Shown in pieces: positions 1 through 64,000 of a stretch of 64,000 nt of DNA. Source of the DNA: Octopus vulgaris (taxonomy: Eukaryota); the NCBI GenBank assembly GCA_951406725.2, contig OX597826.1, forward strand, positions 84,134,934 to 84,198,933. The letters are read 5' to 3'. Under the pieces are notes generated by a model. That model searched no databases. It saw only the letters and a program-made list of their open reading frames with translations, and was not told where the DNA came from. Made by a program: the position numbers and the translations under genes. How positions within the stretch are numbered: position 1 is the stretch's first letter; each line of letters begins with the position of its first letter.

Positions 1-125
1 GTTCGGCAAAAGAGACCGATAGAATAAGTACTAGGCTTACAAAGAATAAGTCCTGGGGTCGATTTGCTCGACTAAAGGCGGTGCTTCAGCATGGCCACAG
101 TCAAATGACAAACAATTAAAAGAGT
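1..125 (+). mobile_element. 3' part of the abundant tRNA-derived SINE (family S1)
   Basis: gatagaataagtactaggcttacaaagaataagtcctggggtcg...ggcggtgcttcagcatggccacagtcaaatgac matches the 3' half of the full copy at 29078-29516. Confidence 0.85.
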
Positions 126-155
126 TACCACTTTGGACTGATTTTGGGAGTAATG

Positions 156-233
156 TCTGACTTTCGCTGTTGATCAAGGAAAACGTGCTTGCTGCAGTGA
201 TCCAAGAATTTTGCCTCTAACATCGCAATACGA
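156..233 (-). pseudogene. Degenerate 18S rRNA fragment with internal deletion
   Basis: Reverse complement reads tcgtattgcgatgttagaggcaaaattcttggatc...caagcacgttttccttgatcaacagcgaaagtcaga, resembling the conserved 18S segment ...tagaggtgaaattcttgga...aatcaagaacgaaagt (recalled consensus). Confidence 0.7.
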
Positions 234-520
234 GAAGGCAGGAGCAAGGGCAGAGAAAAGTATGCTATTAAAATGAATTATTGTTTACATAATTGACAAC
301 CCGAAGATTTAACTGCCTTGATTCGACGGGAAGAGTTGAGTGTCGTTCCATGATGGGTGAGAGTTCAATCTCTGGTTCAATCACACTGAATACAAATATT
401 GTATGATTGAGCCGGAGATTGAACTCACCCCCTTGTGTACCCCCAAACGCTTACACCCACCCATCCATTAACCCGAATGAAAATGAAGAATCTTAAAACT
501 ATATTTTCCCACTTAATTTA

Positions 521-1340
521 ATTCCGTTTACGTCAGACTATTTTTTTTTTAAACTTGTCTTTGCCGAGCCAAATTATGACAGATTGCACGACAAACGTTA
601 AATCTCTCTTGTCCTCCTCTTCTGGCATCACTTAATTAGCTACCATGTTTCCTAATTGTGCTGAATGCAATTTAAGGTCTTGCTCTACCTTTCTCCAATT
701 TCACAAAGATGTTTTATTGACAAACTCGTTTTATTGTTTTTAGCATTACATTCTCACCGGAACTCTCACCACTTGTTGCCTTTGTTTAATTTTGTTAATC
801 ATTTGTCCTGTCTATAGTTTCCGTCCATGGACCCGTATGTCAATGGTAAGTGAAAATTAAGATTCTTAATCTCAACTTTTCCTACTGATTTTTTTCTGTT
901 TACGTCTGACTATTTGTTAAAACTTGTCCTTCCCGTCGTGCCAAGTTATATCAGTTTGTTCTAGAAATGCACGACAAACGTTAAATCTCTTTCGTCCACC
1001 TCAAAATCATTAAAATCTTTCATTAGCGTATTCTTTTGGTATCACTTAATTAGCCACCATATAATATAATGTAAATGTTTCGTAACTGCTCTACCTTTCT
1101 CCAATTTCACAGCAATGAATCAGACACAAAGATGTTTTATTGTCAGACACTAATACCACCATAAATGTTGTATTTAGCATTACACTCTCACCGAAATATC
1201 ACCTGAACTCTCACCACTTTTGATTCTCAACTCATAAAAACACCCCGTTTGCTCTTAACCCGTTGCCTTTGTTTAATTTTGTTAATCATTGTCCTATCTG
1301 TAGATTAAGATTATCGTCTGTGATTGCCGCTTTAATTTTG
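521..1340. repeat. Diverged direct duplication (about 521-820 and 897-1300)
   Basis: Shared blocks tttacgtc.gactattt, gcacgacaaacgttaaatctct, gctctacctttctccaatttcaca, gttgcctttgtttaattttgttaatcatt occur twice in the same order. Confidence 0.8.
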
Positions 1341-1409
1341 TTAACCCTTCTAGGCCTCAGTCCAATGACTGAAACAAGTAGAAAGTAAAAGTGTTATCTT
1401 ATATCGTTT

Positions 1410-1595
1410 ACTTGTTTCATTCACTAGACTGCGACCATACTGGGGCACCGCATCAAAGGTTTTGGTCAAATTGTAAACAAACCAACACTGGTTGTCAAGT
1501 GGTGGTGGGACACAGATACACACTCGCGCACGACAGGCTTCTCAGTTTTCGCCAACTCACAAGGCTTTTGTCAGCCACGGTTCCTATTATATACA
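1410..1595 (-). mobile_element. Degraded S1 SINE fragment
   Basis: ttacttgtttca...accatactggggcaccg...ggttgtcaag...actcacaaggcttt is the reverse complement of S1. Confidence 0.65.
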
Positions 1596-1608
1596 GAAGA
1601 CGGATCTT

Positions 1609-1864
1609 TTCCTTTTGAACGGCACTTTTCAACACAATTTCTAGTTAACTAAACACTTTTAAACTTTGTATACTGGTAGAATGTGTTTATAAAACATCAT
1701 TTTTTCTTGGCTTTATTGAGAAAATTCTATATGTTGTAACATATTTCGTCTTTAATTTCGAGCATTTTGGCAATTTTAACCAATCGCTGACATCCATTTA
1801 GGTAAATAACATTCTGTGCATAATGAATATGTCCCTCCTTTAAGAAACAGATTGGGCTTATTTA
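1609..1864. repeat. Unclassified interspersed repeat (MITE-like), interrupted by the LTR at 1865
   Basis: tttgaacggca...taactaaacactttt.aaactt.gtatactggtagaat recurs at about 24960-25260 and 25535-25740. Confidence 0.6.
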
Positions 1865-2405
1865 TGTACAGTCACCGGAAGTAACTTGCACGGACACCGG
1901 AAATACATCTGCCATCAACAGAGAAAACAAAGCAACTACCCCCAGCGACTTGCCTGACCTTTCATTGGACAAAAGCTACCTACCTGCCATTCTATTGGAC
2001 ACTGGCTAAACATCACTGCTGATATTTTTGTATAAATAGACATCATAAATCGCTGTAAAGCAGTTGGCCTTTTGGCACTGGACTGATGTAAATCGTGTCC
2101 CTTTCGCCTGCCACGCTCGCCACTCACGCCACCTCGAACCTTTGTACTGCCATTTCACGCCTGAAATAACTCGCTGTATAAACTTACACCTCTTATCTGC
2201 TAGTCATTTCAACTACTGCTTTCGTCTGTCCAGTTTTGCTGATTACGACCACAGTCATTCTCAGAGCTAATTCAAGTCTGATCTGAATGCGATAACAGTC
2301 CTTTTTAGGACTATTCTTGGATCGGATCTAATTGTGATAACCGTCCTTTTAAGGGCTACCCTCAGATCAGAACAGAAGTAGTGGCCAAGAATCATACCCG
2401 CTACA
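1865..2405 (+). mobile_element. 5' LTR of a Ty3/Gypsy retrotransposon
   Basis: TGTA...TACA termini; followed after 2 nt by a PBS and then gag-like sequence; left end less certain. Confidence 0.75.
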
Positions 2406-2407
2406 AT

Positions 2408-2420
2408 TGGTGACCCCGAC
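2408..2420 (+). promoter_or_regulatory. Primer-binding site complementary to the tRNA-Trp 3' end
   Basis: tggtgaccccgac is the reverse complement of gtcggggtcaCCA. Confidence 0.8.
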
Positions 2421-2454
2421 AACGAATCAAGCGAACAGCATATCAAGAATCAGC

Positions 2455-3800
2455 ATGGACACGCCAAAACCAACAACAGAGGCCGATATACCAACCACAC
2501 AAGCAGCTTTAACCAGGAAGGTCCCTGTTTTTTTGGTCCAACGACCCAGCCCTGTGGTTCGCCCACATAGAAGCACAATTTGCCGCGAATAGAATCAAGC
2601 ATGACTCTGCAAAACTCATGCACATCATTAGGTCAGTCCCACCAGAATGAATTAATGATGCGAACTACCACATCACAGCAGAAACGACTCAACCAACTTG
2701 TGTCTGCAGAAGAGTTGGGGGACAGAAAACTGTCCAAACTGCTGCGTAAAATGAGACAGCTGATGGAGGACCAACCGCTGTCAGAAGAGGTCCTGAAACA
2801 GCTTTATCTACAGCGCCTGCCCTTACCAATGCAGGGCATTCTGGCGTCGACCAACGACACAGCAACTCCGGAGGAACTTGCGCGTGTTGCAGATAGAATC
2901 GCTGAGGTGTCAAACCCCTTTCCTTCTGTGGCACAAATCAACCATCGGACGAACCCTTTCAAAGCGTCCTTAGACTCTACCTCCGGGATTGCAGAACTGC
3001 GAGCTATGATCAGAGAGCAGGCTGGTCAAATTAAAGTCCTCACAAACAAGCTAGAAAACTGGACCTTGGAAACACACTGGCGGCGCAGTAACAGTTCATA
3101 AAGTCCACTCACCGTCGAAGATCCAGAAGTCCCAGTCAAAATCGTGTGTCTGGCAACATCTGCTGGTATCACTCAGAATTCGGCGCACGGGCATCTAAGT
3201 GCAAGTCCCCGTGCTCTTTCCTGAATACCACCCAGGGAAATGGGTAGACCAGGGCCTAGCGACGACGTTCACCCCTGGTACTGAGAAAAAAAAATCATCT
3301 GTTTTTTATTAACGACCAAGCGACGGGTATCCGCTATCTCGTGGATACAGGAGCCCAGGTTAGTGTTATTCCTGTTTCACTAGTCTCGGGCAAACGACAT
3401 CCAACACCGTCCTTTCTGCAGGCAGTGAACCGATCGTCAATTCTGACTTTCGGTGAGAAATCACTGACCCTGAATCTAGGCCTGAGGCGTCGTTTCCAGT
3501 TCATTTTCGTCATGGCAGACCTACCAACCCCTATCTTAGGAACCGATTTTCTCCACCACTTCAACCTTCTGGTGGACATGAAGAACTGGAGGCTTATTGA
3601 CACCACCACAAACCTCACTGTGAGAGGTATATTTACCACGCAACCGACAGTGAGCCCTGTAATCTGTCAGTCAGAGCCTTCGCGTTACAACTGCATTCTC
3701 CAGAAATATCCAGACATCACTCGCCCGGTATGTAAAGATGGACCCATTAAACATCGTGTCACACATCACATCGAGACACGAGGACCACCCACAGCTGCCC
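2455..3800 (+). pseudogene. Gypsy gag plus aspartic protease (frameshifted)
   Basis: gag motifs FWSNDPALWFAHIEAQF and ELGDRK.SKLLRKM; knuckle CWYHSEFGARASKCKSPC near 3162-3214; protease YLVDTGAQVSVIP and PILGTDFL; HHIETRGPP. Confidence 0.9.
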
Positions 3801-4065
3801 GACAAAAGGTACGTCACGTAATACGATGTCAATGAACTGTTGAAAAGTTTGTGCAGCGTTGCGCAGACCGAACAGCATTCGCAGGAATTTGAATAAACCG
3901 AAGTGTTGTGATTGCCGTCTTTGGAATATCAGCAGGCTCCACATGTATCTGGTTATATGCCCGCACCAAATCTATCTTAGAAAAGATGCGTGCGCCTTGC
4001 AGGGGCAGAAAAATCGTGCAAGTGAGGTACAGGGTAATTATCGGGCACTGTGGTATTGTTGAGTG
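3801..4065 (-). pseudogene. Inverted Gypsy reverse-transcriptase fragment
   Basis: [29 protein letters not shown] and [11 protein letters not shown] on the strand opposite to gag/protease. Confidence 0.9.
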
Positions 4066-4867
4066 CACGATAATCCCCAAAATTTCAGACCCTGGGCCTA
4101 TAGTGGGAAGGGATTATTATTATTATTGCTACTACTGATCATCAGGCTCCCCTGTTCCCAACACGCTCTGTGCAGAGTTCAGTACACCATTGGCTGATAT
4201 GGCAGATGTATGCCCTGAGACTATGTTCTGTGTAGAAATTTCTGGATGCTAAGCTGATGTGGTCAGAGATGTTTTTGTCCAGCTTCTTTGACAGAGCTAC
4301 AGTCCTCTGTCCAATAAAGACCAAAACTGGACACTTGTTATTTGGAATGTGGTCAAGTATTCACAGTTCTCTAACAGTCTGACAATGCAGTTAGTAACAG
4401 GTGAGCCCTTTCATTCTTGTGAGTGGATTTGGTAGATGGAAACTAACAGAAGCTCATCACGTGTGTGTGTGTCTTTGTCTTGACAACATTATAAATGAAT
4501 GTTATTCATTTCCAAAATGCAAAACCATGTCAGACCATGGAGAAATATCACCTTACTTGGAAACACATGAGGGTTGGCTACAGGAAGGGCATCCAGCCAT
4601 AGAAAACCTGCCTCAGTTAACCCCCATCTCCTCTATGCAAGGATGGGAAAGTGAATTTCAAAAAGGATGATTATGATATACATGTAATTGTTTCAATGTC
4701 TCGTTTTGGGGAATTGGTTTCATTTTTGGATTTGGTTTGCAAGATTCTTTATTTGAGTTCGTGTGTTGAAGCATAGTCTGTTGTCTGGGGAGAGCCATTT
4801 TCTTTTTGTGACTTATTATTTAACACACTCACTGTTAAAATTTCCACTTTTTTCTTATTTATATTTT

Positions 4868-4906
4868 CCTAAAATTTTCATTGTGTCTTGCAATCTTTTC
4901 AATAGT
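4868..4906 (-). ncRNA. Non-canonical minimal hammerhead-like motif (U3:A8 core)
   Basis: cua UUGAAAA g auug-caagaca-caau GAAA au UU uag; stem I only 3 bp. Confidence 0.35.
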
Positions 4907-4944
4907 CTTGACTCTGTCCGTTATTTACACTGCATTCCCTTTTG

Positions 4945-5360
4945 TTTGTTTGTGCGCATGTGTGCCTGTGCATGCATATATGTGTGTGTATGCATAGGTA
5001 TATATGTGTGTGCATCTGTATGTATGTATTCTGCATATTTATGTGCTTGTGTATTTTTTATGTATGTGTGTGTGTTTGTATATGTATGCACTTCTCTCTC
5101 CATGTGTGTGTGTGTTTAGCAACTATGTTTGTATGTATGGATGCGCATCTCCATGCGTGGACACGTGTCTCCATGTGTCCTTGTGTGAAGTAAAGTGTGT
5201 GTATATATGGTCATGTGTTTCAGTTTCCATTTGCGTATGTGTGCTTGTTTGTTCATATAACCTATCCATCTGTACGTTGATCTGTTTTATTTTCATATCC
5301 ATATGCTTACATATATTTGCATATATACATATATACCCACACACACACATACATCTATCT
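4945..5360. repeat. Degenerate (TG/TA)n low-complexity tract
   Basis: Visible dinucleotide repeat. Confidence 0.85.
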
Positions 5361-6009
5361 ACGTAACAGTCCACTAACTATTCTACTCTACCTGTGTAAA
5401 TTGTGGGTGTGGGGGTATGTTTCAATGTCTATTTTTCCTTTTTCTTATATATATAAATGTGGTAACAGTGTGAATGTAACACTTGAATTTGGTTTCCCAG
5501 GCAGCATCAAACCAGCTGAGGAAATCCTTCCTCATCTAAAATACATCTGCAATAATCCTTGGTCGCTCAGCAGACAACCAAGATGGCTGGGTTGGTGTTC
5601 GACAGCATTTTATAGAAACAGGTAATGAGACTGTTGTTGTTGGACAGTCCTGATGGAGTAAACCTTAGACTAAAAGCATTCCAGCCATGACCATACCTTC
5701 TTTTTACAGAAACAATTATCGCTAAGAGTATATTATCTGAAGAATCTTTCTTTTCTTTAAGATTTGAGGTGCTAATTAAATTTTATATATTCAAATGAAG
5801 TTCAGATATTAAAAAAAATGAGCTTAAAAAAGAATTTATTATATCAAATAAGCAAAGAATATAACATAGACAGGTGAATGAAAAAAATGCAAAGTAAATT
5901 TATTGTCTTTTAGAAATTTCCAAATGTATTACATCTTGCATCATTGCTGTCATTAAATAATTTAGCAACTTCGTCCCCATTCCTGAAAAAGTGGTGGGGG
6001 TACTTGTCC

Positions 6010-8035
6010 TCTGGTACTTCCCTGAAACAAGACTGTTGATCTCAACCTTATCAGACAAGTCGTCGGATTTGTCCAAACAAGAGTACAAAGTAGAGTCATC
6101 AGCATAGATTATTAGCTGACAGATGATATGATTAGGCGGATTATTGATAAAAAGAAGAGAGTTGGGCTCAGGACAGATCCTTGAGGAACCCCAGCATTTA
6201 TAGAATAACTAGATGACCATCAAGGACAACCTTGATCCTACCGTCATAAAGGAAAGAGGAGATGATGTTCAGCATAAAACCTGATACACCAAAGGATAGG
6301 AAATTCCATAGAAGTCCAACATGTCAAACCCTATCTTATACCTTAGAGATATCACGAGAAACTCCCCTAGCTTGACCAGATACATTCAAGGCACGATGAA
6401 CATGCTTGGATATAACAGTGAGATCACCAGTTGACCATCCGGCATGGAAACCATTTTGCGAATCGGAGAATAAACAATTTGAGTCAAGATATTTTACAAG
6501 AGAGTCATTAATCAAGGACTCAAAAACTTCACTGATGATTGGTAGCAGACTAGTTAGTCTATAATTATAAGGATTAAATTGATCACCACGTTTCTTAAAG
6601 ACAGGAACAGCAGTTAGGAATTTCCATAAAGAAAACAAGATTCTAAGACAGACTTTCAGAAGAGCCAAGATAAGATAGAAGACAACTCAGGAGAGCACTT
6701 CTGAAGAACAATAACTGGAATACCATCAAGTCCAGTTGCTTTATATGGATCCAACCATGCCACAATGGCCTTATTTAGAAGTCATATGACAACTGTGTAA
6801 CAGTTTATCAGTTTTGAGAAAAACATCAGGAAGTGGATGACCAGAGTCATTGAGAATATAGAGAGAACTGAAGAGTTGAGCAAAGAGCTCAGCTTTATCA
6901 TTGAATGTTGTCAAGACCTCAGATCTGTTGAATAAAGGAGGAATAGAAGACTTCTTGTCACCTCTAACACTTTTAATAATTCTCCAGAAGTCACGAGAGC
7001 CTGCTTTCTGGGATGATATACGATCATGAATGTGCTGCCCATAGTGTGATTTAGCATCACGAATGACAGCCCAACTGGGATTGCAAGCATTGGTAAATAG
7101 CTGTTTATTCACTGCAGAATTATCTCGCTGAAACTGGTGGGGAAAATGATTATGATGGGTGATAGCAGGAGAAGACCAGGGTGAGGAATGTGGTTTCAGC
7201 TGGTATTTGCGAGCTGGTATGAAGATGTTAATACCAGCAGAAATCCAAGTAGTAACTTCCCCAGCACAGGCCTCAGCAGGTTTAGCAAAAATGTTGGTCC
7301 AAGGAACGTCACGAAGAAAGCCAAGAAAATTGTCCCATTCACCACAATCATAGCTGAATAGAGCATGATGAATTGGGGATTCCTTGGCAGCAGAACAATT
7401 AAGTGAAATGCCAACTGCAACAGCAACATGATCAAATCCCTGCCAGTAGAGTCTCATGACAAACCTTACAGATATCAGGATTTGATGGCAAAAAGAGATC
7501 AAAGAGGGAGGAAGATTGGTCATCGCGATCAGGAATGCGAGTAGGAAAGTCAACGAGTTGTTTGAGCGATTGGGAAAGTTCAAAATTATAGGCTTCAATG
7601 CCAGATGCAGTAGTGCCATGAGAAAACTTAATCCATTCTTCATGACGAATTTTAAAATCACCAAAGACAAATATATTTGCAGACTGTATAACAGAACAAT
7701 TTTGAGAAGATGGAGAACAATAGAGAAAGAACAAGTAACTAGTTGAGTGCAGAAGAGAAAGCGCATGAAAAGACAGCGGAGGATCCTCAAGATCTTTCTC
7801 ACGAACGATGGGAAGATCGACATGAGCAAAGACGCCCAAGCCATGCATATGATTGTAAGAGTCCTTCTGGTAAAGAGGAAGATAGCTAGGAACAACGAAA
7901 TCATCTGAAATGTCTGAACTGAGATTTGTTGTGCTCAAAGCAAGGATGTGAAAAGAGTTCTGAGCAAAAAATGACTTAACATCTGCAAGATTAGAACGGA
8001 GACCACATACATTGGTGAATGCAATAGTAAAAGGA
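6010..8035 (-). mobile_element. Old CR1/L2-group LINE ORF2 (APE endonuclease plus RT), frameshifted and 3'-truncated
   Basis: FTNVCGLRSN, HMHGLGVF, FGDF, LVDFPTRIPD, NYRLTSLLPIISEVFE, QNGF, GVPQGS, IYADDST near 6092-6110. Confidence 0.85.
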
Positions 8036-8356
8036 GCAGGTGATTTAGCTGAGTCTGGTTTGCAATTTTATTTCATGGAGACTGTCATGATTGAATTGAA
8101 TGAAAAAAAAAAGACTAGCCAGGGATGATTTCCACCTTAATTAAGCAAGTAATCAGCTTCCCTTTGGTGTTCCAGCAGCTGCAGGGACAGCCACCCATGC
8201 GCGTCATGGCACTACAGATACATAGATGGTCTTTTCTGTTTCAGGCACAAGGCCTGAAATTTTGGGGGAGGGGGCCAGTCAATTACATCGACCCCTGTAC
8301 ACAACCGGTACTTAATATCAGTACAATATTTAAGAGATGAGGAATTATGTGCCTTG

Positions 8357-8420
8357 TTTACATTTGACAGATATTTGTCAACAAATAAGATGATGACAAA
8401 TATCCGTCAAATGTAAATAA
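8357..8420. repeat. Short palindromic remnant
   Basis: tttacatttgacagatatttgtca ... tgacaaatatccgtcaaatgtaaa inverted arms. Confidence 0.65.
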
Positions 8421-9042
8421 TGTGATACTTCATTTATATATTCCGAAAGATGAAAGGCAAAGTTGACCTTGGCAGAATTTGAACTTAGAACATAAAGACT
8501 GATGAAATACTGCTAAGAATTTCACCCGACATGCTAACCATTCTGCCAGAAACACTGATATTATACAACTGTCGATAGAGCAGTCTCTCCATGTGCCACC
8601 GGAGGGTTTAGGCTGCATTCAGGTCACGATTCCTGTGTGCTCTTTCTGATGACACATTTCAGCCACTTGGATATTGTGTGTGTGTGTGAGCTGTCTTGTC
8701 CTCATATCATGGGGGATTTCACCATTGCTGTCTCACAGCATTCTTCGATTTCAATGTTTGGTGTAAACATGTCCAGCCATGGAGAAATATTCCCTAGCTC
8801 AGAAACAGATGAAGATTGGCAACAAGAAGCACATCGAGCAAGATGTACTGCTTTACATCCTTTAGCTTAGCAGTTCAGCAAAGGAAACAGATAGAATAAG
8901 TACCAGATTATAAAAGAGTATTGAGGTCAATCTATTCAACTGAAACCCTTTGCAGCAGAAACAATGTCAAATGGCATCTTTTATTCCTTCTGAAATACGT
9001 TATAAATGGAAGTGTTGTGAGAGAATGGGTCTTGTGAAGTAT

Positions 9043-9048
9043 TTTATT
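9043..9048 (-). promoter_or_regulatory. Candidate polyadenylation signal of the ZNF gene
   Basis: AATAAA on the minus strand about 270 nt past the stop; a second one at 8980-8985. Confidence 0.35.
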
Positions 9049-9319
9049 CCATCATTAGTGGAGCTTGTTCTAAGACACAGCTTCAAGAGTTTGGTATCAT
9101 GTGCCATGAGATTTTCTCTTACATTTGCTGTGTGATAATGCATCTGATAAGATTTCTTCCACATACTGACTGATAAAGTTGCAGTTCTCTATGTATGCAG
9201 AGATGTGCACTTTCTTCTTTTTCGCAAGAGAATCACAGCGATATGGTTTATCTCCTGTATGTGTATGTTTATATGTAGTTAGACTGCTATTGTGATAAAA
9301 TTTGCCATGGATATCACAC

Positions 9320-10684
9320 TCATGACTTCTCTTCTCTATGTGTTCGCTTGTGTACAGTTACATGGCTACTTTGTGTGAATGTTTTACCACAGATATCACA
9401 GCGAAATGGTTTCTCTCCTGTATGTATACGTCTATGTGCAGTTAAAGTGCTATTGTGAGAGAATGGTTTACTACAGATATCACAATGATATGGCTTCTCT
9501 CCTGTATGAACATATTTGTGACCAAATAGATGGATATTTTGAGAGAATGATTTACCACAGATATCACAACGATATGGTTTCTCTCCTGTGTGAATGCTTT
9601 TGTGTTGGTTTAGATTGCTATTCACTGAGAATGATTTACCACAGATATCACAGTGATATGGCTTCTCTCCTGTATGAACACGCTTGTGCGTACTTAGAGA
9701 GTTACTGTTAAGGAATGATTTACCACAGATATCACAGTGATATGGCTTCTCTCCTGTGTGAGCAAATTTATGTCGAGTTAGACTGTTAAATTGAGAGACT
9801 GATTTACCACAGATATCACACTGATATGGCTTCTCTCCTGTATGAGCAAATTTATGTTGAGTTAGACTGTTAAATTGAGAGACTGATTTATCACGGATAT
9901 AACATTGGAATGGTTTCTCTTCTGTATGAATACGCTTGTGTCGAGTTAGATTGCCATTTACAGAAAATGATTTACCACAGATATCACAGTAGTATGGCTT
10001 CTCTCCTGTATGTGTACGTTTGTGTAAAATTAAATCATACATCATAAAAAATGATTTGCCACAGATATCACAGTGACATGGCTTATCTCCTGTATGAATT
10101 CGTCTGTGTGCTGCTAAGCGACTGCTTGCACAAAAAGATTTGCCACAGATAGAACAATGATATGGATTCTCTCCCGTGTGAATAAGTTTGTGTTTACTCA
10201 AACTATCTGGATTAGAGAATGATTTACCACAGATTTCACATTGGTACGGTTTCTCTCCTGTATGGATACGTTTGTGTTTACGTAGGTTGCTATTTAGAGA
10301 GAATGATTTACCACAGATTTCACATTGGAATGGTTTCTCTCCTGTATGAATACGTATGTGTCTAATTAAAGCAGCTGTATGAGTGAATGATTTACCACAA
10401 ACATTACATTGATATGGTTTCTCTCCTGTATGAATACGTATGTGTCTAGTGAGAATGCTTTTTCCAGAGAACGATTTACCACAGATATCACACTGGAACA
10501 GTTTCTCTCCTGTATGAATATATGTATGAGTTATAAGGTCACCTTTTCCGGAGAATGACTTCTTACAGAAATCACATTGATAAGATGGGTTACATACATC
10601 CATTGGCTTCTCATCAATAAAACCAGTCCTTGTAGACTCTGATTCACATTTAATATTCTCCCCACACAATTCATTTTCCATCAT
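9320..10684 (-). CDS. Tandem C2H2 zinc-finger protein, 15 fingers (finger 9 has C->R), single coding exon
   Basis: Open ORF from ATG at 10684 (MMENELCG) with repeated CxxC-x12-HxxxH and TGEKP linkers. Confidence 0.95.
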
Positions 10685-11042
10685 ATTTCTTTCTTTCACC
10701 ACAATGTATGGATCCTTTTTTGCTTTTCAGTTTTAACTTTTTATTCCACACTGGTATTTATTGTGATATATTTCACTGAACTGGAATTTTTGTCAATATC
10801 TGAAGAGGCTGAGAATTCCTTTCTTATTCCAAATACATTTTAAGGTGAAAACCATCTTGAACACATAACAGACAGTGAAGTCAAGAAATATCACAAAGAA
10901 TTTCAGTTAAATCAAATAATTCACAGCAACTCTTCCACAGATATCTCTTCTGTATAAAAAACTTCCTTTCAACTTTCAAAGACAGTAATGTTGATGTATC
11001 TCTCGTATAAAAGTTTCTTTAATGCCACTGTAATTTAGATGT

Positions 11043-11066
11043 CTGAAATAAAAAAGAAAAAAATTT
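11043..11066 (-). promoter_or_regulatory. 3' splice acceptor in the ZNF 5' UTR
   Basis: Minus strand reads tttttttcttttttatttcAG|ac, 358 nt upstream of the ATG. Confidence 0.65.
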
Positions 11067-11204
11067 CCGTTAGAAAGGATAGAGCAGTGGAAATTTTAAT
11101 ATATTTGTAGAACGAGCTTTTGCTATACTCCTTCACATGAACAATTAAAACGTTTACTTTTTAATTTGGTGAGAAAATTACATTATACAACTTTATGGGA
11201 ACCA

Positions 11205-11670
11205 TCCTCATCGTTTAACATCCGCTTTCCATGCTGGCATGGGTTGGACGATTTGATTGAGGTCTGGCGAACCAGATGGCTGCACCAGGCTCCAATCTGA
11301 TCTGGCAGAGTTTCTACAGCTGGATGTCCTTCCTAATGCCAACCACTCCGAGAGTGCAGTGGGTGCTTTTATGTGCCACTGGCATGAGGGCCAGTCAGGC
11401 GGTACTGGCAGTTGCCATGCTCAAGTGGTGATTTTTATGTGCCACCTGCACAGGAGACAGTCCAGTAGCACTGGCAACGACCTCGCTCAAATGTTTTTCC
11501 ACATGCTAGTAAGGCGACGCTAGTAACAATCACGCTCGAATGGTGCTTTTTATGTCCCCTGGCATGGAAGCCAGTCAGCTGCTCTGGCAACAACCATGCT
11601 CGGATGGTGCTCTTAGCGCTCCACTAGCACGGATGCCAGTCGTCGCATTTGATTTCAATTTCACTTGCAG
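11205..11670 (-). mobile_element. 3'-end copy of the RTE LINE or an RTE-tailed SINE
   Basis: Diverged reverse complement of 16070-16540, including the tandem units and the gttaaacgatga tail. Confidence 0.8.
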
Positions 11671-11700
11671 AGTTTAGTGTCCAGGCAACATTATTGATGT

Positions 11701-11752
11701 TAAACACATTCATACAGGAGAGAGACCGTTCCAATGGGATATCTGTAGTAAA
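11701..11752 (+). pseudogene. Isolated zinc-finger linker relic
   Basis: Translates KHIHTGERPFQWDICSK. Confidence 0.6.
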
Positions 11753-12666
11753 CGACAAAATAGTAGATAATAATATTCATCTATCTTGAGAAACATAATT
11801 CACCATTATTTGGTGGTGGTTGTTTAGTTCCAAGCCAGCTCTGACTGGGAGAACCTATCATGAAAGACATCTCAAACATAACTACCACATCCATCCCTCT
11901 CACATTAATATATCAATGACATTATTTGAAATAATCAACTGAAATTTGGCTAATATTTCTAGAAGTTTTAGCGACTCTGTAAGGGTCTCTCATTGTGTTG
12001 TTGTTCTCTAGCCTCAAGCCAGCTTAGATTCAGCAGATATGTGACTACAGTTTAATGGTTATGAATTCTATGACAGATATAAATGGAACATTATGTTGAT
12101 GATCAGAGAAAAGATGATAGGTAAAAAAAAAAAAAAAAAAAAAGAAAACAATACTAACAAAAGAAACCTCAAAAGGATGCTGGAGACTGTGTCATGGGTA
12201 TCATTAATGATCGTTCACTGTCTTCCAGGAAGCATAGAAGATGGCCAAATGGTTGTATCATTCTGTGTAATTCTGTACTTTTAAGAAGTTAATATTTCTC
12301 CCACGGCCATACATGTTTACAATTAGCATGCAATGACAAGGACATATACACACATCTCATCCTTTAACGCCCACTTTTCTACGCTTGTATGGGTCAGCCG
12401 GAATTTGTTGAGGCAGATTTTCTATGACCTGATGACCTTTCTCTCGCTAACCCTTATTTTTTTTTCCAAAGAAGTCTGGAGATGAATAACATTGTTTGTA
12501 TGAGAAGAGTCAAGAACATTAACAACCCTCACATGACATCAAAGCAACACACAAATACACATCCATATATATATATATACACTAATCCTTTGCCATAATG
12601 CAGTTTATTACTTAAGCTTACGTCGATTGCTCCGTGGTGTTGTTATGCATTTCTAATAAAGATCAA

Positions 12667-13074
12667 TGAAAATCCTTCAGTACGTGGTGATTAAAAAAGG
12701 AAATAAGAATTAAAGGGGAAATAACAAGGGCAGATAAGAAAGTCAACTCACTGCTAAACAACGTAGACATTGGTTATAGCAACCAAAAGGTGAACAAATC
12801 TCTTTTTCTATAGAATTCCTCCATATAAATTCCTGTAAATACGAAACAAATAAATCACCTGACATTCCAAACTGACGTCGTCGTCTTCCTTTTACATGAA
12901 TATTCTCCACGTTTTGAGTGTCGATGTCCTTATTTGTTGGATCTACAAAGTTCTGATGTACAATCACTTTGTGAGTGTACATAGCATCATTTAGGCTCCC
13001 AATAGTTCCTGGCTGTTAGTTCTCTTTTTAATTTTGATATTCTTTTTTAATCACCACCTACTGAAGGATTTTCC
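12667..13074 (-). mobile_element. Internally deleted Merlin (IS1595/ISXO2-like) DNA transposon
   Basis: About 33-bp TIRs gaaaatccttcagta.gtggtgattaaaaaag; peptide HQNFVDP...TQNVEN...YLQEFIWR typical of the ISXO2 transposase C-terminus; no clear TSD. Confidence 0.75.
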
Positions 13075-16000
13075 ATAGGTATAAAGTCTTCATAGGTATA
13101 AAGTCTTCCATAGGTATAAAGTCTTCTGGCAAGGTAACATGGATGGTGTAGGGGGTGTAGGCATTCTCCTTGCGGAGAAATGGGTGGATAAGGTCATAGA
13201 GGTTGTCAGGGTTTGCGATAGAGTGCTTAAGCTCAGTTTAGTCCTACAGAGTGGCACAGCTACGATTATCTCCGCCTGTGCCCCACATGATCAGAAGGAC
13301 CACTTTCATGATACCCTTCTACAGGCTACCTCAAAGACTAGTGGCAAGGACCTCATCTTTGTGGGTGGAGACTTTAATGGGCATGTTGGGTGGGAATCGG
13401 GTATCTTCACTGGGGTACACGGTGGCCATGGTATTGGCACCAGAAATGATGAGGGAACTATACTACTGGAATTCTGTGATGCATGTAACCTTTTAATCTG
13501 CAACACTAACTTCAGGAAGCCTGACTGCCACCTTATAACCTATCAGTCAGGAGACTCCGCTAGCCAAATAGACTTCATCCTCACCAGACAGCGGGATGCA
13601 GGGTCGCTCTTAAATACAAAGACCCTCCCGGGTGAAGAATGTATCCCTCAGCATAGGCTAATCATTAGTGACTTTAAGCTTGAGGCCAGAAGGACTCCAA
13701 GAAACAGACCAATCCAGAAAAGAAGGATTTCGAAGCTAAAGAACCCTTCACATGGTTAGAGATTTAGGGACATCCTCATCAAGAAATTTGATGAGAGGGA
13801 GGAGGAGCTACAGACGTCGGACATAGAAGGTAGCTGGAAATTCCTACGGGACAGCTTGCTGAGTGCCACAGACCAAGTCTGTGGATGGTGCAAAGTCCCT
13901 TCCAGACCTAGAGTTACGTGGTGGTGGAATAGTGCAGTAGACAAAGCCATTAGTGCAAAGAGGCCTGGAAAGCCTGGAGGGATGGGGGTAGCAGGGAACT
14001 GTACCAGGTAGCCAAAAGGGAGGCTGGGCGGCAGGTATACATAGCCAAAGATGTAGCAGAAAAGAAGAAGTTTGCCAATGTCCAGCAACGTGAGGACCAA
14101 AGAACTGAGGTATTTTGGATTGCCAGACAGTGTATGAGAGAAAATAGTGATGTTACAGGAGAGAAATGTGTCCGCATGGATGATGGGGCACTTGCTTTTA
14201 ATGTTGGTGAAAAGAAAGAGGCTTGGAGAAGCCATTATGAAAGACTGCTGAATGTGGAGAATGAATGGGAGGAGGAGAGCCTGCCAAATGTTGACCCAGT
14301 AGAGGGACCAGCTATCCGAATAGACAGCTCCCTTGTAGTTAAGGCAATTAAGGGTATGAAACCAGGTAAAGCCCCCGGCCCATCAGGAATCACTGCTGAG
14401 ATGCTTAAAACAGCTGGTTATGTGGGCTATGGCCTAGTCACCCGCATTGTAAACCAGGTAGTTCATAATGGAGTCATACCCAATGACTGGCGTAGCAGCA
14501 CCATAGTCAACTGCTACAAGGGTAAGGGTGATGCTCTAGATAGAAATAACTACAGGGGTATTAAACTGTTGGATCAGGTGATGAAGGTCACAGAGAGGGT
14601 CATAACCCATCTCATTAGGGAGAGAATTTGCTTAGATGAGATGCAGTTCGGTTTTGTGCCGGGTAGAAGCACCACTGATGCTATATTCCTGGTCCGACAA
14701 CTGCAGGAGAAGTACCTAGCTAAAGATAAACCCCTCTACATAGCTTTTGTGGACTTGGAGAAAGCCTTTGACAGGGTCACCCGATCCCTTATCTGGTGGT
14801 CGATGCGGAAACTGGAGATTGACGAATGGCTAATAAGGGCTGTACAGGCCCTATACAGAGAGGCTGTCAGCGAATATAGTGAAGAATTCCGGGTAGAAGT
14901 AGGTGTACACCAAGGCTCAGCCCTCAGTTCCCTTTTATTCATCATAGTCCTCCAGGCAATAACAGAGGAATTCAAAACGGGTCGTCCCTGGGAGCTCCTC
15001 TATGCTGATGATCTGGCTCTCATAGCAGAATCACTACCGGAACTAGAAAAGAAATTTCGGGTGTGGAAGCTAGTTTTAGAATCAAAGGGCCTTAGAGTAA
15101 ATGTAGCAAAGACCAAAGTTATAGTAAGCAGAAAGGCGAACTCAGCACACACCCCTCGGGCAGGTGGCCCTGCTCGATCTGTAGGAAAGGTGTAGGTAGA
15201 AACTCCATAAGATGTACCCAGTGTAAGCTATGGACGCATAAGAGGTGCAGCAACATCAAAGGGAAATTAACTGATAAGATAGCTTTCATGTGCGGCAGAT
15301 GCACAGGGACAATAGACACCACAGATACTCAGAAAACAGATTCCATCACACTCCAGGGGAAGAAACTAGAAGTAGTTGATAGTTTCCGCTACCTGGGTGA
15401 CCAAGTTAGTAGTGGAGGTGGATGCTCAAAGAGTGTCACCACTAGAATACGAATAACCTGGGCAAAGTTCAGAAAGCTCTTACCCCTACCGATGACAAAG
15501 GGTCTCTCGCTCAGAGTGAAAGGTAGATTGTATGACGCATGTGTGCGAAGTGCCATGCTTCACGGTAGTGAAACATGGGCTGTGACTGCAGAGGACATGC
15601 GTAGACTTGAAAGGAATGAAGCTAGCATGATCCGCTGGATGTGTAATGTCAGTGTGCGCGCACGACAGAGGGTAAGCACCCTGAGAGAAATGCTGGACAT
15701 AAGAAGCATCAGATGTGGTGTGCAAGAGCGACGCTTGCGATGGTATGGTCATGTACTGCGGATGGATGAGGAGAGATGTGTGAAGAAGTGCCACTCCCAA
15801 ACAGTTGAAGGTATCAGGGGGAGAGGTAGACCCAGGAAGACATGGGATGAGGTAGTCAAGCATGACCTCAGAGCATTGGGCCTCACTGAGGCAATGGCGA
15901 AGGACCGAGATCTCTGGAGATATGCTGTGACTGCAAAGACCCAGGCTGCTTCTTGCACCAGTTCCGCATAGCCCTTGCTCATTCAAAGTACCTTGGATTC

Positions 16001-16540
16001 CAGAACATCCCACTGTGCTTGAGGAGACCTGTTGAGTCAAGTACATGAACATCGAAATAAATATCAATGGAAATAGTAGTTGTGATACCTGTGCCAGTGG
16101 CACATAAAAAGCACCATCCGAACGTGGGCGTTGCCAGCGACGCCTCGACTGGCTTCTGTGCCGGTGGCACATAAAAAGCACCATCCGAACGTGGCCGATG
16201 CCAGCGCCGCCTTGGCTGGCTTCTGTGCCCGAGGCACATAAAAAGCACCATCTGAACGTGGCCGATGCCAGCGCCGCCTTGGCTGGCTTCCGTGCTGGTG
16301 GCACGTTGAAAGCACCAACCGATCGTGTCCGATGCCAGACTCCCCTGGCACCTGTGCAGGTGGCACGTAAAAAGCACCCACTACACTCGCGGAGTGGTTG
16401 GCATTAGGAAGGGCATCCAGCTGTAGAAACACTGCCAGATCAGACTGAAGCCTGGTGTAGCCCTTGGCTTCCCAGACCCCGGTAGAACCGTCCAACCCGT
16501 GCTAGCGAGGAAAACGGACGTTAAACGATGATGATGATGA
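13074..16540 (+). mobile_element. RTE-clade LINE, slightly 5'-truncated, few frameshifts
   Basis: APE motifs GGDFNGHVG and SQIDFIL; RT QFGFVPGRST, DLEKAFD, HQGSALS, LLYADDL; RRLRWYGHVLR; RGRGRPRKTW; 3' tail gttaaac(gat)n. Confidence 0.95.
16090..16380 (+). repeat. About 70-bp tandem units in the RTE 3' UTR
   Basis: ggcacataaaaagcaccatccgaacgtgg...gccagcg repeated about 4-5 times. Confidence 0.85.
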
Positions 16541-16556
16541 TAATATATATATATAT

Positions 16557-16921
16557 CTTTTACTCTTCTACTTGTTTCAGTCTGTGGCCATGCTGGAGCA
16601 CCACCTTTTGTCAAGCAAATCGACCCCAAGACTTATTCTTTGTAAGCCTAGTACTTATTCTATCGGTCTCTTTTGCCAAACCACTAAGTTACGGGGACGT
16701 AAACACACCAGCATCGGTTGTCAAGCAATGTTGGGGAGACAAACACAGATACACAAACACATATATATATATATACATATATACGACGGGGTTCTTTCAG
16801 TTTCCGTCTACAAGGCTTTGGTCAGCTTTAGAGACTATAGCAGAACATACTTGCCCAAGGTGCCACGCAGTGGGACTGAACCCGAAACCATGTGGTTGGT
16901 AAGCAAGCTATTTACCACACA

Positions 16922-16925
<4 letters not shown>
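16557..16925 (-). mobile_element. S1 SINE, near full length
   Basis: Reverse complement of 29078-29516. Confidence 0.85.
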
Positions 16926-16963
<38 letters not shown>

Positions 16964-17448
16964 AAAGATAAAAACAATTACAAAATACGTTTAACAAAAT
17001 TATTGAAAGTGGGTAGAAATAAACACTACGTAGTGAAATAGTACTACTACCCTAGGATATCTGTAGAAAGCTGAATGTGATTTCAGAATATAATGAGGAA
17101 AAATTCGGATCTTGGGAATTTTCCGAAAGTCCTCTCCTCACCTCAAGATTTTCCCCACAAATTATTTTATAGTCATAATATATGCCGTTTCAAAGGTATT
17201 TATATAAAATTTCATTGAAAAAAAAACCCATTTTCCTGAAAGGTATGAGGGAAAAACTTGGATTTTGTGAATGTTCCGAAGCCCTCTCCCCACCCCCTTG
17301 GGAAAGATTTTCCCCACAAATTTCTTTATAATTGTAATGTATGCCATTTGAAAGATATTTCTATAAAATTTCATTTGAAAAACCTTATTTGGTTAATGTT
17401 ACCTGGAAATGAAAATCCCCACCCCCCAAAAAAATACTGGAATGGGTG

Positions 17449-18431
17449 TGTAGCGGTCTCTGATATCCTCACTGTTTGAGAGACACGGCAGGAATGATCT
17501 CGTTTGAGATTACAGCCATCTTTGGCCGAGCTATTTCTGTTGTGTCCACTGAATTGATTGGTTGACATGTGGCGCGATTTGTCTCTACTTATTTCGCGTC
17601 ACTGGCCAAAGCCAACCAATCACGGCCTTTGGTTAAGGTCCCTTCTCCTAGGCTCTGTTGAGCCACCTTACTTGTATATAAAGGAATGTTCTCAGTATAC
17701 TTAGTCTTTGGTTCTAGTCCTTCTAAGGACTAACCTCTGACCACAGAGCTACTCAACATGTTCCAGTTCCAGCGACAGACGATCAGCCACGACGACACTA
17801 ATGTACACCCGCAACAGAACGCCTTCTATCTCCGCCGCCGTCGTCACCATCATTGTACCAACTTCAAGTCGTCTCTACCATTTCGCCATCACCATCGTCC
17901 ACTTCAGACATGTACGCACCAACCTCACAGATCCACGCTGTTAGAGTGAATCCCTTCACCAAGTAAAACAGTCCATCTGAAGAATTCTATATTAAGAGAA
18001 CCAGCTCGGCGATTGAGACCACGACCGTGGCTCGACAATATTCGTCCAACCAGTCTCCGCCTGAGACACAACATCTTGATATTGAACTCTTACATATCGT
18101 GTACCTTATGAACTGTAAACCAATTTCCATCATTAACTCTATGCTCTGTACCTTCTATGTCACATGCATTCACCCTCATTTGTATGTCACACACACGAAC
18201 ACACAGACACAAACACAACACTTGCTAGCACTCACAACCCTCTAACCTTAACACCATTGTAAATAAAATCTTATCTTCTCTCAAACAGTGGAACGGCTTG
18301 TCGTCTTTCATCTATATTCTGTTGGCACTGCATTGTATAAATTGTATTTATGGCTTATCTTATTTCGTTAGTGATGCGACCGTGTGACTTACCTATGTCG
18401 CCAACCTCCACATACGGTCGTATTTCCCACA
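17449..18431 (+). mobile_element. Solo LTR (983 bp)
   Basis: TG...CA ends; 4-bp TSD GGTG (17445-17448 and 18432-18435); TATATAAA near 17675; AATAAA at 18262. Confidence 0.8.
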
Positions 18432-19555
18432 GGTGTAAAACAATGTGTTTTATTTTTATTTATGCGCCCTTTTCAAGCGTAGCCAGGATCATGGGCCCAT
18501 TTTCCCGGTTTCTGTGGCGTATGTGTTCCCCCCAGATGGACGGGACGCCAGCCCATCGCAGCGTTACTCAAGAAACAGGAAGAAAGAGTGAGAAAAAGTT
18601 GGGGAGAAAGAGTACAACAGGGGTCGCCACCGGTAAAATTACAGATTATCACCCCCACGATTTTCACTAAGAAAAAAAAAAAAAAAAACTCGGATTTTTT
18701 GCGTGGAATCAAATACCCTGACCTCCTAATATGCTGCAAATCCCATATTTTGGTCCGGAATTCCTCCGGAAAGGGTGGGGGTATTACCCCCCCCGGAATT
18801 TTCACAAGGAAAAAAAAAAAATCAGATTTCTAGCGTGGAATCAAGTACCCTGACCTCCTAATATGCTGCAAATCCCATATTTTGGTCCGGAAAGGGGGGT
18901 AACACCCCCCCTGGAATTTTCACAAAAAAAAAAAATCAGATTTTTTGCGTGGAATCAAGTACCCTGACCTCCTAATATGCTGCAAATCCCATATTTTGGT
19001 CCGGAATTGCTCCGGAAAGGGGGTAACCCCCTCCCCCGGAATTTTCACAAGGAAAAAAAAAATAACATATCAATAATTTAGAAAAGAAACATTTCTAGAA
19101 AATAGTAAATTGAAGTGTCAACAAATTATTGGGCAAAATTGAAGTGTGAACAAATCATTGGGCAAAAGAAGATTTGGCATACTGTCATGCTTTTAGCTGT
19201 CAGAAGTGAAAGTCGTCAACTTCGTGTATTTGCGTCAGGTTCGCTGTTAGGCTTATAAAACAATAGAAGTTCAGTTTAAAGTTTATAAATAAATACATTT
19301 CATTCCATGTTCTGTTTAAACTTTATAAATAAATATATTCTTGCAGTGTGTGTATATGTGGCTATATGTCTGACTAATGTGTGTGTCTGTATTTATTGTA
19401 TGTGTGTATAAGTAGTTATATGCTTATATTATCCATTATAGTAATATTTGTCTGTTGAAACCTGTTTTAAGGCGGTCAATAGTTTAATTAAAGATGTATC
19501 TATACATGTATATATATATATATATATATACAGGTGTATATATACATGTGTATAC

Positions 19556-19587
<32 letters not shown>

Positions 19588-20654
19588 TATATACACATGT
19601 CTATATATATACACATGTATATATAAATATATATATATACACATGTATATATATATACATGTATAGACACATCTTTAATTAAACTATTGACCGCCTTAAA
19701 ACGGGTTTCAACAGACAAATATTACTATAATGGATAATGTAATGGATAAAATTCAGACAAACTTACCTCTTGCTGTCAAAAAAAGTGGATTAATTCTCAG
19801 CAAAACATACTGTTATGCTAGATCAGTGGTTTTCAACCAGGGTTCCGCAAGAAGTTGCAAAACTGCTAAAATCGGCAGTAATTTTTAATTCTCCTGTGCA
19901 GATATGTGTGCATAAGACTATTAAATTATTGTACAGGGGTTCCTCGAGCCAGTGGAATGTTTGAATTACGCTGTGTGGTTTCAGTTTCTAATTTTTGCTT
20001 CTGATCTCTCTTTGCCCCCCCTCTCTATCTCAGTTGTTCATTCTGCAGATATTTAGAAAAGTTTTCGCGCCAAGTTTTGTTGTGGGCGGGAAAAGATGAA
20101 CGATTTAAAATAAATATACCTTAATTGTAGTGTGAGAAAGTATATATATTCTGATGATAAAATATATTATCTTTCAAAAACATACCAAATTTATAGACTA
20201 TATCGTGTATGTTTAAGAAATGGTTCATGAGACATTGTTCATCTGTCTCCCCACCACACCGCCACCTACACAAAAATTAGTTTGAGATAGAGAGGGCGGC
20301 ACAGAGAGAGATCAGAAGTAAAAATTAGAACCTGACACTATCACAAAGCGTAATTCAAACATTCCACTGGCTCGAGGAACCCCTGTACAATAATTTAATA
20401 GTCTTATGCACACATATCTGCACAGGAGAATTAAAAATTACTGCCGATTTTAGCAGTTTTGCAACTTCTTGCGGAACCCTGGTTGAAAACCACTGGTCTA
20501 GCATAACAGTATGTTTTGCTGAGAATTAATCCACTTTTGACAGCAAGAGGTAAGTTTGTCTGAATTTTATCCATTACATTATCCATTATAGTAATATTTG
20601 TCTGTTGAAACCCGTTTTAAGGCGGTCAATAGTTTAATTAAAGATGTGTCTATA

Positions 20655-22260
<1,606 letters not shown>

Positions 22261-23623
22261 TATAGATACATATAATTAAACTATACCGCCTTAAAACATC
22301 AACAGACAAATATATATAATGGATAATATATAACTACTTATACACACATTACAATAAATACAGACACACACATTAGTCAGACATATAGCCACATATACAC
22401 ACACTGCAAGAATATATTTATTTATAAAGTTTAAACAGAACATGGAATGAAATGTATTTATTTATAAACTTTAAACTGAACTTCTATTGTTTTATAAGCC
22501 TAACAGCGAACCTGACGCAAATACACGAAGTTGACGACTTTCACTTCTGACAGCTAAAAAGCATGACAGTATGCCAAATCTTCTTTTGCCCAATGATTTG
22601 TTCACACTTCAATTTACTATTTTCTAGAAATGTTTCTTTTCTAAATTATTGATATGTTATTTTTTTTTTCCTTGTGAAAATTCCGGGGGAGGGGGTTACC
22701 CCCCCTTTCCGGAGCAATTCCGGACCAAAATATGGGATTTGCAGCATATTAGGAGGTCAGGGTACTTGATTCCACGCAAAAAATCTGATTTTTTTTTTCT
22801 TGTGAAAATTCCAGGGGGGGGTTACCCCCCCCCCTTTCCGGACCAAAATATGGGATTTGCAGCATATTAGGAGGTCAGGGTACTTGATTCCACGCTAGAA
22901 ATCTGATTTTTTTTTTTTTTTCCTTGTGAAAATTCCGGGGGGGGGGGTAATCCCCCCCCTTTCCGGAGGAATTCCGGACCAAAATATGGGATTTGCAGCA
23001 TATTAGGAGGTCAGGGTATTTGATTCCACGCAAAAAATCCGAGTTTTTTTTTTTTTTTCTTAGTGAAAATCGTGGGGGTGATAATCTGTAATTTTACCTC
23101 GCCACCTCACCCTGCTCGAGCCTCGTGGAACTTTAGGTGTTTTCGCTCAATAAACACACGCAGTGCCCGGTCTGAGTATTGAAACTGCGATCCTTCGACC
23201 GCAAGTCCGCTGCCCTAACCACTGGGCCATTGCGCCTCCACGTGTAGGAAACGAGTATGAGAAAAAAAGATGTACGCAAAGCAACGGGAGGGTGGGGAGA
23301 GGACTTGGGAAAATTCACAAGATCCGAGCTTTTCACTCATAACTTTTAGGAAAATGGGGGGGGGGGGTGTAATGTTTACATCTTAACCCGGAAATGAAAA
23401 TCCAAACCCTCATATCTGTATATATATGTGTGTGTGTACACACACAGACAAGAACAAGCACGCACACACAAGCCATTAGCTTTCTTCTCCTCTTCCCATT
23501 TTAGTAGCTGTCACGGAGGTGACGAAGATATTCGAAGTGAATTGTCGAGTTGTCACGGAAACAACCGAGATTTTGTTTTGGTTTTGTCGAGTCAAAACGA
23601 AGGAAACGCCTAATGGGCGTTGC

Positions 23624-23679
<56 letters not shown>

Positions 23680-26037
23680 CACACACACATATATATATAT
23701 ACATACATACATTATATATATATATATAGGTTGAAAATGCAATAAAATTGAAGCCAAAACATTAAAAATTATGGTTAATGTTTACAGTGCTATTTCTACA
23801 AGGATTGTAATGTTTCGTGGGGGTTTTGGGACGTAACAGCCGCGATGGTTACAGGAGGACAATCCAGAACATGCGATAGAAAGTGGACTAAGTTGATTAT
23901 AATTAATGAGAATTGAGCGAACTGTGAACGGAGTTAATTAATTATAATCTAAATAGAAACGTTACGACGGGTCATAGAATACAATAAAAAAGCAGCAGGT
24001 CCTTCCGTAATTACTTAGGAAAATGAAGAAATGTCTAACTCGACAAGGCGGCGGGGTGGCAGAAACGTTAGCACGCCGAGCGAAATACTTAGTGGGATTT
24101 CGTCTGCCGTTACGTTTTGCCTTTCATCCTTTTGGGGTCTATTAAATAATTACCAGTTACGCACTAGAATCGATGTAATCCACTTTATCCGTTTGTCCCC
24201 TCTGTGTTTAGCCCCTAGTGGGCAGTAAAGAAATAAGAAATTTCTAACTCGACAGCACTGGTCAAACAGTTGGTAGATGAACTGTGGAACCAATATCGTA
24301 CGTACGATCGAGAAGTGGGGAGTTTGTTCTGGGATAGTTTAGTTTTAGATAAGCGACTATTTTAAACCAGACACGCACAATAATGCTTTTAATGCAGGGA
24401 AGGCTATTTGCGCAGTTGATAGAGTTTTTGTCAGGTTGTAAACATCACATGTATCTATTGAATGAAGGTTGACATTTCGAAAAAAATGTATGTTGTGTAT
24501 CAGTATATGTGTACGTGGCCAACAATTTAATTTTTTTGTACGTTAACTTCTGATGTAATTGTAGCCTAAACTATCTGACATATATTTGTAGAAAAATTAA
24601 TTTCAAAATATCTGAAAATAGAGCAAAAACAACAACAACAAAAAAACATCACAGTAAGAACCATGTTTAAAATGAAACAAAAGAAACAACAGAAAATATA
24701 AGAGAAGAAAAAAAAAAGAAATTAGTTGAGAATGATTGAAATACCTTGAGGAGATTAAAGGTGAAAGAGGAATGGGCGAGAAGTAAACAAGAGAATGGCG
24801 AGGAAAAGTGGTGTAGTGAAGAAATAGAGGAGCGCAGTGAATGAGGAACAGGGCTTCGGATCAGAAAGGCCATTTCAGTTGGAATTTCTTTGTTATGACG
24901 AGGATTTTTCCCCCAAATTTTGTTTTTCACCACAGCCTTCGAAATGATCTTTGGATCTTTTCCCTTTGAACGGCAGATCGAGAAATTAATTTTTTGTAAC
25001 TAAACACTTTCAAACTTTGGACTCTGGTAGAATGTGTCATATAAAACATCTTTTACTCTTAGCATTTTTGAGAAAAACTTATATTTTCAAAGTTATTTCA
25101 CGTTAAAGTTGTCCTATTTCGGTAATTTCAACCAATCAATGACGTGTATTCAGCTGGATAAAATTACTGCTGTTGTTGCCAACAACAACTTCCGGCGGTG
25201 TATATTTCGTTTGTCACTGTTATTTATGACGTCGTTCGTGCGTTTGGACTGGTTTTAGAGCTAAATTAACGAGTGGTCTTAGGATGTGCTAGAAACAATA
25301 GCCAAATCTCCTTTGAATCGAACACCATTTTGTCTGAAATATATATATATTCTTTTTTTTTTACTGAAAGGGCTCCTATCACAGATTTTAAGGGCAAAAC
25401 AAATTGGCCTAGGTCAGTCCAAAGTTTGATGGTGAGGAGGGAATAATAAAATCACATTTCCAAAACTTTCTTTGTGTTATAATGCTTTTAATGCAGGAAA
25501 GGCTATTTGCTGAGTTGATAGAGTTTTTTCATATAACTAAACACTTTAAAACTTCGTATACTGGTAGAATATGTTAAAATAAAACATTTTTTTCTCTTGA
25601 CTTTCTTGAGAAAATTGTAATTTGTTTAACGTAGTTTAATTTTTCGAATTTTAACCAATGAATCGCCTCTATTGAGCTAAAATCATTTGCTCCGTCTAAA
25701 ACTGAGACAACATCCTGTCACTTATGTTTACGTAAACAGCTATTTAATCAAGGCTTGTTTGAGCTCAACTCAACATTTTGTCTGGTCAAGCACTGAATGT
25801 GCTTGACCAATAAGTTTCATCTTTTAAATTCAATGATTATTTTCTTAAACTATAAAACACATATTTGTCAAATGTAATTACAAGAAAGTCAATGAACAAC
25901 ACTTCATTAAATAGCACTTCATTAATCTTTTTCAAATGCCTTGTTTTTATTTAAGTTTCCAAATTAGCCAACACATATGATAGAAATTCCACGGGTCCCG
26001 CTAGTCTTATATAAACATATTTCCACGTGAAAACATT

Positions 26038-26460
26038 TCATTATTATTGAGTGAGAGAGCAGTGCATGCTATCAAACTGACACTGGGATAAGATATACAA
26101 AGTCTAGTATACCCATCATGACTACCCGTTTGATAAGGGAACACTAGGCACATGCACCACAAACATATGTGCGCGACATAGTGATCTCTTGCATGACTTT
26201 GCAAGAGGGGCCCAGTCACAATTTTCTCCAGGTTGAGTAGCCCATTCTGCTCAAAAGGTCTCTGAATAATAGTTGTTTAAGGATGTTAAACCAAACACCC
26301 ATGTTTCCAGAGGTGAATTATCCAAACCCCAAAGAATCCCTCTCAACACATGGCTATGATGCTCCCCCACTACTTCTGCTCGTGATCAGAGATGCATATA
26401 TTGTCAGCCACTAAGTGACATGCTCAACTGGTTAAAGTCAAACAACTGATAAGCAAATTT
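26038..26460 (-). mobile_element. SINE or LINE 3' tail fragment (unclassified)
   Basis: (aat)n-tailed non-coding repeat-like segment abutting the R4-like RT. Confidence 0.4.
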
Positions 26461-26777
26461 GACTTCGTTAGCTTCCTCACCCTTCTGATGTACTCCTTCT
26501 CAATTTTCGTTTTGATTTCTGTAGTTAGTATTCTGTCACACTCTAATACTCCTAGATACTTATAACTCTCTCCTCCTTTCAATGATTTTAATGTCTGACC
26601 ATCTTGTAATTGGATGCCTTCGCTGTTGCCTACCTGTCCCCTTCTCATGACTAATATTGTACACTTATCTATGCCAAATTCCATGCCTATATCTTTACTG
26701 AAGAGTCTTACAGTCTGTATTAAGAAATCCATCTCTTCATCTTTCTTACTTGAAAGCTTCACATCATCCATATAGGG

Positions 26778-27582
26778 CAGCGGCCCTTAAACTTTTTTCA
26801 TTCAGGATCCCATTTTTCATCCTGTTTTTTCAACCCCTGGTATTAAATATGAATTAAACTTTTGAACTTTACTTTATGCCTTTAACCCTCCAATGTGGAG
26901 TATAGGCCACTTATGGTTGAATTCCATGTCACATAAATTTTGGCTTCTGTACTTATACTCTGCCATGACTGTCCCCCTTTCTCTAGTTCCTTTTGTGTTG
27001 ATCTCCGCCACGAGTTCTTAGGCCTACCTCTCCTTCTATAGTGTAGATAGGGAAGGCTTATGGAAAATTATGCAGCACTGCGCATACCAGATAAGTATAT
27101 ATCTATAATAAGAGCAACTTACCAAGGAATGTCATGCCGAGTCTTGCATGGAAACGGAGCTACAGATAAATTCGGAGTAAAAACAGGAGTTCGACAGGGC
27201 TGTATACTTTCTCCCTTTTTATTTCTACTAGTTATAGATTGGATTATGAAGGAAACTACGATTGAAAGCCAAACAGGCATTGAATGGACGGATGCAGAAG
27301 CTCTAGAAGATCTCAACTTTGCAGATGATATAGTGCTACTTTCACAAGCATATAGCCAAATGCAAAATAAATATGAAATAAAACATACAAATAAATGCAT
27401 AAATCATTTATTTTTTTTGCTGAACAATATACACATAAAAAAGTAGTTATATTATTTGTCAAAATAGCAGTAATTTTAGGATTTGTGTGTTTGTGAAATA
27501 ACATATAAACTGAAATTTAAGTGCTTGAATTTAATGTTCGCGAACCTCTTTGGGGTTGTGACCCATAGTTTAAGAAGCGCTG
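26778..27582. mobile_element. hAT (Charlie-like) non-autonomous element
   Basis: TIRs cagcggcccttaaac / gtttaagaagcgctg (12/15); degenerate 8-bp TSD atataggg / atttagag. Confidence 0.65.
26859..27367. mobile_element. RTE (BovB-like) insertion with internal inversion
   Basis: Plus-strand RT GVRQGCILSPFLFLLVIDWIM...DLNFADD (27060-27367); minus-strand C-terminus RRRGRPKNSWR and tail (26860-27035); flanking taaatatgaa.taaa duplication. Confidence 0.75.
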
Positions 27583-28772
27583 ATTTAGAGCAAATGGTTT
27601 ATTTTTCTCTTACTATTTCTGAACAGATATCCTGTTTTTACCTTCCTTGCTATTAAAGAGAGGGGGATCAAAGAGAAGATGTATATTAGAGGGGATAGCA
27701 AGTTCCCTTGGAAAATCTCTTTTGATATTAATTTTCCCTAAAATGGTCTCATCTGAGTAGAGGTTTCTTCATGCTAAAGCTAATTAACTCTTTTATGTTG
27801 TCTGTTATACTGAATATATTCAAACATTCATTTACACATGAGTGTGGTATCATATCATAGGCTTTCCTATAATCTATTCATGCTATTGTTAGAGTTTTCT
27901 TTCTAGCTTTTACTTCATTTAGAACTGCTTTTTCTATGTATAATAAACAAAGAAAATTTTATAATAAAAGAAAATCAAAATACCTGTTCCATTTTGGGAA
28001 GGTTTCAATTCTTTTCTCAACTTTTTGAACAGAAAACAAGCAAATATGAGCCATCCAAGGAATATAACATAAGATACCACCAGAAGAACAATAGGAAAAA
28101 TAATCGTTTGACTTCATTTCAGGCAAAGCACCAAGGAAGTAATTGCGAGTGCCTTAGTGAATAGAAATACACACACGGCAATGAAGGCGGAATACTTTCT
28201 TGAGAGAGAATTGTCTGGAAAAGATCATGTAAGAGTATTATAAGATTTTAGATATCATGATGGAGAATTATCAGATGAGAAGACAATGTGTTGTTAGAAT
28301 CAGTAAGAGACCGGATAAAATGCTCAGTGACATTTCATCCGTCTTTATGTTCTGAGTTTATATTCATCCATGATCGACTTTCACTTTTATCCTTTCGGAT
28401 TCGATATAATAAGTACCAGCTGAGCAATGGGGTTGATGTAATCGACTCAGCCCCTCTCACTAAATTTCTGGCCTTGTGTCAAAATATGATACTAATTTAC
28501 ACTTAAACCAACGGTAGATACCCAAAGTAAGTACCAATGGCGTATGAAGCACCTAAAACAAATATTTTAAATAAATGTCTAAAATCAAAATACCTCTTCT
28601 ATGTTGGAAAGTTTTCATTTGTTTTCTTATCTTCCAGGACAGAAAGCATCCAAGAATGAGCAGAAATTGAAATAAAGCCATGAAGACAATGATCCAGGTA
28701 CATCTTCTTGGTATAGGACCTTTACCTGAAAAAGATCACGAAAGAATATTTCAATATGATAAGCCTTATAAT

Positions 28773-29242
28773 ACAATACCGTGCAAAAGTCTTTGGTCAC
28801 TTTAAACTATTGTAAATTTCTACTAATTGCCAAATTATAAGTGGATGATTTGCATTGCGTTTCTTTACAGATGAAACACTGGCCTTGCTGGAGTCATTTC
28901 TATACCTAATCTTTTTATTTCATGGTAGTGGTTCTGAATTAGAGGGGAAGATGTGAGACAACCACCAAAAATGGCTGAGAAAAAGTTTTTGGACCCCTCA
29001 CATAAACCAATCAAGATAGTGTTTTAAAACGAAAAAATGTCTGTCATGAAAATATATTACATAACATAATTTATTACATAGGCAAAGGAGTGGCTGTGTG
29101 GTAAGTAGCTTGCTTACCAACCACATGGTTCCGGGTTCAGCCCTGCTGTGTGGCACCTTGGGCAAGTGTCTTCTACTATAGCCTCGGGCTGACCAAAGCC
29201 TTGTGAGTGGATTTGGTAGACGGAAACTGAAAGAAGCCCGTC

Positions 29243-29298
<56 letters not shown>

Positions 29299-29800
29299 GT
29301 ATATGTTTGTGTGTTTGTGTTTGTTCCCCTAACATCGCTTGACAACCGATGCTGGTATGTTTACATCCCTGTAACTTAGTGGTTCAGCAAAAGAGACTGA
29401 TAGAATAAGTACTAGGCTTACAAAGAATAAGTCCTGGGGTCGATTTGCTCAACTAAAGGTGGTGCTCCAGTACACCCACAGTCAGATGACTGAAACAAGT
29501 AAAAGAGTAAGAGTAACGTTCCCTTCAAGAAGTTACTGTACGTTGTTAATATTTCTTGTGGCTTCCTTAGTTTGAAGAAGAGCTTCAATGCACCTGTGGT
29601 GAGATGCATACAAATCCTTTCCCATCTTCACAGGTCTGAGATACCATTCCCTGTGGCTGAGCTCCTACAACTCTTCAAGTTTGCATGAACTCTTCTCTTT
29701 AGTTCTATCCGCATTTGCTTGAAGATATTTAAGTTAGGGCTCTGAGCTGGCCAATCTTTCAATACGGTAACACTTTCATCAGTGGTCAAAATCCTTTCAA
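28773..29800 (-). mobile_element. Tc1/mariner remnant interrupted by a SINE
   Basis: DWPAQSPNLN...ELKRRV at about 29690-29770; Tc1-like end ta|caataccgtgcaaaagt at 28773. Confidence 0.6.
29078..29516 (+). mobile_element. Full-length S1 SINE
   Basis: A box tggctgtgtgg, B box ggttcagccc, internal (TA)n, 3' cagtc-agat-gactgaaac plus aagtaaaagagt tail. Confidence 0.9.
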
Positions 29801-30400
29801 AACATAGACGAAAGAATGAACACAAATAAATATACAAACTATACAAAGTATCACCCTAAAAATGTATCACTTATCAATGCAGTCAATAAAACGCAACAGT
29901 TAATGGCTGTGGTGGCAGTACCAGATGACTTGTTGACTTCAGGATCAATTAAGGAGAGTCATGCTTTAAATGAGATGAAATGGAAAATGTACGACCCATC
30001 CTTGACATCTGCTGAATAAAGAGCAAAATATTATCTGACACACGTTTCGACAGCACTAATTGTTGGATACTGATATGCAATGAGATTTGTATTATTGGTA
30101 CGATCTCTTGAGGGTGCATGAATTTGACACTGTATAATATGACCAACTCTGAAACCCATCAAATAACCATGTGACTACAAAGAATGTAAAATCATTCAAA
30201 AGAAAAGTATTCTATAAATAACCACTTCTCAAGGAATTCTACCAACTTCAACAAAAATTGTTACTGGTGCTGCTGAATTTTACACAAACAATCAGTTATG
30301 AAAAATAGCTCATCGATGGATTTACTACTAATAACACCATGCCTAATTCAAAATGATAACGGAGGAAAATTCCTATTTCAATAGTGTCATATTTATTTAT

Positions 30401-30488
30401 ACGCCCTGAAGAGATTGTGCTAATAATGCATAAGTTGTTGTATGCAACAATATGCAATTAATGTAATCGAATCACATGTGTCAGAAAA
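30401..30488 (+). ncRNA. Degenerate type I hammerhead motif
   Basis: CUGAAGA (30406), stem II gauu.../...aauc, GAAU instead of GAAA, palindromic cacaugug, UC; stem I unpaired. Confidence 0.4.
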
Positions 30489-30559
30489 TTATTATGCATA
30501 AACCAACTGTTAAAAGAGATAAAAATAATTGAAGTGGATAATGACAGAACATTCATCTG

Positions 30560-30850
30560 CGGATCCATTGAGAGTTCTTTGGGCCTCCAAATATTGTTAT
30601 GTCATTATTTTGCTGCCCTTAACAAAATCATAAATCATGGCTTAGACACTTCAGGTTTCGCTTCTCAGTATGATCTAGCAGGGCTAGACCAAGGGGACGG
30701 TAAAAAGCCTGACGGTATGACAGTTTTCCCACTCGGAGTCGGTAGGGCCTTTATATGGGAGGACAAATGCTGTGTCACCTTATACTTCAGCAGCTTGGTG
30801 TGTTTAGATACCAGCCCACATAAAAGAAGCCCTTGCCGATGACGTGTGAA
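30560..30850 (+). pseudogene. CRE-like LINE restriction-like endonuclease fragment
   Basis: ALNKIINHGL...GLDQGDGKKPDGMTVFP..GRAFIWE resembles the RPDG motif region of CRE-clade RLE domains. Confidence 0.65.
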
Positions 30851-31589
30851 GATAACTCTTGGTAGTAACCCATAAAAAGCATCTGAGCTGGTGACGCTTA
30901 AGGGACACTCAGTACCCTTTGTGGATTAGTTGGCATTAGAAACCAAGCCAGAACAAACGAATGGGACCTGTACCAGTTCTGCTTAACAGTTCCAATTAAA
31001 CCGTCTAACACATAGCATAAATGAAAAGGGACATTAAATGATGATGGTGATGATGATGAGGAGGACGAGGAAGAAGGGGAGGTGGCAGGGGAAAGAAAAT
31101 TGAAAACAACTATCAAATGAATTCTATTAAAATTCTTCACTTACAATTAACGTGAAAATGTTGATCTTCTCTGAATATTTCGCCAATAATGAAACTGCAT
31201 GTCACATTTCCAGAATAATCCAATAAAGTTAATGTTGCGATGTTGCTGAAAGTTCTTCCATCAGAAGACTTGTTCTCACGGACATTGCTAAATTTCAAAA
31301 GTTTCTGAGAAAGGAAAATATGACGAATTACACAGGCGCAAGAGTATCTGTGTGGTAAGAAGCTTGCTTCGCAACCACATGTTTCCAGGTTTAGTTCCAC
31401 TGAGGGGTAACTTGGGCAAGCGTCTTCCACTATACTCTTATGCCGACCAATGACTTGTGAAGGGATTTGATTGATGGAAACTAAAAGAAGCCCACCATGT
31501 GTATGTATATGTTTATATATTAAATAAAACAGGATGACTATGATAAATTTTATTTACTGCATATACTTAATGTATATAAAGATAAACAT

Positions 31590-31885
31590 TGCCCTTTTCA
31601 AGCCTTGCCTGGTTTCCTGGTTTCTGTGGCGTATGTTCCCCTCCCCCCACTCAGCTGGACGGGACGCCAGTCCATCGCAGCGTTACTCAAGAAACAGGAA
31701 GAAAGAGTGAGAGAAAGTTGTGTCGAAAGAGTACAACAGGGGTCGCCACCACTCCCTGCTGGAGCCTCGTGGTGCTTTAGGTATTTTTGCTCAATAAACA
31801 CACACAACGCCGGTCTGGGAATCGAAACCACGATCCTTCGACTGCGAGTCCACTGCCCTAACCACTGGGCCATTGTGCCTCCACA
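31590..31885 (-). mobile_element. Intact S2 SINE
   Basis: tRNA head tggcccagtgg / gtttcgattccc; contains a single tcgccacc. Confidence 0.9.
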
Positions 31886-32246
31886 CTTAATGTATATACT
31901 TTGTGTATTTCCCCAGGGCTGTCACAGAGTGGGTATGAAACACCTCAGACGTTGACAGGTGAAACAACTCACCACCAATCCTATTTAGGAATGATGGACA
32001 CAGCGTGTTTGATAATTTTTAGAGATTATGTGCACCACCTGTACGCCTGTCTCCATCTCATGTGTTTCACGCCATGTCTGAGGTGTTTTAAAGCTTCTAA
32101 GTCCTTCTCAATTGGTAAAAATAATCAAACTTTAAATCTCTGTAACTATTTTCGAAAATATTTCTGAAATAATTAAATCAAATTCAGTGCAAAGAATTCC
32201 TACAATATACCAAATTTGAAAATTCTCACTTAATTTTATAATTTTA

Positions 32247-32330
32247 CTAGCAGAGATACCCAGCGTTGTCCGGTTACATTCAATAGAAGAATTAGTTTTT
32301 TCTGTTATATATATATATATATATATATGG

Positions 32331-32381
<51 letters not shown>

Positions 32382-34052
32382 TATATGTATGTTAATATAA
32401 ATACATGAAAGTACATGAAGTTTGTTAAAAAAAGGGGATCATGTATATACCTCCTGGCTGTTGAGATTATAACACCTCGTTGTAAACAATGTTCCTTGTT
32501 TTTCCTTGTGGAGCATATACAAAAAGGTTTCTTTTGGTTCCTACTCTTGAGCAGCCAACATACAGTTGCCTATGCGAGAAGCAGGGCTCTTCCAAGAGAA
32601 GACCAGCTACAGAGAGGGTTTGACCCTGAGATTTGTTAATGGACATGGCAAAGCTGACACGAAGGGAGAATTGCAGTCTTCTGAATGTAAATGGAATTTC
32701 TGCTCCTGATGGAGTAAGAAGAAATCTTGGAATAAAGACGTCATCACCTTTTCCACATCCAGAAAGAATGATCGCCTTGATAACGTGTGATATCATTTTC
32801 TTTATCACCAGTTGTGTTCCATTGCAAAGTGTTGGTGGTTCCAGATTGCGGAGTAGCATTACAGGAGTTCCAACTTTAAGTGGTAATATGTGTGGAGGTA
32901 GTCGAGGAGGCTCCAGTGAATTGAGAAATTCAGGAGGATAGTTCACAACTTCATTTATATCCGGAATTGTATCAACAGACTTGTAAGTGTGTATAGTGCC
33001 GGGAAGAGAATGCATTAGCTGTTGATTAATTTTGTTAACAGTGACGTTTTTTGGAGCTAATATTGCTCTTTCACACTGCCAATTGTGATTTTGGTAGTTT
33101 TGTGTGAAGTTGGGAAAGACTTTGTATTTGAGGTCATCTACAGAATTAACAACAGAGGAAAATGACCACACTTCCATTTGTCCTGCAGCATCGAGAGGCA
33201 TCTTGCCTTCACCAAGTGTCAAAATGTCCTGTGCAAACTTTGTGGACATTTTGTCGCCGTGTAGCTGAGCTCTCATGTTAGTGGTGAGACTAAAGATTGT
33301 AACATGATGCCACAGGGTAGAGGACTTTAGGCATGCTTGAACTTCATCAGCTCTAGTGCCTTTCGGAATGACAGGAAGAGTTTGCCTGAAATCACCTGAC
33401 AACAGAAGCGTTACACCTCCCATTGGAGCCTGACAGTCTCGGATGTCTTTCAGGGCTCTATCTAATGCTTCCAAAGCTCCCTTGTGAGCCATAGTGCACT
33501 CATCCCAGACAATTACATAAACACATTTTAAGTACTTGACCCTGATCAGAGCTTTTGTTGATGTTGCATGAAGGCATTTCGGATGCTGCTAAATTGAGAG
33601 GGAGTTTAAAAGTTAAGTGTGCTGTCCTGCTACCGTGTAACAAAGTAGCTGCAATGTCAGAGGAGGCTACAGCTACTGCAATGTCCTGATGCTACCTAAC
33701 TTCTGCAAGGAGAAGCTTTGTAATAAATGTTTTTCCTGTCCCTCCAGGAGCATCGAGGAAGAAGATTCGTCCCTCGCGTTGGCGTACACTGTTAAGAATA
33801 GTTCTGTAGGCCTGCAGCTGGTCCGGAAGTAATTTAGGCTCATTTTCAACAATGTACTTTGAAAGCACTTGAGTGTCGTAGGTTGTTTCACGAATGACAG
33901 CAGTAGGAAGGCTATTTGACCCTGACCTGAATGCTTGTGGCAGGCCATACGTCGACAATTCATTTCCACCCAGTTTAGCAATTCTGTCTTCAACGTCAAT
34001 GAGTGTTTTGTTATAGATTTCATTGCTGATACCCTCCATGTCAGGATAGAGC
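32247..34052 (-). mobile_element. Helitron 3' portion with PIF1-like helicase (frameshifted)
   Basis: DAPGGTGKT, DECTMAHK, GDFRQTLPV, ERAILAPKN, LCNGT, FAMSINKSQGQTL; 3' hairpin plus CTAG|T end at 32247. Confidence 0.93.
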
Positions 34053-34944
34053 AGTTGAGCTTGGTGCTGAAGGGGACAATGTTTTTTAGATTCCGGTTCG
34101 AATGTAAGGCAGGTTTGAAAGTGTTCCCAACAGTTATTAGTTGTAGTGGTAGAGTGTTTATGCCGAATATGTACGTATGCATGTATATATATGTATGTAT
34201 GCCTGTATATATGTACAAATCCACTGAGAAGGCTTTTGTTGGTCTGAAGCTACAGCAGAAGACACATGCCAAGTCACCACACAGTGGGACTGAACCCAGG
34301 ACTATGTGTTTGGAACGTAGTTTGTTACCACACAGCCACACCTGCCCCTATGTGTGTGTGTGTGTGTGTGCGTATGTGTGTATGGGTAGATATATTATGC
34401 ATGTATATATGTGTATATATATGTGTACATATTACATGTACATCTATATATATACATCTACACATAAAATACAAAATACAAAGTTTTATCTTGATATTGC
34501 TAGTGATAACAATACTCAAAATATATAACAGACTGGAATTGTAGGCCCGTCTCTTGCAATTACGATCAATTGGATCTTGTCCTCCCTCTTATATAGAAGT
34601 GTACGGCTGCAGCGAAATTCATTTTTGGACTTTCTTCTATCGAAGGCATTTTAACAAAAATGCTTCTGTAAAGACGGTAAAAATATTGTCAATTTTCCCA
34701 AACAGGGACACAATTCAATTTTTAAACAATAACCAAAGCCCCTTCTCCGAAAGGGGGAGGGTTACGGTTTACAATTATTTAACAAATGCAACACAACAAC
34801 ATTTCCCTGACGAGGAACCAACAAACGTGATTACAATAGTCAAACAGTAATAATAATAACAACAAACCTTTTTAATTTATCCCCATTTATGTGAAACCAC
34901 TTATTCAAGTTCAAGTCATTGATGCAATTTTATACGAATTGCTA

Positions 34945-35011
<67 letters not shown>

Positions 35012-35776
35012 AGGGTGAAAAATTGATTATTAATTTGATTAATATGAATTGAAGACCATAGCGGATCTTCCTCTAGTAAAAAGGATGACCACTATTAATG
35101 GCTCATCCCTGTTATATAACACTTTCACTTTAATAGTTTCCCACTTGCAAAGAGAAAGTAGGAGAAAGTGTGGTGGTAATAGCAGGAGTAAACCACTTGA
35201 AATGAGAGAGGCAAATCGTAAAATATTGAGTTTTCTCGAATTTTTGCTTAATTGGGGGTTAAATTGAAAGAACTTTATATGCCATGACCCAATCGAATCT
35301 ACTTTGAAAAATCATAGGTAAATTCCAATTGAAGAAATTCTATATTGTAGAATTGTATTAAAAAGGAACATGGGAACAGGGAGAGAAAATCTACCTTTTA
35401 TCATAAGAGATGAATTGTGAACAAGACAGAAAATATGTGCCATATAGAAAGAAATAAAACAATATTCCATTGACTTAAATTTCCATCGAAACACTCGATT
35501 GATGTGAGAGGAAGGGAATTCCTCGCTATTATTTTGTATTCGCAGCTTCTGTTTGTGATTTCAATTTTCGGTTTCACTGTAATATATGTTACAAACATGC
35601 TTATGAACTGTAAAGAGAGTTGATACCGTTTACAAATAATGTCGTCTCTATTTTCTGTTTTTTATTGTCTTTTATGTGATTCAGATATTTGACTGCAGCC
35701 ATATGGGACATTTGAAAAAGTTTAGTTGAAGAAATAAAATCCAATCCTATGTACCTATATATGTATGTGAGTGTAT

Positions 35777-38700
35777 ATTGATTGATTCTGATTGATTGAT
35801 TCTAGTTTCAGCTCACGAGCTGTGGCCATGCTGGGGCACCGCCATTTGGTGTTGCTACATGGTTTTACTTCACGAATGCTTTTTAGCAACTGCCATTTGG
35901 TGCATGAGAGAGTTCGATGCAGCTGCCCTCATCTGCACCTCCTGCCGTGAAGTTGGTTCATCTGGGATACCTGACAAGAAGAGATCCAGTTTCATTTTAA
36001 AAACATCTGCATCCACCCCATGCAGGTTTCTTAGGTCCTTCGGGAGGATATTGAAGAGCTGTGGGCCTCGGAAGCCCAGGCTATCACAGTATCTTGTCCT
36101 ACATCTTGATGGCAAATTTGGAGTCCAAGGCACCACGCAGTGGCGCCCAGTTCTGGCATTTGTGTAACTCTCGATGCCAAAGTTTGGGACAAGTCCTTCC
36201 AGGATCTTCCAGATGTATATTATGGCATATCTTTCTCGCCTATGCTCCAAGGAATAGAGTTTTAATCTCTTGAGTCTTTCCCAGTAGCTTACATTCCGCA
36301 CAGAGGCTATCTTCTTCGTGTAGCTACGTTGGATCGCCTCAAGTTCTGTGATCAACTTGACACTGGATGGTGACCATAGCTGAGAGCAATAGTCAAAATG
36401 GCTTAGGACAAGTGTCCTCCAGAGGACCATCATGGTTTCTTGTTCTCCTGTTCTAAAGGTTCTGAGAATCCATCCGGCCAGTCGTCTACATTTCATTGCC
36501 AATTTAGCAACATGTACACGAATGGTTGCGTCATCACTCATGTAAATACCCAGGTCACGCACTGATTGTGCCTCTGGGATTGCAATTCCTCCGGGTCCAG
36601 TGTATTCATTGGGTATTGCATTTAGTTTTGCATGCTGATAGCATAAAGCTTGAAACTTTTCAGCATTGAACTGCATGCTATTCTTTTCAGCCCACTTGTA
36701 TATTTTGTCCAGCTCACATTGCAGGCGTTTAGTGTCCTCAGGGTTCTGTATTGCCTGTGAAACTTTTGTATCATCTGCATAACTTTTGATCGTGGTTCTC
36801 TGCATGGCTGAGGGCATGTCTGAGAGGGCCATTATGAACAGTAGTGGTCCCAAAACAGTGCCCTGCGGAACACCACTCACTACTACCACCTGACTTCTAT
36901 CTTTCAGAAAGTCATGAAGCCATTCTCCCAGTTTTCCAACTATGCTAAGATCACGCAGTTTGTGACATATCATTCCATGATCGACTTTATCAAAGGCCTT
37001 TGCAAAGTCGAGATATATCACTTCCACATTTGAGTGGTTGAGCAGTCATTTCAGCACCCAGTCATAGTGTTGTAGGAGCTGAGTTAAGCAGCTTCTTCCT
37101 GGTCGGAAACCATGTTGGGTGTCAGGCAGCAAGTCATTTTCTTCAAGGAAGGTGATCAGTTTCCTTCTGACTATTCGTTCCATGACCTTGCTGATGTGTG
37201 AGGTCAGAGAGATAGGTCTGTAGTTCTTGGCCTCCGCTCTGCTACCTCCTTTATGAATAGGGCATATTTTACCTTCCTTCAGTTTTCTTGGAAGTTTGCC
37301 AGCTGCAAGGAAGCTCTGAAAGAGGAACTGCAGTGGTCTTGCTAGGACTCTCTTACATACTTTTAGGAGGATTGCCGGGAATCCATCGGGGCCAGTAGCT
37401 GAGTCTGTTTTCATTTCATCTATAGCCTTTCTTACATCGTCTTCCTTTATATCCATGTAATCTATCGTCGCCGCCTCTGATTTTATATCTGCAGTGGTAA
37501 AGAAGTCAGTTGGATTGTGATTTGGAAATGCCCAAGGGGTGGAGTGAAAACACTCTTGAATTGCTCATTCAGTATTTCACTTACCCTCATTGGTTTTCCT
37601 GTGAGTGAGCCATCCTTTTCAACGAGTGGCCCTATCCTACAGTGCACCGTAGCTATTTCTTTGGCATACCTGTAGAAAGCTCTGGGGTTAGATTTTATGT
37701 TGTCTATAGCCCAGGCTTCTTTGTCTGCTCTTTCCTTTTCATGGGAGAGTTGCAGACATTTTTCAATTTCCAACAGTTTTATTTTCAGGCGGGACTTTTC
37801 ACTGCTTTCAATTTGTTTGTTTAGGCGATTTGAAATTTTTGTACGCCGTCTCATTAAAATTTTCCTCTCTCTGGGGATTTTGTTCTTGTGTACAGTGGCC
37901 TTTCTCTCTGGGACACATTTGTAGCATATGGCTTGCATTACAGATATGAATTGTTGAAGTTTCACGTCGATGTCTGGCGAGGAGAGACATTCAGGCCAGT
38001 TTTGTTTGAGAATCTCTTTCTCAATTTGTTTCCAGTTTGCCTTATGGAAGTTCAAGCTAGAAAGATTCTGAGGGTTTCTTGTAGGCTGCATGTCCATGCT
38101 TTCCTTTGGCCCGTACATGGTTGGCTCTACCATGTTGTGATCCGAGAGTAGTGTCGGTGTCACTTTCACATTATGGATGAGATCCATATTATTTGTGAAG
38201 CAGAGATCCAGTGTGTTACCTGCCCTGGTTGGTTGGAGTATTACTTGCTCCATGTACAGGGTGTTGATGAGGTTCAAGAGGGACGTCGCCTGTCCTCGTT
38301 CACATCTTGTCATTCCTGGGAGAGAAAGACCCTCGGGCCATCTGACATTGGGTAGATTGAAGTCTCCCATAAGTACACTTATGTGTTGTTCTAATGTGAT
38401 TAGAACTTCTATTTTTATAAGGCAGTCTTCAAACTTGCCTACATGGCTTGGGGCATCTGGAGGGCGATATGTAGCACACACAACTACATCAAGTTGCCTT
38501 ATATGTACAATTAGTGTGTCACACACCGAGTTTGAGTATGACAAAAGGACTTGGGGTGTGAGGTCCTCACGGATGTACATAGCAACTCCTCCATGATTCC
38601 TTTCTTTTCTGTCGGTCCGTAGTACAACATACTGTGGTATGTGTAATTCCGCATCTGCTATGTCCGGTTTCAGGTGCGTTTCCGTAAGTGCTATGCATAA

Positions 38701-39632
38701 GGCTTGATTGCATGCAACAAAGTCTCTCAAGAACGGGATTTTTGTCCTGTTACTGAGTGTTTGCAGTCCTCTGATGTTCAGTAGGAGCATCGAGGTGAGG
38801 TGTATGCTGTTGCCGGCGGTGTCCACCTTGGGTCTATTTGCTGTGGTGGTCTTGTATATTGTGGGTAGTCCCATCTGCGAGCTTGGGTTTGATGAAGCCA
38901 GGTTAGCTGCTGTACAATTTTTGTGCCATGCACAAAAAAGATTCTTGTTCAGCAGCTGCCCTTTCAACATCATGTTGGCGGTTTGTGGCACGCACCACAT
39001 CTGCGTACCTCCGTTTTGGGGCAGGTGGTGCGTGGTCCATCCCTTTTCCTTTTGTTAGTTTGTTTCTGATCTGTTTCGTGTCTCTGCGGCAGGGTCCCCG
39101 ATGTACAAAACGGCAGCCTGCACCTTCCTCTCCATGCCAGCAGGTACCTCTCAGGTAGAACCTACACACCCGTGTGCGCTGTTTGTTTCCATCCTTTTTG
39201 GTATATGGATAGTCAGTTTTACTTCTATTCTTGGCTGTTTCATTTTTTGGTTTTGTTTGAGTTTTTCTTTTAGTTTTTCCTCCTTTTATTTCTTCTTTGG
39301 GTTCTTCATCTCCATGGCTTTTGGTGCTGGTAGGAGCACTTGCACTTGGGTTTCCTTCCCGGGCAGGTTTCTCACTTGAAACCTCTTCCCGGATGTCTAC
39401 TAGGTGGGGGTGACTTCTTTCATCAGCACCCGTGTCTCTATCCTTGCCATCTTTACTTTGTTCGTTCTCATGTGAGATCTCATAAGTGCATAGGAGCGTA
39501 TAAACTCCTGCTTCTTCCGCTTTATCTGAGCTATTGTCCTTTTATAACTACTGCTCTTCAGCGCAGCTGTAATTATATTGTTAGGATTATCTCCATCGGC
39601 GCATTTCGTCACGTCTCCAGGTTCTGGACATG
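35777..39632 (-). mobile_element. Near full-length CR1-clade LINE (family A)
   Basis: ORF1 with CRFYLRGTCWHGEEGAGCRFVH; ORF2 [40 protein letters not shown]; frameshift near 37490, one nonsense codon at 37046; (aatc)n tail. Confidence 0.95.
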
Positions 39633-39729
39633 TTGGATATTTTATTTATTTATCTATCTAATTATGTTTAATACATACATACATACATATATATATGTTT
39701 AATACATACATACATACATATATATATGT

Positions 39730-39820
39730 GAAGTGAAACCAAGTAGCAACACCAAATGGCGGTGCCCCAGCATGGCCACAGCTCATAAGCTGAAACTAGA
39801 ATCAATGATGCAATCAATCA

Positions 39821-39823
<3 letters not shown>
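39730..39823 (+). mobile_element. Extreme 3'-end copy of LINE family A
   Basis: gtagcaacaccaaatggcggtgccccagcatggccacagctcataagctgaaactagaatcaat matches the reverse complement of 35790-35858. Confidence 0.9.
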
Positions 39824-41159
<1,336 letters not shown>

Positions 41160-41161
<2 letters not shown>

Positions 41162-43749
41162 AAACATACTAGTGATGGGTGATTTTAACCTCCCTTATGT
41201 GAACTGGCCCACAAATACTCTGAAGTTAGGCAAATGCTCTACATCAGATAGAGCAGCAGCAGAACTGCTCTTTAATCTAATGGATGAATACTTGCTGACT
41301 CAGCTAGTGCTCGAACCAACGAGACAGAATAAAACGATCTTGGATCTAGTATTGACCAATCACTCTAGCTTCGTTCACAGTATTTCAGTTGAAAAAACTA
41401 TCCTCTCAGACCACGACATGATACTCTGCAATTTCAATTCCCGACATATAAAAACCAAACCAGCCAATACCACTCCATGGCACTCATTTGACAACATAAA
41501 CTTCCACAAAGCGGACTGGGGAGCAACCAGAAAGGATCTGTCTTGCATCGACTTGTCTTTCACTCTCAATTCCATCCATACTGAGACCGCATGGCAGCAC
41601 TTTGAAAACATTGTCACCTATACATGCGCTAAACACGCTCCCATGAAATCTACTAACACAAACAGAAACCGGCTCCCTAAAAAGAAAAAAACACTCATCA
41701 GGCGCATCAAAAGACTCAACAAACAAAATCAACCAATTAAAATATTCCCACATACAACATCCAAATTCAACAACAATGAAAAGGCTAGAGCTGGAAAAAC
41801 TTCATCTACAGAACGACATGAAAACCTCCATTGAAAATCAAAGAGCTGTGGAGGAACAGTGGGTAATCAAAAACATCAAACAGAACCCAAAAGTGTTCTA
41901 TTCTTATGCAAATAAGCATAGAACCACTGTCTCACCCATTGGGCCATTGATTGATGATAACGGCATTCCCCAACACGATACTAAAGAAATGGCAGAAATA
42001 CTGCAGAAATAATATTGCTTTGTCTGATATTGACACAAGAGAAGCGACCGAAGTTGACCCTCAACATAAAATCTCAGACATAACCTTCACTGCCACTGAC
42101 ATCACAGCAGCAATAAATGAGATCAAATACTACTCTGCTGTAGGCCCTGATAGATTCCCTGCTAGTCTCCTGAAGGAATGTAGACACCAACTTGCAGTCC
42201 CTCTGACCAACCTCTGGAGAAATTCGTTAGACGCAGGTTATATACCGAAACAGTTTCTATCCCAGTCAGTCATCCCGGTTTTCAAACAGGGAAACAGATC
42301 CCTCGCACTCAACTATCGCCCAATCTCACTCACCTCCCACATCATCAAAGTGTTTGAAAGAGTGTTAAGATCAAGGATACCTGACTTCCTGGAGACCCAC
42401 AAACTCCTAAATGCAAATCAGCATGGCTTTCGCTGAGGCAGGGACTGTCTAACACAGCTCTTACACCACATTGAAGATGTACTCAAAGCCTTGGGAACAG
42501 GTTCGAACTCTGATGTCATATATCTTGACTTCAGTAAAGCGTTCGACAGGGTAGACCATAATATCCTACTCTCAAAATTGGCAAATGTTGGAATCCGTGG
42601 AAAAGTTCTACACTAGATCAAGTATTTCCAGGCGAATATAACACAACATGTTGTAGTTGATGGAGTCCACTCAAGCCCAGCATAAGTCACCAGCGGTGTC
42701 CCCCAGGGGACTATTTTGGGTCTGCTACTCTTCATAATTTACATAAACGACCTTTCCAGTGTCGTACATTACTGCAAAGTGAAAATATTTGCTGATGACA
42801 CTAAGCTCCAGCAAATCGTCAATGAAGAAGCAGACCGAACTCAACTCCAGTCTGATCTATATGCTGTGAGTCAATGGGCACACAGAGACAAAATGCAACT
42901 GAACAAGGGAAAATTTGAGTTGATGCATTTTGGAAGAAATTCCTCAATAAAAGGGGAACCGCTTACAGCCTCTAACAATATCAGACCTGGGTGTAATTGT
43001 TGATGACGATCTCAGTTGGAGTGCACACATCAACAAGAAGGTCGATATAGCACGTAGGATGAGTTCCTGGTTCCTAAGAACTTTCCGGTCCAGAGAACAA
43101 GGTGTCATCATACCACTTTTCTCCTCCTTTGTACGGCCACACCTCGAATACTGCTGCCCACTGTGGTCTCTTCACACAAGACAAAACATCTCCAGAATTG
43201 AGTCACCCCAGAGGGCACTCACTAAACGAATTGAAGGCATGGCTGCTGTCGATTATTGGGATCGCCTTAAAGCCTTGAACCTTTACTCCCTCCAGCATCG
43301 CCGTGAGCGGTACATCATTTGTATGATGTGGAAAATATACCGCCAACTAAGCCCAAACGACCTAAACATTAGCTTCAAGGTTCATCCAAGACTTGGACCA
43401 CGGGCTATACGTCCCCTGCCCAATTCAAGATCACAACATACATGTACACTGCAACATAATTTCTTTTCCTCAACAGGCCCTGCCCTATTTAACATTGTCC
43501 CGAAAGAGATCAAAGAGGAACAGGATCCCATCAACTTTAAACGGAGTCTGGATAGATTCCTTCAAGGAATACCAGATAAGCCACCCATAATTGGATACAA
43601 CTCACCCAACAAAAACTCACTACTTGAATGGACCATAAACAAAACTTGACTTAAACAGGATTCAAATAATCCTATCAGGTGGTGCTATTAAGTTAGACAT
43701 GGCCTGGACCAATCTTTGGTCGAAACATATCAAGGTTTATCTAAGTTTA
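41160..43749 (+). mobile_element. 5'-truncated CR1-clade LINE (family D), multiple stops and frameshifts
   Basis: [61 protein letters not shown]; 3' stem-loop gacca-atctt-tggtc gaaac. Confidence 0.92.
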
Positions 43750-43964
43750 TATACAAACATACAAACATGTATATACAAATATATATATACAGACATATAT
43801 ACAAATATATATATATACAGACATATATATATACAAATATATATATACAAACATATATATATATATACAAACATATATACAAACACATATATACAAATAT
43901 ATATACAAACATATATACACAAATATATATACAAACATATACATACAAATATATATACAAACAT

Positions 43965-44670
43965 ATGACCCTCTCCGTAACCTTCATTACCTGATCCAAC
44001 AGCTTGATACCTCTGTATTTATTTGTATCTAAAGCGTCACCTTTACCTTTGTAGCAGTTGACTATTATGCTGCTACACCAGTCATTGGGTATGACTCCTT
44101 CGTGTATCAACTGGTTAACTATACGGGTGACTAGGCTATAACCAACACTGCCAGATATTTTGAGCCTCTCTGCAGTAATTCCTGATGGACCTGGGGCTTT
44201 CCCTGTCTTCATACTTCTAATTATCTTATCTACCAAAGAACTGTCAACTCGGATAGCTGGTCCCTCAGTTGGGTCGACATTCGGCAGACTCTCTTTCTCC
44301 CATTCATTGTCTTTATTCAGCAACCTTTCATAGTGGCGTCTCCAAACCTCTCTCTTTGCAGCCACATTTAGCGCAAGTGAACCATTATCCATGCGAACAC
44401 ATTTCTCTCCTACCACATCACGATTCTCTCTCACACACTGTCTTGCAACACGAAATATCTCAAGTCTTTTGTCCTCACAGCGCAGAACATTGGCAAATTT
44501 TTTCTTATCTGCTTCTCCTATGGCTAAATAAACCTGCCTCCTAGCTTCCCTTCTGGCAGTCTGACACACTTCACCCATATAGTTAATCAGGATATATAGA
44601 AAGGTATTATACCCAATGACTGGCATAGCAGCATTGTAGTCAACTGTTATAGGAAGACAGACGTTAAATG
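43965..44670 (-). mobile_element. RTE LINE fragment (same family as 13074-16540) followed by a plus-strand RTE piece and tail
   Basis: DVVGEKCVRMD...GKAPGPSGI...[12 protein letters not shown]; plus-strand IPNDW piece and acgttaaatgatg at 44580-44675. Confidence 0.85.
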
Positions 44671-44945
44671 ATGTTGATATATTTTTTAGTATACATAACT
44701 GACTTCTACACGTCCTTCATGGATGATTCTATGATCCACAAAAACAGATGAATTATATCCAAAATGCTAATGTTGCTGCTACCAAAAGGTATTGAGGACT
44801 TGATGCTTTTTGTTTCAGTAGAGTTGCCCTTCCAACTATAATCATCCTTATTTCTTTTAAATCTCTGAATTATCACCATTATCCCATTGCATGACATTTT
44901 GAGTCTATTGGGTACCTGGAAAATGAATAAAACCAGTCGTGTGTA

Positions 44946-45440
44946 TCTCTTATTATAAAAGGCAGATTTTATCTGCCTCCCTTTGGGAGTTATACAAATC
45001 TACAATATAGGATTTCTTCAATTACAATTTACCTTGCATTTTTAAGAGTACAATGCATTGCGTCATGCCAGCTCCAGTTTTTAAAATTTAAACTCCAGTT
45101 AAGCAAAATTTACAGAAAACTCACATTCTGGTGTGTGTGTCAAATGCTTTTCTTAGTCTGGTTTACACCACACGCAAACGCACACACACAGTGGGCAACG
45201 AATAAAATGAAACTAATTCACTTACTGTAGTGAGTGATTCTTTCACTCTGCCTCCCACTTCTTCTTTCCACACAGACACGCAAATATATAAATAAAATTG
45301 TAAGCTAACGTGCGTGTGTGTGAGTGGGTGGGTGTGGGTGTGCGCGTGTGTGTGTGTGTGTGTGAGGGTGCGCGTGTGTGTGTGTGTGTGCGCGTGTGCG
45401 TGAGTGTGTGACAGGAAAGTTTTTTTACGACGAATATAAT
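44946..45440 (+). mobile_element. Helitron 5'-end fragment
   Basis: a|TCtcttattataaaaggcagattttatctgcct; 44948-45250 is nearly identical to the reverse complement of 53100-53402. Confidence 0.7.
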
Positions 45441-45462
45441 ACCTATATCCAAGTAGCAGAAA

Positions 45463-45946
45463 GATAAGACAGTAAGGTGTGATTTGAGGAAGATTTGGCT
45501 GCTATTTCTACCATGTCTAGCTGCCATGTAGGGGTCTCCCTCATAGGCTCATACATACATATATATATACATAGATAAGACAGTAAGGTGTGATTTGGGG
45601 GAAATTTGGCTGCTATTTCTACCAGGTCTAGCTGCCATGTAGGGGTCTCCCTCATAGGCTCATACATACATATATACATAGATAAGACAGTAAGGTGTGA
45701 TTTGGGGGAAATTTGGCTGCTATTTCTACCAGGTCTAGCTGCCATGAGGGGTCTCCCTCATAGGCTCATACATACATATATACATAGATAAGACAGTAAG
45801 GTGTGATTTGGGGGAAATTTGGCTGCTATTTCTACCAGGTCTAGCTACCATGTAGAGGTCCCCCTCATTGGCTCATATATATATATACATACATAAGACA
45901 GTAAGGTGTGATTTGAGGGAGATTTGGCTGCTGTTTCTACCAGGTC
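45463..45946. repeat. Minisatellite, unit about 107 bp, 4.5 copies
   Basis: ataagacagtaaggtgtgatttg units start near 45463, 45574, 45681, 45787 and 45892. Confidence 0.95.
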
Positions 45947-46310
45947 TGTTAGGCCTTCTCATGTAAACTCAAGCTTTCTCATGCCTTCAACATATGACCA
46001 AAGCAGAGAATGTATTCTTTTATTCTTCTGCTTTTTCCAGCCATTGGTCTGTGGCCATGCTGGGGCAATGCCTTGAAGAATTGTAGTTTAATGAATCAAC
46101 TCCAGTTTTATTTTTGTAAGCATTGTACTTATTCTATCTGTTTCCTTTGTCAAACCACTAGGTGACAGGGATGTAAACAAACCAACATTCGTTATCAAGC
46201 AGTGGTGGAGGACAATCACAAGCACAGACACGCACACACATACACACACACATACATGCATACACATATACACACATACATACATATATATATATATGTG
46301 TATATATATA

Positions 46311-46569
46311 TTGCAGCGTGGAAGGTGTTTGTAAGCCATTTAAGAAACACACAAAAACCGTTACATTCACTTCAACATTTAAATTTAATTTGCCAAAATA
46401 TTTTCGTCGCTTTGAGACCGCCACCTGTTCACTGACAAAAATATCGTGCTAACAGGTCGCGGTCTCAAAGCGACGAAAATATTTTGACAAATTAAATTTA
46501 AATGTTGAAGTGAATCTAACGGTTTTTGTGTGTTTCTTAAATGGCTTATAAACACCTTCAACGCTGCAA
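46311..46569. repeat. Near-perfect palindrome (arms about 119 bp), probably inverted Penelope-like terminal repeats
   Basis: ttgcagcgt...cctgtt | 21-nt spacer | aacagg...acgctgcaa. Confidence 0.85.
46389..46439 (-). ncRNA. Non-canonical type I hammerhead-like motif (G3:C8 core)
   Basis: uuuguca GUGAACA g guggc-ggucucaaa-gcgac GAAA auau UU uggcaaa; 7-bp stem I. Confidence 0.55.
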
Positions 46570-46641
46570 CTGTTTTCGTTCCAGCACACGATCTCAGATC
46601 AAGTCACTTGCTATGCAAGTACATCTCTGTAACTATATATA

Positions 46642-46680
<39 letters not shown>

Positions 46681-46743
46681 TGGTAAAAACAGTAAGATAA
46701 CAAAAGAAAGAAAGAGACCTCAATATTATGTAAATAGAGGAAA

Positions 46744-47134
46744 TCTTTATAGATAAAAGTGAGGTTGTGTGTCTGTCTCCTACGATTTAGATTCCTAACT
46801 ACTCCCACATTTTGCGGTGCAGTTTAACCAAAACCGGGTATCTTATAGTCGTGATTCATATCGAGACCGTCTGGGTATTAGCGCGCGTCTACGATGAGTC
46901 TACGATTTATAAAAAAATTTACCATCAATTTTTCCAATTTTTAATACATTTTTGACATATATAAGGGAAGTAACTCTCTAAAATTATTAAATCTCAGAAC
47001 GTAAAAAGCTACAGTAACACCCCTCCCCCTTTGTGGTTAGCCATATTGAGATGGCTATTATACTTTACATCTCTAAAAATGCTTATATAATTATTTCCCT
47101 TACAAACCCGAGCAACGCCGGGCGATACTGCTAG
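46744..47134 (+). mobile_element. Complete non-autonomous Helitron (391 bp)
   Basis: A|TC start, cccgagcaacgccggg hairpin, CTAG|T end, no TSD. Confidence 0.9.
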
Positions 47135-47147
47135 TGTGTATATATAT

Positions 47148-47462
47148 GAGTGGCTGTGTGGTAAGTAGCTTGCTTACGAACCACATGGTTCCGGGTTCTA
47201 TCCCAATGCATGGCACCTTGGGCAAGTGTCTTCTACTATAGCCTTGTGAGTGGATTTGGTAGACGGAAACTGAAGGAAGCCCGCCATGTGTATATATATA
47301 TATATATATTTGAGAGTTTGTGTATGTATATGTTCGTCCCCACCAACATTGCTTGGCAACCGATGCTGTGTTTACTGCAAAAGAGACCGATAGAATAAGT
47401 ACTAGGCTTACAAAGAATACGTCCTGGGGTCGATTTGCTTGACCAAAGTCGGTGCTCCATCA
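47148..47462 (+). mobile_element. S1 SINE with internal deletions
   Basis: Matches 29078-29516. Confidence 0.85.
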
Positions 47463-47938
47463 AAAAAGAGAGAAAAACACGTTTTCACTCTCTAAATATC
47501 GACTTCTTTCATAAACAACCAAGTTGATTTGTTATTGGGCTCCTAGACTGAACAATTGCATGATCTTGTATGGATCTGAGAGTAATTTGACTGCTATTTC
47601 TAGCCACCCCAAGTTAGCCTTGTTAATCATGTGAACGTCTAAAGAACTGAAAGTTATTTTAACAGTTGACAAACCAAATTCTAGTCAAGAACTCGTTTAA
47701 AAATTGCTGAGCCTTAACAGAAACCATTAACATTTGAAGTAATAGACTTATTTTTAAAGGTGTGTGTGTGTGTGTGTGTGTGTGCGCGTGTGTGTGTCTG
47801 TTTGTCCCCAAACATTGCTACACAACGGATGTTAGTCTGTTTACGTCCCCATAACTTAGAGGTTCAGCGAAAGAGATTGATAGAATAAGTACTAGGCCTA
47901 CAAAGAATAAGTCCTGGGGTCGATATGCTCGACTGAAG

Positions 47939-47990
<52 letters not shown>

Positions 47991-47995
<5 letters not shown>

Positions 47996-49010
47996 CTGGA
48001 GCGCCGCCTTTAGTCGAGCACATCATACACAGCACTTCTTTGTAAGCCTAGTATTTATTCTAACTTGTTCTCTTTTGCCGAACCGCTAAAATACAGGGAG
48101 TAAAACACACCTCTATCGGTTAAAAGCATCAACAACTACAGTCAATCGAAGATAATGACCAAACTGTCTACCAATTCAGACACTCAAACACGCGGACAAA
48201 CACAGAAATGAAGACAGTTACATACCTGCACATGCACAAACACACAGACATACACATATAGAAATGAAAAATACACACTTACACATTCAAACTCTCACAC
48301 TCACACACGCACAAACACACACACGCACCCACACACAGAAATGAAAACACAGTTACACAATCACACATAAAACCCTAACCCTAACTAGCACAAACATACA
48401 ATTTATTCAGAATGTAAAGGGGCATTGGGTGCTTTGCACTCGCAGTTAGAATATCAGCTCCCTCCACGCCAGTATGAGAATTTCTTTCATCCACTTGTGA
48501 AATTAATACATTGTCGACACATGACAAAAATATGAGCAACATCTGAAGTCACTAAAGGTGCAATAAATTGAACTTATTTTGATTTAGTAGTTAGTGATCT
48601 CAAATGTGGGTATCTTAGCAATGGTCAGTGTCGCACACACACAAGCAAATAGAAACACTCAGTCGCTCACACACTCGCGCACACAGAAATAAAAACACTC
48701 TCTCTCACACACACACACACACACACAAACACTGAAATGAAAATACCCACACTCACATAAATAAAAACAGTCCCACACTCACAAGGAGCCCCAATAGGTA
48801 TATAAAAAAAGTTTCTAGTATCTTTCCTAGCCCATAATTTATGATAATTGTAGTTCTAACAATAAATAAATACCTACTAATTCAGTACATCGTACATTAC
48901 GTCCCCGTAAATTATCGGTTCTGCAAAAGAGAACAATACGTTAAGTACTAGGAATACAAAAATAAGTCCTGGGGTCTATTTGCTCGACTAAATGCGGTAC
49001 ACCACAATTT
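47991..49010 (+). repeat. Segment duplicated at 58828-63095 (48180-49010 matches 62247-63095)
   Basis: Long colinear identity, e.g. cactcaaacacgcggacaaacacagaaatgaagacag and ctccacgccagtatgagaatttc. Confidence 0.9.
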
Positions 49011-49245
49011 AATAACAATAATATAATTATATGCAAGGTAAGTAAATCTATATGATATTTTGTAGTTATCTCACTAACTTACGGTGACGTAAACACATCA
49101 GAATCGGTTGTCAAGCAATTTTGAGGACAAAAACGCAGACAGAAACATAGACACACACATACATATGTGTGTGCGTGTGTGTATATATATATATATCTTT
49201 ATGTGTGTATATATATATATATCTTTATGTGTATATGTATATCTT

Positions 49246-49280
<35 letters not shown>

Positions 49281-49315
49281 CTTTATGTGTGTATATATAT
49301 ATATATATATATCTT

Positions 49316-49350
<35 letters not shown>

Positions 49351-49357
49351 TTATGTG

Positions 49358-49429
<72 letters not shown>

Positions 49430-49430
49430 T

Positions 49431-49463
<33 letters not shown>

Positions 49464-49501
49464 TTATGTGTATATATATATATATATATCTTTATGTGTA
49501 T

Positions 49502-50152
49502 ACTACAAAATTAGAGAATGGAGAAACATACTTAAATCAGTAAAACATCAACTATCCGATGATACTCAATCCATACTTTAATACACCATTACATATGAGT
49601 AAAGGCAATATATAAAATGAAATGAGATATACAGTAATAGTAAAAGTAAAAAGATAAAGAGATATAAGTAAAAAATTTCAAATATAATATGCAAATAAAT
49701 CAAAACTGACAGCTGTTTCGGCAGTGAGGACAGTCATACCTCATTTAACCTATAAGCCATAAAGGCAGGTATAAATGAGGTATTAACAAGGATGCCCCAC
49801 GGCCTCTTCAGAGAATTAAATTAAATTTGTTATAATAGTGAAAAATATTATATAATCATATACATATAAATATAAAAATATAAAAATGTAAAATATAAAA
49901 ACTTATATATCATAATGCTACACTTATATAATATAATACACATTTGTACAAAAAGGAAGGTAAACAGAACAATATAAAACAAAATATATAACAGTGTATA
50001 TATTAATATTAATAAGTACCGATATTATACATATTTGGCTAATAGTTTTTTTTATAAAAAAAGGGCTAACACATATGGAGATGAAAAATAATAATTAAAT
50101 CCGTGGTACAGTTCATAAAATTCTAAAGCTATAAAAGTTAATAAAAATTACT

Positions 50153-50199
<47 letters not shown>

Positions 50200-51490
50200 T
50201 AATAATAATAAAAAAATACTAAAAATAGATACAGTTAAGTTAGCACCAAGTCCATCCTTTCAAGATCGAAATAACTATGAGTTAAGAAATGCTGACCACT
50301 AGGTAAAGAAAATTTAGATTAATTCGATTGGCTATTGGTTTGAAATTTAAATCACAAAAGAAAATTATACGGTTGGTTAGTCAAGGAACGCCAATATTCA
50401 CACACGCATCTACAGATCAATCGCACATACACACATAGTTATATGTATATACATACACTTATACACATACAAAATTACAAGCAACAACTAGCACTTAGAT
50501 AAACAAAAAAGGGGAAGCAACTATGCTAACATTTAGTCCTTCAAAATTATAACTGAGCCTTAATAACAAAAAAAGAACCATCCATGCATTCTATAAAATA
50601 TTTAATTTAGATATAAATATATTTTTAAATATCAGTATGTTACTAATTCAGATAATTATTTCATGGGTAACTTAAAATTTATAACACCGGTTTGTTACAG
50701 AGTAAACATACGGTTGTTAGGTTTATCGTAAGTTTGTTATGATTTTAAGTACGCTAAATTATAAAATATAAAATATAAAATATATATTAATTTAAATATT
50801 ATAAATAAGTCACTTATTAACTTAATAAATATAGTGCCATAATATACCAGTTTAGGCATTAAAGAATAGAAGGGGAAGTATTAATGTAAACGCTTATGAG
50901 AACATCACAGAAATTTTAAATAAATTTTATATTATAAAGACTTAAGATGAAAAGAGATAAAATAAATAAAAAGGAATAAATACGAAGGAATAAATACGGT
51001 TATACACATAATTATAAGTACAAACTAGTATATATGTATTCATATATTATTAAAATTAAATACAAATAAATGATAGATATGTATGTATAAAACTACACCA
51101 GTATAAGTAAATAAGTAAAAAATAAATAGGTAACAAATTAGATGACTTGATATGTATGTAAACATCTACACTTAAATAGGCAAATAAATAAATGAATAGA
51201 AGACTAGATGCAAAGATTGATAATATTACAATAAAATGGGAAATAAATAAAAATAAATAAAGTGAATATATATATTTATATATATTTTATATTGTTGAAA
51301 GTAAATATGTATGGAAGGATAGTTTAAAGTACAGATCCAGAGGACTATAGATATAAACTAAATATATGAGGCTGGTAATAATTATAAAGCAAAATGCATG
51401 TAAATGAGAAAATGAAAAAAAGAAAAATGAAAAATGAAAAATGAAAAAATGAAAAAAGAAAAAGGTTTATCAGTGAATAGCATAGGATAC
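49502..51490 (-). mobile_element. AT-rich non-coding insertion, probably a Penelope-like terminal repeat
   Basis: Interrupts the satellite and carries a hammerhead core; no ORF seen. Confidence 0.5.
49700..49818 (-). ncRNA. Type I hammerhead ribozyme, canonical core
   Basis: CUGAAGA (49811-49805), long stem II including auaccucauuua/uaaaugagguau, GAAA, C-agcu-G, GUC cleavage between 49708 and 49707; stem I weak. Confidence 0.7.
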
Positions 51491-51541
51491 ATATATATAT
51501 ATATATATCTTTATGTGTATATATATATATATATATATCTT

Positions 51542-51590
<49 letters not shown>

Positions 51591-51591
51591 T

Positions 51592-51650
<59 letters not shown>

Positions 51651-51741
51651 TTATGTATATATATATATATATATATCTTTATGTATATATATATATATAT
51701 ATATATCTTTATGTGTATATATATATATATATCTTTATGTG

Positions 51742-51790
<49 letters not shown>

Positions 51791-51887
51791 TTATGTGTAT
51801 ATATATATATATATATATATCTTTATGTGTATATATATATATATATATCTTTATGTGTATATATATATATATATCTTTATGTATATA

Positions 51888-52748
51888 CTAGCAGAATTGC
51901 CCGGCGTTGCTCGGGGCTGAATTGCTTGAAAGTACTGTTAATGATTGCACTGAATTATGATGATTATTCAGGCAAATATTGAAATAAGCTTACGGTGGGA
52001 GATAAGGACTTAACGCCAAACGTGTGCCATTGCATTGTTTTGGGGGAACCAAATTTCTGATGAGCATTATAGGGGCACTAACTTTAAGTTTGAGAAAGTG
52101 TGGTGGTAGTCCGGGGTGCTCAAAGGAATTGAGTACCCCTATTGGATAGTTGATGACGTCCTCTGGGTCAGGAGTTGTATCGATAGACTGATATACATCG
52201 ACTTCCCCAGGAATGAGTTTTAGCATTTCATCATTAATATGGTGAACAGTTTTATTCCTCGGGGCCAGTATAGCCTTTTTGCCAATCCAATCCATATTCT
52301 GATAATTAGCTTGTAAATCTGGGAACACTGCATCTCCGAGATCAGAAGGCGTCTTAACAATGGTACAAATGGAATCGATGGCAATATTACCATTTTCATC
52401 CCCTGGTATTTTGCCTTCGCCAAGTGCAAGGAGAGTGTGAGGAAATGCTGGTGATGTGATATTACGTCGCATATGAGCACGCATATTGGTGTGAAGTTTG
52501 AGAGTTACTTCCGTTTATTTTTAAAAATATGCATTAAAATGGAAAAAAATGATGGTAAATTATTTGTAAAATCATAGACTCATCGTAGACGCGCGCTAAT
52601 ACCCAGAAGGGCTCGATATGAATCACGACTATAAGATACCCGGTTTTGGTTAAACTGCATCGCAAAATGTGGGAGTAGTTAGGAATCTAAATCGGAGTAG
52701 ACAGACACACAACCTTTCTTTTATATATAAATACATACATACACACAC

Positions 52749-52791
<43 letters not shown>

Positions 52792-53402
52792 TGCATACAT
52801 ACATATACACATAAACCGAGTAAAAAATTTCAGTTATCTCTCTCTTTCACACATTACTCTCTCTGTCTCTTCACACACACTAACAGAAGCACTTCACTTA
52901 CACAACATACTGTCTGTCTCCCACACTCCATCAAACACACACACACACACACACACATGTACATCAATGAGTCCCATGCACGGTAACTTGAAAGGAACTT
53001 CCCTCGTCATACAATCGCTTTCTCTTAGTCTCTTTCGCTCTCATTACTTATGTAAAAAAATAAAAGTTTTTTCTATGTGTGTAAAGAGGAAGTGGGAAGC
53101 AGAGTGAAAGAATCACTCACTACAGTAAGTGAATTACTTTCATTTTATTCCTTGCCCACTGTGTGTGTGCGTTTGCGTGTGGTGTAAACCAGACTAAGAA
53201 AAGCATTTGACACACACACCAGAATGTGAGTTTTCTGTAAATTTTGCTTAACTGGAGTTTAAATTTTAAAAACTGGACCTGGCATGACGCGATGCATTGT
53301 ACTCTTAAAACTGCTAGGTAAATTGTAATTGAAGAAATCCTATATTGTAGATTTGTATAACTCCCAAAGGGAGGCAGATAAAATCTGCCTTTTATAATAA
53401 GA
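51888..53402 (-). mobile_element. Composite Helitron with helicase fragment
   Basis: 3' hairpin plus CTAG|T at 51888; KAILAPRN...LKLKV.APIMLIRNL..QCNGTRL; TC 5' end at 53402 and an inner 5'-end module ending near 52730. Confidence 0.88.
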
Positions 53403-53430
53403 TATATATATATATATATATATATATCTT

Positions 53431-53471
<41 letters not shown>

Positions 53472-53550
53472 TTATGTGTATATGTATATATATATATATA
53501 TATATCTTTATGTGTATATGTATATATATATATATATATATCTTTATGTG

Positions 53551-53591
<41 letters not shown>

Positions 53592-53598
53592 TTATGTG

Positions 53599-53637
<39 letters not shown>

Positions 53638-53716
53638 TTATGTGTATATGTATATATATATATATATATATCTTTATGTGTATATGTATATATATATATA
53701 TATATATCTTTATGTG

Positions 53717-53755
<39 letters not shown>

Positions 53756-53761
53756 TTATTG

Positions 53762-53800
<39 letters not shown>

Positions 53801-53807
53801 TTATGTG

Positions 53808-53838
<31 letters not shown>

Positions 53839-53847
53839 CATTATGTG

Positions 53848-53878
<31 letters not shown>

Positions 53879-53921
53879 CATTATGTGTATATGTATATAT
53901 ATATATATATATCTTTATGTG

Positions 53922-53958
<37 letters not shown>

Positions 53959-53971
53959 TTATGTGTATATG

Positions 53972-54042
<71 letters not shown>

Positions 54043-54075
54043 TTATGTGTGTATATATATATATATATATATCTT

Positions 54076-54120
<45 letters not shown>

Positions 54121-54127
54121 TTATGTG

Positions 54128-54163
<36 letters not shown>

Positions 54164-54166
<3 letters not shown>

Positions 54167-56457
54167 AGTCTAAACTTCCATAAGGCAAACTGGAAGAAGA
54201 TCAACGAAGAGATCCGAAAACATGACTGGAGTGACTTCATCACCACACAAGACACCAACACACATTTCCAACATTTCATGACAACAATACAGAACATATG
54301 CCATAAGTTTGTCCCGGAGAAAAAAGCCAGCGGGCATAGGAACGTTATTCCCAGAGACAGGAAAATACTTATGAGGCGAAGAGCTAAGCTCTCGAAGCAA
54401 CTGAACGCACGGCAGAGAAACAATGAGGGACTCCACCTGAAACTTTTTGAAACGGAAACTGCACTCAAACTTTCCTATGAGAAGGAGAGGGCAGAGAGAG
54501 AAGCCAGGGCCATAGAGAATATTAAAACAAACCCTAAAGCCTTCTTTAAATTTGCGAAAGAAACCACCTCGGTACACTGCAAGATTGGCCCACTCTTTGA
54601 TAAAAAGGGCTCTCTAACTGAGGACCCCCAAGGGATAAGTGAAATACTAAAGGAACAGTATAAAAGTGTGTTCACATCCCCTCTGGGGCACATGCAAATC
54701 ACAAACCCAGAAGTTTTCTTTGATGCCACAACACTCCAAAACCAAACAACAACCATCGACCACATAGACATAACAGAGAGGGATGTAATATCTGCCATAG
54801 AAGAAATGAGAATAAACTCAGCTGCTGGACCAGATGGATTCCCAGCAGTCCTCCTAAAACATGCAGGCATGCCCTAGCGGGACCACTGAAGAAGCTCTTC
54901 AGTGGTTCCTTGGCTAACGGTAAACTGCCCAGGGCGCTAAAAGAAGGCACCATATGCCCTATCCACAAAGGAGGGAGTAGAGCAGAGGCCAAAAACTACA
55001 GGCCAGTCTCCCTGACGTCACACATAAGTAAGGTCATGGAACGAATCGTCAGAAAAAAACTGATCACGTTCCTCGAAGAAACTAACCGTCTCACTGACAC
55101 ACAGCATGGCTTTCGCCCAGGAAGAAGCTGCCTTACGCAGCTGTTACAACACTACGACTGGGTACTGAAACAACTACTGGATCGCTCACAGGTGGATGTG
55201 GTATATCTCGACTTTGCGAAGGCCTTTGACAAAGTCGACCACGGAGTGATATGTCACAAATTACTCAGACTCGGCATAACAGGAAAAGTAGGTGAGTGGA
55301 TACATGACTTCCTGAAGGACAGAAGCCAGATGGTTGCAGCCAATGGAGCCCTCTCGGGAAAGACACCAATAGCAAGTGGGGTGCCACAGGGCACAGTCTT
55401 GGGACCCTTGCTGTTTTTGGTGGCGCTCTCTGACATGCCCTTGGTAGCACAAACAACATCCCTCACTAGCTATGCTGATGACACAAAGGTAGCACAGGCA
55501 ATCAAAAACCCAGCTGATGCTGACCTTTTACAACAAGATCTGGAAGCCATATACAAATGGGCTGAAGACAACAACATGCAATTTAATGCTGGTAAATTTC
55601 AAGCCTTACAATATCAAGCTGTAAACACATATACATTACAACACAACTATACTGGTCCAGGAGGGATCGAAATCCCAGTATCGAAATCAATACGGGACCT
55701 GGGGATAGACATGAGTGACGATGCATCTTTTTCTTCACACATCGCGAAGGTGGCGACAATGTGCAGACGACTCACTGGCTGGATCCTGAGGACATTCCGG
55801 ACAAGAGACTGCGAGACCATGTTGACACTATGGAGGACATTTGTCCTAAGCCGCCTGGACTACTGCTCCCAACTGTGGTCACCGCATAGTGTCAAACTAA
55901 CCACAGAGCTTGAGACAATCCAAAGACATTTCACCAAGAGGATTTCCACCATGAAAGAAAAGAACTATTGGGAGAGGCTTAGGGAACTCAATTTGTACTC
56001 CTTGGAACGAAGACGAGAGAGATATGCAGTGATATACATATGGAAAATCCTGGAGGGACTAGCACCAAATTTTGGAATTGAGAGCTGTTCCAATCCCCGT
56101 ACAGGACGTCACTGTGTGGTGCCAAAGGTCCCGTCTTCCACATCCAGGGTAAGGAGCAGATACTGTAATAGCCTGGGGTTCAGGGGCCCTCAGCTTTTCA
56201 ACAAACTGCCAAGAAAACTAAGAGATCTACATGATGCGGATGTGGACATTTTCAAAAAACATCTAGACAAGCTGCTTTCCGGGATCCCAGATGAACCCAC
56301 TGCAAGGTACGAAGGTAACCTAAGGGCAGCAGCTACAAACTCTCTCTTAGATCAGTGGCCAGCCACGGCAAACTGGACTTAGAGAGGGTAGCAACAAGGG
56401 CGGTGCCCCAGCATGGCCTCAGCCGGATGGCTGAAACAAGTAAAAGAGTAAAAGAGT
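54164..56457 (+). mobile_element. 5'-truncated CR1-clade LINE (family B), one frameshift near 54865
   Basis: [30 protein letters not shown], open to the stop at 56382; tail (aaaagagt)2. Confidence 0.95.
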
Positions 56458-56470
56458 ATATCTTTATGTG

Positions 56471-56509
<39 letters not shown>

Positions 56510-56546
56510 TTATGTGTATATGTATATATATATATATCTTTATGTG

Positions 56547-56583
<37 letters not shown>

Positions 56584-56590
56584 TTATGTG

Positions 56591-56635
<45 letters not shown>

Positions 56636-56642
56636 TTATGTG

Positions 56643-56693
<51 letters not shown>

Positions 56694-56713
56694 TATACAT
56701 CATATATATTCAT

Positions 56714-58705
56714 CAGTCCCATGAAAAGGAGAGAGCAGATAAAGAAGCTTGGGTAATAGAAAATAGAAAATCAAACCCTAAAGCTTTCTTTAAGTTTGCC
56801 AAAGAGACAGCCACAGTGCACCAGAGAATAGGACCTCTCTTCCAAAAAGATGGCTCTCTCACAGGAAATCCCACGAGGATAAGTGAAATACTGAACGAAC
56901 AGTTCCAAAGTGTGTTCACTACACCTCTAGGACACAGGCAAGTAAACAACCCAGAAGAATTCTTTGCCACTTTACCAGCGGCCAAAGAGACAAAAATTGA
57001 GTACATCAACATCGAAGAAGATGATATCACACTAGCCATTGATGAGATTGACACAAACTCAGCTGCTGGACCTGATGGATTCCCAGCGATCCTTCTCAAA
57101 TCGTGCAAACGAGCCCTTGCAAAACCACTACAGCTTCTTTTTCAGAGCTTTCTTGCAAGTGGTAAGCTCCCAGTCAAACTGAAAGAGGGGGTAATATGCC
57201 CTATCCATAAGGGAGGTAGCAGAGCAGATGCTAAAAATTATAGGCCTATCTCTCTGACCTCACACATCAGCAAAGTCATGGAACGAATAGTCCATAAGAA
57301 ACTAATCATGTTCCTTGAAGAAAATGACTTACTGTCTGACACCCAGCATGGATTTCGACCAGGTAGAGGCTGCCTAACACAGCTCCTGCAACACTATGAC
57401 TGGGTGTTGAAACAGCTACTAAATGGCTCAAATGTGGATGTAATATATCTTGACTTTGCAAAAGCCTTTGATAAAGTCGACCATGGTATGATCTGTCACA
57501 AACTGCGTGGTCTCGGCATAGGCGGGAAACTTGGAGAGTGGCTGCACAACTTCCTAAAAGACAGAAAACAGGCAGTTGTGAGCAATGGAGCCACCTCCAG
57601 GGAAACGCAAATAACAAGCGGTGTCCCACAGGGCACTGTCTTGGGGCCACTGATGTTCATAGTGGCCCTTTCAGACATGCCTTCAGTTGCTACGATGACC
57701 ACCCTTGCTAGCTATGCAGATGACACAAAAGTCTCCCACGCAATACAAAACCCTGAAAATATTGCGCATCTGCAACATGAGCTGGACACAATATACAGGT
57801 GGGCTGAGGACAACAACATGCAGTTTAATGCAGGTAAGTTCCAGGCCCTGCGCTACTGGCACACAAAGGTAAATGACGTGCATACTGGATACACTGGCCC
57901 AGGAAGAATTGCAATCCCTGAGTCAAAATCAGTGCGTGACCTGGGCATTGACATGAGCAATGATGCATCTTTCCAAATGCATATTGCTAATCTGGTGATA
58001 AAATGCAGATGGCTAGCTGGATGGATTCTCCGAACTTTCAGAACAAGAGAGAAGGAGACACTGATGGTCCTATGGAAAACATTTGTCCTCAGCCGCTTGG
58101 ACTACTGCTCCCAACTTTGGTCACCACACAATATAAAACAAACAGCAGAACTCGAAGCAACTCAGAGAAGCTACACAAAGAAAATCGTCTCAATGCGAAA
58201 TGTCAGCTACTGGGAAAGACTGAAGGTATTAAACCTCTTCTCCCTGGAGCGGAGGCAGGAGAGATATGCAGTGATATACATCTGGAAAATCCTGGAGGGT
58301 CTTGTCCCAAACTTTGGCATTCAAAGTTACTCCAACCGCAGAACGGGGGCTGCTGCGTGGTGCCAAGGATTCCAACATCACCATCAAAATACAGGTCCAG
58401 ATACTGCAACAGCTTGGGTTTCAGAGGACCACAGCTCTTTAACATCCTCCCTAAATGCCTGAGAGACTTACATGGTGTGGATGTGGGTTTCTTTAAAACT
58501 AAACTGGATCTCTTCTTGTTGGGAGTCCCAGATGAACCTACCTCACGACAGGAGACACGGATGCGGGCAGCAGCATCGAACTCCCTTGTTGATCAAGTGC
58601 CACGTATCAGAGGTGGATTCACAAACTAGTGTAGCTCATTCAGCGGTGGTGCCCCAGCATGGCCGCGGCCTTCGGGCTAAAACATTTTTAAGGATTTAAG
58701 GATTT
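56714..58705 (+). mobile_element. 5'-truncated CR1-clade LINE (family C), one frameshift near 58345
   Basis: Same RT motifs; 3' ggcc-ttcg-ggct stem-loop and (aaggattt)2 tail. Confidence 0.95.
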
Positions 58706-58766
58706 ATATATATATATCTTTATGTGTATATGTATATATATATATATATGTATATATCTTTATGTG

Positions 58767-58819
<53 letters not shown>

Positions 58820-58827
58820 GTATATAT

Positions 58828-59810
58828 AAATGCTGGACCACCGCCATTATTCGAGCACATCGTGCGCAGCACTTATTCTTTCTAAGCCTAGTATTTATTC
58901 TAACTTATTCTTTTTGGCCGAACCACTAAAATACAGGGAGGAAAACATACCAGCATCGGTTGAAAAATCTACTGTAGCCCAGGGCCGACCAAAGCCTTGT
59001 GATTGGATTTGTTAGACGGATTTGTTAGAAGATTGTCGTATATATATGTAACAGTGGCTGTGGTATGTAACTTGCTTTCAAACACACCAGCATCGGTTAA
59101 AAAATCTAACCCTAACCCTAACAAATCAGTCAATCGAAGATAATGACCAAACTGTCTACTCTTATCCACCAGTTCCAACACGATTTAACAAAAAAGGAGA
59201 CAAATTGCTTGACTAGATTTCACTGCAAAGCCAGTAACATCTGTGGACTTCCCAAAATCTACAAAAGTTAAGCCATAAACAAAACCTGTAACAAGTTAAC
59301 TTCTATAGTCATAAATATTCCACACCCGAGAGATCTTCGAATGAGGCCAATTATGGCCGATCCAGGTATGTAGATACGGGGGGCATTGGGTGCTTAACAC
59401 TTGCAAATCTGACGTCGCTAAAGGTGCAATAAATTGAACTTCTTTTCATTTAGCAGTTAGTGATCTGCAAATGTGGGTATCTTGGAGATGCTTCAAGTGT
59501 TTCTTGTAGCTGTAATTGTCGCACACACACAAACGAATAAAAACACAGTCGCTCACACACACGTACACACACAAATAAAAACATTGGTATCTCTGATTTT
59601 TACAGAAGCGAGTACTCTTAACATTTCTACAAGAGTTTACTGGCTGTCGGGGGTCCTGTTTATATTGACTGTTGTTTTCACCAAGTCATTTATTTATTAA
59701 AAAATATATATATATATATAAACTATGAGCTATGGTTAGATGTGTGTATTTCCATTTCTGTGTGTGCGACTACGTGCTTTTATATACATGTGTGTGTGTG
59801 TGTGTGTGTG

Positions 59811-59859
<49 letters not shown>

Positions 59860-61468
59860 GTCTACATCCCCGTAACTTAGAGGTTCAGCAAAAGAGACTG
59901 TTAGAATAAGTACTAGACCTACGAAGAATAAGTCCTGGGGTCGATATGCTCGACTGAAGGTATTGTTCCAGCATGGCCACAGTTAAATGACTGAAACAAG
60001 TAAATGAGAGTAAAAGAGTAAATAGCGACAAAAGTCTATAACCTGTTCACTAGGGAGATAGCTGAAAATATCTCCTAATCGTCATATAATACCTTTCATG
60101 TTGTAATTTCTGTAATAGGTGTGTTCGTTTTACGACTACGAAAGATGACACGACCATGCGCACACCAACAGAGACACATACACATCCAAGTAATCTGCTG
60201 GTACCTTTAACAAATAAACATTGACTAGCTGATCATTTACATTTCACTACACCCCACAAATATATAAAGTAATAATGTTATCTAGTACTACCCTTCGGAC
60301 ATAATCAAGTTTATTTTTTGCTTTAGATAGTATATATGCGTGTGTGGGTATATACATGTATTCTTTGTAAGCCTAGTATTTATTCTAACTTATTCTCTTT
60401 TGCCGAACCGCTAAAATACAGGGAGTAAGACACACCAGCATCGGTTAAAAACATCAACAACTACAGTCATACGAGGATAATGACCAAACTGTCTACTCTT
60501 ATCCACCAGTTCCAACACGATTTAACAAAAAAGGAGACAAATTGCTTGACTAGATTTCACTGCAAAGCCAGTAACATCTGTGGACTTCCCAAAATCTACA
60601 AAAGTTAAGCCATAAACAAAACCTGTAACAAGTTAACTTCTATAGTCATAAATATTCCACACCCGAGAGATCTCCGAATGAGGCCAATTATGGCCGATCC
60701 AAGTATGTAGCTACAGGGAGCATTGGGTGCTTAACAATCGCAAATCTGAAGTCGCAATAAATTGAACTTCTTTTCATTTAGCAGCTAGTGATTTGCAAAT
60801 GTGGGTATCTTGGAGATGCTTAAAGTGTTTGTTGTAGCTGTAATTGTCGCACACACACAAACGAATAAAAACACAGTCGCTCACACACACGTACACACAG
60901 AGATAAAAACAATCACACAAAGAGAAACACTGAAATGAAAATACCGACACGCACAAATAAAAACAGTTCCACGTACACAAACACTGATACATGTAGGGAA
61001 GTAACTCTGGAAGATTTTGTAATTATCTCCCTTCGAGAGTTCCTTCCCTTGCCTTGTATATTTAACAATTATTAGTATATGTGAGGGAAGTAACACTGGA
61101 AGATATTGGAGTTATCTTCCATCGTAGAGTTACTTACCTTGCATATTATAATTTAATAGCTAATAATATGCGAGGGGAGTAACTCTAGAAAGGAAGATAA
61201 CTACAAAAATCTTCCAGATTTACTTCCCTTACATTTACTTTAAATCTTTTCCTGGTTTAGTTATTTGACTGTGCCCATGCTGGAGCACAGCCTTTTCTAG
61301 TGCAAATCGACAATGGGACTTTTATCAACTTCAGTCTAGTATTTATTCTGTTGGTCTTCTTTTCCCGAAGGGATAAGTTAATGGAGTGTAAACATCACCG
61401 GCATCGGTTTTGGGGACATCGAAAAATACACACATATACATATAAATATCTATATGTATATACATGTT

Positions 61469-61509
<41 letters not shown>

Positions 61510-61524
61510 CTATGTCTCTCTCTC

Positions 61525-61570
<46 letters not shown>

Positions 61571-62200
61571 AATCTATCTTCTTCGAGCACATCGTCAGCA
61601 GCACTTATTCTTTTCTGCCGAGCCGCTGAAATACAGGGAGTAAAACACACCTGTATCGGTTACAGTCGTTCGAAGGTAATGGCCAAACTGTCTACTCTTA
61701 TCCACCAGTTCCAACACGATTTAACCAAAAATGAGACAAATTGCTTGACTAGATTTCACTGCAAAGCCAGTAACATCTATGAACTTCCCAAAATCTAAAT
61801 AAGTTAAGCCATAAACAAAACCTGTAACAAGTTAACTTCTATAGTTATAAATATTCCACACCCGAGAGGTCTCCGAATGAGGCCAATTATGGCCGATCCA
61901 GGTATGTAGATACGGGGTGCTTAACACTCGCAAATCTGAAGTCGCTAAAGGTGCAATGAATTGAACTTCTTTTCATTTAGAACTTAGGGATCTGCAAATG
62001 TGGGTATCTTAGAGATGCTTAAAGTGTTTCTTGTAGCTGTAATTGTCGCACACACACAAACGAATAAAAACACAGTCGCTCACGTACACACAGAAATAAA
62101 AACATTCACACAAACACAAACACTGAAATGAAAATACCAACACACACAAACATATAAAAACAGTCCCACGCACACAAACACTGAAAAAAAAATTCTCACA
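58828..62200 (+). repeat. Three diverged tandem units of about 1.2-1.5 kb, each carrying a Penelope-like RT fragment
   Basis: [26 protein letters not shown]...PRDLRMRPIMADP at about 59125-59365, 60457-60703 and 61660-61902. Confidence 0.85.
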
Positions 62201-63481
62201 AAAACACTCACATACGCACAAATGAAAATACACAGCTACATATTCAAACACTCAAACACGCGGACAAACACAGAAATGAAGACAGTTACATACCTACACA
62301 TGCACAAACACAGACACACACAAATAGAAATGAAAAATACAGTTACACATCCAAACTCTCACACACTCACATACGCACAAACACACACTAACACACACAA
62401 ATATACGCACCCACACACAGAAATGAAAACGCAGTTACACACTCACACATAAAACCCTAACCCTAAATAGCACAAACATACAATTTATTCAGAATGTAAA
62501 GGGGCGTTGGGTGCATTGAACTCGCAGTTAGAATATCAGCCCCCTCCACGCCAGTATGAGAATTTCTTTTATCCACTTGTGAAATTAATACACTATCGAC
62601 ACATGGGAAAAATATGAGCAACATCTCAAGTCACTAAAGGTGCAATAAATTGAACTTGTTTTGATTTAGTACTTAGTGATCTCAAATGTGGGTATCTTAG
62701 AAATGGTCAAAGTGCTTGTTGCATTTCTGTCGCACACACACAAACAAATAGAAACACTCAGTCGCTCACACACTCGCGCACACAGAAATAAAAACACTCT
62801 CTCACACACACACAAACACTGAAATGAAAATACCGGCACTCACTTAAATAAAAACAGTCCCACACATGCAAGGAGCCCCAATAGGTATATCAAAAAAGTT
62901 TCTAGTATCTTTCTTAGCCCATAATTTATGATAATTGAAGTTCTTACAATAAATAAATACCTACTAATTCAGTACATCGAACATTACGTCCCCGTAACTT
63001 ATCGGATCTGCAAAAGAGACCTATACGTTAAGTAATAGGCATACAAAGAATAATTCCTGTGGTTGATTTGCTTGACTAAAGGCGGTGCTCCACCATGGTC
63101 ACAGTGAAATAACTGAAAGTGTATGTTACGAGAACTACATACTTAAGGGAGATAACTACAAAGTATCTTCTACAGTTACTTCCCTTGAATATTATATTTT
63201 AACAATAATAAAATAATATGCAAGAGAACTTAACTCTCGGAAGGGAGACAACTAGATAACATCTTCCAGAGTTACTTTCCTTACATATAATTATATTGCT
63301 TTGATTAAATTATAATGTACAGAGGGAAATAACTCTCGAAAATATTATTCAGACATGACACACTTTTACGATTTTTTGGAGTTTAACTGCTCTCTCTATT
63401 GAGTCTGATATCCCATTATGGCCATCCCTTATATGTTTAAATATCTATATGTATATACATATATCTGTCAATATATACCTG

Positions 63482-63557
<76 letters not shown>

Positions 63558-63564
63558 CCTATCT

Positions 63565-63915
63565 ATATACGACGGGCTACTTTCTGTTTCCGCGTACCAA
63601 ATCTACTCAGAAATGTTGGTCTGTCCGAGGCTATATTGGAAGACACTTGCCCATGGGGCCACGTAGTTGGACTGAACCAGAATCACCGTGTTTGGAAAGG
63701 AAGCTACATACCACAGCCACTCTTACTACTACATACATATGTATATATATATATACGACAGTCTTCTTTTAGTTTCCGTCTCCCAAATCCACTCACAAGG
63801 CTTGGGTCGGCCCGAGACTATAGTAGAAGACATTTGCCCAACATGCCACCCAGTGAGACTGAACTCGGAAACATTTGTTAGGTAAGCAATCTAATTCCCA
63901 TTCAGACACTACTGT
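63565..63915 (-). mobile_element. Two tandem S1 SINE heads
   Basis: Reverse-complement tRNA-like heads ending accacagccactc and cagacactact. Confidence 0.75.
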
Positions 63916-64000
63916 TTGTTAACCGGACAAGTTCAAGGTGAGCCCTAATTGTTTGTATGTAAATGAGTTCATTAATGAGGTCCGGAACTTTCACGGCTGG

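Follow-up and report, generated by a model that had tools for sequence, protein, structure and literature searches.

Within a long palindrome of the Octopus vulgaris genome, the minus strand of one arm reads as a hammerhead ribozyme whose core carries G3 and C8 in place of the consensus C3 and G8, and the other arm is antisense to it. Is this motif a ribozyme, is the antisense arm part of it, and how did the structure arise? The locus lies in a stretch of 64,000 nucleotides, here called the window, which is the last 64 kb of its contig (OX597826.1). The explanation in which we place good confidence is that two truncated pseudo-LTRs (pLTRs) of a Penelope-like element (PLE) were inserted head to head into a TA tract of a non-autonomous Helitron and were amplified with it, that the pLTR hammerhead is of the dimer type, likely active, with C3:G8 swapped to G3:C8, and that the window copy itself is predicted to be inert.

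The first-pass annotation of the window described a minus-strand type I hammerhead with a swapped G3:C8 pair, an extra G and a palindromic stem III, with cleavage predicted between 46396 and 46395. Parsing of the motif agrees with this description and places the predicted cut at the same position on the minus strand:

46389 to 46439, minus strand: type I minimal hammerhead with a G3:C8 core, an extra G at 9/10, palindromic stem III and U17 (from parse, fold and descriptor scan)
46439 to 46433, minus strand: 5' arm of stem I, 7 bp including one G-U pair
46432 to 46426, minus strand: core GUGAACA, with G3 at 46432, and C8
46425, minus strand: extra G
46424 to 46406, minus strand: stem II and its loop, with a G.G mismatch in the window copy
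46405 to 46403, minus strand: GAA
46402 to 46397, minus strand: palindromic AAUAUU (stem III)
46396, minus strand: U17
46395 to 46389, minus strand: 3' arm of stem I

U4 G5 A6, A9, G12 A13 A14, the A15.1-U16.1 pair, H17 and three stems are all present in 46432 to 46396. Two things are absent from the window motif, the literal consensus letters C3 and G8 and an intact stem II; the plus-strand arm has the perfect stem II, GUCGC/GCGAC, that the annotation had read there. With these two exceptions the motif would work, judged by its structure, like a dimer-type PLE hammerhead. In the minimum free energy (MFE) structure of the isolated motif, stems I and II form, although the window fold is weak (z-score of −0.84 versus −3.66 for the intact family motif). 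A descriptor with any Watson-Crick 3:8 pair, which the first-pass annotation had proposed, finds one match in the window and none in 100 local dinucleotide shuffles at equal stringency; an earlier, stricter descriptor that allowed no stem II mismatch missed the motif. The annotation's warning that CUGANGA searches would miss the swapped motif is also well founded, and Rfam gives no hammerhead among 150 of its 151 matches to the window at E≤1, which are mostly microsatellite noise.

Three other hammerhead-like sites had been put forward as showing further 3:8 pair types within the window. The sites exist, but they are weaker than stated; all are decayed, and any homology to the G3:C8 family is at most putative:

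4902 to 4850 (core 4902 to 4896), minus strand: decayed hammerhead-like, with U3:A8, an extra G, a 4-bp stem II and a stem I of only 3 bp
49812 to 49710 (site 49805), minus strand: decayed hammerhead-like, with C3:G8, a stem I of 2 bp and a long loop II
30406 to 30485, plus strand: decayed hammerhead-like, with C3:G8 and a long loop II, U in place of A15.1, and stem I missing

Sites 4902, 49805 and 30406 alone are no covariation evidence and are repeats of other types. Other features of the window are a C2H2 zinc-finger array on an 84-bp repeat (9320 to 10726, minus strand), remnants of LINE-type endonuclease and RT (13085 to 15195, 35870 to 39054 and 54724 to 58462), and a fragment of a retroviral-type protease (3260 to 3835).

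The origin of the motif is evident from its relatives elsewhere in the genome. A 20-mer of the intact G3:C8 core and intact stem II has 5,777 exact genome matches, and its reversed control has none. Leaving positions 3, 7 and 8 free raises the number of matches to 6,424, of which 5,777 are G3/A7/C8, and the first 100 listed of the 6,424 include 10 variants, all of them single changes and none C3:G8. The first 30 loci of this family (family A) are short retroposed copies, often in TA tracts, with two alternative 3' ends ∼60 nt apart, and targets that are not microsatellites have duplications of 11 to 14 bp. In longer copies the hammerhead repeat lies ∼1.0 kb after the stop of open frames of 646 to 1,025 aa, and at loci L118 to L121 and L133 to L135 it is found downstream of the ORFs and in inverted pLTRs around them. 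The ORF family has a YVDD RT motif (locus L096), a Cx3CxxC linker, a Cys-rich linker between RT and EN being one criterion for the Neptune and Nematis clades of PLEs, and a GIY-YIG domain (PF01541; E values of 1.2e-4 and 2.6e-5) in two of the four proteins scanned. Pfam RVT_1 has no score on the fragments scanned, and RT is called from YVDD and from homologues annotated as RT-domain proteins. The hammerhead repeat is thus linked to RT and GIY-YIG ORFs and is therefore the pLTR of an endonuclease-bearing PLE, in keeping with the first-pass assignment to the Penelope-associated, dimer-type minimal hammerheads. No family A copy was found in which the pLTR runs into a whole ORF, a read-through pattern giving 13 matches, and BLASTP of the family A pLTR peptide against the family B N terminus gives no alignment; in the sister family B, overlap of the pLTR with the ORF start is seen directly.

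Several further features of family A are of note. Many copies (L059 and L061 to L090) begin ∼20 nt before the core, immediately 5' of stem I, and longer copies have a branch-point-like motif, a pyrimidine tract and AG at that start (651 pattern matches), which may, on sequence grounds, be a splice acceptor like that of the pLTR intron of Drosophila Penelope. The repeat also has an antisense resemblance to Pol III A and B boxes. A search of sequencing runs returns 21 rows, 20 of them with half or more of the query words, under four organism labels and with no RNA run listed; contigs of four runs show no variant at 5% or more at positions 3 to 9 or G12 to U17, and their variation lies at loop II and CpG sites. 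Two other interpretations of these repeats were rejected: a 3.4-kb tandem at C2:171.24 Mb is a duplication without a cognate ORF and not a tandem PLE, and the short copies are solo or head to head, not the tandem head-to-tail units of a non-LTR retrozyme. An unrelated PLE (L208, and L209 at 973 to 3765) has an asparagine-rich stretch and RT-like and GIY-YIG-like frames read by eye; its head-to-head inverted repeat bears GTGATCA and gives no clean hammerhead fold.

Homologous PLEs vary at the 3:8 pair itself. Family B has 54% protein identity to family A, is its sister in a quick tree (SH-aLRT 100), and has a hammerhead motif with C3:G8 and an extra G at the homologous place (3,564 pattern matches). 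Copies of family B with intact 1,312-aa ORFs, many of them near identical, and one metagenomic relative have C at core position 9 (L122:6225, L131 and L137:2497); older B-lineage copies have A9. A profile search finds 62 related PLE loci in metagenomes, of which 37 were scanned outside the ORF with no 3:8 pair, stem I or stem III palindrome required. Eleven of the 37 have an extra-G candidate 99 to 385 nt after the ORF match, and position 3 forms a Watson-Crick pair with position 8 in all 11 (five C:G, five U:A and one A:U). Two candidates without the extra G, upstream of the ORF, have no Watson-Crick 3:8 pair, and there is no candidate at the other 24 scanned loci, many for lack of flank. Two further C:G cases were picked by eye, and the metagenomic candidates are few (13 in the 37 loci scanned of 62, plus these two). 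A looser scan of both strands at all 62 loci gives 10 matches, 9 of them with a Watson-Crick 3:8 pair, compared to 1.0 per shuffled replicate, and a search that used a distant homologue as query returns families A and B only among 43 scored matches. Side observations in the metagenomic PLEs are a natural A3:U8 candidate at a single locus (L175:1710) and a candidate with U15.1-A16.1 (L136:4973).

The octopus genome itself also contains more than one state. The shared context with positions 3, 7 and 8 free has 214 genome matches, and a hand count of the first 100 gives 64 G:C and 8 C:G, with 12 C3 and 10 G8 in all, for which ∼1.2 joint occurrences are expected. Seven of the eight C:G loci match family B (one over a short stretch only) and none matches family A; many G:C matches in that list are ordinary family A copies with CpG decay. 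An older wave, about 68 to 76% identical to family A, keeps G3:C8 with a different N7, and its best-preserved copy (L240/L263) has a stem II of GUCAC/GUGAC, as in old family B copies, and a stem III of AAUU. A 13-mer pattern for the older copies is not enriched (223 matches versus 611 in the reversed control), and the older-copy set is therefore limited to loci with downstream homology.

In an alignment of 18 motifs, positions 3 and 8 pair in all 18 (10 CG, 5 UA, 2 GC and 1 AU), and the 3:8 covariation score is 0.965, versus 0.215 shuffled and at most 0.164 slid; the aligned families are related, the shuffle figure is not a probability, and the rows for L263, L276 and L279 were chosen with the 3:8 state known. 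U4, G5, A6, G12, A13 and A14 are invariant in these motifs, although the scans required these letters, and the stem II pairing is partly circular because stem II was required too. The extra base and the stem III palindrome are kept, with the sequence of the palindrome changing among relatives. What is conserved at 3:8 is the pair and not its letters, as the active hammerhead conformation predicts, and the covariation argues for a selected ribozyme with predicted self-cleavage. Two first-pass expectations, that the core and stems would be conserved with covariation in the family and that 3:8 tolerates compensatory swaps, are supported by the thousands of exact core matches and by the occurrence of C:G, U:A, A:U and G:C among homologous PLE motifs.

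Short-stem-III hammerheads have reportedly been described by Lünse et al. 2017. Comparisons with the literature refer here to the covered portions of the papers cited by PMC number. According to Cervera and de la Peña 2014 (PMC4209133), PLE hammerheads are marked by an extra 9/10 base and a palindromic stem III, include U3-A8 cores and pairs on opposite strands, and show little cleavage in vitro, dimers included. The octopus motif is similar to these metazoan examples in its type I fold within the pLTR, the extra nucleotide between 9 and 10.1, G10.1-C11.1, palindromic stem III, frequent U17, mostly dispersed truncated copies and some opposite-strand pairs, although its stem I is 7 bp rather than 4 to 5. 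The natural U3-A8 swap is known in that set, whereas the octopus-related PLE group has all four pairs, including G:C and one A:U; G3:C8 is absent from the portions of PMC4209133 covered, in which the 56 representative cores all begin with CUGA or UUGA. Natural U3-A8 is also present in the hammerheads of Perreault et al. 2011 (PMC3088659), and the covered part of the main text contains no C3G, G8C or G3-C8 string; the octopus-related PLE group shares with the Perreault 2011 and Lünse 2017 hammerheads the natural 3:8 covariation to U3-A8 and, by prediction, the dimer cleavage of PLE-associated hammerheads. In PAc, a Poseidon PLE of Anolis, an engineered C3G/G8C change partly rescues the hammerhead (Frangieh et al. 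2024, PMC11167929), and what is an engineered mutant there is the natural state of thousands of octopus copies. [quoted passage not shown] The literature searched contains no natural G3:C8, only engineered cases or C3-G8 and U3-A8. Natural G3:C8 is thus provisionally new, as a modest but real variant, as are the four-way 3:8 covariation and the carriage by a Helitron.

The conservation of the pair bears on a rival explanation, that the G3:C8 motif descends from a hammerhead but has lost all or nearly all of its catalysis, surviving because a protein binds its RNA fold or through chance retention in a small number of master elements. PLE insertion in vitro does not need cleavage, as ribozyme mutants of the reconstituted PLE still inserted and no RNA-seq ends were present at the cut site (PMC11167929), and therefore conservation might reflect a protein-bound RNA fold and not chemistry. 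Naiads also multiply without canonical hammerheads (PMC8557442), and family B, although C at position 9 is tolerated there, reaches its 3,564 pattern matches. Furthermore, the swap needs a mismatched, presumably inactive intermediate. However, positions 3 and 8 make a tertiary contact in the active conformation, and across families their pairing is conserved while their letters are not; G3:C8 also outlasted changes in N7, stem II and stem III over two waves of amplification, and the six invariant core letters point the same way, with the reservation that the scans required them. Loss of activity is thus an unlikely explanation, and a likely active parent hammerhead is preferred. In the computed dimer, the double hammerhead is 0.6 kcal/mol below two monomers and about 4 to 5 kcal/mol above the dimer MFE, and the gain is marginal.

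The hammerhead of the window is in one of two unequal arms, which differ at 6 of 120 positions (46311 to 46430 versus 46450 to 46569):

46311 to 46449, minus strand: left arm, a 5'-truncated PLE pLTR ending at the short (tail-less) 3' end
46451 to 46632, plus strand: right arm, an inverted pLTR from A6 to the tailed (long) 3' end, with a tail of ∼60 nt; antisense to the hammerhead of the left arm
46541 to 46633, plus strand: 31-codon open frame in the pLTR and tail, a putative stub of the PLE ORF start

The right arm extends 63 nt past the palindrome, to 46632, and because it starts at A6 and lacks the 5' arm of stem I and G3-U4-G5, it is no ribozyme itself. The first-pass annotation regarded the palindrome as sequestering the ribozyme in long transcripts, and as a folding prediction this holds: the predicted hairpin is at −206.5 kcal/mol (z-score of −27), and the probability of stem I pairs inside the palindrome is about 1e-42. 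The window copy is accordingly predicted by the fold model to be fully sequestered and inert.

Comparison with other copies, many of which are armless, gives no support to the further suggestion of an antisense arm built into the ribozyme. Inverted 5'-truncated pLTR copies with a tail at one end only are a described PLE pattern (PMC3846280; PMC8557442), and self-priming on an antisense template was proposed for such palindromes by Arkhipova 2013 (PMC3846280). The octopus copies share with the EN+ PLEs of Arkhipova et al. 2013 (PMC3846280) and Craig et al. 2021 (PMC8557442) the head-to-head 5'-truncated copy, the one-sided tail, target duplication and microsatellite bias, and they differ in that the window insertion is reduced to a 322-bp stub and that one tail per pair is a rule without exception among the 26 classifiable pairs. 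Family A has many head-to-head copies, with junctions that vary and spacers of 0 to 5.6 kb. Among 28 independent pairs, from which duplicates and two Helitron copies were excluded, 26 have one tailed and one tail-less arm and two are unclassifiable, and none is long-long or short-short. Arms without a partner in the loci examined number 38 (21 tailed, 14 tail-less and 3 other). The antisense arm is thus the known inverted pLTR-plus-tail insertion of PLEs and not a regulator, and burial of the ribozyme in read-through RNA is, from the folding model, probably a by-product of the insertion.

Helitrons begin with 5' TC, end with a 3' hairpin and CTAG, and insert between A and T. The palindrome lies inside an element of this kind:

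44946 to 47134, plus strand: non-autonomous Helitron (∼2.19 kb) with the palindrome as cargo, with 5' TC, a subterminal hairpin, 3' CTAG and an A/T target
45443 to 45992, plus strand: ∼107-bp tandem repeat, five copies, inside the Helitron, with the number of units varying between Helitron copies
47107 to 47134, plus strand: 3' hairpin and CTAG terminus of the Helitron

All 30 of the 30 best genome matches have flanks beyond the palindrome in common, out to the 44946 to 47134 unit, and all 30 end in the hairpin and CTAG followed by T. The 5' TC end is present in 29 of 30 with a 2-nt ambiguity, several copies are in tandem with junctions, and in 22 of the 30 the flanks are unlike those of the window. 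Since the copies share kilobases of flank to the Helitron ends, all derive from one insertion. A junction specific to the Helitron has 622 exact matches, with stem II intact in 99 of the first 100 listed, and the window copy is one of 24 or more identical copies that form a sub-lineage marked by the stem II mismatch. The high copy number of the palindrome (at least 622 sites) comes from Helitron capture and therefore reflects amplification of one old PLE insertion, not selection on the ribozyme. The 5' TC, 3' hairpin and CTAG, A/T target, tandem copies and internal minisatellite are as in non-autonomous Helitrons with captured fragments; what sets this one apart is its cargo, a PLE palindrome that contains a ribozyme motif. 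No description of a PLE palindrome as Helitron cargo was found in the literature on Helitron, Penelope and octopus, and hammerheads and ribozymes are unmentioned in the covered part of the main text of the octopus repeat annotation (PMC13282606). Elsewhere in the window, PIF1-type helicase remnants (32467 to 33588 and 51990 to 52514, both minus strand) adjoin similar Helitron-like 3' ends at 32274 and 51915. Seven other loci (L001, L002, L004, L008, L010, L022 and L023) share the window flanks outside the Helitron, over 44568 to 47972 and beyond, and the window region is therefore part of a larger duplicated block.

This history leaves little room for an antisense arm that evolved as a regulator, silencing the ribozyme in long transcripts and freeing it in short ones. 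In favour of a regulator, the arm sequesters the motif in silico and one and the same palindrome has become fixed in at least 622 copies, but these copies share their flanks to the Helitron ends and count as one insertion. Across the PLE family the position of the junction differs from copy to copy and 38 arms are partnerless in the loci examined, the sub-lineage of the window has a broken stem II in 24 identical copies, and no promoter-side pLTR sequence is left upstream of the window copy. An evolved regulator is thus largely refuted already and highly improbable. A MITE or fold-back DNA transposon, with a chance likeness to a hammerhead in its long terminal inverted repeats, would account for the long inverted arms, TA-rich flanks and many near-identical copies, but it is refuted, with a negligible probability, by the asymmetry of the arms (one is tailed), the presence of the arm sequence both solo and downstream of RT and GIY-YIG ORFs, the target duplications of 11 to 14 bp, and identical copies that end at the Helitron termini and not at the palindrome ends.

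The locus is thus a passenger fossil in a Helitron, and its palindrome is a known type of insertion scar. Under the preferred explanation of a head-to-head PLE insertion, the parent ribozyme would be slow in cutting PLE transcripts and would do so in dimeric form or assisted by the PLE protein. A PLE protein was shown to cut both strands of the target and to extend them, with the tail delimited by two neighbouring RNA sites at which RT begins (PMC11167929). Each nicked target strand may thus have primed reverse transcription at a different one of these two sites, which would generate one tailed and one tail-less arm meeting head to head; self-priming on an antisense template is an alternative route. 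With the pLTR promoter lost, presumably only read-through RNA would cover the window copy, forming a hairpin of ∼120 bp that would bury the ribozyme, and the insertion, having landed in a Helitron, would have spread without selection on the ribozyme.

A broader interpretation, for which the chances are about even, is that one widespread PLE group sampled all four Watson-Crick 3:8 pairs and that the natural G3:C8 hammerhead of its octopus branch stayed active over two or more waves of amplification. Since every 3:8 swap involves a mismatched state, the group would be a natural experiment in which cleavage lapses briefly yet is reselected; CUGANGA and Rfam censuses would be missing whole ribozyme families, and the one-tail rule would be a trace of priming from both ends at two fixed sites on the RNA. 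If natural G3:C8 cleaves, the set of natural 3:8 pairs is complete, beyond the C3-G8 and U3-A8 of the papers covered, and standard descriptors and Rfam miss thousands of ribozyme copies in one genome. The Helitron cargo seeds hundreds of predicted long RNA hairpins throughout the genome, and an effect of these on RNA editing or silencing is speculation. The one-tail rule, at 26 of 26, is a genomic test of the model of priming at two start sites, and the sister families, which differ at positions 3 and 8 in nearly the same scaffold, provide a ready test of whether PLE hammerheads must cut.
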